Source: a bacterium
Lineage (GTDB): Bacteria; Bacillota; Clostridia; Christensenellales; Aristaeellaceae
Length of the DNA stretch: 41,256 bases
Direction: 5' to 3'
Assembly: GCA_963649405.1 (NCBI GenBank)
Contig: CAVJHY010000001.1
Location: 1 to 41,256, forward strand
Below the pieces are notes generated by a model that saw only the letters and a list, made by a program, of their open reading frames with translations, was not told where the DNA came from and did no database searches. A program made the translations under genes and the position numbers. Below are positions 1 through 41,256 of this stretch, one piece after another (positions within the stretch are counted from its first letter, which is position 1; the number at the start of each line of letters is the position of its first letter).

Positions 1-76
1 ATATGTTGTATCACATAGAAGCTGTTCCTTCGATGCAACAATAAATATTATGTATACGCTTTCTTGGAAGGGGTAT

Positions 77-115
77 GGGGAAACCATTCTTTATCGCATA
101 AAGAATGGTTTTCCC
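77..115. terminator. Long hairpin 7 nt beyond the stop of the YnbB-like gene; probable, possibly bidirectional, terminator
   Basis: GGGGAAACCATTCTTTAT (77-94), loop CGC, ATAAAGAATGGTTTTCCC (98-115). This is an 18-position stem with one non-Watson-Crick position (G-U on the plus RNA, A-C on the minus RNA). There is no clean U-tract on either strand. Confidence 0.45.
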
Positions 116-122
116 ATAATTC

Positions 123-1376
123 TTATAATGCCAAATTCCCGCTTTCCACCATGTGCTGAATGGCGCTGGTAAGCGCGAGCTTGCCGTGGGTGTATGTGAG
201 ACCGCCCTGCATATAGACCGTGTACGGCGCACGCATGGGGGCATCAGCGGACAGCTCGATGGACGCGCCCATGACGAATGTTCCGGCAGCCATGATGACC
301 TGATCCTGATAGCCGGGCATATCCCAAGGCTCAGGCACGGCGTTGCTGTCCACGGGCGAGGCTGCCTGAATGCCCTGACAGAAGGAAATGAGGCGCTCAG
401 GCGTTTCCATGTTGATAGCCTGAATGATGTCGGCTCGCGGCGCGTTAGAAGCAGGGGTTGTCTTAAAACCTAAAAGTTCAAAGCATCGGGCGGCCAATAA
501 TGCGGTCTTCACGGCTTGCGTGACCGTGTGCGGCGCCATGAAAAGCCCCTGATAGAAGGGACGGTAGGAGGCCGCATAACTGCCGCATTCCCTGCCAATG
601 CCGGGCGCAGTCAGCCGCGCCTCAATGCGGTGAATGGCGCGATTCGTGCCGACTAAGTACGCGCCGGTCGGGGCAAGCCCGCCGCCCATGTTCTTGATGA
701 GACTGCCGACGGCCACATCCGCGCCCATATGCGTCGGCTCTTCATCGCAGACAAAGCCGCCGTAACAGTTGTCCACCATGATGAAAATGTCAGGGCGCAC
801 CGCGTGAACGGCATCAATCAGGGGTTTCATGTCGGTGGGGCGCACGGCAGCACGCCACGCATAGCCGCGGCTGCGCTGAATGAGGATGACCGTGGTGTTT
901 TCCTGAATTGCTGCAAGCACGGCGGGTACATCAATCTGCCCGTCCGCCGTCATATCGACAGCCGAATAGGAAACGCCCATCTCTTTCAAAGAGCCAACGC
1001 CGTCTCCGCTCAGACCAATCACTTCGTCCATCGTGTCATAGGGCTTTTCCGTCGCGGCCAAGAGATGGTTGCCGGGAGTCAAAAGTCCGAACAGACACAT
1101 GGACAGCGCGTGCGTGCCGGAGGTGATGTGGGGGCGCACGATGGCGGCTTCCGCGCCGAAGAGATCGGCAAAGATTTTTTCCAGCGTATCGCGCCCCACA
1201 TCGTCATAGCCATAGCCCGTGGTGGGCGCAAAGTGGCGGGCGGCCACCTCGTGTTTCTTGTATAGGTCAAGAATTTTCTGCGTGTTGCGCAGTTCCCGCT
1301 CGTCCAAAGCGGCAAATTGCGCTTGTAAATCCTGCTCGGCATTACGAATGAGAGCGGTGATTTTGTCGTTATTCAA
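123..1376 (-). CDS. ynbB: YnbB / 'aluminium resistance protein' family PLP-dependent enzyme (Met gamma-lyase-like fold)
   Basis: The 420-aa ORF reads like the YnbB family that lies downstream of miaA/hfq in Firmicutes. The ORF-track start (GTG 1385) has no SD. TTG at 1376 lies 6 nt after GAGGTG, so I prefer it; the start remains uncertain. Confidence 0.8.
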   Translation of the reverse strand: MNNDKITALIRNAEQDLQAQFAALDERELRNTQKILDLYKKHEVAARHFAPTTGYGYDDVGRDTLEKIFADLFGAEAAIVRPHITSGTHALSMCLFGLLTPGNHLLAATEKPYDTMDEVIGLSGDGVGSLKEMGVSYSAVDMTADGQIDVPAVLAAIQENTTVILIQRSRGYAWRAAVRPTDMKPLIDAVHAVRPDIFIMVDNCYGGFVCDEEPTHMGADVAVGSLIKNMGGGLAPTGAYLVGTNRAIHRIEARLTAPGIGRECGSYAASYRPFYQGLFMAPHTVTQAVKTALLAARCFELLGFKTTPASNAPRADIIQAINMETPERLISFCQGIQAASPVDSNAVPEPWDMPGYQDQVIMAAGTFVMGASIELSADAPMRAPYTVYMQGGLTYTHGKLALTSAIQHMVESGNLAL

Positions 1377-1394
1377 AGGAAACACCTCACAAAG

Positions 1395-1424
1395 AGTGGA
1401 TAGTGGTTAGTGAATAGTGGACAG
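1395..1424. repeat. Heptanucleotide tandem array, four units of AGTGGAT-type (AGTGGAT AGTGGTT AGTGAAT AGTGGAC)
   Basis: The 7-nt periodicity was read directly. It is the inverted counterpart of the array at 1551-1580. On the minus strand it ends 6 nt before the SD of the YnbB-like gene. Confidence 0.85.
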
Positions 1425-1469
1425 ATAAGAATGTTACGATGAAGCGGTAGTGGTCAGGGAAAAGTAAAT

Positions 1470-1518
1470 AGGAATTAGGAAACAGGAAACAGGGAACAGA
1501 GAATAGGAAACAGGAAAC
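1470..1518. repeat. Heptanucleotide tandem array, seven units, consensus AGGAAAC (GUUUCCU on the minus-strand RNA)
   Basis: AGGAATT AGGAAAC AGGAAAC AGGGAAC AGAGAAT AGGAAAC AGGAAAC, read directly. Four copies are perfect. Confidence 0.85.
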
Positions 1519-1550
1519 AGAAGTGCAACTTTATTGCTTGCTGGTCAACA

Positions 1551-1580
1551 CTATATCTATCCACTATCCACTAATCACTG
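1551..1580. repeat. Heptanucleotide tandem array (CTATATC TATCCAC TATCCAC TAATCAC TG), inverted relative to 1395-1424
   Basis: Read directly. It overlaps the last five codons and the stop of miaA. Positions 1563-1580 are identical to 32323-32340. Confidence 0.85.
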
Positions 1581-2478
1581 AAATTTGTTCAAGTAAGTCA
1601 GTAATCATTGTATGCTCGTCTACCGTGAGCCAGTGAATGCGTTTGTCGCGCCGAAACCAAGTGAGCTGGCGTTTGGCATAGTTGCGCGTTTTTTGTTTGA
1701 TGAGGGCAGCGGCATTTTCAAGCGTTTCCGTGCCGTGCAGCACGGGCAGAAGCTCCTTATAGCCAAGCCCCTGCATGGCCTGTGCCTGTTCGGGAACGCC
1801 GCTTTTGATGAGTGTTTCCACCTCGTCAAGCAGCCCCTCTTGCAACATATTGTCCACGCGCTTTTCAATGCGTTCATACAGCCGCTGCCTGTCCATGTCG
1901 AGCGCAAAGAGCGAAAAGTCATAGGGTGCGTCCGCCTCGGTCGGCATCACCTGCTCGGAAAACGGAACACCCGTCAGGTCATAGACCTCCAAGGCGCGAA
2001 TCACGCGGCGCGTGTCGTTCGGATGGAGGTGGGCGGCGCTTGCCTTGTCAACCTTTTCAAGCAGGGCATGGAGCGCCTCAGCGCCCTCTGCATCGCAAAT
2101 CGCCTGATATTTTTCGCGGATGGCATTATCGCCGCGCACGAAGCCGAAATCAAGCGGCAGGGACAGGGCGCTTAAATAAAAGCCCGTACCGCCGACTAAA
2201 ATCGGCGTATCGATTTTTTTAATCAGCGGGTGGGCAAGGGCAGCATACTCCGTGACGGAAAAGGCTTCCGTCGGCTCGACCACATCAAGCAAATGATGCG
2301 GGACACGCGCCTGTTCTTCCTTGGTCGGCTTCGCCGTGCCGATGTCCATACCCTTATAAATCTGCATGGAGTCCATGCAGAGAATTTCGCCATGAAGCCG
2401 CTCGGCCAGTGCCAGCGAAACGGCGGTTTTCCCGCTGGCGGTCGGGCCGACAAGCCCCCAAACTCGTTTCTTTTTCAT
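1564..2478 (-). CDS. miaA: tRNA dimethylallyltransferase MiaA
   Basis: N-terminal P-loop GPTASGKT and an IPP-transferase-type sequence throughout. Its ATG shares one nucleotide with the mutL stop (TGATG). Confidence 0.95.
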   Translation of the reverse strand: MKKKRVWGLVGPTASGKTAVSLALAERLHGEILCMDSMQIYKGMDIGTAKPTKEEQARVPHHLLDVVEPTEAFSVTEYAALAHPLIKKIDTPILVGGTGFYLSALSLPLDFGFVRGDNAIREKYQAICDAEGAEALHALLEKVDKASAAHLHPNDTRRVIRALEVYDLTGVPFSEQVMPTEADAPYDFSLFALDMDRQRLYERIEKRVDNMLQEGLLDEVETLIKSGVPEQAQAMQGLGYKELLPVLHGTETLENAAALIKQKTRNYAKRQLTWFRRDKRIHWLTVDEHTMITDLLEQISVISG

Positions 2479-4424
2479 CAGCTTTGAATGCGCCTAAAGC
2501 GCTTGTCAAGATCCGTATGCGTGAGCGATACCATGATGGGGCGACCGTGCGGACAGGTCGGCGAGATGTCCTTGTTGACAATTTGTCCAATCAGCATGGC
2601 AATTTTATCCATCGGGATTTTCTCGCCGCCCTTGACGGCATGCTTGCAAGCCATCTGCATGATGCGCTGCGTGCAGTCAAGGCTGGTCATGGCACCGCTT
2701 GAAATCAGCTCATCCAAGGCATCCACAAGGCAGCGGCTCGCTTCCGGCTGCTCCAGCACGATGGGAACGCCGCGTAATTGTACACTGAAATCCCCGAACG
2801 GCTCGACTTCAAAGCCCGCGTTTTTAAGCGCTTCCTTGTTTTCCTCATAGGCGGCGTATTCAGTGGGGGAGAGCTTGACCGCCAAGGGCATCAGCAGCGC
2901 CTGTGATACGGGCGCATCCGCCATCTTCTTTACAAGCTGCTCATACAAAATCCGCTCATGCGCGGCATGCTGGTCGCACAAAAGAAGCTGCTCTTCATAC
3001 TCCATCAAAATGTAAGTATTGAACACAGTGCCGATGATGCGCGGCAGAGGATGGGCGAATTGCTTCTCCACCATTTCATCCTTTACCTGTTCAGGCTCTT
3101 TCGGCGGCTCTTCCTTTTGAACGGCGGGAGGCGGCGCGGCGGGGACGGTCTGCTGCTTCTTGATTTGCTCATACAGGAAGCTGCCCCCCTCATGGAAGGC
3201 TGCACCGCTCTTCGGAAGCGGGGAAAACGGCAAGGTCGCCGTGCGGGTGACGACAGCTGGCGCAGGGGAGGGGTGCTGAATCGTTTGCACAGGCGGTTTG
3301 ATTTCTGCAGGCTTCGGCGCTTCCACTTGAACAGGCGCAGGAACGCTTTGCGATACCTGCACATGCGCTTCCGCCGGCACGGGTTTTTCCGGCGATACGG
3401 AAAAGAGCTGCGGCGCGGTCAGCGCTTCCTTCTGGGTGCTGACGAGAGCATCCAAAACGAGTGTCTCCACCGCTTCGCGCACGGCGCGTTCGTTCTGAAA
3501 GCGCACTTCCCACTTGTTCGGGTGTACATTGACATCCGCCGCGCCAAAGGGCATGGTGAGGTGCAGAATGCACATGGGAAAACGCCCGATGGTCACGCGC
3601 TGCCGGCAGGCATTCTCCACGGCGGAGGAAAGCAGCGGGCTTTTCATCGTCCGCTGATTCAAAAAGAAAAATTCGTGCGCCCGATTGCCGCGGGCGACAT
3701 CGCCGACCCCGACAAAGCCGCTCAGCATCACGCCGTTCATGTTCCCGTCCACTTTGGTGAGCTGGCGCAGGACATCCACGCCGTAAATGCTTAAAACAGC
3801 GCTTTGCAGCTTTCCGTCACCGGCGCTGAAATAGACGGTCTTGCCGTCCGCTACATAGCGGAAGGAAATGTCAGGGCGAGAGAGAATCATCCGCGCCATC
3901 AGTTCGCTGACCAAGGCAGTTTCATATGCGGCCTTTTTTATGAATTTTTTGCGCACGGGCGCGTTATAAAATAAGTCCTTGATGACAAAGGTCGTGCCTT
4001 CGGGACAGGCGGCATCGCGCAAATCGGAAATCACGCCGCCGTTATTCGTGAGCGTCAGTCCCGTATCAAAGCCGGAGGCGCGGGTGGTGCATTTTACGTG
4101 GGATACGGCGGCGATGGAGGCGAGCGCCTCACCGCGAAAGCCCAAGGTCTGCACACCGTACAGGTCATCCGCCGTGCGGATTTTGCTGGTGGCGTGGCGT
4201 TCAAAGGCCAGCCGAATGTCGGACGGCGCAATGCCCTTGCCGTTATCGGTCACGCGGAAGGACAAAAGTCCGCCTTCCTTGATTTCGACCGTGACGGCTG
4301 TCGCGCCCGCGTCCAAGGCATTTTCCACCAATTCCTTGATGGCGGCGCTGGGACGCTCCACCACCTCGCCCGCCGCAATCTGCCCGATGACCTCCGGCGG
4401 CAAAACCTGAATGCGATTGTTCAC
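2478..4424 (-). CDS. mutL: DNA mismatch repair protein MutL
   Basis: GHKL ATPase motifs (IAAGEVVERP, ELVENALDAG, DNGKGI), a Pro/Ala-rich linker, and a C-terminal domain with the endonuclease motif DQHAAHERILYE. Confidence 0.97.
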   Translation of the reverse strand: MNNRIQVLPPEVIGQIAAGEVVERPSAAIKELVENALDAGATAVTVEIKEGGLLSFRVTDNGKGIAPSDIRLAFERHATSKIRTADDLYGVQTLGFRGEALASIAAVSHVKCTTRASGFDTGLTLTNNGGVISDLRDAACPEGTTFVIKDLFYNAPVRKKFIKKAAYETALVSELMARMILSRPDISFRYVADGKTVYFSAGDGKLQSAVLSIYGVDVLRQLTKVDGNMNGVMLSGFVGVGDVARGNRAHEFFFLNQRTMKSPLLSSAVENACRQRVTIGRFPMCILHLTMPFGAADVNVHPNKWEVRFQNERAVREAVETLVLDALVSTQKEALTAPQLFSVSPEKPVPAEAHVQVSQSVPAPVQVEAPKPAEIKPPVQTIQHPSPAPAVVTRTATLPFSPLPKSGAAFHEGGSFLYEQIKKQQTVPAAPPPAVQKEEPPKEPEQVKDEMVEKQFAHPLPRIIGTVFNTYILMEYEEQLLLCDQHAAHERILYEQLVKKMADAPVSQALLMPLAVKLSPTEYAAYEENKEALKNAGFEVEPFGDFSVQLRGVPIVLEQPEASRCLVDALDELISSGAMTSLDCTQRIMQMACKHAVKGGEKIPMDKIAMLIGQIVNKDISPTCPHGRPIMVSLTHTDLDKRFRRIQS

Positions 4425-4446
4425 CGTAAATCTCCTTACAGACAGC

Positions 4447-7047
4447 TTATAATTTAAGCGCCTTTTCCCGCAGCATGAACAGCGTATTCAGCGCGTCCAT
4501 CGGGGTCATGGCTAAGACATCCAAGCCTTGAATTTCCTGAATAAATTCCGTCTTGGAATAGCCGAGCAGTGTTTCCTGTTCGTTCTTGCGGTTTTTGCCG
4601 GTTGGCGACAGGATATTTTGCCCGATGCTGTTTTGCGTGACATCATTAACTGCCAGCCGTGCCTGAATTTCCTGTGCGCGGGCGACAACGGCGCGGGGAA
4701 CACCTGCCAAACGCGCCACATAAATGCCGAAGGACTTGTCCGCCCCGCCCGGCACGATTTTGCGCAGGAAAATGACATCTTCGCCGTGTTCTTTGACGGA
4801 GACACAGAAGTTATGCACGCCGTCCAAATGCCCTTCCAGCTCGGACAATTCATGATAGTGCGTGGCGAACAGGGTCTTCGCACCGCACTTTTTCTGATCG
4901 CAGAGAAATTCAACCGCCGCCCAAGCAATGGCCAGCCCGTCAAAGGTGCTTGTGCCGCGCCCGATTTCATCCAAAATAACGAGGGAGCGGTTGGTCGCGT
5001 TGCGAAGGATGTATGCCATTTCACTCATTTCCACCATAAATGTGGATTGACCGGCGGCCAAGTCATCCGATGCGCCGACACGGGTATACACGCAGTCCAC
5101 GAGTGGAATATTCGCTTCCCGTGCGGGGACAAACGACCCCATGTGCGCCATCAGCACAATCAGCGCTACCTGGCGCATATAGGTGCTTTTGCCCGCCATG
5201 TTGGGACCGGTGATAATCTGCATCCTGTATTCGTTTTCGTCCATTTGGGTATCGTTGGGGACGAAAGCCGCGTCCGATAAATTCTGCTCAACCACGGGAT
5301 GCCGCCCTTCGACAATGCTTAAAACGCCCTCTTCGTTGATTTTCGGGCGCACATAGCCGTTTTCACGCGCCACACGCGCCAGTGACAGCAGAGCATCCAA
5401 GGTCTTATAGCCTGCCGCCGTGCGCTGCAGCGCCTCCATGTGCTTGGCGATTTCGGTGCGGACGGCATCAAAGAGCGCATATTCCAATTTTTGGGACTGC
5501 TCCTGTGCGCCGGTGATTTTGCTTTCCAAGGAGCGCAATTCATCGGTGGTGAAGCGCTCGGCATTCGTCAAAGTCTGCCGCCGTTGATACCGCATCGGCA
5601 CGAGGGTATAATTCGCCTTCGTGACCTCGATATAGTACCCGAATACGCGGTTATACTGAATTTTCAGGTTTTTAATGCCCGTTTCCTCGCGCTCCCGCGC
5701 CTCCAAATTGAGCAGCCATTGCTTGCCCTCCACGGACGCGGCGCGAAGCTGGTCTAATTCCTCGTTATAGCCCTGCCGAATGACCCCACCGTCCGCCGGA
5801 GAAATGGGGGCGTTTTCGTCAATGGCATTGGAAAGCAGCGTTTTTAATTCAGGGATAGGGTCGATAAGGGAGCGCACATTGTCCAGTGCCTCGCCGTGTA
5901 CGCCGTCCAGCAGATTCAGCACCTCCGGCGCTTGCTCCAACGAGCGCAGCAGCGCCAGACAATCTCGCGGGTTGAGTGTTTGATAAGAAATTTTGGACAG
6001 CAGCCGCTCCATGTCGTAGACCTTGCCCAAAATTTCACGCAGCGCCTCGGACAAAACATGTTCATTGTACAGCGCCTCGACCGCATCAAGCCGCGCCAAA
6101 ATGCTGTCCTTTTGAAGCAGGGGCTGCTCGACCCAAGACCTAAGCATACGCCCGCCCATCGCGGTGACAGTCTTGTCCATCAGTCCAAGCAGAGAGCCTT
6201 TTGACGAGCGACCGCGCAGGGACTCCGTTAATTCCAAATTGCGTCGCGTGTTCATGTCCAGCGGCATGGTGTCCGCCTTGTCCACAATGCGAATGCGCGC
6301 GATGTGCGAAAGCGCGTTTTTCTGCGTTTCGTTTAAGTACGCCATCAGCGCACCGGCAGCAGCCGCGGCAGGGAAAAGGGAGACATCCAAGCCCAGCGCC
6401 GTCAAAGAGCCGACCGAAAAATGGGAAAGCAAGGTGTCTCTTGCGTTCTGCGCCTGATATGCCGATGCCTTGTAGGATTCACAGGAAAGGCTGGTGCAGG
6501 GCGCAATATCGGAAGGAGAGTTGGTGATAATTTCGCTGGGGGAAATCGTGGCAAGCGCCCCGCGCAGCTCGCGCTCGTTGTTCTGAATGACGCGCACATA
6601 TAATTCGCCTGTGGTGATGTCGCAATAGCAAAGCCCGATGCGGCGGCCTGAAACACAGGCGGAGAGCAGATAATTGTTTTTGCGTTCGCCGATGGCGTTC
6701 GTGTCCGTCAAGGTGCCGGGTGTTACGATGCGGATGATGTCACGCTCCACCAGTCCCTTAGACAGCGCTGGGTCAGTGAGCTGTTCGCAGACGGCGACCC
6801 GATAGCCCTTTTCGACAAGGCGGGAGATATAAGTGTCCACAGCGTGAAAGGGAACGCCGCACATGGGAGCGCGTTCCTTCAAGCCGCAGTCTTTGCCGGT
6901 CAGCGTCAGCTCCAGCTCACGGCTGGCGGTCAGCGCATCCTCAAAGAACATCTCATAAAAGTCCCCCACACGGAAAAAAAGCAGCGCATCGGGATTCTGC
7001 TGCTTAATCTGCATATATTGCTGCATCATGGGAGAGAGGGTGGCCAT
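4447..7047 (-). CDS. mutS: DNA mismatch repair protein MutS
   Basis: N-terminal PMMQQY and GDFYEMFF mismatch-binding motifs, Walker A GPNMAGKST, and a typical length of 866 aa. Confidence 0.97.
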   Translation of the reverse strand: MATLSPMMQQYMQIKQQNPDALLFFRVGDFYEMFFEDALTASRELELTLTGKDCGLKERAPMCGVPFHAVDTYISRLVEKGYRVAVCEQLTDPALSKGLVERDIIRIVTPGTLTDTNAIGERKNNYLLSACVSGRRIGLCYCDITTGELYVRVIQNNERELRGALATISPSEIITNSPSDIAPCTSLSCESYKASAYQAQNARDTLLSHFSVGSLTALGLDVSLFPAAAAAGALMAYLNETQKNALSHIARIRIVDKADTMPLDMNTRRNLELTESLRGRSSKGSLLGLMDKTVTAMGGRMLRSWVEQPLLQKDSILARLDAVEALYNEHVLSEALREILGKVYDMERLLSKISYQTLNPRDCLALLRSLEQAPEVLNLLDGVHGEALDNVRSLIDPIPELKTLLSNAIDENAPISPADGGVIRQGYNEELDQLRAASVEGKQWLLNLEAREREETGIKNLKIQYNRVFGYYIEVTKANYTLVPMRYQRRQTLTNAERFTTDELRSLESKITGAQEQSQKLEYALFDAVRTEIAKHMEALQRTAAGYKTLDALLSLARVARENGYVRPKINEEGVLSIVEGRHPVVEQNLSDAAFVPNDTQMDENEYRMQIITGPNMAGKSTYMRQVALIVLMAHMGSFVPAREANIPLVDCVYTRVGASDDLAAGQSTFMVEMSEMAYILRNATNRSLVILDEIGRGTSTFDGLAIAWAAVEFLCDQKKCGAKTLFATHYHELSELEGHLDGVHNFCVSVKEHGEDVIFLRKIVPGGADKSFGIYVARLAGVPRAVVARAQEIQARLAVNDVTQNSIGQNILSPTGKNRKNEQETLLGYSKTEFIQEIQGLDVLAMTPMDALNTLFMLREKALKL

Positions 7048-7115
7048 AAAGCGCGATGCTCCTTTTTATACGATTTCCCTTGCTAAAAGATTACAGGTCT
7101 GCGTTTAACTCGATT

Positions 7116-7517
7116 TTAGCTGTGGTGGCATCCGCCACCGCAACTATCACAATGACCAGTGCATCCGCCCACACTTTCCGGCGCAAGCACCTTTTTCAGC
7201 TCGTTGTTCACCGCGTCCATCATGTCGGTGAACTGCTGCCGCGCCACTTGAAGTGCCTTGGCCATCGGGTAGGACTGGAAACGCGCCTGAATTTCTTCCA
7301 TTTCGCGGTTCAACTCGCTCATTTTGTCAAAATCCGGCGGGTCTTTGAGGGAAATGCGCTCCAGCTCCGTGCGCTTTTCTTCGTATTCCATGAAGGCGGC
7401 GGTTAATTGCTCGTCCTTCGTAGCGGCATCCTCGGTCACGCGCATACCAATAAATTCATCGCTTTCCTTGATGAGCTGCGCGAGCTCCTGCGCCTTTTTG
7501 ATGACAGCCTCGTTCAT
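7116..7517 (-). CDS. ymcA: YlbF/YmcA (RicA-like) family protein with a Cys-rich C-terminal tail
   Basis: A 133-aa helical protein in the canonical Firmicute slot between miaB (ymcB) and mutS. The C-terminus is CTGHCDSCGGGCHHS. SD GAAGGAG lies upstream. Confidence 0.75.
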   Translation of the reverse strand: MNEAVIKKAQELAQLIKESDEFIGMRVTEDAATKDEQLTAAFMEYEEKRTELERISLKDPPDFDKMSELNREMEEIQARFQSYPMAKALQVARQQFTDMMDAVNNELKKVLAPESVGGCTGHCDSCGGGCHHS

Positions 7518-7523
7518 AGCTTG

Positions 7524-8930
7524 TTATTCTCCTTCTTTCTTGCCGCGCAGCGTCGTTTTGCCGGCAGAGGTGATGGTAATGGGGACAATCTGCCCGATGT
7601 CGCTTTCTGCCCCATGAAAATTGATGCTGATGTTGCGCCCGCCTTTGCCTGTCAGCATGGCGGCATCGCGCTTGGACGCGCCGGTGACAAGCACTTGCTC
7701 CGTCTTTCCCAGCATGGAGGCAAAGACCTCGGCGGTCTTCTTTTCCTGCAAGGCAATGAGCTTTTCAAGGCGCTCAGTGGACACATCGGCGGGAATTTGG
7801 CTGGGCATTTTCGCCGCCACCGTACCGACACGCGGGCTGTAAATAAAGGTAAACGCGCTGTCGTAAGAAACTTCGTCGACCAGCGCCAAGGTATCCTCAA
7901 AATCTTTGTCCGTTTCGCCGGGAAAGCCGACGATTAAGTCGGTCGTGATGCCGATGTCCGGCACGGCTTGGCGCAGCGCATGAACGCGGTCAAGGTATTT
8001 TTCCCGCGTATAGCGGCGATTCATGGCTTGCAAAACGGTATTGCTGCCGGACTGCACCGGCAGATGGAAATGCTTGAGAACGGCTTTGTTTCGGGCAATT
8101 TCCTCAATCAATTCATCTGATAAATCCTTAGGGTGCGAGGTCATAAAGCGGATGCGCGGAATGCCCGTTTTTTCGATTTCGTGAAGGAGCTTCGCAAACG
8201 AAAGCCCGTTTTCCAAATCATTCCCGTAGGAATTGACATTTTGCCCAAGCAGCATGATTTCCTTCGTGCCGCTCTTCGCGAGCCCCTCCACATCGTGCAG
8301 GATGTCCGTTGCGCTTCTGGAGCGTTCCCGCCCGCGCACATACGGCACGATGCAGTATGAGCAAAAATTGTTGCAGCCGTACATCACGGTGACATACGCC
8401 TGAATATCGCTTTCGCGGCGGACGGGCAGCCCTTCAATCAAGGTGCTTTGCTCCTTAGGAACGGCCACCACGCGACGGGAAGTTTCCACAGCCCGCAAAA
8501 GAAGTTCCGGCAAGCGGTGAATATTGCCCGTGCCGAAGGCGACATCCACAAAGGGGTATTGGCGCAGCAGCTTTTCCGCCATACCCTCTTCCTGCACCAT
8601 ACAGCCGCAGACACCGATGAGCATTTCGGGGCGCTTTTTTTTGATTTCCTTGAGCCATGTCACATTGCCCAGCGCCTTGCGCTCGGCATTGTCGCGGATG
8701 CAGCAGGTGTTGTGCAGAACAAAGTCCGCTTCTTCGCGCTCCTTGGCGGCGGTCATGCCCATTGCTTCCAAAATGCCCGCTAACTTTTCGGAATCGTGCG
8801 CGTTCATCTGGCAGCCGTAGGTGACGATATGGTAGGTGTGCGGGCGCTCGGAAAGCGCCGCAAACTGACGCATATATTCGCGCTGCAGTGCCATTTCCGC
8901 TTCGGGAATTTTCCTGATTTCTTCGTTCAT
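7524..8930 (-). CDS. miaB: tRNA-2-methylthio-N6-dimethylallyladenosine synthase MiaB (radical SAM methylthiotransferase)
   Basis: UPF0004-type N-domain, radical SAM CNNFCSYC, and a TRAM-like C-terminus. I place the start at ATG 8930 (SD GAGGA), which overlaps the RNase G stop as ATGA. The ORF-track start at 8966 lies inside the upstream gene. Confidence 0.93.
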   Translation of the reverse strand: MNEEIRKIPEAEMALQREYMRQFAALSERPHTYHIVTYGCQMNAHDSEKLAGILEAMGMTAAKEREEADFVLHNTCCIRDNAERKALGNVTWLKEIKKKRPEMLIGVCGCMVQEEGMAEKLLRQYPFVDVAFGTGNIHRLPELLLRAVETSRRVVAVPKEQSTLIEGLPVRRESDIQAYVTVMYGCNNFCSYCIVPYVRGRERSRSATDILHDVEGLAKSGTKEIMLLGQNVNSYGNDLENGLSFAKLLHEIEKTGIPRIRFMTSHPKDLSDELIEEIARNKAVLKHFHLPVQSGSNTVLQAMNRRYTREKYLDRVHALRQAVPDIGITTDLIVGFPGETDKDFEDTLALVDEVSYDSAFTFIYSPRVGTVAAKMPSQIPADVSTERLEKLIALQEKKTAEVFASMLGKTEQVLVTGASKRDAAMLTGKGGRNISINFHGAESDIGQIVPITITSAGKTTLRGKKEGE

Positions 8931-10090
8931 GTATGTTCCTCTTGCCTGATGCCCGTTCCGCCGCAAAGCGGGCAGAGCATGGAATGCTCGGCTTCAAGAG
9001 CCGCGCTGCTTTTTTTGCGGGTCATTTCCATAAGCCCAAGGAAGGTAAAGCCATGCACGACGCACTTCACAGGGTCGTGCTTTAAGGCGTTTTGCATGGC
9101 GGAAAGCAGGGCTTCGCGATGCTCCTCGGAGGCCATGTCGATAAAGTCCGCCAACACGATGCCGCCCATGCTGCGCAGCCGCATCAGCCGGGCGATTTCT
9201 TGCGCCGCCTCCAAATTGGTCTTCAAAAAGGTTTCCTCGCTGCCGGCCTTGCCGCCCGTGAACTTGCCGCTGTTGACATCAATGACGGTCAGCGCCTCGC
9301 ACGGGTCAATGACCAGAAAACCGCCAGATTTGAGCCACACGCGGCGGGACAGCGCCTTTTTAAGCTGTTCCTGCACGGCGTACAGGTCAAATGGATGCTC
9401 GGAAACATGGGCAATGCTTTGAAGGCGCGTAGAACGGAGAGTTTCTTCACTCACGACCACGCTGTCAATCTGTTCGCCCGCTGCCTCGCAATCCCTGAAG
9501 AAACGCTCCGCAAGGGTCAATGTCTGCGGCACAAGGCATGGCGGGCGCAAAGTGGGGAGAAGGGCTTGGATGGCTTCCCAGCGCGTTACGAGCGTCTGAA
9601 TGGCCTCTGTAAGCGCTTCTTCGGAGATTTCTGCCGCCGCACTGCGCAGAACAAGCCCCATGCCGTTCGGTGCAAGCGCTTTTGCCTTTTTGATGAGCGC
9701 CGCACGCACCGCTTCAGCCTCAATTTTTTTAGAGACGGAGTAAAAAGCGGAGATCGGCAGCAAAATGACCGTCTCGGCGGCCAGAGAAATATCCTGCGTT
9801 AAATACGCGGCCTTTTGCTGGACAGGCGGCTTTTTGACCTGCACCAGCACCCTGTCGCCGCCCTTCAGCTTTTGCTTGGCCTCATTGAGTGGCAGAAAGC
9901 CGTTTTCCTTGTCATTCAGGCGCACAAACGCAGCATTCATGCCGGAAACGACTCGTTCCACCACGCCCAGATAAAGCTGCTCTGCCGAAATGCCGCTCGC
10001 TTCCTCTTTTCGGTAGTCGATGAGCTTGCGGTCATTGAGCAGCGCCGCCTCGGTCAGCGTCCCCGTTTTTTGAATGAGAAGCTGCAGCAT
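8927..10090 (-). CDS. rng: Rne/Rng family ribonuclease (RNase G-like)
   Basis: S1-like N-terminus, an RNase E/G core (LTVIDVNSGKF) and a C-terminal Zn-link CPLCGGTG. I place the start at ATG 10090 (MLQLLIQK), 1 nt after the upstream stop with GGAG upstream. Confidence 0.85.
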   Translation of the reverse strand: MLQLLIQKTGTLTEAALLNDRKLIDYRKEEASGISAEQLYLGVVERVVSGMNAAFVRLNDKENGFLPLNEAKQKLKGGDRVLVQVKKPPVQQKAAYLTQDISLAAETVILLPISAFYSVSKKIEAEAVRAALIKKAKALAPNGMGLVLRSAAAEISEEALTEAIQTLVTRWEAIQALLPTLRPPCLVPQTLTLAERFFRDCEAAGEQIDSVVVSEETLRSTRLQSIAHVSEHPFDLYAVQEQLKKALSRRVWLKSGGFLVIDPCEALTVIDVNSGKFTGGKAGSEETFLKTNLEAAQEIARLMRLRSMGGIVLADFIDMASEEHREALLSAMQNALKHDPVKCVVHGFTFLGLMEMTRKKSSAALEAEHSMLCPLCGGTGIRQEEHT

Positions 10091-10091
10091 A

Positions 10092-10751
10092 TCAAAGATT
10101 CTCCAGCGGCACAAAAATGCCGTTCCATTCGCCCAAAAGCTGGCGGCGAATGATGTAGGCGCGCGGCTTTTCAACACCTGCAAAGGCGGAAAGTGCCGTC
10201 AGCAGCAAATCCGGCTTGCAGGTGGCGGCTTCGCATAACGCCAGCATCGCCATGAGCTTGCCGTCCTCCGCCTTTAATTCATAAATCATCGGACGCAAAT
10301 CACAGGGCTTTTCGCCTGATTTGGTCTTGCGAATTGCGGGAATTTCCTTTTGCTTTAAGAAAGCAGGGACGGCGTTTAAGAGCGCCTCACTGTTTTCTAA
10401 GGTAATCTCGTATATCGCCGCTTTGAGCAGCGCCATCGGCGCGGGATGCCGGTCATCCACTGCTCGCGCAGAGATGCACTTCAAGTCCGGCGGGAGCGCC
10501 TTTTTGAGCTGCTCTGCAAACTGTTTGGCGGGAATGTCTTTGCTGACGGGAACTTCCATAATTTCCCTGCTGCCCGGCATACCAACGGATAGGGGCGCGG
10601 CAAAATTGAGCAGAATGTGTGGGTTAAAGCCCTGCGAATATTGAAGGGGCAAATCACTCCGACGAAGGGCACGCTGCATGGTGCGCAGCAAATCCAAGTG
10701 ACCGATGTGCCGTAGCCGGTCGCCCTTTTCAAAAACAACCAGCATCTTCAT
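10092..10751 (-). CDS. Radical SAM-linked protein (DUF2344 / TIGR03936-like)
   Basis: Begins MKMLVVFEKGDRLRHIGHLDLLRTMQRALRR, typical of the family that partners with or is fused to the upstream rSAM protein. The start overlaps the upstream stop as ATGA. Family name is from memory. Confidence 0.75.
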   Translation of the reverse strand: MKMLVVFEKGDRLRHIGHLDLLRTMQRALRRSDLPLQYSQGFNPHILLNFAAPLSVGMPGSREIMEVPVSKDIPAKQFAEQLKKALPPDLKCISARAVDDRHPAPMALLKAAIYEITLENSEALLNAVPAFLKQKEIPAIRKTKSGEKPCDLRPMIYELKAEDGKLMAMLALCEAATCKPDLLLTALSAFAGVEKPRAYIIRRQLLGEWNGIFVPLENL

Positions 10752-12598
10752 GCGTAGGAGCACACTCCTTCCAGCTTTTGAATGCCGCAGCCGTTGCAGC
10801 CGTGACGACAGTCGCGGGTCGTTTCGCCGCGCTCCGCCTTTTCCGCCTCGCGCTTTAAGAACGCCTTGCAGATGCCCATGTCCACAAAGTCCCACGGGAG
10901 AATTTCATCATAGCCGCGCACACGGTTGGCATAAAAATGTGTGTCTAAGCCGCAGGCTTTGAAGGCTTCCAGCCACACATCAAACTTAAAATGTTCGTTC
11001 CAGCTATCCAGACGGCAGCCATTTTTCCACGCCGTGTAGATGACATCCGCCACGCGGCGGTCTCCGCGGGCAATGCACGCCTCCAGCATGGAAAGCTCCG
11101 GCTCGTGCCAGTTAAAGGTCACGCCGCGAATGTTCAAATATTCACGCAGCGCCTTCTGCTTTTCGAGCACCACGGGAATCTCGTCTTGCCCGACCCACTG
11201 GAAGGGCGTAAAGGGCTTGGGCACGAACACGGATGCACTGCATGTGACGCGTAAGCCCCGCGCCCGCTTCTCCTTCGGCAATCCGAAATAACAGGCAACG
11301 ACCTTTCTTGCAAGGTCGGCAATGCCGCGCAAATCTTCGTCCGTTTCCGTGGGCAGCCCTGTCATAAAGTACAGCTTGACGCTGTTCCAGCCGCAATCGA
11401 ACGCATCCGTCACGGCGCGTACCAAGTCCTCTTCGGTCACGCCCTTGTTAATGACATCGCGCAGCCTTTGCGTCCCCGCTTCAGGTGCAAGGGTCAGCCC
11501 GCTTTTTTTGACCTTGGTGGTCTCCTCCAAGGACTGCTTGACGATGTTGTCTATGCGCATGGAGGGCAGGGACACGCTCACGCGCTTTTCCTTATACCGC
11601 TCCATCAGCGCGGTAATCAGCTCCGGCAGACAGGAATAATCGCCGCTGGAGAGGGAGGATAGGGACATTTCCTCATAGCCCGTCGCCGCCTCTAATTTGT
11701 CAGCCAATTCCAAAACCCGCTCCATCGAGCGCTCTCGAACGGGACGGTACACCATACCAGCCTGACAGAAGCGGCAGCCGCGAGTGCAGCCGCGCATGAT
11801 TTCCAGCACAATGCGGTCATGCACGATGTCCGTATACGGCACGGGAATGGCGGTCGGCGCGGCGGCATTGGAAAAGTCCTTGAGGAAGCGGCGAAGCACA
11901 GTCGACTTTACGCCCTCCTCAATCGGGTAAAACGCCTTAATGGTGCCGTCTTCGTTATAATCTGTCTGATAGAAGCAGGGGACATATACGCCGTCCACAT
12001 CCGCTAGGCGGCGCAGGGTCTCGTGCTTGGAAATCCCTTCCGCTTTGCAGGCACGCAAAACATCCAAGAAATCCACCATCATCTCTTCACCGTCGCCGAT
12101 TTGAAAGGCATCAATGAACGGCGCTAACGGCTCAGGGTTGCAGGCACACGGACCGCCCGCAATAACCAGCGGGAAGTCCTCACCGCGATCCTTGGCGTAG
12201 ACGGGAATGCCGAACAAATCCAGCATTTCCAAGATGTTGGTGAAGCTCATTTCGTATTGAAGCGTAAAGCCGACGACATCAAAGTTACGGACAGGCGTTC
12301 TGGATTCAATGGAAAACAGGGGCAGATTGTTTCTCCGTAAGGCATCCGCCATATCGACCCACGGCATATAAACCCGTTCACACAGGGCATAGGGAAGATT
12401 GTTAATAATTTCATACAGGATTTTAATGCCAAGGTGGGACATACCGATTTCATATGTATCAGGAAAGCAGAAGGCAAAGCGGATATCCGTCTCCTCCCAT
12501 TTTTTCACAGTCGTGTTCATCTCTCCGCCGATGTACCGCGCTGGCTTTTCCACATTTTCCAGCAGCCGCTCCAGCAGAGCATTTTGCGCCTCGTTCAA
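10748..12598 (-). CDS. Uncharacterised radical SAM protein (TIGR03960-like)
   Basis: 616 aa with a CxxxCxxC cluster motif in MRGCTRGCRFCQAG. TTG start lies 9 nt after AGGAGG. Function unknown. Confidence 0.85.
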   Translation of the reverse strand: MNEAQNALLERLLENVEKPARYIGGEMNTTVKKWEETDIRFAFCFPDTYEIGMSHLGIKILYEIINNLPYALCERVYMPWVDMADALRRNNLPLFSIESRTPVRNFDVVGFTLQYEMSFTNILEMLDLFGIPVYAKDRGEDFPLVIAGGPCACNPEPLAPFIDAFQIGDGEEMMVDFLDVLRACKAEGISKHETLRRLADVDGVYVPCFYQTDYNEDGTIKAFYPIEEGVKSTVLRRFLKDFSNAAAPTAIPVPYTDIVHDRIVLEIMRGCTRGCRFCQAGMVYRPVRERSMERVLELADKLEAATGYEEMSLSSLSSGDYSCLPELITALMERYKEKRVSVSLPSMRIDNIVKQSLEETTKVKKSGLTLAPEAGTQRLRDVINKGVTEEDLVRAVTDAFDCGWNSVKLYFMTGLPTETDEDLRGIADLARKVVACYFGLPKEKRARGLRVTCSASVFVPKPFTPFQWVGQDEIPVVLEKQKALREYLNIRGVTFNWHEPELSMLEACIARGDRRVADVIYTAWKNGCRLDSWNEHFKFDVWLEAFKACGLDTHFYANRVRGYDEILPWDFVDMGICKAFLKREAEKAERGETTRDCRHGCNGCGIQKLEGVCSYA

Positions 12599-12638
12599 AG
12601 GAAAATACCTCCTGTCGTGTCATAAAACACTAAATTAT

Positions 12639-12667
12639 ATCTTAGCATATTTTCGCGTGTTTGTCCA
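12639..12667 (-). promoter_or_regulatory. Sigma-A-type promoter for the rSAM-to-miaA gene string
   Basis: On the minus strand: TGGACA, 17 nt, TAAGAT, with TGC immediately upstream of the -10 (extended -10). It lies about 40 nt upstream of the TTG start. Confidence 0.55.
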
Positions 12668-12730
12668 TATTTATTGTTTAAAATATTGGATAATGGATTA
12701 ACTGAAAAGCGCGGAGCGTGATGAAGTACA

Positions 12731-12762
12731 ATAAAAAGGCAGCCCTTTTTGTCGGAGCTGCC
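12731..12762 (-). terminator. Rho-independent terminator ending the sugar island
   Basis: The minus-strand RNA reads GGCAGC(U)CC-GACAAAAA-GGGCUGCC followed by UUUUUAUU. It lies 47 nt downstream of the IolB-like stop. Confidence 0.7.
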
Positions 12763-12808
12763 ATTTCAATTAAGATACTACCATATTTATGAGATGTTGT
12801 CCTTAAAA

Positions 12809-13624
12809 TCAGTTTTTCTTCAACAGATTTTCCACCGCGCTGACCCACTCATGGTCGGGGTCATTGGAGCGGAAGAAGCCCTGATGCTCGCCCGCCATCA
12901 GCCACAGGAAATAGGTGTTGTAGCCGGGTGCGCCCACGGTGGTGTGATAGCCACGCGGGAATTCGACCAGCTCGTCCTGCTTCACGCGATACGCCTCGTC
13001 GATTTCGCCGTCGCTGGTGTACAGGCACTGCACGCCGAAGCCCTGCTGCGGGTCAAACAGGAAGTAGTAAATTTCCTCAAGGATTCCCTCGGAGGGCATA
13101 TTATCCACATCGTGCTTATGCGGCGGGAAACCGGCCCAGTTGCCGGGGGTGATGTACGCCTCGCCGATGGTCAGCTTCTTGGCATTCGTGCTGCCGTCCA
13201 CGATGAAGCTGGTGTCGCGTTCCCACGGCTTTGCGCCCAGACGCACCACGCGAACATCCGCCTGATGGATGGCTTGCGGCTCGGTGTCCACGGTGATGGG
13301 CGTTCCGCACACGGCGATTTTCACATTCCACGGGCTGTCAATTTTCACTGAGCAGTTGCGCGGCGCATAGAAGCATTCAGCCTTGGGGCTTTCAAACACA
13401 TTGCGGCGAACGCCCAAGGTGCCGTAGTCCTTGCCGTTGGCGGTGAAATTGGCCTTGCCGTTCAGAAGGACAAATGCGACCTCGCGGTCTTTCGTTTCAA
13501 AGGTGTAACTTTCGCCGTCCCCCAGCTCGATGATGCCGAATTCCAAGTCCTTCAGGCTGCATTTGCCGATTTCGCACAGCGGGGTATAGCCCTTTTTCGG
13601 GGTGTAAGTCTTTTTGAAATTCAT
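12809..13624 (-). CDS. iolB: 5-deoxy-glucuronate isomerase family protein (IolB-like cupin)
   Basis: GNWAGFPPHKHDVDNMPSEGILEEIYYFLFDPQQGFGVQCLYT...NDPDHEWV closely parallels B. subtilis IolB as I remember it (GNWSSYPPHKHDQDNLPEESFLEETYYHELDPGQGF...NDPAHEWI). Confidence 0.8.
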   Translation of the reverse strand: MNFKKTYTPKKGYTPLCEIGKCSLKDLEFGIIELGDGESYTFETKDREVAFVLLNGKANFTANGKDYGTLGVRRNVFESPKAECFYAPRNCSVKIDSPWNVKIAVCGTPITVDTEPQAIHQADVRVVRLGAKPWERDTSFIVDGSTNAKKLTIGEAYITPGNWAGFPPHKHDVDNMPSEGILEEIYYFLFDPQQGFGVQCLYTSDGEIDEAYRVKQDELVEFPRGYHTTVGAPGYNTYFLWLMAGEHQGFFRSNDPDHEWVSAVENLLKKN

Positions 13625-13627
13625 AAG

Positions 13628-14557
13628 TCATTTCTTCCTTTCCTTGATGTACTGTATCATCATGTCGATGGTTTCCTGCCAATCGGCAATGATTCCATAA
13701 TCCGAACAGGCGAAGATGGGCGCATTGCGCTCTTTGTTGACCGATACCACGGTTTTGGCGCTGCTCATGCCCACCGTGTGCTGGACAAAGCCGCTGATGC
13801 CAAAGCCGATGTACAGCTCCGGCCGGATGGTCACGCCCGTCTGCCCCACCTGATGGGCATAGGAGATATAGCCCGCGTCCACGGCGCTGCGGGTTGCGCC
13901 GACCGCGCCGCCCAGCAAATCCGCCAGTTCAAACAGCTTTTCAAAGCCCTTCTTGCTGCCGACACCCTTGCCGCCCGCGATGACAACCTTTGCATTTTGA
14001 AGTGACACGCCGCTTTCGACCGGCTCAAAGGCAAGCTGCTTCATGCGCTCCTGAAGAAACGGGAGGTCGACGGTCTTGCTTGCGCCGTTTCTGCCGCGGA
14101 CACGCTCCGGCAAGGGGAACACGCCGGGACGGACAGAGGCCATCTGCGGTCTTTTTATTTTGCAGAGGATGTCCGCCGTCAGGTTGTTGCCAAAGGCGGG
14201 GCGGGTCTGCAACAGCAAACCGTTTTGAATGCTCAATTCCGTGCAGTCCGCTGTCAAACCCGTATCGAGCCGTGCAGCGACCCACGCGGACAGGAAGCGC
14301 CCGCGCACCGTGGCGGGAAACAGCACAATATCTGCCTGAAGTATGGTAAGCGCCTCAGCAATGCGGTTGCCCTGTGCGCAATCGTCCGCGCAAAGTGCAA
14401 GCAGCTGCACCTCGTCCGCGCCACTTTCCAAGAGCAGAGCGCCGTTTTCATGCTCCGATAAGGCGATGATGAAGGCTTCCGGCGCGATTGTCCGTGCCTT
14501 GCCAATCAGCTCCAATGCGGGATTCGGCGTTGCTTCACAAAATACGACAATTTTCAC
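13628..14557 (-). CDS. etfA: Electron transfer flavoprotein alpha subunit (EtfA)
   Basis: C-terminal FAD-binding signature VGATRSAVDAGYISYAHQVGQTGVTIRPELYIGFGISGFVQH. I place the start at GTG 14557 (VKIVVF), a GTGA overlap with the etfB stop preceded by GGAAAGGGGG. The ORF-track 5' extension lies inside etfB. Confidence 0.9.
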   Translation of the reverse strand: MKIVVFCEATPNPALELIGKARTIAPEAFIIALSEHENGALLLESGADEVQLLALCADDCAQGNRIAEALTILQADIVLFPATVRGRFLSAWVAARLDTGLTADCTELSIQNGLLLQTRPAFGNNLTADILCKIKRPQMASVRPGVFPLPERVRGRNGASKTVDLPFLQERMKQLAFEPVESGVSLQNAKVVIAGGKGVGSKKGFEKLFELADLLGGAVGATRSAVDAGYISYAHQVGQTGVTIRPELYIGFGISGFVQHTVGMSSAKTVVSVNKERNAPIFACSDYGIIADWQETIDMMIQYIKERKK

Positions 14558-15327
14558 GGCAGCAGCCCCCTTTCCGTCAAGGCGGAAAGCACCTCGGCTG
14601 TGCTGATTTTTTTGCATGGCCGCACACACACGGGACGGCTGTCCACATGGATGACGCGAGTCGGTGAGGCTTTCAAACCGCACTGTGCGGCGGTGAGACC
14701 GATGTCAACGGGTGAAAACAATTGAATGTCTGCCTTTGCTGCTTTCTTTAAGCCGAGCAGTGTCGGCAGACGGAGGCGATAGCTCCATTCGCAGAAGGTG
14801 ACGACCGCAGGAAGCGACGTTTGCCAAGTGATTTTTCCTGTCTCCGTCAGTTGGACGGCGGTGAGACCGTTTTTTGCTTTATCCAAGGTTGTTGCATTGG
14901 CGATGCAGGGAACATCCAGCATAGAGGCCAGCATGGGGCCTACCTGCCCTGTTTCGCCGTCCACGGCGCGGCGGCCGCAGAGAATGACATCAAACCCGCC
15001 CAAGGCTTGGACGGAGGCCTTCAGGCATTTCGCCGTGACCAAGGTGTCCGCACCCGCAAAGGCAGGGTCTGTCAGTAAAACAGCCTTATCCGCACCGCGG
15101 GAAAGCGCTTCCCTGAGAAGGCTTTCGGCGCGTTTGGGTCCCATGGAAAGAACGGTGACTGTACCACCCCAAACATCCCGAAGCTGCAAGCCCTTTTCCA
15201 AGGCGCTCTCATCGGACGGATTCATCACCTGCGCGACAAAATCCCGCTGTAGGGTAAAATCGCTGGACAGCTTCACCTCGGTGGTATCCGGCACCTGCTT
15301 TAAGCATACCAGTATGTTCATGCGCAT
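14554..15327 (-). CDS. etfB: Electron transfer flavoprotein beta subunit (EtfB)
   Basis: MNILVCLKQVPDT N-terminus, CGRRAVDGETGQVGP, and GLKASPTRV. An alternative start is ATG 15321 (MNILV). Confidence 0.9.
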   Translation of the reverse strand: MRMNILVCLKQVPDTTEVKLSSDFTLQRDFVAQVMNPSDESALEKGLQLRDVWGGTVTVLSMGPKRAESLLREALSRGADKAVLLTDPAFAGADTLVTAKCLKASVQALGGFDVILCGRRAVDGETGQVGPMLASMLDVPCIANATTLDKAKNGLTAVQLTETGKITWQTSLPAVVTFCEWSYRLRLPTLLGLKKAAKADIQLFSPVDIGLTAAQCGLKASPTRVIHVDSRPVCVRPCKKISTAEVLSALTERGLLP

Positions 15328-15329
15328 TC

Positions 15330-16796
15330 CTACATTCTGTGATAGATGGGGGCAAGTGCCTTCTGAATGGCCTGATAGATGTCAAAATGCTCGTTATAGA
15401 AGGTCACGCCCTCCTTGTCAGGCAGGGTTTCGCCCGTCACGCGGACACAGCGTTTGACCGCATCGGCATGGCTTGCAAACACGCCCGTGGCAACACCGGC
15501 GAGCATGGCACTGCCGAGGCTGCTGTCCACATTTTCGACTGTTTTAAGCGGAATGTTCAACATATCCGCCAAAATCTGCCGCCACAAATCGCTCTTTGCG
15601 CCGCCTCCGATAGCGACAGCCTCCGTAGGTGCAATCTTCAGCTCCTTGAGGGTGGCAAAGCAGTCCTTCATGGAATAGGCAACGCCCTCCAGCACGGCGC
15701 GGTTAAAGTGCGCCTTCGTATGAGCGCCGACAGCGCCCACAAAGCTGGCGCGGAGCTTGTCATCCAGATACGGAGTAATTTCTCCCTGCAGATAGGGATG
15801 GAAATACAGGCCGTCGCAGCCGCGGGCAACGGAAGCCGCCGCCGCGCTCATTTCGCCGAAGCTGCCGCCGAAGGTGTCCCGATACCAACGGTTGCTGGCA
15901 GCGCAGCTCTTGGTGGCCGTGCCGGGATACCAAAGCTCGTCAATGACATGACGATAAGTGACAAGGCGCGGATCAACCACCGCATGGTCGGTAATCGGGC
16001 AGATGCGTCCCGCCGTGGCGAGCTTCACCGTGGCTTGACCGACAGCAATCGCACCGGCGGCATAGACCTCCATCACGGTGTCCGTCGCGCCGACAATGAC
16101 CACCGTGCCATCCGTCAGTCCCGTGTCCTCCTGCGCCTGTTTGGTCAGCTTGGAGAGCTTGGTCATCGGGTCAACGATGGGCGGCATGATGTCCTTATTC
16201 AAACCCGCCATGGCGCACAGTTTGTCCGACCACTCGTTCTTGCGGGCATCAAGCAGCAAAAAGCCCATTGCTTCAATGCTGTCCGTCACATAGTCGCCCG
16301 TCAGACGGAAACGCACATAGTCCTTGACAGCCATAACCTTGCGCGTTTTTTGAAGCGTTTCCGGCTCGTGACGCTTGAGCCAAATAAGCTGCGGCAGCGT
16401 CCACAGGCTGGAAACGCCGTTGTAGCACTCTTCCATCAGCTCATTGCCCAAATTGGCCTTCAGCGCGGCAGCTTCCTCGCTAGCGCGGCTGTCCGTCCAA
16501 TAGATGGCGCGGCGCACGGGCTTATCATCCTCGCCAAGCAAAACGGCGGTGTGCGTGGCAGCATCCAAAGCCAAGGCTGCGATGTCGCTTGCACTAACGC
16601 CCGATGTATGCAAAATTTCCCGCACATTGGAAACCAGCGCCTGATAGCTGTCCTCCGCGTCCTGCTCTGCCCAGCCGCTGTGCGGATAATAGGTCGGGTA
16701 TTCCTTTCCGGCCGTTGCGTAGACCTTGCCGTCCTCGCCCAAAAGCGTCGCCTTGGAGGAAGAGCCTCCAAAGTCCACGCCCAGCAAATATTTCAT
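15330..16796 (-). CDS. FGGY-family carbohydrate kinase (xylulokinase-like)
   Basis: MKYLLGVDFGGSSSKATLL...GWAEQDAEDSY matches the FGGY N-terminal signatures. I place the start at ATG 16796 (SD GAGGAAAGGG upstream). The ORF-track start at 16856 lies inside a hairpin. Confidence 0.85.
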   Translation of the reverse strand: MKYLLGVDFGGSSSKATLLGEDGKVYATAGKEYPTYYPHSGWAEQDAEDSYQALVSNVREILHTSGVSASDIAALALDAATHTAVLLGEDDKPVRRAIYWTDSRASEEAAALKANLGNELMEECYNGVSSLWTLPQLIWLKRHEPETLQKTRKVMAVKDYVRFRLTGDYVTDSIEAMGFLLLDARKNEWSDKLCAMAGLNKDIMPPIVDPMTKLSKLTKQAQEDTGLTDGTVVIVGATDTVMEVYAAGAIAVGQATVKLATAGRICPITDHAVVDPRLVTYRHVIDELWYPGTATKSCAASNRWYRDTFGGSFGEMSAAAASVARGCDGLYFHPYLQGEITPYLDDKLRASFVGAVGAHTKAHFNRAVLEGVAYSMKDCFATLKELKIAPTEAVAIGGGAKSDLWRQILADMLNIPLKTVENVDSSLGSAMLAGVATGVFASHADAVKRCVRVTGETLPDKEGVTFYNEHFDIYQAIQKALAPIYHRM

Positions 16797-16842
16797 TCTT
16801 TTTTGCCCTTTCCTCTTTTTTAGCAAAACCTTTGGGGAATAT

Positions 16843-17043
16843 ATGAAGGGGGTCACTACCCCTTCATGTCAATTCCGCAGTACCGCCTTTGCCGGTACGA
16901 GAAGCGGTTGGAATACCGCTTCCTATATCAATTTCTGACCGTAAAATGAGATGGCTCTGCCATTCATTTTACAAGAAATTGATGTCCAAATGAAAATCTG
17001 CTTTAGCTGACTTTCATTGATAGTGTGTCAAAAAATTTTGACA
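16843..17043 (-). promoter_or_regulatory. Multi-hairpin untranslated spacer between the Fe-S gene and the FGGY kinase gene
   Basis: Hairpins read directly: 16843-16867 (9 bp), 16880-16898 (6 bp), 16901-16922 (8 bp), 16941-16972 (14 bp with one bulge), and 16989-17018 (7 bp). There is also the palindrome TGTCAAAA-AA-TTTTGACA at 17026-17043. Confidence 0.6.
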
Positions 17044-17056
17044 TACTAATGGTAAA

Positions 17057-17088
17057 CGCGACGCGGGAACAAAACGCCCCGCGCCGCG
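17057..17088 (-). terminator. GC-rich hairpin just after the Fe-S gene; candidate internal terminator or attenuator
   Basis: The minus RNA reads CGCGGCGCGGG-loop-CCCGCGUCGCG followed by UUUACC. That is 11 bp including one G-U that would be an A-C mismatch on the plus strand. The U-tract is weak. Confidence 0.5.
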
Positions 17089-17100
17089 CTATCTTATCCT

Positions 17101-18183
17101 TTAGATGCGCTCCGCCAGCATGACGAACAAATCTTTATATTCGTAGCCTTCAGGAACGGTGGCGCTCAGTGCCTCGGTGCTTTGCGGGCAGGCGGCGACC
17201 ATGATTTTCGCATCCGTGCGCTTGCAATGCTCCCAGCGGCCTTCGGCGACCTTCGCACGAAGCTCCGGCAGATACTGACCGACCACGGCGCTGCCGCAGC
17301 ACTTCGCCAAGCGGCGATTCTGCCACATTTCGTGAATTTCGCAGCCCATCGCAGTCAGAATATCGCGGGCAGGCTGATGCTCGTCCAAGTCACGCGCCAG
17401 ACGGCTGCCGTCATGATAGGTGACGACCATCGGCTTCTTCTGCGGGCTGAGCTTGCCCTGCTTAATCAACTCATCGATAAACGCGGTCGCGGTGACGACT
17501 TCGGGCAGGTCAATGCCCCAGTCCTTATATTCATGGCGCATGAGTGCAGCATCATAGCTGTCCAGCACGATAACCTTCTTTGCGCCCGTTGCACGGATGG
17601 CTTCGCCAGCCTTGGCAGCCTGAGCGCGGACATCCTCCACAAAGCCCATCAAGTCGCCCAGAGCGCTGCCGGAAGCCGGCTCATTTTTGAGCGCAGCAAA
17701 CGGCACTTCGGCGGTCTTCAAAATGGTGAACAGGGCATTGGCCACGCAGGGCGTGGAATAGCGAGCCGTTGCGCCCAACCAAACCAGCGTATCGTCGCTT
17801 TCTGGGATACCGGCAAAATCCACCTTAGTTTCGGTTGCGCCGTAAATGTTGCCCGTCTCAACAACCTTGTCAATGACCTTCTGCACATAAGGGGGGACAA
17901 TGCCCTGCACATTGGCCTGCGTGCGGCCTTCGCGGATAAAAATCAGCGGGTCAAAGCCGGTCACGCAGTCGTTGGTGCAAGCGCCGCAGAGCATACATTC
18001 ATACATCGTCTTGGCGACATCCTTATCAAAGGGCATACCGCGCTCAATCATGCTGACCTGAAGACCCTTGGCACGGGGAGTATTGGTTTCCTTGCCGGTC
18101 ACAAGCTGCACAGGGCACAGGTGACGGCACATCCAGCAAAAGCGGCAGGCCTCCGCATTCTTTTTCGCTTTTTCGCTAAACAT
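17101..18183 (-). CDS. (Fe-S)-binding protein, GlpC/GlcF/HdrD-like (two 4Fe-4S motifs plus CCG domains)
   Basis: CRFCWMCRHLCP and CMLCGACTNDC cluster motifs, and a C-terminal KCCGS (CCG) motif. SD AGGAG lies in the 15-nt gap after the FAD gene. Confidence 0.85.
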   Translation of the reverse strand: MFSEKAKKNAEACRFCWMCRHLCPVQLVTGKETNTPRAKGLQVSMIERGMPFDKDVAKTMYECMLCGACTNDCVTGFDPLIFIREGRTQANVQGIVPPYVQKVIDKVVETGNIYGATETKVDFAGIPESDDTLVWLGATARYSTPCVANALFTILKTAEVPFAALKNEPASGSALGDLMGFVEDVRAQAAKAGEAIRATGAKKVIVLDSYDAALMRHEYKDWGIDLPEVVTATAFIDELIKQGKLSPQKKPMVVTYHDGSRLARDLDEHQPARDILTAMGCEIHEMWQNRRLAKCCGSAVVGQYLPELRAKVAEGRWEHCKRTDAKIMVAACPQSTEALSATVPEGYEYKDLFVMLAERI

Positions 18184-18198
18184 TTGTCTCTATCTCCT

Positions 18199-19629
18199 TT
18201 ACAGACCCAGCTTGTAGGGATTCATGATGCCATTGGGATCCAAGCTCTTTTTAAGACCCTGCATCACCTGCATGGCGGGACCGTACTGCTCCTTCATCAA
18301 GCGGGACAGCTTGAGGCCGATGCCGTGATGGTCGTTAATAACGCCGCCGTTTTCCATTGCTGCACGCACGCCCGCATTCCAAATCTTGTTGTGCAGACGC
18401 ATGGCCTCTTCGGGGTCTTGCGGAACATAGGCGGGGTCAACGATAAAGCGGGTGTAATTCATGCAGCCCCACTCATACCAGTGGCTGGAGTGAGAGATGT
18501 ACTTAACATAGGGGAACTGCTCGTTGATGACCTTCTTCATCGCCCAATAAATCTTTTCGATGTTGGCATAGGTCGCCACGGTGTCCATCGTGCCGAACAT
18601 CTGCGGGATGTCCATGATGTGACCGGGATAGAAGAAGGTGATGCGGTTCTCGTACCATTTTTCGCCGTACTCGCTGCCCAGATTCTGAGCGCCGTACTTG
18701 TCGGCAATCTCCTGTACGATTTCCATTTCGATATCGACAATCTTCTTCATGCCCTCGCAGGTCACGTTCATGAAGCAGCCCTTTTTCTCAAAGCCCAGAA
18801 TCTTCTTGATGATGGACACGGTTTCGGCCTCATCAAAGAAGCGGAGAATGGAGGGCTTCACCTTCTGCATGATGTCGCGGCCAGCCATGTAGCCGGAATG
18901 CATATCCGGGAACAGGAAGGCGATGTGCTGGCGGCTTTCCGGCTGCTCAAACAGCTTAAAGGTCGCTTTGGTGATAACGCCCAAAGTTCCCTCACTGCCG
19001 ATGAAGATTTCATTGAGGTCAGGACCGGCTGCGTGCTTCGGCACGGGCAGGGTGTTGATGATGTCGCCGTTCGGCAGAACGACTTCCATGCTGACGCACA
19101 TATCATCAATCTTGCCGTACTTGGTGGACATAATGCCGATGCCGCGATGACCTAGCGCGCCACCGATGGTGCCGCAGGTCAGGCAGGATGGGATGTGCTG
19201 GCAGGAATAGCCGCGCTCGTTGGCGTACCATTCGAGCTGCTGGAAAATCATGCCCGCTTCAGCAGTGATGGTGCGGCTCACCTCATCGATTTCAATCAGG
19301 TGATTCATGCGCTTCATATCCATCATGATGCCGCCGGCCATCGGCAGAGCGCCGCCCTGACTGCCGCTGCCGCCGCCCCAGATATTCACGGGGATTTTAT
19401 AGTAGTTTGCAATCTTGAGAATCTTGCTGACTTCGACGCTGCTGCCCGGACGCACGATGTAGTCCGGCATCGGAGGGGTCTGTCCGCGATCCTCCCACAT
19501 ACGGCTGATCCAGAAATAGTCCACGCCGTAGGTCGCACGGTCGCTGGGCGCGGTGGATACATTTTCCGTCCCCACAACGTCCTCAAGCTCCGTCAGAATC
19601 ATATTATTCATAAAAGCCTTGCGTTCCAT
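18199..19629 (-). CDS. FAD-binding oxidoreductase (FAD_binding_4 / VAO-GlcD superfamily)
   Basis: PDYIVRPGSSVEVSKILKIANYYKIPVNIWGGGSGSQGG is the typical FAD-PCMH domain, followed by a long FAD-oxidase C-domain. I place the start at ATG 19629 (MERKAF), 10 nt after GAGGAG. The ORF-track TTG at 19647 overlaps the upstream stop. Confidence 0.85.
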   Translation of the reverse strand: MERKAFMNNMILTELEDVVGTENVSTAPSDRATYGVDYFWISRMWEDRGQTPPMPDYIVRPGSSVEVSKILKIANYYKIPVNIWGGGSGSQGGALPMAGGIMMDMKRMNHLIEIDEVSRTITAEAGMIFQQLEWYANERGYSCQHIPSCLTCGTIGGALGHRGIGIMSTKYGKIDDMCVSMEVVLPNGDIINTLPVPKHAAGPDLNEIFIGSEGTLGVITKATFKLFEQPESRQHIAFLFPDMHSGYMAGRDIMQKVKPSILRFFDEAETVSIIKKILGFEKKGCFMNVTCEGMKKIVDIEMEIVQEIADKYGAQNLGSEYGEKWYENRITFFYPGHIMDIPQMFGTMDTVATYANIEKIYWAMKKVINEQFPYVKYISHSSHWYEWGCMNYTRFIVDPAYVPQDPEEAMRLHNKIWNAGVRAAMENGGVINDHHGIGLKLSRLMKEQYGPAMQVMQGLKKSLDPNGIMNPYKLGL

Positions 19630-19643
19630 GAATGCTTCACTCC

Positions 19644-20315
19644 TCAATAATGAATCTCGTAGTTGATGCCGTGCAGACCGACATACGCGCCCTTTTGCAC
19701 AACGGGCGCATTGTCCTCATGCGCGATGAGCCACTTGTCCTTTGCCCACAGAAGCCGGCCATCGCCGCCCTTGGGCTGACCGCCGTCCAGCGGCGTGTTC
19801 GTGCCTTTGGGCAGAACAACAATGCAGCGGAAGCCGTCATCGGACACTTGGCAGGGGCAAAAATGCAGGGTCGTTGCATAGACCTCAATGACGCTGCCCT
19901 TAGGAACATAGAAGGCCGTAACCTTCTTGGTGTCCAAATCAAAGCCTTCCATATCCTGCTGATGCGCAAGCAGCAGCACCATGTCGCTCACGGCGATATT
20001 ATGCTCGCTGGCACGGTGGTATTCCAAGCAGTTGAGCTTGCTGGAATGTCCCCAGCAGACACCAATTTGGCAGCTTCCCTCACCGCGCAAGATGGTTTGA
20101 ACAGCATGGAAATCCTCGGTGAGCGCCTCTAATTCCGGCATGGCGGGGACATATGCACTGCCCTCCTCCGGCATTTTGGCGGCCTGTTCGCAGACACTCA
20201 TCAGCTTTTCGGCAGGAAAATCAATCACTCTGCCAAAGGTGCGAAATTCGGGGTCGTTCACGGAATAAATCGGGACATCAGGATTTAAGGCACGCAGCTT
20301 TTCCAACATATTCAT
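19644..20315 (-). CDS. DUF4867-like protein (predicted cupin / ureidoglycolate-lyase-like fold), function unknown
   Basis: About 223 aa with no catalytic motif I can name. The family name is from memory of similar proteins in sugar clusters. I place the start at ATG 20315, 10 nt after AAGGAGG. Confidence 0.55.
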   Translation of the reverse strand: MNMLEKLRALNPDVPIYSVNDPEFRTFGRVIDFPAEKLMSVCEQAAKMPEEGSAYVPAMPELEALTEDFHAVQTILRGEGSCQIGVCWGHSSKLNCLEYHRASEHNIAVSDMVLLLAHQQDMEGFDLDTKKVTAFYVPKGSVIEVYATTLHFCPCQVSDDGFRCIVVLPKGTNTPLDGGQPKGGDGRLLWAKDKWLIAHEDNAPVVQKGAYVGLHGINYEIHY

Positions 20316-20330
20316 CGATTTCAAGCCTCC

Positions 20331-21179
20331 TTACAGGATGGTAATGAAGTGATGGCGCTGGACAGATTGTCCCACCTCTAAGCGGATGCAGCCCTTCTTA
20401 TGCTCAATCTGCATATCACTGTCCAAGGTGTCCGGCGCATTGAGCCACGGCTCAATGCAGATGTATTCCGCGCCCGGCTTCATCCAGAACATCAGCACAT
20501 CGTGTTCGGGGAAATCCACCCGCACCTTGCGGTCATGCTTTTTGCTCACCAAGGTCACGCCGCGGCTCTTTAGGTCGGTAAATACCAGCGCATCCACGGC
20601 AAAATATTTTTCTTTCAAGGGGAAAACGCGGGTGTTCTCCGCCATCACCTGCCCCACGGGGTCAATTAAATTGCCGTGAAGCTCATGGTTAAGCAGGGTT
20701 TCTTCCTCATCAAAGACGATTTCGTAATCTTCAAGCCTGCCGGGGGTTGCATAGCCCTCGTGAGCGCCCATGCCGAAATAGAAGGTGCGGCTGTCCTTAT
20801 TGTCCACCTGCCATGTCACGATGACGCGGTTGTCCTCCAGCCGATAGTTGACATGGAGCGCATAGTCAAACGGAAAGCCCGGCGCTTTTTCCTGCATGAG
20901 ATAAGTTGCACTTACATCGTCCGTCTTTTCAAGCTGCCACTCAATCTGGCGCACATAGCCATGCTTTGGCATTTCATAACGCTGACCGTTCAAATAATAG
21001 CAGTCATCCCTGAGTCCGCCCGCAATGGGGAACAGAATCGGGGCGCGACCCTTCCAAAATTGTGGGTCGCCCTGCCACAGCCGCTCAACGCCGTTTGCAT
21101 CCTTGATGGACTGCATTTCTGCGCCAAGAGAGGAAATCGTCACTGTCAGCTTGTCGTTATGCAGTGTCGTCAGGCTCAC
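20331..21179 (-). CDS. Aldose 1-epimerase (galactose mutarotase-like) family protein
   Basis: LWQGDPQFWKGRAPILFPIAGGL...MPKHGY and a C-terminal IEPW are typical of LacX/YihR-type mutarotases. I place the start at GTG 21179, a GTGA overlap with the kinase stop preceded by GGAAAGGGG. ATG 21215 is an alternative. Confidence 0.8.
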   Translation of the reverse strand: MSLTTLHNDKLTVTISSLGAEMQSIKDANGVERLWQGDPQFWKGRAPILFPIAGGLRDDCYYLNGQRYEMPKHGYVRQIEWQLEKTDDVSATYLMQEKAPGFPFDYALHVNYRLEDNRVIVTWQVDNKDSRTFYFGMGAHEGYATPGRLEDYEIVFDEEETLLNHELHGNLIDPVGQVMAENTRVFPLKEKYFAVDALVFTDLKSRGVTLVSKKHDRKVRVDFPEHDVLMFWMKPGAEYICIEPWLNAPDTLDSDMQIEHKKGCIRLEVGQSVQRHHFITIL

Positions 21180-22105
21180 AGCGAAACGCCCCTTTCCTTT
21201 AGGAATGCGCGGCATTCTTCGTCTGTCGCCATCGCATAGCGAGCGCCCAAGCGGGTGCATTTGATGGCCGCCGCAGCGCTGGCGTACTTGCAGGCATCAT
21301 CGTTATTCAAACCCTTGATTTTCGCAGCCGCAAACGCGCCATGGAAGGTATCGCCGCAGCCGTTGGTGTCCTTTGCGTCCACCTTATAGCTGGCATAGCG
21401 GCGCAGACCCTTTTCGTCCAGCAAAATGCCGCCGCGCACGCCCTGCGTCAGCACCAGCAGCTCGGGATGATAGGTGTCATACAGCTTCTTTGCCGCATCT
21501 TCGGCGTTCTTTTCGCCGGTCATCTTGAGCGCAAATTCCTCGGAGGGAATCAGATAATCCACATAAGGCATGAGGTTTTCCACGCCCGAATAAGTGCCGC
21601 CTGCGTCATGGCTGACCTTCACGCCATGCTCGCGGCAGTATTTCGCGGCGGCGATGGCGGCATTCAGCATATGCCCGTCCAAATGCAGCACCTTTGCATG
21701 GCTCAGCACATCAAAGTCAATGTCCGCTTCCGTCGGCTGCGGAACAGTGCCTCTGTTCCAAATGCAGGTGCGGCTGGTGCTCGCTTGGCTGAGCAGTACC
21801 ACGGAATGGAAGCTGACGGCATCCGCCACGCGGCGCACACAGGTCGTGTCAATATCCCAATGAGCGAAGTCGTCCATCATGAAACGGCCGAAGGGGTCAT
21901 CACCGATGGTTCCCATATAGGCAGCAGAAACGCCCAGCTTGCGGGCAGCAACCAACGCCGTGGCGCAGGGGCCGCCCCCCTGCACCTTGGTTTCAATGCC
22001 TTCCCGCTTGGTGTCCTCGGTCGGAAAACGGTCAACCACCATTAAGGTGTCATACACGGTCGAGCCGATGCCCACCATTTCAGGCCATGTCGTCCGATTA
22101 AGCAT
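21176..22105 (-). CDS. PfkB-family sugar kinase (YihV-like subgroup)
   Basis: The N-terminal GGGPCATALVAARKLG and C-terminal DTNGCGDTFHGAF...AIKCTRLGAR resemble E. coli YihV as I remember it. I place the start at ATG 22105 (SD GGAGGA), overlapping the aldolase 3' end by 8 nt. Confidence 0.85.
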   Translation of the reverse strand: MLNRTTWPEMVGIGSTVYDTLMVVDRFPTEDTKREGIETKVQGGGPCATALVAARKLGVSAAYMGTIGDDPFGRFMMDDFAHWDIDTTCVRRVADAVSFHSVVLLSQASTSRTCIWNRGTVPQPTEADIDFDVLSHAKVLHLDGHMLNAAIAAAKYCREHGVKVSHDAGGTYSGVENLMPYVDYLIPSEEFALKMTGEKNAEDAAKKLYDTYHPELLVLTQGVRGGILLDEKGLRRYASYKVDAKDTNGCGDTFHGAFAAAKIKGLNNDDACKYASAAAAIKCTRLGARYAMATDEECRAFLKERGVSL

Positions 22106-22928
22106 TGGTGTCCTCCGCGCCCAGCAGCGCAATCTTTTCAAGCGCAAAGCGCTTCACCGCCTGCGTCGGCTCTTTCATGAACAAGTCAACAGCGATGGTC
22201 TTGGGGTCAACGCTGTGGAAGGCGTTCAGGAAGGAGCAGCAGACATCCGTGCCAAAGTTAATCTTGCTGATACCAGCCTTGATAGCAGCCTGAATCTGCT
22301 CATCAGGAACGCCACTGCCGCCGTGCAGCACAAGGTGTGCCTTGGTCGCCGCATGAATTTCTGCAATGCGGTCAATCGCCAAAACGGGCGCTTGCTTATA
22401 GTGACCGTGTGCCGTGCCGACCATGATGGCCAGCGCATCCACGCCAGTTTCGTCCACAAAGCGGACAGCCTCATCCACCTTGGTATATTCAGTGCTGACA
22501 CCCTCAGCAGCCACGCCGATGTGACCCAGCTCGCCTTCGACATCCACGCCGACTTCGTGGGCAAAATGCACCACATTTTTCAAAACCTTGATATTTTCCT
22601 CAAAGGGCAGGGTGCTGGCATCGCGCATGACGCTGGTGCAGCCCCAACGGAGCGCGCGGCAGACTGCCTCATCACTTGCGCCGTGATCAAGATGGAAGGC
22701 GAGCTTCACCTTGGACTTTTCAGCAGCCTTCAGGATGGAGGGAACGAGGAACTCGGCCTCATAGTTGGTGAACAGGCGGCTGTACATCTGCAGAATCACG
22801 CTGGCGTTCGCTTCCTCAGCGGCAAAAATGATGCCCAGCGCGGTCTCAGCGTTGTACACATTAAAAGCAGGGATGGCGCACTTGCGCTCCTCGGCAACCT
22901 TCAGCATATCTTTCATTCCGGTCAGCAT
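22098..22928 (-). CDS. Class II ketose-bisphosphate aldolase (FbaA/GatY/KbaY/IolJ family)
   Basis: AIPAFNVYN, HLDHGAS, GELGHIG, GTAHGHYK and LVLHGGSG motifs. Length 276 aa. Confidence 0.9.
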   Translation of the reverse strand: MLTGMKDMLKVAEERKCAIPAFNVYNAETALGIIFAAEEANASVILQMYSRLFTNYEAEFLVPSILKAAEKSKVKLAFHLDHGASDEAVCRALRWGCTSVMRDASTLPFEENIKVLKNVVHFAHEVGVDVEGELGHIGVAAEGVSTEYTKVDEAVRFVDETGVDALAIMVGTAHGHYKQAPVLAIDRIAEIHAATKAHLVLHGGSGVPDEQIQAAIKAGISKINFGTDVCCSFLNAFHSVDPKTIAVDLFMKEPTQAVKRFALEKIALLGAEDTNA

Positions 22929-22999
22929 GGCAAAAATCTTCCTTTCATTTATTAATATAGGGATGATTGAAGGGACAATATAGCCACTACAAATTAACT

Positions 23000-24400
23000 T
23001 TATTCGTTCACTGTATCGAGCTTCAGCTCAGGCACGAACTTGATGAACTCGCGCAGCTCTTCGGTGACATCGCCCTCGATTTCGGCCATATGGTGGATGT
23101 ACGGGCCTTCAATCAGCTTGCGCTCCCACGCAGAGAGGTTCTTAAACTGCGCCCAAAGGTAAGTGCCGAAGGTGTACGGACCATCGGTCGTCTTGCAGGT
23201 GCCGGCCAAGAGGCTGTAATTGCCGTTGTCTTGGTCGAAGCGAGACACGGTGTATTCGCCGTCCTTGACTTGGAACCACTGGCGCATATTCACATTCTTG
23301 CAGGGGCTGCCCTCTTTCTTGAGGCTGTAAGCGAACGGCCCGCAGTGCCACAGAAGCTCGGCATTCTTGTTTTCGGGATGGCGCACGGTGAATTCGCCGA
23401 AGAACGGAATCTTCTTGCCCATCGTCGCGCAGGACAGCAGTGCCATCGAGATTGCGCCGTGCAGATCGCTCTCGCAGGAGATGATATAGCCCATATCAGC
23501 CAAAATGCTGTATGCAGTGCAGGGCATCGCGCCGACACCAAGCTGCATGGCCGTCCAACACTCGGCAGACACAGCCTGTACATTATAGGCTTCAAACAGC
23601 CACTTATACAGCAGCACGAAGGCATAGACCTTCTTGAGCAGCGGCGGGGTCAAATCGTCCATTTCATAACGGGACAGAAGCAGCTTTGCGCCCTCTTCCA
23701 GCTCCGCATCGTTCTCCGCCAGAATCTTGTTGTATTTGTCGATGATGACGGCCATGTTGACAGGAATGATCTGCAGACCGAATTTTTCCATCAGCTCGCC
23801 CTCATTAAAGATGACGGAGCAGAAGGGCTTGGGACGCATACCGATCTGCGCAATGCGCATTCCACGGAAATTCTTGACCATGCACGCCACATGGGTGAAT
23901 TTCTCAAAGCCAGTCTTGAAGATGTCGCTCTCCACGGGGCTGGTTTCGATGTAGCTGAACGGCACATGGAGGCGCTGAAGCTGACGGCTTACACCGAACA
24001 GACCGCACTGGCTGTCAGTATAGCGGGTGCCATCGGGCAGGAAGCTGTCGTCAATGGGTGCCCAAATGCAAACGGGCTTGCCCACACCACGAGCCACTGT
24101 TCCGGCGATTTCCTCATTGCCGAAGTTGCAGTTGATAATCAGCACTGCATCGACCTTTTCCGCGTTAAAGCGCTCAATGACCTTTTCCGCGTCTGCATCG
24201 CAGTACATGACATCAACGGGGTTGATGCCCTTTAAGTCCACAAAGGTGACATTTTCGGAAGCGAAATGCTCCTCAATGTACTGAACAATCTGATGACCGC
24301 GCTCTTCCGCCTTTTCCCAGTTGAAAATGCCGGGACGCGGGGTAACATCACGACGCATGGGAGCCAGACCAATCTTGACCTGATAATTCAGCATAGCCAT
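23000..24400 (-). CDS. L-fucose/L-arabinose isomerase family protein (short, ~465-aa form)
   Basis: The N-terminal KIGLAPMRRD...INCNFGNEE...DSQCGLFG pattern fits the short FucI-like family. I place the start at ATG 24400 (MAMLNYQ), 7 nt after AAGAAGG. The ORF-track start is GTG 24418. Confidence 0.7.
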   Translation of the reverse strand: MAMLNYQVKIGLAPMRRDVTPRPGIFNWEKAEERGHQIVQYIEEHFASENVTFVDLKGINPVDVMYCDADAEKVIERFNAEKVDAVLIINCNFGNEEIAGTVARGVGKPVCIWAPIDDSFLPDGTRYTDSQCGLFGVSRQLQRLHVPFSYIETSPVESDIFKTGFEKFTHVACMVKNFRGMRIAQIGMRPKPFCSVIFNEGELMEKFGLQIIPVNMAVIIDKYNKILAENDAELEEGAKLLLSRYEMDDLTPPLLKKVYAFVLLYKWLFEAYNVQAVSAECWTAMQLGVGAMPCTAYSILADMGYIISCESDLHGAISMALLSCATMGKKIPFFGEFTVRHPENKNAELLWHCGPFAYSLKKEGSPCKNVNMRQWFQVKDGEYTVSRFDQDNGNYSLLAGTCKTTDGPYTFGTYLWAQFKNLSAWERKLIEGPYIHHMAEIEGDVTEELREFIKFVPELKLDTVNE

Positions 24401-24439
24401 AGCACAGCCTTCTTTCACAAAGTTTGGGGGATTATCTGT

Positions 24440-24468
24440 ATTATAAAAAACTCTGAATCGCTAATCAA
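24440..24468 (-). promoter_or_regulatory. Sigma-A-type promoter of the sugar catabolic island
   Basis: On the minus strand: TTGATT, 17 nt, TATAAT, about 40 nt upstream of the isomerase start. The inverted repeat GAATCG-N13-CGATTC (24455-24479) overlaps the -35. Confidence 0.65.
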
Positions 24469-24654
24469 TATGCCGATTCTAAGAATTTGTATGTGAAATC
24501 TATAATTTCTATATATTATGCGAATTTATGATATAGACAAAAAACAAAAAAATCAATAAACCAAAGCCATCAAAATTTAAAGATGTCTCTTCTATAAAAT
24601 ATAATAAGGCTTTTCCTTATTCGGCGTAAATTTATAAAACGATTTAGATTTTAC

Positions 24655-24683
24655 TTGAAAAGCCTTGCATGATTGTTTATAAT
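24655..24683 (+). promoter_or_regulatory. Sigma-A-type promoter of the response-regulator gene
   Basis: TTGAAA (24655-24660), 17 nt, TATAAT (24678-24683). This makes ATG 24689 too close to be the start codon. Confidence 0.7.
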
Positions 24684-24724
24684 AAAAAATGAAATCGAGA
24701 ATTGTCCGAAAGCGAGGGACAGGC

Positions 24725-26245
24725 ATGGCACAGGTCAAGGTGGCCATTGTGGAGGATAACCCCATTACCGTTCGTTCATTATGTCAAACCATTGACTGGG
24801 CAAGTCTTGGCTGCGTGGTGGTGGGGACGGCTTCGGACGGCGAAAGCGGGCGAGAACTGCTTTTGCAGAAGCGTCCTGATATTCTGCTCACCGACATTCG
24901 TATGCCCAAGCTGGACGGCTTGGAAATGCTGGAGGCCGTGCGTCCCACGCTGCCCGATATGAAGGCCATCATCATCACCGGCTATGATCAGTTTCAATAT
25001 GCCAGCCGTGCCATCAAGCTCGCCGTGTTTGACTATATCCTGAAGCCCATTCAGAATGAAGAGGTTATCAAAGCGGTCAATCGGGCGATTGATTTGATGC
25101 AGCGTCAAATGGCCGCCGATGTCGCCATGACGCAGGTGGACAAGCTACGCATGAAGGCGCAGATTTTGTCCCTGCTCACCAACGATTCCCGCGTAGGTCA
25201 AAATGTCAACCAGTCCTTGGAAGATACAGGGCTTTGGAGTCCTGCCTATTATCTGATGATTATTCAGCCGGAGGAGCCGGGCGCGATTCCGCTGTCTACC
25301 CTGAATGGCATGGATGATTTGCTGGCGGGCTGCCAGATGCGAGCGCTGTCCGTTGTGCTGTATGATTCCTTGGTCGTGTATGTCATGCGCGAAAACACGG
25401 GCGATGGCTGGCGCGATGAGGTGGAGCGCGTCTGCCAGCGCATTGAGCGGACGCTGCCCGCCAAGGTGCGTATCGGCATCAGCTCTTTGGCGACTTCTCA
25501 TCACCAGATTCGGCAGACCTACCATCAGGCGCGGCAGGCACTTTGGGAAAGCGCCATGAGCCATATCAGCGGCACATGCGTCTATTATCATGCGGAAAAT
25601 ACCGAGAATGACGGGCTGATGACCGAGGTACGCCGCAAGATTGAAGAGCTGATTGAAAAGGCCGAGCTGACGGATGAAAGCGCTCACGAGGCGGCGCAGG
25701 TGATTACCGAAATCAGCGGGCAGCAGTACAGCCAGCTCCGCTCTCTTGTGTCGCTGTATTCGCTCATGCTGTTCCGCAAGTTTCCCTGCACCATGACCGC
25801 CGATATTGACAGAGCCATGAGCGCTCCGTGGTTTGTGACGGGACGGGAGGAAGTCGAAAAGTGCCTGAAAAGTTTGCATAAGGCGCTCAGCGAGGGCAAT
25901 GACGCATCGGAAAACAAATGCTCCCTGCTCACCCGCAATGTGCTGGAATACATCCGTCTGCATGGCGCGGAAAAGTTAGAGCTGAATGACATCGCCGATA
26001 TGTACCATGTCAGCGTGAACTATTTATCTGCGCTCATCCGCAAGGAAACTGGCATCACCTTCCGCGAGCATTTGCAGAACGCGAAAATGGAAATTGCGCA
26101 TACCATGCTGGCTGACCCGCGTATTTTGGTTGAGGAGGTCGGCAGCGCCATCGGGTACAGCAATTATATTTCCTTCTATAACGCCTTCAAACGGGCGGAG
26201 CATATGACACCGACAGAATACCGAAACAAATTAGCAAGAAGCTAA
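24725..26245 (+). CDS. Two-component response regulator with AraC-type HTH output (YesN-like)
   Basis: The receiver domain (VAIVEDNP...LLTDIRMPKLDG...K) and a C-terminal AraC HTH (YHVSVNYLSALIRKETGITFREHL). I place the start at ATG 24725 (MAQVKV), 5 nt after GAGGGA. Confidence 0.9.
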   Translation: MAQVKVAIVEDNPITVRSLCQTIDWASLGCVVVGTASDGESGRELLLQKRPDILLTDIRMPKLDGLEMLEAVRPTLPDMKAIIITGYDQFQYASRAIKLAVFDYILKPIQNEEVIKAVNRAIDLMQRQMAADVAMTQVDKLRMKAQILSLLTNDSRVGQNVNQSLEDTGLWSPAYYLMIIQPEEPGAIPLSTLNGMDDLLAGCQMRALSVVLYDSLVVYVMRENTGDGWRDEVERVCQRIERTLPAKVRIGISSLATSHHQIRQTYHQARQALWESAMSHISGTCVYYHAENTENDGLMTEVRRKIEELIEKAELTDESAHEAAQVITEISGQQYSQLRSLVSLYSLMLFRKFPCTMTADIDRAMSAPWFVTGREEVEKCLKSLHKALSEGNDASENKCSLLTRNVLEYIRLHGAEKLELNDIADMYHVSVNYLSALIRKETGITFREHLQNAKMEIAHTMLADPRILVEEVGSAIGYSNYISFYNAFKRAEHMTPTEYRNKLARS

Positions 26246-26261
26246 CCGATATACGCAATTT

Positions 26262-26290
26262 ATCCGGCCTAAGCGCCGGATTTTTGTTTG
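26262..26290 (+). terminator. Rho-independent terminator after the response-regulator gene
   Basis: ATCCGGC-CTAAGC-GCCGGAT followed by TTTTGTTTG. Confidence 0.8.
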
Positions 26291-26301
26291 ATACGCTTTG
26301 A

Positions 26302-26442
26302 CAGCTAAAACATAAGCAAGATTCAGGATGAATTTTGCGCTTCCGGCAAAGCTGAGTAAAGGAGGCGTAGTCGCTGCCTATGCCGACTGGTGCGAAGCAA
26401 AGCCGGAGCGGAAAAGTCGCCGAAGATGCTATGTTTTAGCTG
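26302..26442. other. ~140-nt element closed by a 15-bp helix; candidate structured RNA or miniature inverted-repeat element
   Basis: CAGCTAAAACATA(A)GC (26302-26317) is complementary to GCTATGTTTTAGCTG (26428-26442). There is a nested helix 26338-26347 / 26402-26410 (GCGCT(T)CCGGC / GCCGGAGCG) and an inner AGTCG/CGACT helix. Confidence 0.5.
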
Positions 26443-26489
26443 GAAAAGAGTATTATACGGAGCAAATTGACCTATATTGTACATACCAA

Positions 26490-26567
26490 TATATGATTTT
26501 AGCGAAAAATCCAGTAAAATCAATAAACGAATTAAGAAATTTGATGTATATATATTTGGCGAAAATC
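26490..26567 (+). promoter_or_regulatory. Pair of ~20-nt direct repeats upstream of the ABC operon; candidate binding sites for the AraC-type regulator
   Basis: TATATGATTTTAGCGAAAAATC (26490-26511) and TATATATTTGGCGAAAATC (26549-26567). A -10-like CATAAT at 26572-26577 has no recognisable -35, which suggests activator dependence. Confidence 0.4.
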
Positions 26568-26675
26568 ATGCCATAATAATGACAACAGCAGACGCGATAC
26601 GCTGTCTGTAAACTTAACATCAGCGTTATAAGAACGCTGACGAAAATTTGGGCAAAGCCCAAGGAGGACTATAGC

Positions 26676-27986
26676 ATGAAGAAAATGCTGGCTCTGTTCT
26701 TAGCACTGATCATGGTAGCCGCCATGATTCCCGCTTCCTTCGCGGAAGAGACCATCAAGATCACCGTGTTCCATTACATGGTGGAAGGTCAGAAAGCTGA
26801 CGCGATGGAAGAAATCGAAAAGATGTTCGTTGCTGCGCATCCCGAAGTCAACATCGAATTCACCAACCTCGCTTATTCCCAGGGCACTGACTACTGGCCG
26901 CAGCTCGAAACCGCTATCGCTGCCGGTGACAACCCTGAGCTGATCATGGGCAACCCCGGTCTGTATGACACCCTCATCAACGAAGGCTACATCATGGACC
27001 TGACCGGCAACGAGCTGATTAAGTCCTTGGGTCTGACCGACGGCGACATGGGCGATGTGTCCTACAACGGCAAGTGGTATGCGTACCCCGTTGACTTCAA
27101 GTCCTGGGGCGTGTTCTACAATGTGAAGATGTTTGAAGAGCTGGGCATCGAAGTGCCCACCACCAAGACCGAGCTGCTGGCTGCTGCTCAGAAGCTGCAG
27201 GACAACGGCATCACCCCGTGGGCTCAGTGGTATGCTGACGGTGCTTCCGTTGACATCGAAATGCGCCCCATCGTTTGGACCGAAGCACTGGCCAACGGCG
27301 ACAACGATATGTTTGAGAAGCTGATGAGCGGCGAAAAGAAGGTCACTGATTATTCTTACTTTGCCAAGGCTCTGGAGCTGTGGGCTGAGCGCATGGGCCA
27401 GGGCAAGGGCTGGGCTGCTGCGAACGCCACCTCCAACAAGCAGACCGATGCGAACGAAATGTTCGTCTCCGGCCAGGCTGGTATGCTGTATCAGGGCACT
27501 TGGAACATCGGCTCCATCGAGCAGGTGAAGTCCGATGACTTCGAGTATGGCTTCTTCCTCTGCCCGACCGATGATTCCGGCGAAACCCCTGTTCTGAATG
27601 TTCAGGTTGACCAGGCTTTCATGGTGAACGACAAGGCCGAAAACAAGGAATGGGCTGTGAAGTTCATGGAATACTGGTTGTCTGAGTGCATGGGCTACTG
27701 GTCTGACGCTACCTTCCAGCCCTGCATCACCGGCGCGACCACCGAAAACACTCCCGCTCTGCTGCAGAATCTGCTGTCTGCCAAGGCTTCCGGCAACACC
27801 GCTTGCTACGGCGACTTCACGATGCCCTTCTCCTCCGGCTTCACCAGCGCCTATCGTAAGGCTCTGTATGCTTGGTCAGTGTACTGCTGCACCGGCGAAA
27901 CCTCCGAGGGTGTCAACTCTGTCGATACTTGCCTGAGCTACATGCAGGAGCTGTTCGACGAAGAAATCGCCAAGAACGCGCTGTAA
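26676..27986 (+). CDS. ABC transporter extracellular solute-binding protein (family 1, CUT1 sugar type)
   Basis: Signal peptide MKKMLALFLALIMVAAMIPASFA/EE (no lipobox Cys). A 436-aa MalE-like sequence. SD AAGGAGG lies 8 nt upstream. Confidence 0.9.
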   Translation: MKKMLALFLALIMVAAMIPASFAEETIKITVFHYMVEGQKADAMEEIEKMFVAAHPEVNIEFTNLAYSQGTDYWPQLETAIAAGDNPELIMGNPGLYDTLINEGYIMDLTGNELIKSLGLTDGDMGDVSYNGKWYAYPVDFKSWGVFYNVKMFEELGIEVPTTKTELLAAAQKLQDNGITPWAQWYADGASVDIEMRPIVWTEALANGDNDMFEKLMSGEKKVTDYSYFAKALELWAERMGQGKGWAAANATSNKQTDANEMFVSGQAGMLYQGTWNIGSIEQVKSDDFEYGFFLCPTDDSGETPVLNVQVDQAFMVNDKAENKEWAVKFMEYWLSECMGYWSDATFQPCITGATTENTPALLQNLLSAKASGNTACYGDFTMPFSSGFTSAYRKALYAWSVYCCTGETSEGVNSVDTCLSYMQELFDEEIAKNAL

Positions 27987-28025
27987 TTTACGCGAATGGT
28001 AGACCCTTTGTCTGAATAAACCAAG

Positions 28026-28062
28026 GACGGCGGGCTGTCCGTTGGATAGCCCGCCGTCTTTA
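28026..28062 (+). terminator. Intra-operon hairpin after the binding-protein gene (partial terminator / mRNA stabiliser)
   Basis: GACGGCGGGCT-11 nt loop-AGCCCGCCGTC followed by TTTAT. Confidence 0.6.
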
Positions 28063-28102
28063 TACCCAAAGCGAAACCTATTTAATATGGAGTGTGGCCA
28101 AG

Positions 28103-29023
28103 ATGACAGCCAAAATTATCAACCCAAGGAAGCCTGTCAAACTGAATACGAAGCTGCATTTGGGCAACTTTCTGTTCTTACTCCCGACTCTTATTTTGTT
28201 CACCGTCGTTGTCTTGGTGCCCTTTTTTCAAGGAATTCCCTATTCCTTCATGCGCTGGAAGGAAATCATCACCGACCCGACCCCCTATTTCACTTCGGAA
28301 AATACCCTCTGGGAAAAAATTACCCTGTCCTTTAAGTCCTATAAATTCATTCTGAGCAACAAGCAGTTTCTTCGCTCTCTGGGCGTGACCTTCCACTTTA
28401 CCGGCCTGTATCTGCTTTTCTCCAATGTGGCTGGTTTTGGACTGGCATTGCTCATCAAGAAAGGCACGAAGTTTAATAACTTCTCCCGTACCGTGTTCTT
28501 CCTGCCGTTTACGACTTCCGTCACCGCAGGCGCTATCATTTGGGCTTACCTGTTTAGTGATATCTATGCACCGATCTTTGGCGTGGTCAGCCCGCTGTAT
28601 ACCGCAGACACCACCGTGCTGTCGATGGCTATCATGGCGTCATGGCGCGACATGGGCTACACCATGCTCATCTATATTGCCGCCCTGCAAACCATTTCTC
28701 AGGATTATTATGAGGCTGCCTCCGTGGAGGGCGCAAACCGCTGGCAGCAGTTTATTCACATCACCATCCCCATGATTGTCCCCGCCTTCACAACCAACAT
28801 CACCCTGATTCTTGCTTGGGGCTTGCGCACCTTTGACCTGCCGGCCGTCGTTTCTTCGACCCGCCCCGAAGGTCAGACCACAGCTTATTACATCTACAAC
28901 CAGATTTTCCAAGCGAAGGGCGCTTCCGTTGGTCAGGCTGCGGCCATCATTCTGACCATTATCCTGATTATCTTGACGCAGATTGTCACGCGGGTGCTGC
29001 GCCGTTTGGAGGTGGAAGCATGA
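28103..29023 (+). CDS. Sugar ABC transporter permease (MalF-like)
   Basis: A multi-TM protein with the EAA-loop motif YEAASVEGANRWQQFIHITIPM. I place the start at ATG 28103, 10 nt after GGAG. The ORF-track GTG at 28094 has no spacing to the SD. Confidence 0.9.
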   Translation: MTAKIINPRKPVKLNTKLHLGNFLFLLPTLILFTVVVLVPFFQGIPYSFMRWKEIITDPTPYFTSENTLWEKITLSFKSYKFILSNKQFLRSLGVTFHFTGLYLLFSNVAGFGLALLIKKGTKFNNFSRTVFFLPFTTSVTAGAIIWAYLFSDIYAPIFGVVSPLYTADTTVLSMAIMASWRDMGYTMLIYIAALQTISQDYYEAASVEGANRWQQFIHITIPMIVPAFTTNITLILAWGLRTFDLPAVVSSTRPEGQTTAYYIYNQIFQAKGASVGQAAAIILTIILIILTQIVTRVLRRLEVEA

Positions 29024-29898
29024 CACAGATTCCGAAGATTCGCGCCTATAACCCGAATTCCAAAATGCATCAACAGAAAGTTTTCGCCGAGGTGTTGCGC
29101 ATTCTGTTGGTCAGCATCCTGCTGATTTTGGTTATCCTGCCGTTCTATGTCGCTATCCTGTACGCCTTTAAACCGGTCAACGAAATCAGCGTGAATCGCT
29201 TGGCGTTCACCTCGAACCCGACTTGGGAAAACTTCCGTTCGGTTATTTTCGACAACAAGTCCTTCTTGACGGGCTATAAGAACAGCCTTATCAACACCAT
29301 CCCGACCGTCATTCTGCTGATGGCGTGTACCTCGATGGCTGCGTGGGTGCTGGCGCGTAACTCCACGAAAACTTACAATTTCATTTACCTCGTCCTGTCC
29401 TTGGGTCTGCTGATTCCCTTCCAGTGCTATGAGCTGCCGCTGTTCATCAACTGGCGTAACTGGAATTTGGATTCCACCAACATCGGCTTCATCATCGCCA
29501 GAGCCGGCTTGCAGATTTCCATCAGCATGGTCGCCGTGACGGGCTTCGTCAAGACCGTGCCGCGTGAGCTGGAACAGGCGGCAGGCATTGACGGCTGCAA
29601 CCGTTTCCAGACCTTCTGGAAGGTCGTGTTCCCGCTGATGACCCCCATCAATGTGACCCAGCTCGTGTTGAACACTCTGTTCATTTGGAACGACTATTCG
29701 ACCTCCGTCATCCTGCTGCGCGATGTCGATTCCTACACCCTGACGCTGGCGCAGATTCGCTACTTCAACGGCAAAACCACCGAGCTGAATCCGGCGTTCG
29801 CCTTCTTCATTATGTCCATGATCCCGATTTTGATTTTGTATCTGGCTTGCCAGAAATACATCATCAGCGGAATCACCGCAGGCGCTGTGAAGGGCTGA
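29020..29898 (+). CDS. Sugar ABC transporter permease (MalG-like)
   Basis: ATGA overlap with the upstream permease. EAA loop LEQAAGIDGCNRFQTFWKVVFPLM. Confidence 0.9.
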   Translation: MTQIPKIRAYNPNSKMHQQKVFAEVLRILLVSILLILVILPFYVAILYAFKPVNEISVNRLAFTSNPTWENFRSVIFDNKSFLTGYKNSLINTIPTVILLMACTSMAAWVLARNSTKTYNFIYLVLSLGLLIPFQCYELPLFINWRNWNLDSTNIGFIIARAGLQISISMVAVTGFVKTVPRELEQAAGIDGCNRFQTFWKVVFPLMTPINVTQLVLNTLFIWNDYSTSVILLRDVDSYTLTLAQIRYFNGKTTELNPAFAFFIMSMIPILILYLACQKYIISGITAGAVKG

Positions 29899-29997
29899 CA
29901 ACTTATCAAAACATTGGATGGCCGCGCATTTGCGCGGTCATTCTTGCATTATGATGAAATATCGGCTAAAATAGATATGGCAGGAGGCGATATACAG

Positions 29998-31812
29998 ATG
30001 AAGGCGTTCCGTGATTTTTCCTACCGCAGAAAGCTGCTGGTAACTTACCTTGGCATTGTGGTCAGCGTCGTTGTGGCCATTTCCGGTTTGATGACCATGA
30101 CCGCCAGCCAACAGGCGACATCCAGCAACATCGCCAATTTGCAGCTTCTGACCGAGCAGACGCTGATTAACTTCATCACGAAGACAGAAAATATCCGTCA
30201 ACATGTGTACACGACCTCCGTCAGTACGGGCATGGTGGAGCAGGTGCAGAAAATGCGCAGTTTGGATACACTCGGCAATGCCTATTTACAGGCGAAGCAG
30301 GAGCTGATTGTGGCGCTGAGCAAGATGATTGATACTTCAGCCCTGTATGACTATGTGACCGTGCGGGTGGACGGCGGTGAGTGCGTCAGCAACCAGTTTT
30401 ACAGCGCCATGAATACCGATAACGCGCAGTATTATCAGCGAGTGCAGAAGGCTGCGGAGGAGCTGTTGAACGATGAGCAGTACGCCGCTAACCATTACGG
30501 CGCGAGCCGCTGGGTGCGAACATCCGATAACGATTTGTTCCTTCTGCGCGATGTCTATACAACAGACCCTCTGCGCCATGTCGGGCGCATCGCTGTGCAT
30601 ATCCCCGAATCCAACATGGTCACACTGGATGAGGAGAACGCGGAAGTACAGTATACGCTTCTTTTCTACGACAGCGATGACAAGCTGATTACCTTGGCGG
30701 GGCAGCAGTGCAATCCGGCGGAATGGGCAAGTGTTTCGCCCTCAACCATCGAAAACGGCATGGTGACGACGGACAGCGGGCGTTACATCGTCAGCCAGAA
30801 TGAGCGCAGCGGCTGGAAGGCTGTCGGGCTGCTCCCGACAGTGGTAGCCAACGAGGTGCAGATTTCCGTCCTGCGCAGCAGTATGCTGGTGGCGCTGGTC
30901 GGCCTCATCGTGGGCGCACTGATGGCGGTCGGCATCAGCTCCCAGATGTCGCAGCAGATTCGTCAGCTCGTCAGCTCCATGAACAGGGTGGAGGCGGGTG
31001 AGCTGGACATTGAGCTGCCCGTGGAGAGTCATGACGAAATCGGGCTGTTGACCAGCCATTTCAACAGCATGACCAAGAAAATCCGCCAGCTCATTCAGCG
31101 TCTCGTCACCGAGGAAACGAACAAGCGGCAGGCGGAATATCAAAATATGGAGTATGAATACCGCTTCTTGCAATGGCAGATTAACCCGCATTTTATTTAT
31201 AACGCCTTGGAAACCGTGAATGCGCTCGCCAAGCTGGACGGAAATGACGAGCTGTGCCGGATGATTGTTCTCTTGTCTGCGTATTTTCGCCAGAACGCCG
31301 AGACCATGCGCAAGCGCTTCAGCACCGTGCGGCAGGAATTTCACAGCTTGGAGCAGTACGCAGAAATCTACCACCACATCTACATTTATAATGATACCTT
31401 GGATGTGCCGTTCACCTACAGCCAGACGGCGGAAAATGCAGTTCTGCCGACCATGCTGATTCAGCCGCTCCTGGAAAATGCGCTCATCCACGGCTCGAAC
31501 GCCGAGGGGCATTCCGTGGTGAAGATTGATGCTTCCACCGAGGCACAGACGCTTATTATCCGCATTGAGGACAATGGCATAGGTATGGACGAGGCGGCGA
31601 TTGAACGCCTGTTCACTCCGCCGGAGGGCAAGCCCAAGACCCATGAGGAACGTACTTCTTTAGGCGTGCATAATGTCCTTGACCGTATGCAGCTCATCTA
31701 TGGCAGCGCCGCCACCCTGCACATCACCAGCGAACGCGATAAAGGCACCTGCGTGGAAATGCGCCTTCCGCTCATGTATTCAGAGCCAAGCGAGCCGCTG
31801 AAAAAGACGTGA
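29998..31812 (+). CDS. Sensor histidine kinase, YesM-like (two TM, HAMP, His_kinase, HATPase_c)
   Basis: TM segments flank a ~270-aa extracytoplasmic domain. HAMP region, H-box region QINPHFIYNALE, and ATPase DNGIGMD. I place the start at ATG 29998 after GGAGG. Confidence 0.9.
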   Translation: MKAFRDFSYRRKLLVTYLGIVVSVVVAISGLMTMTASQQATSSNIANLQLLTEQTLINFITKTENIRQHVYTTSVSTGMVEQVQKMRSLDTLGNAYLQAKQELIVALSKMIDTSALYDYVTVRVDGGECVSNQFYSAMNTDNAQYYQRVQKAAEELLNDEQYAANHYGASRWVRTSDNDLFLLRDVYTTDPLRHVGRIAVHIPESNMVTLDEENAEVQYTLLFYDSDDKLITLAGQQCNPAEWASVSPSTIENGMVTTDSGRYIVSQNERSGWKAVGLLPTVVANEVQISVLRSSMLVALVGLIVGALMAVGISSQMSQQIRQLVSSMNRVEAGELDIELPVESHDEIGLLTSHFNSMTKKIRQLIQRLVTEETNKRQAEYQNMEYEYRFLQWQINPHFIYNALETVNALAKLDGNDELCRMIVLLSAYFRQNAETMRKRFSTVRQEFHSLEQYAEIYHHIYIYNDTLDVPFTYSQTAENAVLPTMLIQPLLENALIHGSNAEGHSVVKIDASTEAQTLIIRIEDNGIGMDEAAIERLFTPPEGKPKTHEERTSLGVHNVLDRMQLIYGSAATLHITSERDKGTCVEMRLPLMYSEPSEPLKKT

Positions 31813-31842
31813 GGCTTTCATGACATTTCCTTGATTTAGTGC

Positions 31843-31871
31843 TTGCATTTCTATCTTATTCATGGTATAAT
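31843..31871 (+). promoter_or_regulatory. Sigma-A-type promoter of rpmE
   Basis: TTGCAT (31843-31848), 17 nt, TATAAT (31866-31871). Confidence 0.7.
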
Positions 31872-31940
31872 TCTCCTTGCGGCTCATAGAGTGCCAGTTT
31901 ATGAATCCGCGACCGTTACCAACAAAAGAGGTGAAATGGC

Positions 31941-32138
31941 ATGAAGGAAAAGATCCATCCCAAGTACGGTAAGTGCATCGTTCGCTGCGTGTGTGGTGAA
32001 ACGTTCGAAACCGGTTCTACCAAGCCGGAGCTGCGCGTTGAAATCTGCTCAAAGTGTCACCCCTTCTTCACCGGCAAGCAGAAGCTGGTGGACAGCGGCG
32101 GCCGCGTCGATCGCTTCAAGAAGCGTTTCGGCCTGTAA
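31941..32138 (+). CDS. rpmE: 50S ribosomal protein L31 (Zn-ribbon, Cys-containing form)
   Basis: MKEKIHPKY...[12 protein letters not shown]...[12 protein letters not shown]...RFKKRF is an unmistakable L31 sequence. Confidence 0.97.
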
Positions 32139-32146
32139 GTACGCAT

Positions 32147-32188
32147 AAAAAGAAGCCGGCTTATCTTGCTGTGCTTCTTTTTGTTTTT
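32147..32188 (+). terminator. Rho-independent terminator after rpmE
   Basis: AAAAAGAAGCCGGC-TTATCTT-GCTG(T)GCTTCTTTTT followed by GTTTTT. Confidence 0.8.
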
Positions 32189-32322
32189 AGCGGGATTTGA
32201 GGGCGTTCGTGTCATCTTGTTTGTGTGATGCAGATTCGACTTTTTCGATGCTTTCAGTCATCATGCCGTTATGATACTTGAGCAACGCAGTCTTTCCTGC
32301 CTTCCCAATTTTAATGAATCTA

Positions 32323-32345
32323 ACTATCCACTAATCACTGTCCAC
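32323..32345 (+). repeat. Second copy of the TATCCAC-type heptamer array (TATCCAC TAATCAC TGTCCAC)
   Basis: Positions 32323-32340 are identical over 18 nt to 1563-1580. The array ends 5 nt before the SD of the DUF1385 gene. Confidence 0.85.
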
Positions 32346-32361
32346 TAAAAAGGAGTACGCC

Positions 32362-33393
32362 TTGAGTAATAAAGAAAGCAACACCGCCCAACGGCCCGTT
32401 GACATCGGCGGGCAGGCCGTCTTAGAGGGCGTGATGATGAAAGGTCCGAAGGCCATTGCCATCGCCGTCCGCCGCGAGAACGGGGATATTGTCATCAAGC
32501 GCGACGAATATGAGCCGATTTCCAAGAAGCATCCGTGGATGGGCAAGCCCTTCATCCGCGGCGCGGTGAATTTTGTCACCATGCTCACGATGGGCATGAA
32601 CACCTTGGAAGCCTCCGCGAATATGGCGGGTGTCGCCGAGGAAGAGCCGTCCAAGTTTGAAAAATGGCTGGCCGAAAAGCTGGGCAAGGGCGTGGACAAA
32701 ATCGTGATGGGCGTGGCCATCGTGCTGGCTGTCGTGATGTCCGTTGGTCTGTTCGTTCTGCTGCCAAACATCCCGACGCGCTGGCTGACGGAAGCGGGCT
32801 GGTCGCCGTTGGCGGTCAACCTTTTGGCCGGTGTCATCCGCATCGCCATCTTGATTGCCTACATCGCCCTGTGCGGGCGCATTCCCGATATGCGCAGGAC
32901 GTTCCAGTACCACGGCTCGGAGCATAAAACGGTGTACTGCCATGAGCATAATCTGCCGCTGACTCCGAAGAACGCGCAGCAGTTTTCCACCCTGCATCCG
33001 CGCTGCGGCACGAGCTTTTTGCTGCTGACCTTTGTACTGTCCATCCTGCTGGCCTCCGTGGTCGATTACATTATCTTGGGGCTGACGAGCTATAACATCG
33101 CCGGAAATTATCTGGCGAAGGTGCTGCGTAGCATCCTGATGCTGCCCATCATCACGGGTGTCAGCTACGAAGCGCTCAAGGGCTTGGCGCACAACGATTC
33201 GACCATCTGCCGTATACTGCGCTGGCCGGGTCTCATGATGCAGAAATTGACCACCAAGCAGCCAACGGACGAGATGTGCGAGGTTGCCATTGCGTCCATG
33301 AACGCCGCACTGAACGGTCTGCCGGAGGGCGAGAAAACGCCGGAGGGCTGGGTCATCATTAAAAAGAAGACGGAAGCGGAGAGCGCACAATGA
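32362..33393 (+). CDS. DUF1385 family membrane protein (conserved rpmE-prmC neighbour)
   Basis: Hallmark N-terminus DIGGQAVLEGVMMKGP followed by TM segments. TTG start lies 6 nt after AGGAG. Confidence 0.8.
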   Translation: MSNKESNTAQRPVDIGGQAVLEGVMMKGPKAIAIAVRRENGDIVIKRDEYEPISKKHPWMGKPFIRGAVNFVTMLTMGMNTLEASANMAGVAEEEPSKFEKWLAEKLGKGVDKIVMGVAIVLAVVMSVGLFVLLPNIPTRWLTEAGWSPLAVNLLAGVIRIAILIAYIALCGRIPDMRRTFQYHGSEHKTVYCHEHNLPLTPKNAQQFSTLHPRCGTSFLLLTFVLSILLASVVDYIILGLTSYNIAGNYLAKVLRSILMLPIITGVSYEALKGLAHNDSTICRILRWPGLMMQKLTTKQPTDEMCEVAIASMNAALNGLPEGEKTPEGWVIIKKKTEAESAQ

Positions 33394-34232
33394 CCGTTCG
33401 GGAGGCGCTTCGCACGGCGGAAGGTATGCTGCGTGAGGCTCAGGTGTCGGATGCCCGTCTGGATGCCGAATATTTGCTGGCCGAGGTGCTTGACGCGCCT
33501 CGGCTGCTTGTGTGTCTGTCGGGCGAAACTGTGCTGACGGAGGGGCGTTTGGAGGCGTTTTTTGCCTTTGTGAAAAGGCGGAAAACCCGCGAACCGCTCC
33601 AATATATCTTGGGAACGCAGCCATTCATGGGCTTTGATTTTCTCGTTACGCCCGATGTGCTGATTCCCCGTGCGGACACGGAAGCCCTGTGCGAACAGGC
33701 GCTTTTGTATGCGGCGGACGGAAAAAAAGTGCTGGACTTATGCACAGGCTCCGGTGCGTTGGCGGTGGCCATCAAAAAGCTAAGCCCGCTTTGCCTTGTG
33801 ACGGCGGCAGATATAAGCAGTGAGGCGCTAAAAATCGCCAAGAAAAACGCGGCCGTGAACAAGGCGGATGTACGCTTTGCGCAGGGCGATTTGTGGAATG
33901 CCGTGCCGAACGAGCGTTTTTCCGTCATCGTCTCTAACCCGCCTTACATTCCGTCCGCTGAACTGCCTACTTTGCAGGAAGAGGTGCGGCGTGAGCCAGC
34001 CTTGGCATTGGACGGCGGTGCAGATGGGCTGAATTTTTATCGAAGAATTATAGAAGGTGTATCCGCGCATTTGGAAGCGGGCGGAGCGCTGCTCTTGGAA
34101 ACGGGCGATGGCGAACATGAGGCAGTCGCCCGCATGATGACCAAGGATTTTGAGGACATCCGCACGGTGAACGACCTAAACGGTTTGCCGCGGGTGGTGC
34201 TGGGCACGCTCAGGCACATGGAGGACACATGA
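33390..34232 (+). CDS. prmC: Peptide chain release factor N5-glutamine methyltransferase PrmC (HemK)
   Basis: SAM-binding [12 protein letters not shown] and the catalytic NPPY (VSNPPYIP). ATGA overlap with the upstream gene. Confidence 0.93.
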
Positions 34233-35293
34233 TCGAGGATAAATTTGAGGCTCTCTGTGCGCGTTACGAGGAGCTGACCGAGGCCGCCGCGCAGAACGAG
34301 ATTATTTTGGATGTCCCGCGCTATCAAAGCATTCTGCGGGAGCAGAAGCAGCTTGAGCCGGCGGTGAACGCTTGGAAAAGTTATCAGGCACTGCTTTCCC
34401 GCATTGCGCAGGCGCGGGAGATGGAAGCAGAGCCGGACTTTAAGGACATGGCCACCGAAGAATTAAAGACGCTGATTCCCGAAAAGGAACAGACGGAAAA
34501 GGACTTGCGGCTGTATCTGCTTCCCAAGGACAAGAACGATGAGCGCAGCGCCATTCTGGAAATTCGTCCCGGTGCGGGCGGGGATGAGGCAGCGCTGTTT
34601 GCAGGGCTGCTGGTCAGAATGTACACGCGCTATGCCGAGCGGCACGGTCTCAAGGTGGAGCCGATTGACATCACCGAGACCGAGCTGGGCGGCATCAAAG
34701 AGGCAGTGTTTTCCGTGACGGGTGCGGGCGTGTTTGCACGGATGAAGTACGAAAGCGGTGTGCACCGCATTCAGCGCGTGCCGATAACGGAAACGGCAGG
34801 GCGCATCCACACAAGCACTGCAACCGTCGCCGTGCTGCCGGAAGCGGAGGATGTGGAGGTCACGGTAAAGCCGGAGGACATTCGCATCGACACCTACCGC
34901 GCATCGGGTCACGGCGGGCAGTACATTAACCGAACGGACTCCGCCGTGCGCATTACGCATCTGCCGACCGGCTTGGTCGTGACCTGTCAGGACGAAAAAA
35001 GTCAGCTCAAGAATAAGGAAAAGGCCATGAAGGTGCTGAAGGCGCGGCTCTATGACCTGTATCGGACGCAGCAGGATGCGGAATACGCCATGAAGCGGCG
35101 CAGTCAGGTGGGCAGCGGCGAGCGCAATGAGCGCATCCGCACCTACAATTTCCGCGAAGGGCGCGTGACCGACCACCGCGTGGGGCTGACGCTGTACCGT
35201 CTGGACGACATCATGGACGGCGATTTGGACGAAATCATTGACGCGCTGGCTATGCAGGAACAGACGGAAAAATTAGCAATCATAAAGGTGTAA
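34229..35293 (+). CDS. prfA: Peptide chain release factor 1
   Basis: GGQ motif (SGHGGQYIN) and an RF1-type PxT region ([14 protein letters not shown]). ATGA overlap with prmC. Confidence 0.97.
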
Positions 35294-35297
35294 AAAT

Positions 35298-36320
35298 ATG
35301 GATTATGAAACATTATGTCTGCCCGCCGATGAAAAATCCCTGCAGATGGCGGCAGACCTGTTCAAAAAAGGCGAATTGGTGGCGTTCCCGACCGAGACCG
35401 TGTATGGTCTTGGCGCGAATGCCTTGGATGAAGAGGCTGTGCGGCGCATTTTCGCCGCGAAAAATCGTCCGGCGGATAACCCGTTGATTGTCCATGTGGC
35501 ATTTCAAGAGCAGTTGGACGCGCTGTGCGAGGTCAGTGAGAACGCGAAAAAGCTGATGGCCGCCTATTGGCCGGGACCTTTGACCCTGCTATTGCCGAGA
35601 AAGAAAATCATTCCCGATGTGGTGACGGCAGGGCTTGCGTCTGTCGGTGTACGGATGCCGAGTCATCCCGTGGCGCACGAAATGCTGAAAATCTGCGGGC
35701 TGCCCATCGCCGCGCCCAGTGCCAACCTTTCCACCCGTCCAAGCCCGACCACTGCGCAGCATGTGATGGAGGACATGAACGGCAGAATCCCGCTTATTCT
35801 GGACGGCGGCGCGTGTGATGTGGGCGTGGAATCCACAGTGCTTGACTTGACGCACGAAACGCCCGTTGTCCTGCGCCCCGGTGCCATCACGCCCGCGATG
35901 ATTGCCAAGGTCTGCGGCAGCGCGTCCGTGGCGGACAGCGTGATGCGCCCATTAAAAGAGGGCGAAGCCGCGCCTTCACCCGGTATGCGCCACAAGCACT
36001 ATGCGCCGAGGGGCAAGATGACCATTCTGCGCGGAGATGAGCAGCGCGTCATTGAGGCTGTCAAGAAAGCCTATGATGCCAGCGAAAACGCTTGTATTTT
36101 GGCCATGACCCAGCACATTTCCGCCTACGGTGACCGCCGCGTAATGGATATGGGCGCGAACGACGCGGAAATCGCCCATAATATTTTCGCCCTGCTCCGC
36201 CGTGCGGACGAGCTGCATATCGACCGCCTCTTCGCCGAGGGCGTGGACAGCACTGATGTCGGCCTTGCCGTGATGAACAGAATGGCACGCGCCGCCGCTT
36301 TCGATATTATAGAAGAATAA
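35298..36320 (+). CDS. tsaC: L-threonylcarbamoyladenylate synthase (Sua5/YwlC long form of TsaC)
   Basis: YrdC-domain motifs (FPTETVYGLGANA, RIFAAKNRPADNPLIVH) plus a Sua5 C-terminal domain. Length 340 aa. Confidence 0.9.
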   Translation: MDYETLCLPADEKSLQMAADLFKKGELVAFPTETVYGLGANALDEEAVRRIFAAKNRPADNPLIVHVAFQEQLDALCEVSENAKKLMAAYWPGPLTLLLPRKKIIPDVVTAGLASVGVRMPSHPVAHEMLKICGLPIAAPSANLSTRPSPTTAQHVMEDMNGRIPLILDGGACDVGVESTVLDLTHETPVVLRPGAITPAMIAKVCGSASVADSVMRPLKEGEAAPSPGMRHKHYAPRGKMTILRGDEQRVIEAVKKAYDASENACILAMTQHISAYGDRRVMDMGANDAEIAHNIFALLRRADELHIDRLFAEGVDSTDVGLAVMNRMARAAAFDIIEE

Positions 36321-36323
36321 CAC

Positions 36324-36364
36324 AAAAACCGACTCTGCACATCCGCAGAGCCGGTTTTGTTTTT
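36324..36364. terminator. Bidirectional rho-independent terminator between convergent tsaC and ygjV-like genes
   Basis: AAAAA-CCGACTCTGC-ACATCC-GCAGAGCCGG-TTTTGTTTTT. A 10-position stem with one mismatch, flanked by an A-run and a T-run. Confidence 0.75.
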
Positions 36365-36373
36365 GCAGGAAAT

Positions 36374-36916
36374 TTACGCTTCAGCGCTTTCTTCCTTTCC
36401 CCAGAGCTTGCCTTCCCTATGGCGCAGAAGGTAAATAATCGCCATGATGAGGGAAGCAAGGTTGCCGAGCGCCTTCACATAATTTCGCAAGGAGAAATCG
36501 TACAATCCCCAGATGACGCAGGAGAACAGCATAATGAATTTCAGCGTTTTTTCATTTGCCTGATCCGCAACTACGGCAGCGGCGTAGATGGTGGCGACGA
36601 CCACAACCAGATACCCGATGAGACCGGAATTATTGAACACCATGCCCAGCACGAACGCAATGAGGACAAAGAAGACCTTTACGGGCTTTTTGTCCCAGCC
36701 CTTCAAAACAAACACATTGCGCACCGCCGCCACGCCGTCCTGAATCGCCCCCGCATAGCCCTGCACGCAGAGCTGACCCACCGTGACACACAGGTTTTGG
36801 AAGGTCTGCACGATGACCATTTTTCGCTTTGTTTTCATGGCTACGCTGATTAAATTCAGCAGCATCCCGATGCCTGACAAAACATTGGCCAAAATAATCC
36901 AGAATTTTTCATCCAT
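36374..36916 (-). CDS. Small polytopic membrane protein, YgjV-like
   Basis: 180 aa with about 5-6 hydrophobic segments. Size and organisation resemble E. coli YgjV. SD GGAAAGGA lies in the 17-nt gap after the ROK gene. The family call is tentative. Confidence 0.5.
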   Translation of the reverse strand: MDEKFWIILANVLSGIGMLLNLISVAMKTKRKMVIVQTFQNLCVTVGQLCVQGYAGAIQDGVAAVRNVFVLKGWDKKPVKVFFVLIAFVLGMVFNNSGLIGYLVVVVATIYAAAVVADQANEKTLKFIMLFSCVIWGLYDFSLRNYVKALGNLASLIMAIIYLLRHREGKLWGKEESAEA

Positions 36917-36933
36917 ATAGGTAAATCCTTTCC

Positions 36934-38166
36934 TTACAAGGACGCTTCAAGCGCTTGTTGTACGGCATCGCCGCTTTCTTCGACACCGAATTGACGGGTG
37001 AAAGGGAGCTCAGCCGCGCCCTTCGCATCCATTTCTTCATCGGCAGGGAGATAGGTGAATTTCGATGCGGACAAAATTTCCGGCAGACAGAGGAGCGACA
37101 TTTGTTCCTGTAGGGCGCTGATGAAGGTTTTGCTTTCACTGAGCCGCCCCTTTAACAGCACCGTGGCGGGGTTGACCACCATGATGGACGCCGAGAGCAT
37201 TTGGGCGACTGCCCGCCCTGCCCGCTCCATGAGCATTGCACAGCCTATGCAGCCCGCGTCCGCCGCCTTGCAGATGGCAGAAAGGCTGACAGGTTTGTCG
37301 CCCGTGATGGCGCGTAAAGTCTCAAATTCAGGCTCGTTGATGGCTTTCTGAGCGGCATTTTTTAGTGCGCCGCCGGCAACCACCGTTTCCAAACAGCCGC
37401 GCCGTCCGCAGTCGCAGGGTAGGTCATTGCCCTCGATGTGCATATGCCCGACCTCGCCGGAGAGGTAGCTTGCGCCGTTCCAAATCTGCCCGTTCACCGC
37501 CACACACATGCTGATGCCGCGCCCCATCTGCACGAATAGACAGGAGGCATCCTGTCCCTTGAAAAAGCAGCGGGCGGAGCTTTTCACGCCATGCTCCAAA
37601 TAGGTCGGCACATGAAAGCGGGTTTCAATAATGTCTCGAAGCGGCACATTTTCCCAATCGGGGATATGCACATAGCGGGTGATGATGCCCTTTTCCAAGT
37701 CGATGATGCCCGGCGCACCGATGCCGATGCCGCGCAGCCGAGAGCGCTTTTCGCCCATCTGATGAAGCAGCCTTTCAATGCAGCGCTCAATTTGGTCAAT
37801 GACCTCCTTGGCTGTCGGACAGCCGTTCAGCTCATAGCGATTAGACAGCACAACCTGATGCTCAAAGTTCATGCACACGCCGGAAATGCCGCCCGCGCTG
37901 AAGCGAATGCCGATAAAATAGCAGCCGTCAGGGTTAATGCGCAAGACCGTTGCCCGTCGTCCTGCGCTTTCCCGCGTCTCCTTGCCGACTGCGGTAATCA
38001 GCCCCTCGCTTAACAGCTCCTCCACCAAGGACAGGGCGCTTTCCATGCTCAAGCCCGTCTCGCGCTTGATGGATACCTTGCTGGGGTTGGGAGACTGACG
38101 GATGATTTCCAAAATCTGCCGCTTCCAGCGCGTATGCCGCAGGGCTGTTTTTTCGCTGACAGCCAT
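36934..38166 (-). CDS. ROK-family transcriptional regulator (NagC/XylR type)
   Basis: N-terminal winged-helix region, ROK glycine-rich GIGIGAPGIID, and Zn motif HMHIEGNDLPCDCGRRGCLE. I place the start at ATG 38166, 7 nt after GAAGGGAGG. The ORF-track start is TTG 38199. Confidence 0.85.
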   Translation of the reverse strand: MAVSEKTALRHTRWKRQILEIIRQSPNPSKVSIKRETGLSMESALSLVEELLSEGLITAVGKETRESAGRRATVLRINPDGCYFIGIRFSAGGISGVCMNFEHQVVLSNRYELNGCPTAKEVIDQIERCIERLLHQMGEKRSRLRGIGIGAPGIIDLEKGIITRYVHIPDWENVPLRDIIETRFHVPTYLEHGVKSSARCFFKGQDASCLFVQMGRGISMCVAVNGQIWNGASYLSGEVGHMHIEGNDLPCDCGRRGCLETVVAGGALKNAAQKAINEPEFETLRAITGDKPVSLSAICKAADAGCIGCAMLMERAGRAVAQMLSASIMVVNPATVLLKGRLSESKTFISALQEQMSLLCLPEILSASKFTYLPADEEMDAKGAAELPFTRQFGVEESGDAVQQALEASL

Positions 38167-38244
38167 TAGCCAGCCTCCCTTCTTTCCGTTTTTTGACAAC
38201 GGACGGCGAAGGCCAAAGAAGCCTCCGCCGCCTCAATGAAAAGC

Positions 38245-38273
38245 ATTATACACGATTTATAAGCCGCTGCCAA
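38245..38273 (-). promoter_or_regulatory. Internal sigma-A-type promoter for the ROK regulator gene
   Basis: On the minus strand: TTGGCA (38273-38268), 17 nt, TATAAT (38250-38245). The -35 lies in the last codons of the upstream NagB-like gene. Confidence 0.6.
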
Positions 38274-39054
38274 TACTTTCCGGCGCACAAAACACCACAT
38301 TTTGATGACCTTGCAGCAGGGAAGCGGGAATCTGCGCCTGAACGGGGTCATTGAAAACATGCTTGGCAATGCCGTGCTGCCAGTCCCTGTTCAGGGCGAT
38401 GTACACAGAACGGGAAGCCAGAATTTCCTTCATGCCCACGGTGATGCAGTATTCCGGCATACCACGAATATCGCCGCGTTGATAGCCGTAGGCGTTGATG
38501 GTGCGGGTTTCACGGCTGATGGGCAAGACCCTTGTGCCGAGAGCGCCAAATTCCTCCGCCGTCATGGGCGTATCCGCTTCGGGCGGCTCGTTGAAGGCAA
38601 TATGACCGTTGATGCCAAGACCGCCGAAGCAAGCCTCCGCATGATCTAAATCAGCCAGCATCTGGTCGTATTCCTGCTCGTGACCGGGCATCGGGAAATG
38701 CCGCTGACTTTCCGGCATCACCAAATCAGACCGTACACGGCTGTAAAATTCGCTGTTCATGCGCTGATGAAAGCTCATGAAATGGTCAGGCTCGATGGCC
38801 TTGTCCGGCGACCAGAGGTATTCGTCCATGTTGAAGAAATGCACATGATGCAGGGAGATATTCAGCCGGTTGACCAGCTCCGCCAAAATGGGGTACTGCC
38901 CAGTCGGACCGACGGGAACAATCATCACGCAGGGACGATTTTCCTTTTGACAGGTCAGGATTTTTTCCAGCATGGAAAGCGCCATATCAAGGTACAGGTC
39001 GCTTTCACTGCCTACTAACTTTAATTGAATCCCGCAGGGAAGCGTTTTTTCCAT
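38257..39054 (-). CDS. Glucosamine-6-phosphate deaminase/isomerase family protein (divergent NagB-like paralogue 2)
   Basis: FFNMDEYL and GGLGINGHIAFNEPPE retain the NagB catalytic Asp/His/Glu context. SD AAGGAG lies 8 nt upstream. Confidence 0.8.
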   Translation of the reverse strand: MEKTLPCGIQLKLVGSESDLYLDMALSMLEKILTCQKENRPCVMIVPVGPTGQYPILAELVNRLNISLHHVHFFNMDEYLWSPDKAIEPDHFMSFHQRMNSEFYSRVRSDLVMPESQRHFPMPGHEQEYDQMLADLDHAEACFGGLGINGHIAFNEPPEADTPMTAEEFGALGTRVLPISRETRTINAYGYQRGDIRGMPEYCITVGMKEILASRSVYIALNRDWQHGIAKHVFNDPVQAQIPASLLQGHQNVVFCAPESIGSGL

Positions 39055-39059
39055 GTTCG

Positions 39060-40244
39060 TTACTCCTTTTCATGGCGGCACTGTCCCGCAATGTAGACCT
39101 GTTTCACTTGGAAGTCGCTGTCCATCAGCACGATGTCCGCATCTTTGCCGATTTCAAGGCTGCCCTTTTGCTTTTCGATACCGCACAGGCGGGCAGGGGT
39201 CAGGGAGAGCATCTTGCTGACATCAGAAAGCGGCAGACCGTATTGCACATGCGCTGTGCGCAGGGCGCGATCCATCGTGCAGACGCTGCCCGCATAAGAG
39301 GAAAAGTCTTCTAATTGTGCTACATCATCCTTGACGACAACCGCCACGCCGCCTACACGCGGACCTAAAATGCTGTGGACATCGTTCGTCCCGGCGGCAC
39401 GCATAGCATCGGTAATCAGGGCGATTCTGTCCGCACCCTTGATTCTGTACGCAAGCTGCATACTTTCTTTCGGGATGTGACGACCATCGCCAATCAGTTC
39501 GATGGTCACATCATCGCGCAGATAGGTTGCCTCAATCACGCCCGCATGGACAATGCCGTTTTCCTTGTGGAAGGTCGTCATAGCATTGTAAAAATGCGTC
39601 GTGTGGGAGAAGCCAGCATCAAAGGCACGCATGGCGGTTTCGGCGTTCGCGGCGGTGTGCGCCACGGCAGCCAAAATGCCGTTTTCCTTCATCACTTGCG
39701 CAAACAGCTCCATGTTGGGCAGCTCCGGTGCCATATCCCAGCGAAGGATGCTGCCCTCTGCCAGGCGAATCATATGCTCCAGCATATCCCGCGTGGGCGT
39801 TCTTTGTTCACTGACGGGCTGAGCACCCTTGGAGGCAGAGGAAAAGAACGGTCCTTCTAAGTGCAGCCCCAAAAGCTGCGCCCCGTCCTGCTGATGCTTT
39901 TTGCATTGGAGAAAGCAGGAAATCGCCTGCTCCAAAAGCGCATCAGGGCAGGTCATGGTCGTGGCGACCAAGGCGGTTGTGCCGTGCTGCATATGGGTAC
40001 GGGTCGCCTTTTCAAAAGCATCCTCGGTGATGTCCATGAAATCCCCGTCACCGCCGCCGTGAACATGCAAATCAATAAAGCCGGACAGGATATAGCCATT
40101 GTGCGCATCGACCTGTTGAACATTTTCGGGAGCGGGCTGACAGAGGGCGGTGATCTTACCGTCCTCCGTCAGCAAAGAGCCGTTCTCTATCACGCCGTCA
40201 GGCAGCACCAAATGTCCGTGTCCGATCCAAAGCGCGTTTTTCAT
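39060..40244 (-). CDS. nagA: N-acetylglucosamine-6-phosphate deacetylase
   Basis: Amidohydrolase HxH in GFIDLHVHGGG and a NagA-type sequence throughout. Length 394 aa. Confidence 0.92.
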   Translation of the reverse strand: MKNALWIGHGHLVLPDGVIENGSLLTEDGKITALCQPAPENVQQVDAHNGYILSGFIDLHVHGGGDGDFMDITEDAFEKATRTHMQHGTTALVATTMTCPDALLEQAISCFLQCKKHQQDGAQLLGLHLEGPFFSSASKGAQPVSEQRTPTRDMLEHMIRLAEGSILRWDMAPELPNMELFAQVMKENGILAAVAHTAANAETAMRAFDAGFSHTTHFYNAMTTFHKENGIVHAGVIEATYLRDDVTIELIGDGRHIPKESMQLAYRIKGADRIALITDAMRAAGTNDVHSILGPRVGGVAVVVKDDVAQLEDFSSYAGSVCTMDRALRTAHVQYGLPLSDVSKMLSLTPARLCGIEKQKGSLEIGKDADIVLMDSDFQVKQVYIAGQCRHEKE

Positions 40245-40259
40245 GGTGCAGCCTCGGTC

Positions 40260-41114
40260 TTACTTGTTATAAATGCGGATTTCGGGAATGACCGGCGTGG
40301 TCGCGGCCAGCCGAATGGAATAAATCTTGGCATCGGGATGATTCTGGAACAGGGAAACCGGCACATGGCAGGTCACAGGACCGTGCAGCGCCTTGCGCAG
40401 CATGGCGGCGTTCCAGTCACGCGGCATGCACATACGCACCTTGCGGGCAAAGAAGATTTCCTTCATGCCCACGGTGATGCAAGTGTCCGGGATGGCATCC
40501 AAGTCCGCACCGGCGTTCATGTAGGCGTTGATGGTCTTGGTCTCACGGGCAATGTGCAGAATGCGGGTCGGGCGAGCAAGGAATTCCTCGTTCGTGCAGG
40601 CTTCGCCGGGTTCCGGCGGCTCGTTAAAAGCAATATGACCGGTGATGCCAACGCCGCCCCAGCACATATCCAGCTTGCCGAACTTCTGAATGATTTCCCA
40701 GACCTTGCCCTCGTTGCCGGGTTCGGGGAAGAAGCGCTGCTCTTCCGGCACATTCAGCTCAGGGTCAACGAGGCTGTAGAAGGTACGATCCATACCGCCG
40801 CGGAAGGAGAGTGGGTCGTCCTTGGGCAGATACCGGTTGTTCTTGTCCAGATATTCGTCCATGTTGATGAACCAGCAGTTCTTCAGGCTGATGCGGCGCG
40901 TATTCACCATGTCCACCAGACGGGCGTAGGGTCCCAGCGGGCCGTAGGGGATGATCATCACGGTCGGCTCGCCCTTCTTGTTGTTTTCTTCAATCAGCTC
41001 GGCCACTTCTATGGCCATCTTCCAATACAGGTCAACCTCAGTTTCACACAGCTCCACCTTGATGTTGCTGCCCTTGCCCAGCTCATTCGCGGGAATCGTC
41101 CGATAATCCACCAT
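40260..41114 (-). CDS. Glucosamine-6-phosphate deaminase/isomerase family protein (divergent NagB-like paralogue 1)
   Basis: FINMDEYL and GGVGITGHIAFNEPPE motifs. Length 284 aa. Clearly a paralogue of, but not identical to, 38257-39054. Confidence 0.8.
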   Translation of the reverse strand: MVDYRTIPANELGKGSNIKVELCETEVDLYWKMAIEVAELIEENNKKGEPTVMIIPYGPLGPYARLVDMVNTRRISLKNCWFINMDEYLDKNNRYLPKDDPLSFRGGMDRTFYSLVDPELNVPEEQRFFPEPGNEGKVWEIIQKFGKLDMCWGGVGITGHIAFNEPPEPGEACTNEEFLARPTRILHIARETKTINAYMNAGADLDAIPDTCITVGMKEIFFARKVRMCMPRDWNAAMLRKALHGPVTCHVPVSLFQNHPDAKIYSIRLAATTPVIPEIRIYNK

Positions 41115-41173
41115 AAACGTTCCTCTTTTCTTAGGCTTGACCGTTCATTCCGGCGGTAAATGCCTATATTTTC

Positions 41174-41197
41174 AATTAAATCGTTTTCGATTTAATT
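41174..41197. promoter_or_regulatory. Perfect 10+4+10 palindrome; candidate operator of the nag-type operon
   Basis: AATTAAATCG-TTTT-CGATTTAATT, located just downstream of the -10 of the promoter at 41206-41234. Confidence 0.6.
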
Positions 41198-41205
41198 TCA
41201 GCTAT

Positions 41206-41234
41206 ATCATACGCGCAAAGAATGGAAAAGTCAA
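41206..41234 (-). promoter_or_regulatory. Sigma-A-type promoter of the nag-type operon
   Basis: On the minus strand: TTGACT (41234-41229), 17 nt, TATGAT (41211-41206), about 90 nt upstream of the first NagB-like start. Confidence 0.65.
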
Positions 41235-41256
41235 GATTTGTGAGGAGAAAATTTAA

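What the first reader, a model, noticed from the sequence alone, without database searches (positions are those of the whole stretch)
1395..1580. The hfq slot between miaA and the YnbB-like gene is occupied by inverted heptanucleotide-repeat arrays that can form a 23-position helix
Seen in the sequence: the 178-nt miaA/ynbB gap has no room for hfq and no ORF. Instead it contains three tandem arrays with strict 7-nt periodicity. They are AGTGGAT-type x4 (1395-1424), AGGAAAC-type x7 (1470-1518) and TATCCAC-type x4 (1551-1580). The third is the reverse complement of the first. On the minus-strand (mRNA-sense) RNA, 1579-1557 can pair with 1424-1402. That gives 20 Watson-Crick pairs, 2 G-U pairs and 1 mismatch over 23 positions, enclosing a pyrimidine-rich loop of about 130 nt. 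The right array extends into the last five codons of miaA, so the MiaA C-terminus ...ISVISG is encoded by repeat sequence. From established knowledge, in Bacillus and many Clostridia miaA is followed by hfq. Short tandemly repeated heptamers are well known in cyanobacteria (STRR) but, to my knowledge, are not a described feature of Firmicute intergenic regions. My inference is an RNase III or processing site, or a stabiliser that uncouples miaA from ynbB. Alternatively it could be a small non-autonomous repeat element that replaced hfq.
Basis: partly seen in the sequence, partly recalled or inferred. Interest (0 to 1): 0.62.

Follow-up and report, generated by a model that had tools for sequence, protein, structure and literature searches.

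The report
Heptamer-repeat hairpin inserted between miaA and ynbB
A 189-base insert made of 7-base tandem repeats with two facing, complementary arms has landed inside a formerly overlapping gene pair; it belongs to a widespread, long-noticed but still unexplained class of bacterial heptamer repeats, and it did not replace hfq.

Summary
The three 7-nt arrays and the long helix are real. Period 7 is the only strong short period in the 41-kb window. The sense-strand fold has 32 long-range pairs (z -3.3).

The "hfq slot" reading is wrong. In three relatives that lack the repeats, miaA and the ynbB-like gene overlap by 4-14 nt and no hfq lies there. Removing window 1389-1577 (189 nt) in silico restores such a junction: SD AGGAGGTG, and a TTG start overlapping the miaA stop. 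So this is a lineage-specific insertion into a translationally coupled pair.

The insert is hypermutable. Same-species contigs differ by exactly one 7-nt unit, and a 98% relative differs in all three arrays.

It belongs to the known but unexplained class of intergenic heptanucleotide repeats, in the "facing arms" form (AGTGNNN)n...(NNNCACT)n:
- at least 120 genome loci in many phyla, Firmicutes included;
- facing versus opposite orientation 22:2;
- all 21 tested elements fold arm to arm.

The same architecture brackets PF05635 (23S-rRNA-IVS protein) genes in 32 of 59 metagenomic loci.

Best reading: an ORF-less hairpin repeat element, co-transcribed with miaA-ynbB, that forms an RNase III-type duplex. 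Its effect is probably neutral or modulatory. No transcript data exist for this organism.

The parts
1564..2478 (-). miaA (tRNA isopentenyltransferase). The last five codons (SVISG) and the TAG stop are supplied by the repeat.
   Evidence: Pfam PF01715, E 8e-87. C-terminus compared with relatives.
1389..1577 (-). Inserted segment of 189 nt (boundaries +/-2 nt). It is absent from relatives, in which miaA and ynbB overlap.
   Evidence: Orthologous junctions L123-L125. In-silico removal restores SD AGGAGGTG, the TTG start and an overlapping TAA stop.
1546..1579 (-). 5' arm of the helix in mRNA sense: AGUGAUU AGUGGAU AGUGGAU AGAUAUAG... On the plus strand this is the CTATCCA-type array 1557-1580.
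   Evidence: TRF, inverted repeat I1, folds.
1458..1520 (-). Central array. It reads GGAAACA-type on the plus strand and CUGUUUC-type (pyrimidine-rich) in mRNA sense. It differs by exactly one unit between same-species contigs.
   Evidence: TRF 9.1 copies. A +/-7 nt allele in L001 and L210 versus window, L208 and L209.
1395..1436 (-). 3' arm of the helix in mRNA sense: CUGUCCA CUAUUCA CUAACCA CUAUCCA CU plus the inner extension. It ends 6 nt before the ynbB Shine-Dalgarno sequence.
1374..1388 (-). ynbB ribosome-binding site GAGGTG (1383-1388) and TTG start (1374-1376).
   Evidence: Sequence. Database homologues of 417 aa. Homology of the SD region with L124.
123..1376 (-). ynbB-like methionine gamma-lyase family gene.
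   Evidence: Pfam PF06838, E 1e-169.
32324..32347 (+). Solitary array of the same type (CTATCCA CTAATCA CTGTCCA CTA) immediately 5' of the SD and TTG start (32362) of a DUF1385 gene. It shares an identical 17-mer with 1564-1580.

Best explanation
The feature is an ORF-less member of the widespread class of intergenic heptanucleotide tandem repeats. It has the 'facing arms' form: 5'-(AGTGNNN)n ... (NNNCACT)n-3', which reads the same way on both strands.

Shown:
- About 189 nt were gained in the ancestor of this species-level lineage. The gain sits exactly inside the Shine-Dalgarno region of a formerly overlapping, translationally coupled miaA/ynbB junction.
- The insert gave MiaA a new five-residue tail and a TAG stop, and it left GAGGTG plus TTG for ynbB.
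- Its unit numbers change by steps of 7 nt between strains, which is slippage-type hypermutability.
- The two arms can form a helix of about 32 bp that loops out the roughly 110 nt lying between the paired segments.

Inferred:
- The element is co-transcribed with miaA and ynbB. No terminator lies in it, and the genes were one unit before.
- The long duplex brings the miaA stop and the ynbB start close together again. It is a substrate for RNase III, as shown for the heptamer-repeat hairpin of the H. influenzae hmw 5' UTR and for the stems of 23S rRNA intervening sequences.
- The net effect on the host is small: neutral, or a modulation of ynbB expression that depends on repeat number.
- The orientation seen (GUG- and stop-rich AGUG strand after a stop codon, start-codon-free CACU strand before a start codon) is the one compatible with translation of the neighbouring genes.
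For: Arrays and helix.

Insertion:
- Relatives L123, L124 and L125 have overlapping miaA/ynbB and no repeat.
- Removal of 1389-1577 restores AGGAGGTG-N7-TTG overlapping a TAA stop, with MiaA ending LLEQISGGVSFE*. This tail has the same length as in L125.

Hypermutability:
- Five same-species contigs fall into two alleles that differ by one CCTGTTT unit.
- L122 (98% protein identity) has other unit numbers in all three arrays but keeps the hairpin, z -3.66.

Class membership:
- The pattern CTRWYCACTRWYCACTRWYCACT hits at least 120 genome stretches in many phyla, against about 9 expected by my arithmetic.
- Facing pairs outnumber opposite pairs 22 to 2.
- All 21 facing elements fold arm to arm, 18-34 pairs, median z -8.1.
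- Arrays lie next to gene ends. The AGTG type after stops is 61 versus 23. The CACT type before starts is 36 versus 14.

Same architecture around PF05635 genes:
- 32 of 59 loci have an array beside the gene, against 7 arrays in 123 kb of background.
- Upstream arrays are AGT-type 14:2 and downstream arrays ACT-type 20:0.
- A locus's own arms are complementary at >=19/21 in 10 of 12 loci.

Precedents:
- RNase III cleavage of the hmw heptamer hairpin (PMC12721329).
- RNase III cleavage of the IVS stem (PMC4990558).
- Heptamers just upstream of start codons (PMC4679880).
- Convergent heptamer pairs and length variation in Xanthomonas (PMC4692102).
Against: - No transcript evidence: no RNA reads map for this organism.
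- The one RNA test on a class member (M. buryatense) showed read-through with a dip in depth but no sharp ends. That element is not hairpin-type.
- The stem folds about equally well on the antisense strand. Nothing therefore points specifically to the mRNA rather than to DNA (cruciform or slippage intermediates).
- Non-array parts of the insert diverge from L122 at about the neutral rate: 74-90% identity against 83-84% at four-fold sites.
- The window's hairpin is the weakest of the 21.
- Spacers between arms are unrelated, even within one genome. A single conserved mobile core is therefore not seen and the mode of insertion is unknown. No clear target-site duplication was found.
Confidence: 0.5

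Rival explanations
1. Neutral by-product of replication slippage. A heptamer seed at the junction expanded and decayed in place, and the arms arose by hairpin-templated copying. The RNA has no role, and the orientation bias of the class only reflects which orientations neighbouring genes tolerate.
For: - Unit-number polymorphism in steps of 7 nt.
- Near-neutral divergence of the non-array parts.
- The insert length is 27 x 7, and many 'unique' stretches still keep AG or CT in phase.
- Spacers are unrelated between elements.
- Mrazek's polymerase-slippage proposal, as cited in PMC4692102 and PMC4679880.
Against: - The ancestral junction had no intergenic DNA at all. Growth would have had to start inside the miaA coding sequence and the SD.
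- The class shows a 22:2 architecture with complementary arms, which simple slippage does not predict.
- In H. influenzae, repeat change itself needed the transcribed hairpin and RNase III.
Confidence: 0.25
2. The pyrimidine-rich, G-poor heptamers in the ynbB leader, and in the DUF1385 leader at 32324, are a landing platform for a single-strand RNA-binding protein that covers about 7 nt per monomer. Candidates are a cold-shock-domain protein or S1. The platform would tune translation initiation, and the upstream purine arm would act as an anti-platform.
For: - Both CACT-type arrays in the window end 6-9 nt before an SD.
- Class-wide, CACT-type arrays lie 0-28 nt before starts, 36 versus 14.
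- The same proposal was made for TAACTGA repeats (PMC4679880).
- The 7-nt footprint of cold-shock proteins is from established knowledge.
Against: - Unit sequences differ widely between genomes, so no single conserved specificity fits.
- The element is recent and not visibly constrained.
- Arrays are as common after stop codons in the opposite orientation.
- No binding data exist.
Confidence: 0.12
3. The element is a transcriptional insulator. It either terminates miaA transcripts (hairpin, or Rho loading on the long C/U-rich, G-poor untranslated stretch), or it carries a promoter for ynbB (by eye, TTGCAC-17-TATTCT at about 1526-1498 on the minus strand).
For: - A long stem followed by CUCUUUGUG.
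- About 125 nt of G-poor, pyrimidine-rich RNA after the miaA stop.
- The by-eye promoter match.
Against: - The consensus scan found no terminator or sigma-70-type promoter on the minus strand in 1200-1800.
- The by-eye promoter is not kept in L122.
- The loop is over 100 nt and the stem is AU-rich, unlike intrinsic terminators.
Confidence: 0.08
4. One reading: the repeats occupy the place of a lost hfq gene.
For: Only the general knowledge that miaA is followed by hfq in Bacillus and some Clostridia.
Against: - Relatives have overlapping miaA/ynbB with no room for hfq.
- Removal of the insert restores that state.
- No hfq remnant was found in the window.
Confidence: 0.02

Closest known systems
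H. influenzae hmw1A/hmw2A 5'-UTR (ATCTTTC)n heptamer repeat hairpin (Rapun-Araiz et al. 2025, PMC12721329)
   Same: - A 7-nt tandem repeat lies in the untranslated leader of a gene.
- The repeat forms one arm of a long imperfect hairpin.
- The unit number varies between strains.
- RNase III cleavage there is shown experimentally and is needed for expression and for repeat-number change.
   Different: - There the partner arm is a G-rich non-repeat stretch and the pyrimidine repeat is the 5' arm. Here both arms are heptamer arrays and the purine-rich arm is 5'.
- That is a phase-variable adhesin of a pathogen. Here it is a housekeeping operon junction.
- No RNA or RNase III data exist here.
Intergenic heptanucleotide SSRs: LSSRs (Mrazek 2007, as cited), Xanthomonas GGGAATC repeats (PMC4692102), Beggiatoaceae/cyanobacterial/Bacteroidetes TAACTGA repeats (PMC4679880), 'tandem heptamer repeats' of Mori 2018 (PMC6344855), cyanobacterial STRR
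   Same: - 7-nt unit, intergenic position and length variation.
- Convergent inverted pairs (Xanthomonas).
- Position just upstream of start codons in one orientation (TAACTGA reads as a CT-type unit, CTGATAA).
- Function unknown.
   Different: - The unit sequence here is AGTGGAT/ATCCACT plus CTGTTTC.
- The host is an uncultured Clostridia lineage.
- Here the ancestral state is known (zero intergenic bases), so the gain can be dated and delimited.
23S rRNA intervening sequences with the S23p/PF05635 ORF (Leptospira, Coxiella; PMC4990558)
   Same: - An insert bounded by complementary sequences that form a stem.
- It is tolerated inside an essential transcript.
- The stem is cut by RNase III.
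   Different: - The window element has no ORF and is not in rRNA.
- Whether classical IVS stems are built of heptamers was not checked.
REP/BIME/REPIN and MITE elements
   Same: Short, non-coding, hairpin-forming and intergenic, often at gene ends.
   Different: - No conserved unit or core is shared between copies.
- There is no GTAG-headed REP, no clear target-site duplication and no linked transposase.
- The arms are tandem arrays whose length slips.

Membership tests
Intergenic heptanucleotide simple-sequence repeats (LSSR/STRR-like class) | Head-to-tail units of 7 nt, three or more copies | tested here: met
   TRF. Lag-7 scan, with period 7 the only strong period.
Intergenic heptanucleotide simple-sequence repeats (LSSR/STRR-like class) | Lies outside coding sequence, at gene boundaries | tested here: met
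   It lies between miaA and ynbB. Only the first units overlap the last five miaA codons. Class-wide, 153 of 173 arrays lie outside crude ORFs.
Intergenic heptanucleotide simple-sequence repeats (LSSR/STRR-like class) | Unit number varies between close strains | tested here: met
   One-unit (7 nt) difference among five same-species contigs. Other unit numbers in L122.
Intergenic heptanucleotide simple-sequence repeats (LSSR/STRR-like class) | Convergent inverted pairs, and one orientation just upstream of start codons, as described for GGGAATC and TAACTGA repeats | tested here: met
   Window arms face each other. Both CT-type arrays end 6-9 nt before an SD. Class counts are 22:2 and 36:14.
Cyanobacterial STRR in the strict sense | The named STRR unit sequences (CCCCAGT, TTGGTCA and similar; recalled from memory) in a cyanobacterium | tested here: not met
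   Units here are AGTGGAT/ATCCACT and CTGTTTC. Homologues are labelled Clostridia or Clostridiales.
hmw-type heptamer-repeat 5'-UTR hairpin processed by RNase III | The repeat forms an arm of a long hairpin in the leader RNA | tested here: met
   In silico only: 32 long-range pairs, z -3.26. L122 gives z -3.66.
hmw-type heptamer-repeat 5'-UTR hairpin processed by RNase III | [quoted passage not shown] | not testable with these tools
   No RNA reads for this organism. Inferred from the ancestral overlap of the genes and the absence of a terminator.
hmw-type heptamer-repeat 5'-UTR hairpin processed by RNase III | RNase III cleaves the hairpin, and expression depends on it and on unit number | not testable with these tools
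   This needs an enzyme assay or an rnc mutant.
23S rRNA IVS / PF05635 cassette | The insert is bounded by complementary sequences forming a stem | tested here: met
   PF05635 loci show the same heptamer arms.
23S rRNA IVS / PF05635 cassette | Carries a PF05635 (S23p / four-helix-bundle) ORF | tested here: not met
   No ORF of 30 aa or more lies between the arms on the sense strand. tblastn with the L012 protein finds nothing in the window.
23S rRNA IVS / PF05635 cassette | Located in a 23S rRNA helix | tested here: not met
   It lies between two protein genes. No Rfam rRNA hit in the window.
MITE (non-autonomous transposon) | Terminal inverted repeats | tested here: met
   The arms.
MITE (non-autonomous transposon) | Target-site duplication | tested here: inconclusive
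   Only an imperfect TTTCAGTG / TTTGTG at the two borders.
MITE (non-autonomous transposon) | Many copies sharing an internal sequence | tested here: not met
   Spacers are unrelated between elements, also within one MAG (L059 and L118). The full genome of this organism was not available.
REP/BIME/REPIN | A conserved palindromic unit of about 20-40 nt (GTAG head), repeated genome-wide | tested here: not met
   The arms are tandem heptamers with variable units and no GTAG-headed palindrome.
Intrinsic terminator | Short GC-rich stem, small loop, U tract | tested here: not met
   No minus-strand terminator-like site in 1200-1800. The stem is AU-rich and the loop exceeds 100 nt.
DnaA-box cluster | 9-mers TTATNCACA | tested here: not met
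   No match in the element; three matches elsewhere in the window. Class units such as GACCACT do not fit.
miaA-hfq locus | hfq directly downstream of miaA, or a remnant of it | tested here: not met
   Relatives have overlapping miaA/ynbB. No Hfq-like hit (query sequences recalled from memory).

The most novel reading that the evidence does not exclude
Facing heptamer arrays (5' AGT-type ... ACT-type 3') mark a pan-bacterial family of hairpin-bounded inserts. Their cargo, when present, is the PF05635 / 23S-rRNA-IVS four-helix-bundle gene. ORF-less copies such as this one are their commonest form. The arms make the insert loop out and be cut from any host RNA by RNase III. That would explain why it is tolerated in 23S rRNA, around 5S rRNA (L005) and inside a translationally coupled operon. 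It would also give the unexplained excess of intergenic heptamer repeats in prokaryotes a concrete origin.
Probability: 0.2. Interest if true: 0.7.

Novelty: new member of a known kind. Interest (0 to 1): 0.4.

Why it matters
Tandem heptamer repeats are reported as the most abundant periodic repeat in prokaryotic intergenic DNA, with "no clear clue" to their function (PMC6344855).

This locus is a clean natural before-and-after case. The ancestral junction had zero intergenic bases, so the whole element, its borders and its consequences can be delimited. Those consequences are a new MiaA tail and stop codon, a split SD and lost translational coupling.

Strain-level alleles that differ by one unit are already available.

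The locus also extends the class to gut or rumen-type Clostridia.

Through the survey done here, it links the facing-arm architecture to PF05635/IVS-protein genes. The papers I could search do not mention that link. If RNase III cuts this stem, the hmw mechanism shown in Haemophilus would extend to a housekeeping operon in a distant phylum.

Tried and rejected
1. RNA evidence for this organism. Only DNA contigs hold the sequence, and three RNA runs with the same label gave 0 reads.
2. RNA test on a cultured class member, Methylotuvimicrobium buryatense L053.
   - The flanks show read-through on the gene strand with a dip and no sharp ends.
   - That element's arms are not complementary, so the test says nothing about RNase III.
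3. DnaA boxes. TATCCAC is the box core, but no TTATNCACA lies in the element and units vary across the class. Rejected.
4. Wobble asymmetry as a sign of sense-strand RNA selection. Both strands fold about equally well. No signal.
5. Promoter inside the element (TTGCAC-17-TATTCT, by eye). It is not found by the scan and not conserved in L122.
6. Rfam. No family at gathering threshold, and only noise at E<1.
7. A CsrA sponge from the plus-strand GGA-rich array. There is no evidence of a plus-strand transcript, so it was not pursued.
8. A conserved mobile core. All-against-all comparison of the spacers found none.
9. Arm covariation. Arms share variable triplets more than chance, but this is confounded by genome-specific unit preference, so it is not used as proof of pairing.
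10. 'All-frame stop codons' as the reason for the 7-nt period. Only about half of the arrays close all three frames.
11. The absence of start codons on the CACT strand is largely forced by my search pattern. It is offered as an inference only.

Full report
OBSERVATION

The arrays are real.
- TRF reports period-7 arrays at 1395-1421, 1458-1520 and 1557-1573.
- A lag-7 self-match scan finds three arrays, all within 1391-1584. Periods 4-6, 8, 10 and 11 give none in the 41-kb window.
- The outer arrays are reverse complements: arms 1402-1427 and 1554-1579, 88% complementary.

Read on the minus strand, which is the sense strand of both genes, the order is as follows:
- miaA (2478..1564);
- AGUGAUU AGUGGAU AGUGGAU AG...;
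- about 45 nt;
- eleven in-phase CU-type units (CUGUUUC and variants);
- about 20 nt;
- CUGUCCA CUAUUCA CUAACCA CUAUCCA CU;
- 6 nt;
- GAGGUG;
- TTG start of the ynbB-like gene (1376..123).

RNAfold pairs 1579-1546 with 1402-1436. That gives 32 pairs, -47.5 kcal/mol and z -3.26. The antisense strand folds about as well in absolute energy.

The MiaA tail SVISG and its TAG stop are repeat sequence. Rfam finds nothing.

WHAT THE JUNCTION LOOKED LIKE BEFORE

Homologues of the ynbB-like protein were used to fetch orthologous contigs.
- In L123, L124 and L125 (81, 83 and 76% protein identity) miaA and ynbB overlap by 4-14 nt. There is no repeat and no hfq.
- L122 (98%) and four same-species contigs carry the element.

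Removing window 1389-1577 (189 nt) gives ...CAAATTTCAGGAGGTGTTTCCTTTGAATAA...:
- an AGGAGGTG Shine-Dalgarno sequence 7 nt before the TTG start;
- a miaA TAA stop overlapping that start;
- a MiaA tail (ISGGVSFE) of the same length as in L125.

So the element is an insertion into the SD of a translationally coupled pair. The 'hfq slot' idea does not hold. No Hfq-like sequence is in the window.

HYPERMUTABILITY AND CONSTRAINT
- Window, L208 and L209 differ from L001 and L210 by exactly one CCTGTTT unit and one SNP.
- L122 has three homogeneous CTATCCA units in the 3' arm, fewer central units and one change in the 5' arm. It still folds into the long hairpin, z -3.66.
- Four-fold degenerate sites of the two flanking genes are 83-84% identical between the window and L122.
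- The non-array parts of the insert are 74-90% identical. That is roughly neutral.

THE CLASS

By record titles the hits fall in:
- Acidobacteriota, Planctomycetota, Chloroflexota, Bacteroidota, Verrucomicrobiota and Cyanobacteria;
- Proteobacteria, Campylobacterota, Desulfobacterota, Cloacimonadota and Nitrospirae;
- eleven Firmicutes loci.

Many of these loci show the window's architecture.
- Adjacent arrays within 1.5 kb are AGTG...CACT in 22 cases and CACT...AGTG in 2.
- All 21 facing elements with spacers of 200 nt or less fold arm to arm, with 18-34 pairs and median z -8.1. The window's is the weakest.
- With crude ORF calls, AGTG-type arrays follow stop codons (61 versus 23), often supplying the stop. 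CACT-type arrays precede start codons by 0-28 nt (36 versus 14).

Caveats on these counts:
- ORFs end in AGTG arrays partly by construction.
- The sample is defined by my pattern.

Spacers between arms are unrelated, even within one MAG, and may hold an ordinary terminator (L118). The arms share variable triplets more than chance, but this is confounded by genome-specific units.

A second locus in the window (32324-32347) has a solitary CT-type array directly before the SD of a DUF1385 gene. It shares a 17-mer with 1564-1580 and is conserved in two same-species MAGs.

LINK TO PF05635
- In L012 the arms enclose a gene of the 23S-rRNA-intervening-sequence protein family (PF05635, E 1e-42). L011 and L088 are similar.
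- A scan of metagenome contigs for relatives gave 80 loci. Of the 59 with enough flank, 19 have a 7-periodic array upstream, 25 downstream and 12 on both sides, so 32 have at least one. The background in the same loci is 7 arrays in 123 kb.
- Upstream arrays are AGT-type (14:2) and downstream arrays ACT-type (20:0).
- A locus's own arms are complementary at >=19/21 in 10 of 12 loci, against 7% of cross-locus pairs at >=18.
- I found no paper in the held library that links PF05635 or S23p genes with heptamer arrays.

LITERATURE
- Heptamer SSR excess and the slippage idea: Mrazek 2007, as cited.
- Xanthomonas GGGAATC repeats with convergent pairs and length variation: PMC4692102.
- Tandem heptamers as the most abundant intergenic periodic repeat, with no clue to function: PMC6344855.
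- TAACTGA repeats just upstream of start codons, with S1, Csp or CsrA proposed as binders: PMC4679880.
- The H. influenzae hmw 5'-UTR (ATCTTTC)n hairpin, cut by RNase III and needed for expression and for repeat-number change: PMC12721329.
- The Coxiella IVS stem, cut by RNase III: PMC4990558.

MECHANISM

Shown:
- insertion;
- a new stop and tail for MiaA;
- loss of the stop/start overlap;
- an intact GAGGTG-TTG for ynbB;
- slippage-type polymorphism;
- a predicted long duplex.

Inferred:
- co-transcription;
- formation of the duplex between rounds of miaA translation. A ribosome terminating at 1564-1566 would cover most of the 5' arm;
- juxtaposition of the miaA stop and the ynbB start by the stem;
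- RNase III cleavage;
- a small or modulatory net effect.

The polarity of the class places the GUG- and stop-containing strand after stop codons. It places the start-codon-free, G-poor strand before start codons. I take that to be the orientation neighbouring genes tolerate. This is an inference, because my pattern forces part of that property.

VERDICT
- The feature is a new member of a known but unexplained kind.
- Interest is moderate, mainly as a well-delimited natural experiment and for the PF05635 link that surfaced.

Noticed in passing
window 32324-32347 (+): A solitary CT-type heptamer array (CTATCCA CTAATCA CTGTCCA CTA) lies directly before AAGGAG and the TTG start (32362) of a DUF1385 gene downstream of rpmE. 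It shares an identical 17-mer with 1564-1580. It is conserved in two same-species MAG contigs, with one SNP inside a unit.
   Followed up: partly
L126-L205 (metagenome contigs); L012 3191-3680; L011 5700-7013; L088 5690-6066: Genes of the PF05635 / 23S-rRNA-IVS four-helix-bundle family are bracketed by complementary inverted heptamer arrays in about half of the loci. The AGT-type array lies upstream and the ACT-type array downstream. No paper in the held library mentions this.
   Followed up: yes
L005 4860-5130 (minus strand): In a Cloacimonadota MAG, heptamer arrays flank the 5S rRNA gene. ACTTCTC-type units lie before it and AGTGAAC/AGTGACA units after it, outside the usual 5S processing stem. 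This polarity is opposite to the common one.
   Followed up: no
L053 3661-3830 (Methylotuvimicrobium buryatense 5G): (AGTGAAT)10 is followed after about 45 nt by (TTTCCTC)5(TTCACCC)n, between two genes on the minus strand. The pyrimidine unit is nearly the window's central unit. RNA-seq shows transcription through it with a dip in depth. Loose read ends show further TTTCCTC arrays elsewhere in that genome.
   Followed up: partly
L048 7096-7175: An AGTGGTT/AGTGGTC array grades directly into an (AGGGATC)n array. This resembles the G-quadruplex-prone GGGAATC repeats of Xanthomonas and suggests that the heptamer families grade into one another.
   Followed up: no
L118 1152-1371: Facing arms enclose a spacer holding an ordinary bidirectional intrinsic terminator (AAAAAACGCATGCTC...GCGTGCGTTTTTT). 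Arrays can therefore sit at the two edges of a normal intergenic region.
   Followed up: no
window 1401-1520, run X1: Contig depth in a metagenome rises about ten-fold over the central array. Contigs continue into unrelated sequence on both sides, so other loci in that community carry GGAAACA-type arrays.
   Followed up: no
window 1389-1577: The insert length of 189 nt equals 27 x 7 (and 63 x 3), and the longer allele equals 28 x 7. The L122 insert (about 162 nt) is not a multiple of 7.
   Followed up: no
window 32146-32192 (+): A terminator-like hairpin and T run (AAGAAGC...GCTTCTTTTTGTTTTT) lies just after rpmE. The consensus scan did not report it.
   Followed up: no

Follow-up and report, generated by a model that had tools for sequence, protein, structure and literature searches.

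What do eleven catabolic genes, whose products read like pieces of several sugar pathways, degrade together, and do they form one pathway at all? The eleven minus-strand open reading frames (ORFs) in question occupy positions 12809-24418 of the window (the whole stretch of 41,256 nucleotides that was analysed), and the island, its promoter and its terminator, all described in the initial annotation, were found again. The promoter is a sigma-70-like TTGATT-17-TATAAT (24440-24468, minus strand; 10 of 12 matches) some 45 nt before the start codon of the isomerase gene, and the intrinsic terminator (12731-12762, minus strand; UUUUUAUU) consists of an 8-bp stem, a 9-nt loop (which is why a pattern scanner overlooked it) and a U-tract, the hairpin at 12762-12731 having a dG of -17.5 kcal/mol (z -4.3; equally stable shuffles 0/200). 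Although both signals are present, it is not established that they are the only promoter and terminator, as a spacer with a hairpin and a palindrome lies inside the island. Divergently, on the plus strand, lie genes for a YesN-type response regulator (24689-26245; receiver and AraC HTH by Pfam), a CUT1-type ABC importer without an ATPase gene (26676-29898; domain and PDB matches), made up of a solute-binding protein (26676-27986) and two permeases (28094-29023 and 29020-29898), and a YesM-type sensor histidine kinase (29914-31812; HAMP, His_kinase and HATPase_c by Pfam).

The island is a sugar-degradation operon conserved in many uncultured gut Clostridia and lying outside characterised pathways; as had been supposed, it is orthologous to no characterised operon among those found, and its gene list gives no substrate. 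To the wider reading, in which the island, the divergent two-component system and the CUT1 importer would constitute one conserved gut-Clostridia locus, built of a core and a side module, for a candidate hexose-type sugar, perhaps C6-modified or conjugated, we assign a probability of about one half. Among its products are members of an isomerase family that lacks annotation and of an unusual flavoprotein module.

A relative of the isomerase is encoded in 491 species-level genomes, and dozens of species-level genomes, from Clostridia and a few further phyla, carry the gene set, which is arranged in no fewer than five orders (Christensenellales-like MAGs, Lachnospiraceae, Oscillospiraceae, Sphaerochaetaceae and Anaerolineaceae), Hungatella hathewayi WAL-18680 being a cultured Lachnospiraceae carrier. 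As the set recurs in this many orders across families and phyla, the island is, judging by gene content, a single selected functional unit and no chance mosaic. In 60 loci extending 9 kb or more to one side of the isomerase gene, the neighbours (lower bounds, as loci end at 10 kb) include the aldolase in at least 54, the FAD protein in at least 44, the Fe-S protein and PfkB in at least 43 each, FGGY in at least 34, DUF4867 in at least 33, IolB in at least 28, EtfB and EtfA in at least 26 each and the mutarotase in at least 19. The invariant core is the isomerase plus the aldolase (plus PfkB), with FAD and Fe-S, and FGGY and IolB, travelling as pairs. Of the suggestion that two partial pathways share one aldolase, the modular structure therefore stands, whereas accidental adjacency is made unlikely by the five or more orders across phyla. 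Smaller loci retain just the isomerase and aldolase of the set and also hold an aldehyde dehydrogenase, a glycerate-kinase-like protein, an enolase paralogue and a glycerol-dehydrogenase-like protein, which points to a free C3 aldehyde as a product.

The first gene encodes a 464-aa isomerase (23000-24394, minus strand; ORF extendable to 24418, orthologues beginning at MLNYQ) whose subfamily carries no annotation and has the L-arabinose/L-fucose isomerase fold. It has no Pfam match at E<=0.001 (its own PF02952 match has E=0.004 and 17 bits, below the cut-off of 29) and none in the PDB by sequence, its homologues are labelled “hypothetical” at NCBI, and its sole NCBIfam match is SftI (132 bits, cut-off 700). 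PF02952 is, however, matched by 32 of the 37 family members, and the AlphaFold model (pLDDT 94.7) has L-arabinose isomerases as its top structural match (TM 0.84), followed by L-fucose isomerases, with the metal ligands retained (E308/E334/H350/H435 aligned to AraA E306/E333/H350/H450), so that the “FucI-family” label, weakly visible by sequence, is upheld at fold level.

For the core, roles follow from the protein families and it is the substrates that we infer, as we do every step of the side module. An imported aldose would be turned into a ketose by the isomerase together with an aldose 1-epimerase (20331-21179, minus strand; ORF extends to 21260), whose best PDB match, 3dcd, is a Lactobacillus “galactose mutarotase related enzyme”, and a DUF4867 cupin metalloprotein (19644-20324, minus strand), a recurrent partner of FucI-family isomerases, whose sole PDB match is SqvB, although it is equally close to a non-sulfo clostridial type (45%). 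C1 phosphorylation would fall to the PfkB-family sugar kinase (21176-22105, minus strand; ORF extends to 22147), of which the best PDB match is E. coli sulfofructose kinase YihV (2.9e-33; 31% identity), a likeness to which the initial annotation had pointed from the termini; since this closest solved relative is a ketose 1-kinase and the catalytic residues D13/D244 and K27 are retained (with His in place of R138), the protein is probably a ketose 1-kinase. The ketose-1-phosphate would then be cleaved to DHAP and a free C3 aldehyde, for whose disposal there is no obvious enzyme among the island genes, by the class II (Zn) aldolase (22098-22928, minus strand; F_bP_aldolase). The latter is closer to YdjI (38.6% identity), a monophosphate aldolase cleaving a uronate-1-phosphate, than to GatY (35.6%), has SqiA at ranks 2 and 4 of its matches, and carries, as do 55 of 56 motif-bearing orthologues, a Cys at the 6-phosphate position, where GatY has Lys and FBP aldolases have Arg259 (which we place, by class II aldolase numbering, in the DTDLR motif); we regard it as a probable ketose-1-phosphate aldolase within the YdjI-like clade.

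In the side module, a small polyol or ketol would be phosphorylated by the xylulokinase-like FGGY kinase (15330-16796, minus strand; ORF extends to 16856, likely start MKYLLGVDFGG), which scores 362.6 bits against XylB, slightly under the cut-off of 380; candidates are the sugar in its alditol form, an aglycone of the glycerol type, or a C3 fragment isomerised by the IolB/KduI-family cupin aldose-ketose isomerase (12809-13624, minus strand; TIGR04378, 214.5 bits, marginally over the equivalog cut-off of 205). The FAD flavoprotein (18199-19647, minus strand; FAD_binding_4 and FAD-oxidase_C) and its Fe-S partner (17101-18183, minus strand; two 4Fe-4S motifs and a CCG domain, GlpC/GlcF/LdhH-like by domain matches) might be taken for a lactate/glycolate dehydrogenase of the GlcD type, a candidate rejected here, the signature R269, Y398, D439-H440-H441 being that of alkyl-dihydroxyacetone-phosphate synthase (ADPS). 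R/Y/DHH is found in 48/48 flavoprotein orthologues at the ADPS R419/Y578/HHH positions, in contrast to E/Y/GEH in LctD-like paralogues from the same loci, and the pair, as read from sequence, is an ADPS-like flavoprotein with a functional link to the FGGY kinase. It would oxidise the phosphate ester beside the phosphorylated carbon to a DHAP-like head group and pass the electrons to EtfB (14554-15327) and EtfA (13628-14557; no ferredoxin domain, ORF extends to 14683 and overlaps etfB), both minus-strand and recognised by domain matches, and thence, given a quinone-less anaerobe, probably to NAD+ with ferredoxin, the side module thereby feeding or draining the isomerase/1-kinase/aldolase core. 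The kinase-then-flavoprotein order is not always backed by adjacency, as FAD/Fe-S occur without FGGY or IolB inside 10 kb in about seven “type B” loci, and one locus has isomerase-DUF4867-FGGY-IolB without aldolase or flavoprotein. In some species the interval between the Fe-S and FGGY genes holds a bona fide lactate racemase (600 bits, cut-off 460) or an Ldh_2 dehydrogenase, and in others lctBCD-like genes follow the Fe-S gene, which hints at a 2-hydroxy acid, rather than a phosphate ester, as the flavoprotein substrate.

The three known half-pathways into which the initial annotation had sorted these genes are each incomplete by profile and Pfam searches, as it had stated. The Pfam scan, which took in the island's eleven genes, the five for regulators and transporter, and flanking ORFs from 4447 to 41114, bore out the listed absences, returning no IolG/E/D/A, GH31 or any other glycoside hydrolase, NAD-dependent dehydrogenase or FucA/RhaD. 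A tagatose-type ketose-bisphosphate route for D-galactose and/or galactitol (isomerase, FGGY 6-kinase, PfkB 1-kinase, then class II aldolase to DHAP and GAP) would use both kinases and make an aldehyde-disposal enzyme unnecessary; AraA-type enzymes isomerise galactose to tagatose, the mutarotase's best PDB matches are “galactose mutarotase related” proteins, and the aldolase passes the generic ketose-bisphosphate subfamily model (232 bits, cut-off 215.6). This half-pathway is nevertheless weakened, and its tagatose-bisphosphate version rejected, by the aldolase's Cys and grouping with YdjI; the tagatose-specific models fail (TIGR01858 208 vs 443; tagatose kinase 75 vs 420), many loci have isomerase, PfkB and aldolase without a nearby FGGY, and IolB, flavoprotein and ETF are left over, all of which makes the route quite improbable. 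Bacillus-type inositol catabolism fares no better, IolB alone passing its model (IolC reaches 97.6 against 300). A related acid-sugar route, in which a uronate or deoxy-uronate would be isomerised by IolB and/or the isomerase, phosphorylated by PfkB and split into DHAP and a C3 acid semialdehyde, gains from the uronate-1-phosphate activity of YdjI, from the anionic C6 of the ketoses used by the kinase's closest relatives and from KduD-like, KDPG-aldolase and glycerate-kinase-like genes in related small loci, but the IolB score is close to its threshold, the upper inositol genes and any malonate/tartronate semialdehyde enzyme are absent, and a mutarotase with a CUT1 importer is atypical for uronates; we consider it unlikely.

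Nearly all the closest characterised homologues are sulfoglycolysis enzymes, and a hybrid sulfo-EMP pathway for sulfoquinovose or sulfoquinovosyl glycerol (SQGro) would account for the mutarotase, SftI-like isomerase, DUF4867, YihV-like kinase and SqiA-like aldolase, leaving the other genes to a new route of sulfolactaldehyde processing or desulfonation. Hybrid EMP1/2 clusters of exactly such Pfam families are on record, SQGro is transported by CUT1 importers, and the accessory Ldh_2 of related loci has L-sulfolactate dehydrogenase as its best match. The sulfoquinovose pathway was rejected all the same: 51/51 kinase orthologues have His, Asn or Tyr, never Arg, at the arginine position of the K-R-N sulfonate triad, the isomerase is far below the SftI cut-off, DUF4867 is as near the non-sulfo type, and a GH31 sulfoquinovosidase, a sulfolactaldehyde reductase and a sulfonate/sulfite exporter are absent from the window and non-recurrent in 80 related loci, aldehyde dehydrogenase recurring in the smaller “type D” loci only and not in window-type clusters; with rumen SQ-enrichment studies reporting other pathways, the hybrid is very doubtful. 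Two independent neighbouring units, a seven-gene sugar operon (isomerase to Fe-S) and four genes (FGGY, EtfBA, IolB) for another substrate, seem about as poorly placed, even though the spacer from the Fe-S to the FGGY gene (16857-17100, minus strand; about 300 nt) holds a strong GC-rich stem-loop (about 17056-17089; 13-bp GC stem, dG -26.5, z -3.4) and a perfect 18-bp palindrome, TGTCAAAATTTTTTGACA (17026-17043), coincides exactly with the 7 + 4 boundary of other genomes, “type B” loci comprise exactly the first seven genes, and isomerase-DUF4867-FGGY-IolB stand alone in one locus. The Oscillospiraceae order, however, interleaves FGGY, IolB and ETF with the remaining genes, in Lachnospiraceae these three lie upstream of the transporter genes, and FGGY and the flavoprotein, a pair spanning the proposed boundary, are syntenic across unrelated phyla; the spacer may be a sub-operon boundary or an operator, and the island may be transcribed as 7 + 4 genes.

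The preferred reading, a sugar-degrading core with an attached kinase/flavoprotein/ETF module, can be set beside known systems. The same logic is seen in E. coli ygcE, ygcU, ygcQR, ygcNO and ygcP, a counterpart to which, to our knowledge, no function has been assigned. On a Mesorhizobium plasmid, FGGY, FAD and Fe-S-like genes are syntenic, with 40%, 45% and 22% identity to those of the island, and in Enterococcus gilvus FGGY and FAD genes are adjacent, their neighbours being a glycerol-3-phosphate-responsive antiterminator and a glycerol dehydrogenase.

A run of eleven ORFs occupies the minus strand between 24394 and 12809, which confirms the catabolic island proposed in the initial annotation, ten of whose family assignments were likewise upheld with Pfam and NCBIfam. 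Behind the isomerase gene that opens it come the genes for a class II aldolase (22098-22928), a PfkB kinase (21176-22105), an aldose 1-epimerase (20331-21179), a DUF4867 protein (19644-20324), a FAD_binding_4/FAD-oxidase_C flavoprotein (18199-19647), an Fe-S protein with a CCG domain (17101-18183), an FGGY kinase (15330-16796; nearest to xylulokinase, at 362.6 against 380), EtfB (14554-15327), EtfA (13628-14557) and an IolB/KduI cupin (12809-13624; 214.5 bits for TIGR04378, whose cut-off is 205). Divergent to the island lie a YesN-type response regulator, a CUT1 solute-binding protein, two permeases and a YesM-type histidine kinase; the nearest solved or curated relatives of the solute-binding protein are too distant to hint at its ligand. 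Housekeeping genes flank the island, and the window ORFs scanned include no glycoside hydrolase. Elsewhere in the window (36934-41114, minus strand), a ROK-family protein, a weak NagB-like protein (Glucosamine_iso, E=1e-4), a NagA-like amidohydrolase and a 284-aa protein without a Pfam match are encoded together, probably as an amino-sugar unit that has nothing to do with the island.

The transcription signals claimed for the island are also there: a promoter-like site at 24468-24440 and a stable terminator hairpin at 12762-12731 (dG -17.5, z -4.3). Previously unmentioned was what fills the gap of about 300 nt between the Fe-S and FGGY genes, namely a 13-bp GC stem (dG -26.5, z -3.4) and, just downstream of it, an 18-bp perfect palindrome, TGTCAAAATTTTTTGACA (17026-17043), which is unique in the window (chance expectation 0.1), looks like an operator and shows no obvious conservation among the relatives inspected. 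Given this spacer, transcription of the island as seven plus four genes is possible. An Rfam scan of the window matched no family and hence gave no riboswitch or leader.

The product of the first gene matches nothing in Pfam at E<=0.001 and nothing in a sequence search of the PDB, and its many homologues at about 80% identity are all named "hypothetical protein". An exhaustive search collected 1,453 family representatives at 50% identity, the subfamily counting approximately 2,500 proteins at E<=1e-5. Upon alignment, 32 of 37 diverse members matched PF02952 (Fucose_iso_C), for which the window protein itself scores 17.2 bits, below the gathering score of 29.3, and the family profile reached L-arabinose isomerases (AraA chains) at 1e-10. 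The AlphaFold model (pLDDT 94.7) superposed by Foldseek on AraA with a TM of 0.84, and on FucI and D-arabinose isomerase with 0.77, which places the protein, as modelled, in the three-domain AraA/FucI fold. In an hhalign comparison with AraA (probability 96.7%), E308, E334, H350 and H435 of the family pair with E306, E333, H350 and H450 of AraA (E334 one column off), the Mn ligands and catalytic residues of the latter, and these columns are invariant or nearly so across the family. The sole NCBIfam match is the sulfoquinovose (SQ) isomerase SftI (the SftI/SqvD equivalog NF048012), whose cut-off of 700 bits is far above the 132 scored. Fold, paired metal-ligand residues and this sub-cut-off score together therefore make the first gene product look like an active isomerase of a distinct, as yet unannotated, subfamily. 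Listeria monocytogenes, a Lactiplantibacillus plantarum plasmid and Monoglobus pectinilyticus (loci L082, 5296-13086; L083, 4536-11277; and L084, 9995-16226) have more remote relatives (36% identity) within clusters of a different kind, ordered LacI-isomerase-split transketolase-FGGY kinase, which are accompanied by a DUF4038 protein and a beta-glucoside PTS in Listeria and L. plantarum and by DUF5060 in Monoglobus. As DUF4038 is the GH140 apiosidase family, these clusters resemble a transketolase-type pathway for a branched, apiose-like pentose.

The initial annotation had held that the island combines parts of three known half-pathways, each of them incomplete, and all three textbook readings indeed fail on what defines them. 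A tagatose-type bisphosphate route would need an aldolase of the GatY kind, and the window aldolase is 35.6% identical to GatY, its nearest solved relative being YdjI (38.6%). Its motif reads KINFGTDVC where GatY has KINVATELK, so that a Cys occupies, in this protein and in 55 of 56 orthologues, as in YdjI, the position presumably equivalent to the 6-phosphate-binding Arg259 of class IIb FBP aldolases (Lys in GatY). The tagatose-specific models fail as well (GatY/KbaY TIGR01858 at 208.5 against 443.55 on the aldolase; tagatose kinase NF049991 at 75 against 420, alongside the 1-PFK/hexose kinase model at 40 against 216), and the reading was downgraded because of the aldolase motif; YdjI itself cleaves a ketose monophosphate. 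The case for Bacillus-type inositol catabolism comes down to the IolB protein, which passes its equivalog model (TIGR04378) marginally, as the IolC_N score is 97.6 against 300 and no IolG, IolE, IolD or IolA family member was found among the window ORFs scanned.

In favor of the sulfoquinovose reading, the published sulfo-EMP1/EMP2 hybrid clusters contain exactly the same Pfam families as the island core (isomerase, PfkB kinase and aldolase, with the mutarotase and DUF4867), YihV is the best solved relative of the PfkB kinase, and SqiA structures rank second and fourth (6.7e-48 and 6.2e-46) behind YdjI among those matching the aldolase. SqiA offers no diagnostic residue, as it recognizes the sulfonate mostly through its backbone. 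Sulfofructose kinase, on the other hand, holds the sulfonate with a K27-N109-R138 triad, and in the HMMER alignment K47 and N131 of the window kinase fall on the first two, whereas R138 falls on H159, a position that is H, N or Y in 51 of 51 kinase orthologues and never R. Added to the missing triad Arg are an isomerase scoring far below the SftI cut-off, the lack of any GH31 among the scanned window ORFs or recurring in the 80 related loci (a sulfoquinovosidase being either GH31 YihQ/SftG or NAD-dependent GH188 SqgA), and the lack, in the island and its flanks, of PF03446/PF14833, Aldedh or an exporter family, that is, of a sulfolactaldehyde enzyme or exporter, and the reading fails on these tests. 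DUF4867 was rejected as the SQ isomerase, a 2025 JBC paper having assigned SQ isomerization to the FucI-family protein and reported no known function for DUF4867. The window DUF4867 protein resembles the non-sulfo clostridial type (45%) and SqvB equally well, and DUF4867 contexts in a plasmid collection provided no clue to a substrate. A caution for metagenomic SQ surveys follows: all of the sulfo-EMP Pfam families can coexist with failed residue-level tests.

Turning to the side module, the best full-length PDB match of the FAD protein is alkyl-dihydroxyacetone-phosphate synthase (ADPS) from Dictyostelium (2e-46), with LctD, D-lactate dehydrogenase and glycolate oxidase ranking behind it. Its R269, Y398 and D439-H440-H441 correspond to R419, Y578 and the H615-H617 loop of ADPS (mammalian numbering), two of the three loop His being kept (D-H-H versus H-H-H), and this signature is invariant in 48 orthologues. 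The same positions in alignments of D-2-hydroxyacid dehydrogenases hold Glu (in an xEFxD motif) and G-E-H (in a GEHG motif), as they do in the LctD-like paralogues encoded within the same loci, and the GlcD model TIGR00387 scores 195 against 568; a glycolate or D-lactate dehydrogenase was thus rejected on active-site residues. The likeness to ADPS would nevertheless be confined to the active site, because the obligate Fe-S partner and the ETF argue for net redox chemistry. In several closely related species a genuine lactate racemase (nickel-dependent; 600 bits, cut-off 460) or an Ldh_2 protein is inserted between the Fe-S and FGGY genes, where the window has its spacer, and Limiplasma-type loci have a complete lctBCD-larA-like lactate operon directly after the Fe-S gene (e.g., L004, 17336-18736; L005, 17820-19010; L013, 17727-21395, for these insertions or operons), and therefore a C3 2-hydroxy acid may be involved.

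The genetic link between flavoprotein and FGGY kinase extends far beyond Clostridia, as three settings show. A Mesorhizobium plasmid encodes FGGY and FAD homologues (40% and 45% identical), with a LacI regulator and an ABC importer as neighbors, together with a Cys-poor Fe-S homologue (22%); the latter, a "hypothetical protein" following the FAD gene (locus L087, 13461-14585), aligns at full length (22% over 315 aa), and its being full-length yet poor in Cys points to a partner subunit that, in this aerobe, is degenerate and without clusters. An Enterococcus gilvus locus joins FGGY and FAD genes to a glycerol dehydrogenase and a glycerol-3-phosphate-responsive antiterminator. Escherichia coli K-12 has ygcE (FGGY), ygcU (FAD, with R/Y/HHH), ygcQR (ETF), ygcNO and ygcP, all of them "putative", in which FGGY, an ADPS-like flavoprotein and EtfAB are again encoded together (identities to the island proteins are 31% for YgcU, 23% for YgcE, 28% for YgcQ and 29% for YgcR); no paper assigning a function to the ygcE/ygcU genes was found in the literature. 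We infer that the FGGY kinase and the flavoprotein work in succession and that the latter probably handles a phosphate ester with a DHAP-like head group; the pair would be analogous to GlpK/GlpABC or EryA/EryB, with the ETF taking the place of the quinone in an anaerobe. The lactate genes described above count against such an ester.

A scan for relatives with one genome per species retrieved 491 genomes with an isomerase relative, of which the best 80 loci were analyzed. The window-type gene order recurs in Christensenellales-like MAGs (two loci, L002 and L003, being 96-97% identical to the window), whereas Lachnospiraceae, including the cultured Hungatella hathewayi WAL-18680, have FGGY-GFO-(ThuA)-transporter-isomerase-aldolase-PfkB-DUF4867-FAD-FeS-EtfBA-IolB, and Oscillospiraceae have isomerase-FAD-FeS-aldolase-PfkB-IolB-(mutarotase)-(DUF4867)-FGGY-Etf (fused); variant orders are also carried by Sphaerochaetaceae and Anaerolineaceae. 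Across the 60 loci with sufficient flank, companions of the isomerase are the aldolase in at least 54, FAD in at least 44, Fe-S and PfkB in at least 43 each, FGGY in at least 34, DUF4867 in at least 33, IolB in at least 28 and Etf in at least 26, all of these figures being lower bounds. Co-localization that repeats in shuffled orders marks the island genes as one selected functional unit, which is modular as well. "Type B" Limiplasma-like loci consist of exactly the first seven genes of the window island, with a lactate operon behind them (EtfBA with a ferredoxin domain, LctD and LarA), while "type D" loci retain of the core the isomerase and aldolase only (L075, 1123-12232; L076, 2091-12233; L065, 13244-20667), beside a different PfkB and neighbors including an aldehyde dehydrogenase, a divergent glycerate-kinase-like protein, a divergent enolase paralogue, Ldh_2, AKR, SDR and KDPG aldolase. 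The type D MOFRL glycerate-kinase-like protein scores 88 bits against a cut-off of 550, the enolase 279 against 300, and Ldh_2 best matches L-sulfolactate dehydrogenase (244 against 500); these enolase and glycerate-kinase paralogues may act on a 3-substituted glycerate or lactate. The search for co-localized glycosidases recommended earlier found no glycoside hydrolase recurring across the 80 related loci. Present in 15 related loci and absent from the window is a GFO/IDH/MocA oxidoreductase, usually with a ThuA-like protein (e.g., L013, 7900-9800; L030, 4627-6507; L035, 1882-2943) and, in Limiplasma, also with an AP_endonuc_2 TIM-barrel protein beside it; its best NCBIfam match is levoglucosan dehydrogenase (158 bits against 650), and it could be a front end of the 3-keto-glycoside type.

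The island is thus a widespread, coherent but modular sugar-catabolic operon, and the earlier statement that it is uncharacterized and its substrate not deducible stands. Literature searches on the gene combination and on a quinovose pathway returned nothing relevant. Beyond the gene content, fold and residue conservation, synteny and modularity established here, our best model is a route in which an imported sugar would be anomerized and isomerized by the mutarotase, isomerase and DUF4867 protein, phosphorylated at C1 by PfkB and cleaved by the aldolase to DHAP and a free C3 aldehyde, with FGGY, flavoprotein/Fe-S/ETF and IolB either supplying the same aldolase from a reduced or conjugated sugar or processing the C3 unit. 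Candidate substrate classes are a neutral hexose or 6-deoxyhexose, an alditol/aldose pair, a glycosyl-glycerol and an acid sugar. A long shot, in our opinion, is that FGGY, flavoprotein/Fe-S/ETF and IolB serve the release of a sugar from a C3- (glycerol-) linked conjugate without any glycosidase, a candidate being a glycosyl-glycerol such as galactosyl- or sulfoquinovosyl-glycerol after galactolipid or sulfolipid deacylation. The FGGY kinase would phosphorylate the glycerol moiety; flavoprotein oxidation would then give 1-O-glycosyl-DHAP, an exact analogue of the alkyl-DHAP ligand of ADPS; enolization/isomerization would turn the ether carbon into a hemiacetal that falls apart into free sugar and triose phosphate; and the mutarotase, isomerase, kinase and aldolase core would take up the freed sugar. 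If true, the orphan E. coli ygcE/ygcU/ygcQR genes would gain an assigned type of reaction as well. Considered but, for want of support, not adopted were lactaldehyde to acetol to acetol-phosphate chemistry, sulfolactaldehyde to sulfoacetol-phosphate with subsequent ADPS-type desulfonation, lactyl-ether oxidative cleavage and an aldonate to 2-keto-aldonate to pentulose route.

Uncultured gut Clostridia carry the locus widely, in humans (Hadza and Nepali cohorts among them), ruminants and poultry, and gut metabolic models may therefore miss an abundant dietary or host-derived carbon source. Two components are of interest by themselves: the isomerase subfamily, now defined where current annotation says "hypothetical", and the ADPS-like flavoprotein/FGGY/ETF module (ygc genes in the E. 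coli version), which gains a genomic context with a clear core pathway. Hungatella hathewayi WAL-18680, as a cultured carrier of the full gene set (locus L035), makes the question experimentally approachable.

Among the closest known systems, sulfo-EMP1/EMP2 (E. coli YihR/S/V/T; Bacillus SqvB/SqvD/SqiK/SqiA) matches the core in reaction logic (mutarotase, aldose-ketose isomerase, ketose 1-kinase, and aldolase yielding DHAP and a C3 aldehyde) and in families (PF01263, PF16161, FucI-type isomerase, PF00294 and PF01116), and it supplies the nearest characterized homologues for most core proteins; the island, however, is without the sulfonate-binding Arg, sulfoquinovosidase, sulfolactaldehyde reductase/dehydrogenase and exporter, and adds FGGY, the Fe-S-partnered ADPS-like flavoprotein, EtfAB and IolB, none of which is known from a sulfoglycolysis cluster. 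With the clostridial xylose operon of FucI-family xylose isomerase, DUF4867 and XylB (C. acetobutylicum CAC2610-2612 type; also C. saccharobutylicum), the island shares the trio of FucI-superfamily isomerase, DUF4867 and xylulokinase-like FGGY kinase, although the isomerases are only some 23% identical (C. butyricum homologue) and the operon has transketolase and F6P-aldolase where the island has PfkB, class II aldolase and flavoprotein. The E. coli ydj cluster also pairs a PfkB 1-kinase (YdjH) with a class II ketose-monophosphate aldolase (YdjI), but YdjH is only 26% identical to the window kinase, and the cluster has Zn-dehydrogenases, no isomerase of the island type and C7-C9 uronates as in-vitro substrates. 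Bacillus subtilis IolB/IolC/IolJ (lower myo-inositol pathway) resembles the island in cupin isomerase, PfkB kinase and DHAP-forming class II aldolase, the island cluster having many extra genes.

As for the redox module, Acetobacterium woodii LctBCD and Dld-II-type D-lactate dehydrogenases likewise join, in an anaerobe, a VAO-family flavoprotein to EtfAB or an Fe-S/CCG subunit, and lactate racemase and lctBCD-like genes frequently adjoin island-type loci; the island differs in its R...DHH rather than E...EH signature, its EtfA without a ferredoxin domain and its linkage to an FGGY kinase. The ygc cluster, itself uncharacterized, resembles the island in having an FGGY kinase, an ADPS-like flavoprotein and a dedicated EtfAB within a sugar-type locus, but it comes with FixCX-type ETF-quinone partners (ygcNO) instead of the CCG Fe-S subunit, MFS instead of ABC transport and a GlpP-like ygcP, and it carries none of the isomerase, aldolase and PfkB core of the island.

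Follow-up and report, generated by a model that had tools for sequence, protein, structure and literature searches.

Why does a sugar operon in an uncultured Clostridia bacterium of the gut contain a redox unit made up of a sugar kinase, a flavoenzyme, an Fe-S protein and an Etf? We analyzed this operon in a stretch of 41,256 nucleotides (the window). An earlier note on this DNA proposed an Etf-linked oxidation within the sugar operon, and the proposal held in part: the adjacency is not fortuitous, the system is not LctBCD, and the Etf is of the bifurcating type, but the GlcD/LctD-like label given to the flavoenzyme did not hold. Open reading frames and profile matches confirmed the order and families that the note had given for all 11 minus-strand genes (Table 1), and also its gaps (15 nt FAD/Fe-S, 2 nt FGGY/EtfB, 3 nt EtfA/IolB-like) and the GTGA overlap of EtfB and EtfA. 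The 15-nt gap is AGGAGATAGAGACAA, with AGGAG inside. Divergent regulator and uptake genes also flank the operon in relatives L001, L032, and L081. The ABC substrate-binding protein gave only generic carbohydrate matches.

Table 1. Features of the operon and of the divergent block (positions in the window).
Feature	Position	Strand	Remarks
KduI/IolB-family cupin aldose-ketose isomerase	12809..13624	-	PF04962 231 bits; 3-nt gap after EtfA
EtfA, short form, 309 aa	13628..14557	-	start inside GTGA overlap with EtfB stop
EtfB, two-FAD (bifurcating) type by sequence	14554..15327	-	2-nt gap after FGGY
FGGY-family (XylB-like) sugar or polyol kinase	15330..16796	-	PF00370 + PF02782; real start is ATG of MKYLLGVDFGG
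Structured intergenic spacer, 304 nt	16797..17100	-	between Fe-S and FGGY genes
Soluble EtfD/HdrD-like Fe-S protein	17101..18183	-	two CxxCxxCxxxC(P) [4Fe-4S] motifs + degenerate CCG half
AGPS/YgcU-like VAO-fold flavoenzyme, presumed catalytic subunit	18199..19629	-	FAD_binding_4 + FAD-oxidase_C; 476 aa from ATG
DUF4867 cupin protein	19644..20324	-	PF16161 239.7 bits; accessory, 17/34 loci
Aldose 1-epimerase (mutarotase)	20331..21260	-	PF01263 89.8 bits; start uncertain; accessory, 13/34 loci
PfkB-family sugar kinase	21176..22147	-	PF00294 152 bits; ATG near 22105 is probable true start
Class II (metal-dependent) ketose-phosphate aldolase	22098..22928	-	PF01116 283 bits; TIGR00167 232 bits
Fucose-isomerase-like aldose-ketose isomerase	23000..24394	-	start codon uncertain, 24394-24418; accessory, 16/34 complete loci
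Promoter-like site TTGATT-17-TATAAT, upstream of operon	24440..24468	-	putative; consensus scan only
Divergent promoter-like site for regulator/transporter genes	24655-24683	+	putative; consensus scan only
AraC-type response regulator	24689-26245	+	ORF; divergent block 24689..31812
CUT1 ABC substrate-binding protein	26676-27986	+	ORF; divergent block 24689..31812
Two ABC permeases	28094-29898	+	ORFs; divergent block 24689..31812
Histidine kinase	29914-31812	+	ORF; divergent block 24689..31812

The closest relatives of the flavoenzyme, judged by sequence, are alkyl-DHAP synthase (AGPS) and E. coli YgcU. Its best solved relative was AGPS (2uuu, 162 bits, full length) versus 129.5 bits over the N-terminal half only for LctD, and the cap domain aligned end to end with AGPS only. 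YgcU is 31% identical (212 bits) and has the same motifs, and the JGI name on homologues is "alkyldihydroxyacetonephosphate synthase". The motif GGVINDHHGIG resembles SHHHGVG of AGPS and does not match the (G/A)EHG(I/V)G of D-LDH, glycolate oxidase, and D2HGDH. In place of the metal-site motifs of D-2-hydroxyacid dehydrogenases (His/His/Glu; HxGDGNxH, EHG), the flavoenzyme family invariantly has HSSHWY and HHG. Relative L013 has a separate lctB-lctC-lctD-larA cassette inside the locus beside the module, and the flavoenzyme is 24% identical to that canonical LctD. Because of this low identity and the missing metal-binding motifs, we rejected an LctD/GlcD orthologue, and the GlcD/LctD-type label gives way to AGPS/YgcU-like. 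The low identity and the linkage with sugar genes also remove the concern that the flavoenzyme and Etf genes are plain LctBCD orthologues.

The flavoenzyme has AGPS-like active-site residues. The positions of the AGPS catalytic residues Arg352 and Tyr508 (PMC3509576) correspond to residues that are invariant among 77 homologues of the flavoenzyme. The conserved residues are the Arg in SILRFFD, Tyr388, and NDHHG; AGPS Arg447 is not conserved, which counts against the explanation that we favor below. AGPS is a redox-neutral enzyme, so these residues are no proof of a dehydrogenase. Foldseek on the low-confidence structure model (pLDDT 68) separated AGPS (TMq 0.72) only weakly from LDHD (0.65).

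The Fe-S protein is best described, from its predicted structure, as a membrane-less EtfD/HdrD-like module with a degenerate CCG part. The motifs reported earlier (CRFCWMCRHLCP, CMLCGACTNDC, and KCCGS) are present. Among 72 homologues, the eight ferredoxin-type cysteines are kept in 99-100% and the CCG cysteines in 35-44% only. The top Foldseek match of the model (pLDDT 88) was M. smegmatis EtfD (9ojn, TMq 0.80, E 1e-15), and no TM-like segment was found in the protein. The earlier GlpC/HdrD-like call needs correcting: the two cubane motifs are conserved but the CCG cysteines are not, and the fold is EtfD-like. EtfD takes electrons from ETF (PMC13083937).

EtfB and EtfA are, by their sequences, of the two-FAD (bifurcating) type. 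They scored 132-213 bits with solved bifurcating Etfs versus 65-126 bits with AMP-type ETFs, and the possibility of an AMP-binding, non-bifurcating EtfB was not borne out. HMMER aligned ILCGRRAVDGETGQVGP of EtfB to ILCGRQAIDGDTAQVGP of Acidaminococcus Etf (4kpu_B), so the two-FAD motif given in the earlier note was correct; it is kept in all locus homologues. EtfA is without an N-terminal ferredoxin domain.

FGGY kinases are paired with AGPS-like flavoenzymes well beyond the Clostridia. The kinase in the window scored 362.6 bits with XylB (TIGR01312, below the cut-off of 380) and only 155 bits with GlpK, and among solved proteins it is closest to E. coli xylulokinase (218 bits). In 8/8 plasmid or chromid contexts inspected (Proteobacteria, Bacilli, Actinobacteria), FGGY adjoins an AGPS-like flavoenzyme, and E. 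coli has ygcU and ygcE in one gene cluster; two of these nine pairings additionally include an antiterminator that responds to glycerol-3-phosphate. The orders are xylB-FAD in Mesorhizobium (kinase 40% and FAD orthologue 44.6% identical to the window proteins), GlpP-type antiterminator-FGGY-FAD in Enterococcus gilvus, FAD-xylulokinase-ABC-glycerol dehydrogenase in Labrenzia, Paracoccus, and Shinella, SDR-FAD-FGGY-MFS in Priestia and B. thuringiensis, and FAD-hypothetical-GlpK-GlpD in Microbacterium. E. coli YgcP is a PF04309 G3P_antiterm protein (210.6 bits). These pairings independently support the earlier idea of an FGGY kinase followed by an FAD-dependent polyol-phosphate dehydrogenase.

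The region is a conserved, uncharacterized catabolic module that recurs in hundreds of gut species. Relatives of the flavoenzyme were confirmed in at least 592 stretches (GTDB contigs, one genome per species), which corresponds to no fewer than about 590 genomes at species level. In the 34 complete loci with the flavoenzyme (at least 9 kb of flank on both sides), we found FeS in 34, FGGY and EtfB each in 33, EtfA, IolB-like, and aldolase each in 32, and PfkB in 31. This is the co-occurrence that the earlier note had proposed to test by a neighborhood survey. The gene set recurs in shuffled order in dozens of species-level genomes, with at least seven orders among the complete loci, and four blocks stay intact despite the shuffling: FAD-FeS (74/74), FGGY-EtfB (48/53), EtfB-EtfA (53/53), and aldolase-PfkB (59/59). 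A few species have a split transketolase, or a 2-oxoacid-dehydrogenase complex, in place of kinase and aldolase. We found no paper on the flavoenzyme clade in the literature and no assayed enzyme of the clade.

The spacer between the Fe-S and FGGY genes is mostly strain-specific. The structured spacer of about 300 nt described earlier is indeed 304 nt and strongly folded (-122 kcal/mol versus -75 +/- 5 for shuffled sequences; z = -8.8). A terminator-like GC hairpin immediately follows the Fe-S stop codon, and the spacer also contains the palindrome TGTCAAAATTTTTTGACA and more hairpins; no Rfam family matched it. However, in L001 and L032 (98%-identical relatives) the spacer measures 98 nt and forms a single terminator-like hairpin, and what lies beyond the first hairpin is not kept in either. 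In other loci this junction holds inserted genes: LarA (603.7 bits, cut-off 460), malic enzyme, and, in three relatives, Ldh_2.

The aldolase passed the ketose-bisphosphate aldolase cut-off (TIGR00167, 232 versus 215.6 bits) and is closest among solved proteins to E. coli YdjI (174.7 bits). PfkB passed no NCBIfam equivalog; among solved proteins it matched sulfofructose kinase YihV best (118.7 bits), above ribokinases and ketohexokinase. The nearest solved relatives of both (YdjI; YihV, ketohexokinase) act on ketose 1-phosphates or at ketose C1, in line with the explanation that we favor below. The fucose-isomerase-like protein had no Pfam match and no solved relative by sequence; its only NCBIfam match was the sulfoquinovose isomerase SftI (132 bits, cut-off 700). 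The IolB-like protein passed the iolB equivalog (TIGR04378, 214.5 versus 205 bits). The DUF4867 family has been linked to genes of the fucose-isomerase family and to FGGY genes (PMC11968277). Against that explanation, several neighbors point to sugar-acid or 2-hydroxyacid chemistry: the TRAP transporter of Pyramidobacter, the membership of the IolB-like protein in the IolB/KduI family, the YdjI-like aldolase, and the LarA, Ldh_2, and malic-enzyme insertions.

We favor, with a probability of about 0.45, the explanation that the core is a kinase-coupled, Etf-linked flavoenzyme complex acting on a phosphorylated sugar derivative, which the flavoenzyme would oxidize, with electrons passing via the Fe-S protein to Etf. 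We infer the substrate class, the oxidation site, the order of the steps, and the direction of electron flow. The ABC system would import a sugar or sugar alcohol, and the XylB-like kinase would phosphorylate its terminal CH2OH, so that one end of the product would resemble glycerol-3-phosphate or DHAP. The flavoenzyme would oxidize that end, most likely CHOH-CH2OP to CO-CH2OP, with Tyr388 as the base. The EtfD-like partner would relay the two electrons via its two [4Fe-4S] clusters to the alpha-FAD of EtfAB, and they would most likely be merged with reduced ferredoxin to reduce NAD+ (confurcation, as in LctBCD), because the Etf is of the two-FAD type and these Clostridia presumably lack quinones. 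The two isomerases (IolB-like and fucose-isomerase-like), PfkB, and the class II aldolase would take the same carbon skeleton to DHAP and a second triose or aldehyde. If so, a phosphorylated sugar or sugar alcohol would be oxidized without oxygen.

Several observations count against this explanation. Etf genes are absent nearby in L018, L030, L034, and L081, and FGGY in L017 and L081. In EtfD and FixABCX, electrons run from Etf to the Fe-S partner, opposite to the direction proposed. Known polyol-phosphate dehydrogenases work readily with NAD(P), and only a G3P/DHAP-like couple (about -190 mV) would explain why an Etf is needed.

It is possible, though unlikely, that the complex is a D-2-hydroxyacid dehydrogenase for a sugar acid, glycerate, or a lactate-type compound, doing the job of LctBCD or GlcDEF/Dld-II without being orthologous; IolB, PfkB, and aldolase would in that case handle an acid sugar, as in IolB/IolC/IolJ or YdjH/YdjI. 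Glycolate oxidase and two-subunit D-LDHs likewise combine an FAD_binding_4 + FAD-oxidase_C flavoprotein with an HdrD-like Fe-S partner, and 2-hydroxyacid/2-oxoacid couples are the classic case of Etf confurcation. The iolB match and the closeness of the aldolase to YdjI would fit, as would the inserted LarA, Ldh_2, and malic enzyme and the Pyramidobacter locus (L028), where a TRAP transporter lies upstream and EtfA is followed by an E2-E3-E1 2-oxoacid dehydrogenase complex and lipoate ligase. However, the metal-site motifs are invariantly replaced, and both the GlpP-type regulators and the FGGY kinase as universal partner argue for compounds that are phosphorylated and G3P-like. L013 has its complete lctBCD-larA cassette besides the module and at the insertion-prone junction, so LarA is probably linked to that cassette.

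We consider a reversed, FixABCX-like flow somewhat less probable still. NADH would reduce the bifurcating Etf, one path leading through the Fe-S protein and flavoenzyme to a high-potential sugar-derived acceptor (enone, diketone, or DHAP-like ketone) and the other reducing ferredoxin, conserving energy. Such flow would require a dehydratase or other maker of the acceptor, but the module has no such conserved gene, and the potentials of ordinary sugar ketone/alcohol couples lie too low for bifurcation. The composition does mirror FixABCX, which consists of a two-FAD Etf, a 2x[4Fe-4S] protein, and an FAD enzyme, and the closest fold to the Fe-S protein is that of EtfD, which accepts electrons from ETF. 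Clostridial bifurcating Etfs mostly run NADH-oxidizing (Bcd, CarCDE), and these are the best-scoring relatives of EtfB and EtfA. In E. coli, however, the homologous flavoenzyme sits with Etf and ETF-quinone oxidoreductase, implying that the flavoenzyme is an electron donor.

Redox-neutral, AGPS-type carbanion chemistry is improbable. The aldolase would release a C3 aldehyde, from which IolB and FGGY would make the substrate, X-CH2-CO-CH2-OP; OH could, for example, take the place of sulfonate or another leaving group to give DHAP. Fe-S and Etf would merely keep the flavin oxidized, and a 6-substituted sugar would be broken down by the upstream genes in a sulfo-EMP-like pathway. This would account for the conserved counterparts of AGPS Arg352, Tyr508, and the His loop, the PfkB and isomerase matches, the sulfoglycolysis counterparts of DUF4867, aldose epimerase, class II aldolase, and the transketolase+RpiB variants, and the inserted Ldh_2, the family to which sulfolactate dehydrogenase belongs. 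Nevertheless, the SftI score is far below its cut-off, no substrate-binding protein match was named as a sulfoquinovose or SQ-glycerol binder, and GH31 sulfoquinovosidase, sulfonate/sulfite exporter, and sulfite reductase were not seen in the window or the scanned ORFs of other loci. Retention of Etf in 32-33 of the 34 loci is also hard to explain for a redox-neutral enzyme. Finally, the terminator-like hairpin, long spacer, and unrelated insertions between FeS and FGGY could suggest that Etf and flavoenzyme serve an unrelated process (lactate or acyl-CoA oxidation) inside a sugar operon, but such fortuitous adjacency is contradicted by co-occurrence in 31-34 of the 34 complete loci despite the shuffled orders and by the FGGY-flavoenzyme pairing across phyla; nor was any acyl-CoA dehydrogenase seen in the loci.

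The Fe-S protein model resembles the soluble portion of EtfD, a mycobacterial ETF acceptor. The earlier note knew of no characterized pathway of this composition; the E. coli ygc cluster, however, is a precedent, though itself uncharacterized.

The flavoprotein, Fe-S and Etf genes lie in a run of eleven minus-strand genes that extends from 24.4 kb to 12.8 kb of the window. The junctions described in the earlier note were all exact: a 15-nt gap with AGGAG between the flavoprotein and Fe-S genes, a 2-nt gap between the FGGY kinase gene and etfB, a GTGA overlap of etfB and etfA, and a 3-nt gap before the isomerase gene. Also present are its three cysteine motifs and the segment ILCGRRAVDGETGQVGP that it named in EtfB, and its observation as a whole was confirmed.

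Genes of the operon and of the divergent unit
Feature	Position	Strand	Remark
Fucose-isomerase-like protein	23000-24394	minus	without Pfam match; sole NCBIfam match sulfoquinovose isomerase SftI (132 bits, cut-off 700)
Class II ketose-phosphate aldolase	22098-22928	minus	
PfkB kinase	21176-22147	minus	
Aldose 1-epimerase	20331-21260	minus	
DUF4867	19644-20324	minus	
FAD_binding_4/FAD-oxidase_C flavoprotein	18199-19629	minus	476 aa
Fe-S protein	17101-18183	minus	
FGGY kinase	15330-16796	minus	
EtfB	14554-15327	minus	
EtfA	13628-14557	minus	309 aa, starts MKIVVFCEA
KduI/IolB-family isomerase	12809-13624	minus	iolB equivalog, 214.5 bits against a cut-off of 205
AraC-type response regulator, CUT1 ABC transporter and histidine kinase	24689-31812	plus	divergent unit

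The association of the flavoprotein with the other genes was conserved in related loci. A scan of the flavoprotein against GTDB, with one genome per species, gave at least 592 confirmed stretches, and the best 80 of these were 63-98% identical. The carriers among the best 80 were nearly all uncultured gut and rumen Clostridia (Christensenellales, Oscillospiraceae, Acutalibacteraceae, Acetatifactor, and Eisenbergiella, plus one Pyramidobacter); some Lachnospiraceae were also among the groups carrying the module. We mapped the window proteins onto the related loci by tblastn and counted adjacency by gene order; distance-based counts were unreliable for weak HSPs. The flavoprotein gene was followed by the Fe-S gene in 74 of 74 loci, etfB was followed by etfA in 53 of 53, and the aldolase gene by pfkB in 59 of 59. 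The kinase gene preceded etfB in 48 of 53 loci, and in 8 further loci the Fe-S gene led directly to etfB. Thirty-four loci had at least 9 kb on both sides, and these contained genes for the Fe-S protein (34), FGGY kinase (33), EtfB (33), EtfA (32), IolB (32), aldolase (32), and PfkB (31), and the accessory genes for DUF4867 (17), the fucose-isomerase-like protein (16), and the epimerase (13). The blocks flavoprotein-FeS, FGGY-EtfB-EtfA, aldolase-PfkB, and IolB were found in at least seven different orders, and identity of the Etf subunits across loci went down to approximately 30%. Because the linkage survives both rearrangement and divergence, a common function is strongly evidenced. This is the neighborhood survey that the earlier note had named as a check, and it indicates that co-occurrence is conserved and that the adjacency is not fortuitous.

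Parts of the module were exchanged in some loci. The aldolase and PfkB were replaced in four loci (L030, L043, L045, L047) by a split transketolase, with or without an RpiB-like isomerase, and in Pyramidobacter by an E2-E3-E1 2-oxoacid-dehydrogenase complex with its own lipoate ligase, adjoining a TRAP transporter. In this Pyramidobacter sp. variant, which lacks both aldolase and PfkB (L028, 1465-21031), genes for an AP_endonuc_2 protein, two IolB-like proteins, the TRAP transporter (DctQMP), a VOC protein, and the lipoate ligase are upstream, and those for E2, E3, and a fused E1 of the 2-oxoacid (or acetoin-type) dehydrogenase complex are downstream of FAD-FeS-FGGY-EtfBA. Five loci without EtfBA (L034, 16647-17873, and four others) encode a 408-aa PF12831 'FAD dependent oxidoreductase' after the FGGY kinase; this protein may be an alternative electron outlet where EtfBA is missing.

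Other genes adjoined the operon in subsets of the loci. A divergent pair encoding ThuA and a GFO/IDH/MocA oxidoreductase, families associated with 3-keto-sugar formation, is beside the operon in several loci (L081, 3147-5047; L006, 3039-4885; L013, 4007-5844). L081 also has two AP_endonuc_2 genes after iolB, and FGGY and Etf genes are absent nearby. In the window, genes for a ROK regulator, a NagA-like deacetylase, and two NagB-like proteins (glucosamine-6-P isomerase family) are on the minus strand at 36934-41114, 12 kb from the operon; ROK/NagA/NagB-like genes are directly upstream of the operon in L002 (903-5093), and NagA-like and NagB-like genes adjoin the module in about 10 further loci. 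A link of the module to amino sugars through these neighbors is possible.

The flavoenzyme is similar to alkyl-DHAP synthase (AGPS) and E. coli YgcU, and not GlcD/LctD-like; the earlier note had called it a VAO/GlcD-type flavoenzyme. Its best solved relative by sequence was the Dictyostelium AGPS (162 bits, residues 45-470); LctD scored 129.5 bits, over the N-terminal FAD domain only. When the cap half was searched alone, AGPS was the only protein that aligned end to end. The window sequence GGVINDHHGIG aligned to GGSLSHHHGVG of AGPS, a position at which D-LDH, glycolate oxidase, and D2HGDH have (G/A)EHG(I/V)G, and ISHSSHWYEWGCMNY aligned to AHISHTYTNGVCLY of AGPS. Both ISHSSHWYEWG and NDHHGIG were invariant in 77 homologues. 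A canonical LctD that is encoded in one of the related loci (L013) contains FGHAGDGNLH and GEHGIG and is 24% identical to the window flavoenzyme. The earlier note had held that its proposal would fail if the flavoenzyme and Etf genes were plain orthologues of the LctBCD system and occurred elsewhere without sugar genes; in the flavoenzyme, the metal-site motifs are absent, and the protein is not an LctD orthologue. The closest named bacterial relative that we found was YgcU, with 31% identity, 212 bits, and the same motifs. Several homologues are named 'alkyldihydroxyacetonephosphate synthase' by JGI, and NCBI uses 'FAD-binding oxidoreductase'.

Two of three catalytic residues of AGPS have conserved equivalents in the flavoenzyme. 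Arg352, Tyr508, and Arg447 of AGPS are catalytically important, and Tyr508 is the base that takes the C1 proton of the DHAP moiety (PMC3509576). In our alignment, Arg352 corresponds to the Arg of SILRFFD and Tyr508 to Tyr388 (SEQRES offset 3), and these two residues and NDHHG do not vary among the 77 homologues. Arg447, which lies in an alignment gap, is not conserved. The alignment starts at residue 132 of AGPS and residue 45 of the window protein, which has 476 aa compared with 584-658 aa for AGPS. Since the flavoenzyme lacks the approximately 130-residue N-terminal extension of AGPS, we conclude that ether-lipid synthesis is not its function. In Foldseek, a model of the flavoenzyme placed AGPS (TMq about 0.72) slightly above LDHD/LctD (0.65), a ranking that we use as supporting evidence only because confidence in the model was low (pLDDT 68).

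The Etf is of the two-FAD, bifurcating type. EtfB scored 164.5, 152.5, 149.9, 146.9, and 132.4 bits against the bifurcating Etfs 4kpu, 5ol2, 6fah, 7koe, and 7qh2, respectively, and at most 78.5 bits against AMP-type ETFs. The corresponding scores of EtfA were 148-213 bits and at most 126 bits. In EtfB, the segment GRQAIDGDTAQVG replaces the AMP-site sequence, HMMER aligned ILCGRRAVDGETGQVGP to ILCGRQAIDGDTAQVGP of the Acidaminococcus Etf, and all EtfBs of the related loci keep a G(R/K)(R/Q)xxDG(D/E)T(A/G)Q segment. Scores and segment agree with the earlier note, in which EtfB resembled the two-FAD proteins and not the AMP-binding ones. By these sequence measures EtfBA is classified as a group 2 Etf, although some group 2 Etfs do not bifurcate in vivo. 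EtfA belongs to the short type and lacks the Cys-rich N-terminus and ferredoxin domain of LctC and CarE; LctC of L013, for comparison, has 400 aa and contains CNGCGTC...CKTCGMC. The separate Fe-S protein may supply the function of the missing ferredoxin domain.

The Fe-S protein is a membrane-less EtfD/HdrD-like module. The top PDB match of its model (pLDDT 88, pTM 0.89) in Foldseek was the soluble region of Mycobacterium smegmatis EtfD (9ojn; E 1.1e-15, TMq 0.80), followed by LutA and HdrB. It contains no hydrophobic (membrane) segment (maximum KD19 1.32), and it matched GlpC over residues 4-108 only (40.9 bits against a cut-off of 278). EtfD passes electrons from ETF through four Fe-S clusters and heme b to menaquinone, and FadF and DgcB, which are related to it, are likewise regarded as probable ETF partners (PMC13083937). 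Because the partner of the flavoenzyme belongs to an ETF-interacting family, the flavoprotein and Fe-S genes are functionally tied to EtfBA.

The cluster motifs of the Fe-S protein were unequally conserved. The eight cysteines of the two CxxCxxCxxxC motifs were 99-100% conserved. Among the homologues, Cys295/296 of the CCG motif were found in 35-44% and Cys332 in 35%; the first CCG domain has no cysteines, and the second keeps CCG and one Cys only in the subclade of the window protein. Of the cysteine motifs stressed in the earlier note, then, all are present in the window, and the C-terminal CCG is not a family trait; we rejected it as a functional signature. In a Mesorhizobium sp. B2-1-8 plasmid (L083), the gene after the flavoprotein orthologue (13461-14585, annotated as hypothetical) encodes a protein homologous to the Fe-S subunit (22% identity, E 2e-6) with all cluster cysteines replaced. 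Lacking any cluster cysteine, the partner subunit seems to be retained as a scaffold in this aerobe. With the neighborhood conserved, and LctD orthology and an AMP-binding Etf set aside, the core of the earlier interpretation, a proposed Etf-linked oxidation within a sugar operon, survives its own refuting conditions, with the enzyme classes refined to AGPS/YgcU-like, EtfD-like, and bifurcating-type Etf.

A kinase of the FGGY family accompanied the flavoprotein in other phyla. The window kinase resembles XylB (362.6 bits, cut-off 380) and not GlpK (TIGR01311; 155 bits, cut-off 590), and its best solved relative is E. coli xylulokinase. A search of annotated plasmids and chromids for the flavoprotein gave 81 records, and in all 8 contexts that we opened, an FGGY kinase gene was beside the flavoprotein gene, often overlapping it. 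The Mesorhizobium order is xylB-FAD-X, with a kinase 40% and a flavoprotein 44.6% identical to the window proteins; X is the Fe-S homologue described above, all of whose cysteines have been lost. The order in Enterococcus gilvus is glycerol dehydrogenase, a G3P-responsive antiterminator, FGGY, and FAD; in Labrenzia, Paracoccus, and Shinella, it is LacI, FAD, xylulokinase, a CUT1 ABC transporter, and glycerol dehydrogenase; in Priestia and B. thuringiensis, SDR, FAD, FGGY, and MFS; and in Microbacterium, FAD, a hypothetical protein, GlpK, and GlpD.

The uncharacterised ygc cluster of E. coli K-12 (NC_000913.3, 2892657-2903374) seems to be an aerobic or facultative relative of the module found in Clostridia. 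It is laid out as ygcN-ygcO-ygcP, ygcQ-ygcR-ygcS-ygcU-ygcW, and yqcE-ygcE, and encodes the AGPS-like YgcU, the FGGY kinase YgcE, an Etf (YgcQR), an ETF-quinone oxidoreductase and ferredoxin (YgcNO), YgcP, an SDR, and two MFS transporters. YgcP is a PF04309 glycerol-3-phosphate-responsive antiterminator (210.6 bits). Since polyol dehydrogenases, sugar transporters, and two G3P-type antiterminators recur in these contexts, the kinase product would be a G3P-like sugar or polyol phosphate and the probable substrate of the flavoenzyme. We found no function for the ygc genes in the literature searched, and nothing relevant on Etf with an FGGY kinase, AGPS with Etf, or polyols with Etf.

Beyond the family assignments, the linkage, and the conserved residues, we infer the following mechanism. 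The FGGY kinase would make a CHOH-CH2OP (or CO-CH2OP) end, which the AGPS-like flavoenzyme would oxidise with Tyr388 as the base. Electrons would pass through the two [4Fe-4S] clusters to Etf, and the outlet would be NAD+ reduction helped by reduced ferredoxin, as in LctBCD. Given a two-FAD Etf in anaerobes that we assume to be quinone-free, ferredoxin-assisted NAD+ reduction is the natural outlet; the G3P/DHAP-type couple is at approximately -190 mV, which would justify an Etf arrangement. The isomerases, PfkB, and aldolase would convert the skeleton to DHAP and a second fragment, and the transketolase or 2-oxoacid-dehydrogenase complex of the variant loci would be alternative cleavage devices. 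Among solved proteins, PfkB is closest to YihV and ketohexokinase, both ketose 1-kinases, and the aldolase to YdjI, a ketose-1-phosphate aldolase. We give a probability of roughly one in three to the reading that these genes encode a new family of sugar-phosphate flavoenzymes with AGPS-type chemistry on a DHAP- or G3P-like head from a dedicated FGGY kinase, that YgcU/YgcE are aerobic cousins, and that in hundreds of strict-anaerobe gut and rumen Clostridia the enzyme is linked to a bifurcating-type Etf by an EtfD-like subunit that has no membrane domain.

The junction between the Fe-S and kinase genes is a hot spot for insertions. One locus (L013, 12579-17277) has a complete canonical lctB-lctC-lctD-larA lactate cassette at this junction, three (L003, L012, L014; about 12.7-14.0 kb) have larA alone, L002 (12709-15024) has Ldh_2 and malic enzyme, L005 (12861-14051) has Ldh_2, and L006 has an insertion with a putative Ldh_2. 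All of these inserts concern lactate, malate, or pyruvate. In the window, the junction is a 304-nt spacer that is very strongly structured (z = -8.8). No Rfam family matched anywhere in the window, and the spacer is therefore none of the known riboswitches or leaders. Approximately 200 nt of it, within 16797-17047, consists of consecutive stable hairpins, including the palindrome TGTCAAAATTTTTTGACA. Two relatives that are 98% identical (L001, L032) lack the extra hairpins and have a 98-nt spacer with one terminator-like hairpin, and we found no second copy of the hairpin stretch elsewhere in the window and none in the 80 related loci. A conserved regulatory RNA of the module was rejected on the grounds of this absence from all 80; the extra hairpins could represent a minor insertion particular to this strain, or a regulatory leader.

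It is possible that the substrate is instead a sugar acid or 2-hydroxyacid. The kinships of the isomerase to IolB/KduI and of the aldolase to YdjI, the TRAP transporter, and the neighboring LarA, Ldh_2, and malic-enzyme genes are in keeping with such a substrate. LarA beside the Fe-S gene at first suggested a 2-hydroxyacid, but in L013 larA forms part of an entire canonical lctBCD-larA cassette at the insertion-prone junction, and we treat these inserted genes as weak, indirect evidence only. Two other possibilities concern the direction and kind of chemistry: a reversed, FixABCX-like flow, in which NADH-reduced Etf would drive a reduction with ferredoxin co-reduced, and a redox-neutral AGPS-type reaction, for example on a sulfonated C3 fragment. 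A role in a sulfoquinovose pathway, to which the YihV, SftI, and DUF4867 matches and the transketolase variants might point, has a low probability: there were no genes for GH31, sulfonate, sulfite, or SLA enzymes or an exporter among the scanned neighbors, the SftI match was at 132 bits against 700 and that of PfkB to YihV only 118.7 bits, and the substrate-binding protein matched only generic carbohydrate binders, none of them named a sulfoquinovose binder. A search by sequence found no solved relative of the fucose-isomerase-like protein. None of erythritol/threitol, hexitols, uronates, aldonates, and 6-deoxyhexoses could be assigned as the substrate; each leaves at least one conserved gene without a role.

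If the reading as a new family of sugar-phosphate flavoenzymes is true, the module would represent a new class of ferredoxin/NAD-coupled, energy-linked step in carbohydrate catabolism. To our knowledge, few partners of Etf bifurcation or confurcation are known: acyl-CoA dehydrogenases, caffeyl-CoA reductase, LctD, and FixCX. A partner in a sugar pathway, from another branch of the VAO superfamily, would widen this list to mainstream carbohydrate fermentation. Several hundred species of little-studied Clostridia from gut and rumen carry the module, which makes a common compound from the diet or the host the likely substrate. The reading also gives a testable hypothesis for E. coli ygcU, ygcE, and ygcQR, for bacterial 'alkyl-DHAP synthase' annotations, and for the largest DUF4867 gene-neighborhood class.

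Compared with known systems, the module combines features of several. It shares with the ygc cluster an FGGY kinase, Etf alpha and beta subunits, sugar transporters, and a flavoprotein that matches over its full length with the same Arg, HSSHxY, and HHHG motifs. The ygc cluster additionally encodes the ETF-quinone oxidoreductase with ferredoxin, YgcP, and the SDR, and it lacks an EtfD-like Fe-S protein, IolB, PfkB, and an aldolase; between ygc and the window, the kinase and the Etf subunits share only 23-29% identity. LctBCD of Acetobacterium woodii (7qh2) is likewise a VAO-fold flavoprotein dehydrogenase with a two-FAD EtfAB in an anaerobe, and by analogy is a likely model for a donor near -190 mV that reduces NAD+ with the help of ferredoxin. 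In contrast to LctD, the window flavoenzyme lacks the His/His/Glu metal site (HxGDGNxH ... EHGxG), the window EtfA lacks the ferredoxin domain of LctC, and the module has a separate Fe-S subunit and a kinase. The two systems coexist in L013, where a real lctBCD-larA cassette is found with the module.

AGPS/ADPS (2uuu, 4bby), which acts on a DHAP derivative, is the closest solved protein to the flavoenzyme by sequence, including the cap domain, and, with the low-confidence model, by fold; the equivalents of Arg352, Tyr508, and the His loop are kept, with HH invariant. Unlike AGPS, the window protein has no N-terminal extension with gating helix and C16 lipid tunnel. AGPS itself catalyses a redox-neutral reaction on lipids and works without an Fe-S or Etf partner. 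The Fe-S protein, like mycobacterial EtfD (Rv0338c family; 9ojn) and HdrD/GlpC/DgcB-type proteins, has two cubane [4Fe-4S] motifs followed by CCG-type domains, but it lacks the membrane domain and heme of EtfD, and the cysteines for two noncubane or linear clusters in the CCG domains are not kept in its family.

The order of events proposed here, phosphorylation by an FGGY kinase and then oxidation of the carbon adjacent to CH2OP by a flavoprotein with a GlpC-like Fe-S subunit, is that of GlpK/GlpABC and Brucella EryA/EryB; GlpP-type regulators accompany cousins of the module. The flavoprotein of the window is VAO/AGPS-like (FAD_binding_4/FAD-oxidase_C), whereas GlpA, GlpD, and EryB belong to the DAO/GlpD-like family; its kinase is XylB-like and far below the GlpK cut-off, and the proposed outlet is Etf and not quinone. 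The trio of IolB-family isomerase, PfkB kinase, and class II aldolase resembles IolB/IolC/IolJ and YdjH/YdjI, with an aldolase closest to YdjI among solved relatives. Of the IolB and IolC equivalogs only IolB was passed, PfkB scoring 97.6 bits against the IolC cut-off of 300. The window contains none of iolG, iolE, iolD, and iolA, and GFO and AP_endonuc_2 genes are found in only some loci. The module is widespread and uncharacterised, and is a new variant within the Etf-coupled flavoenzyme systems.
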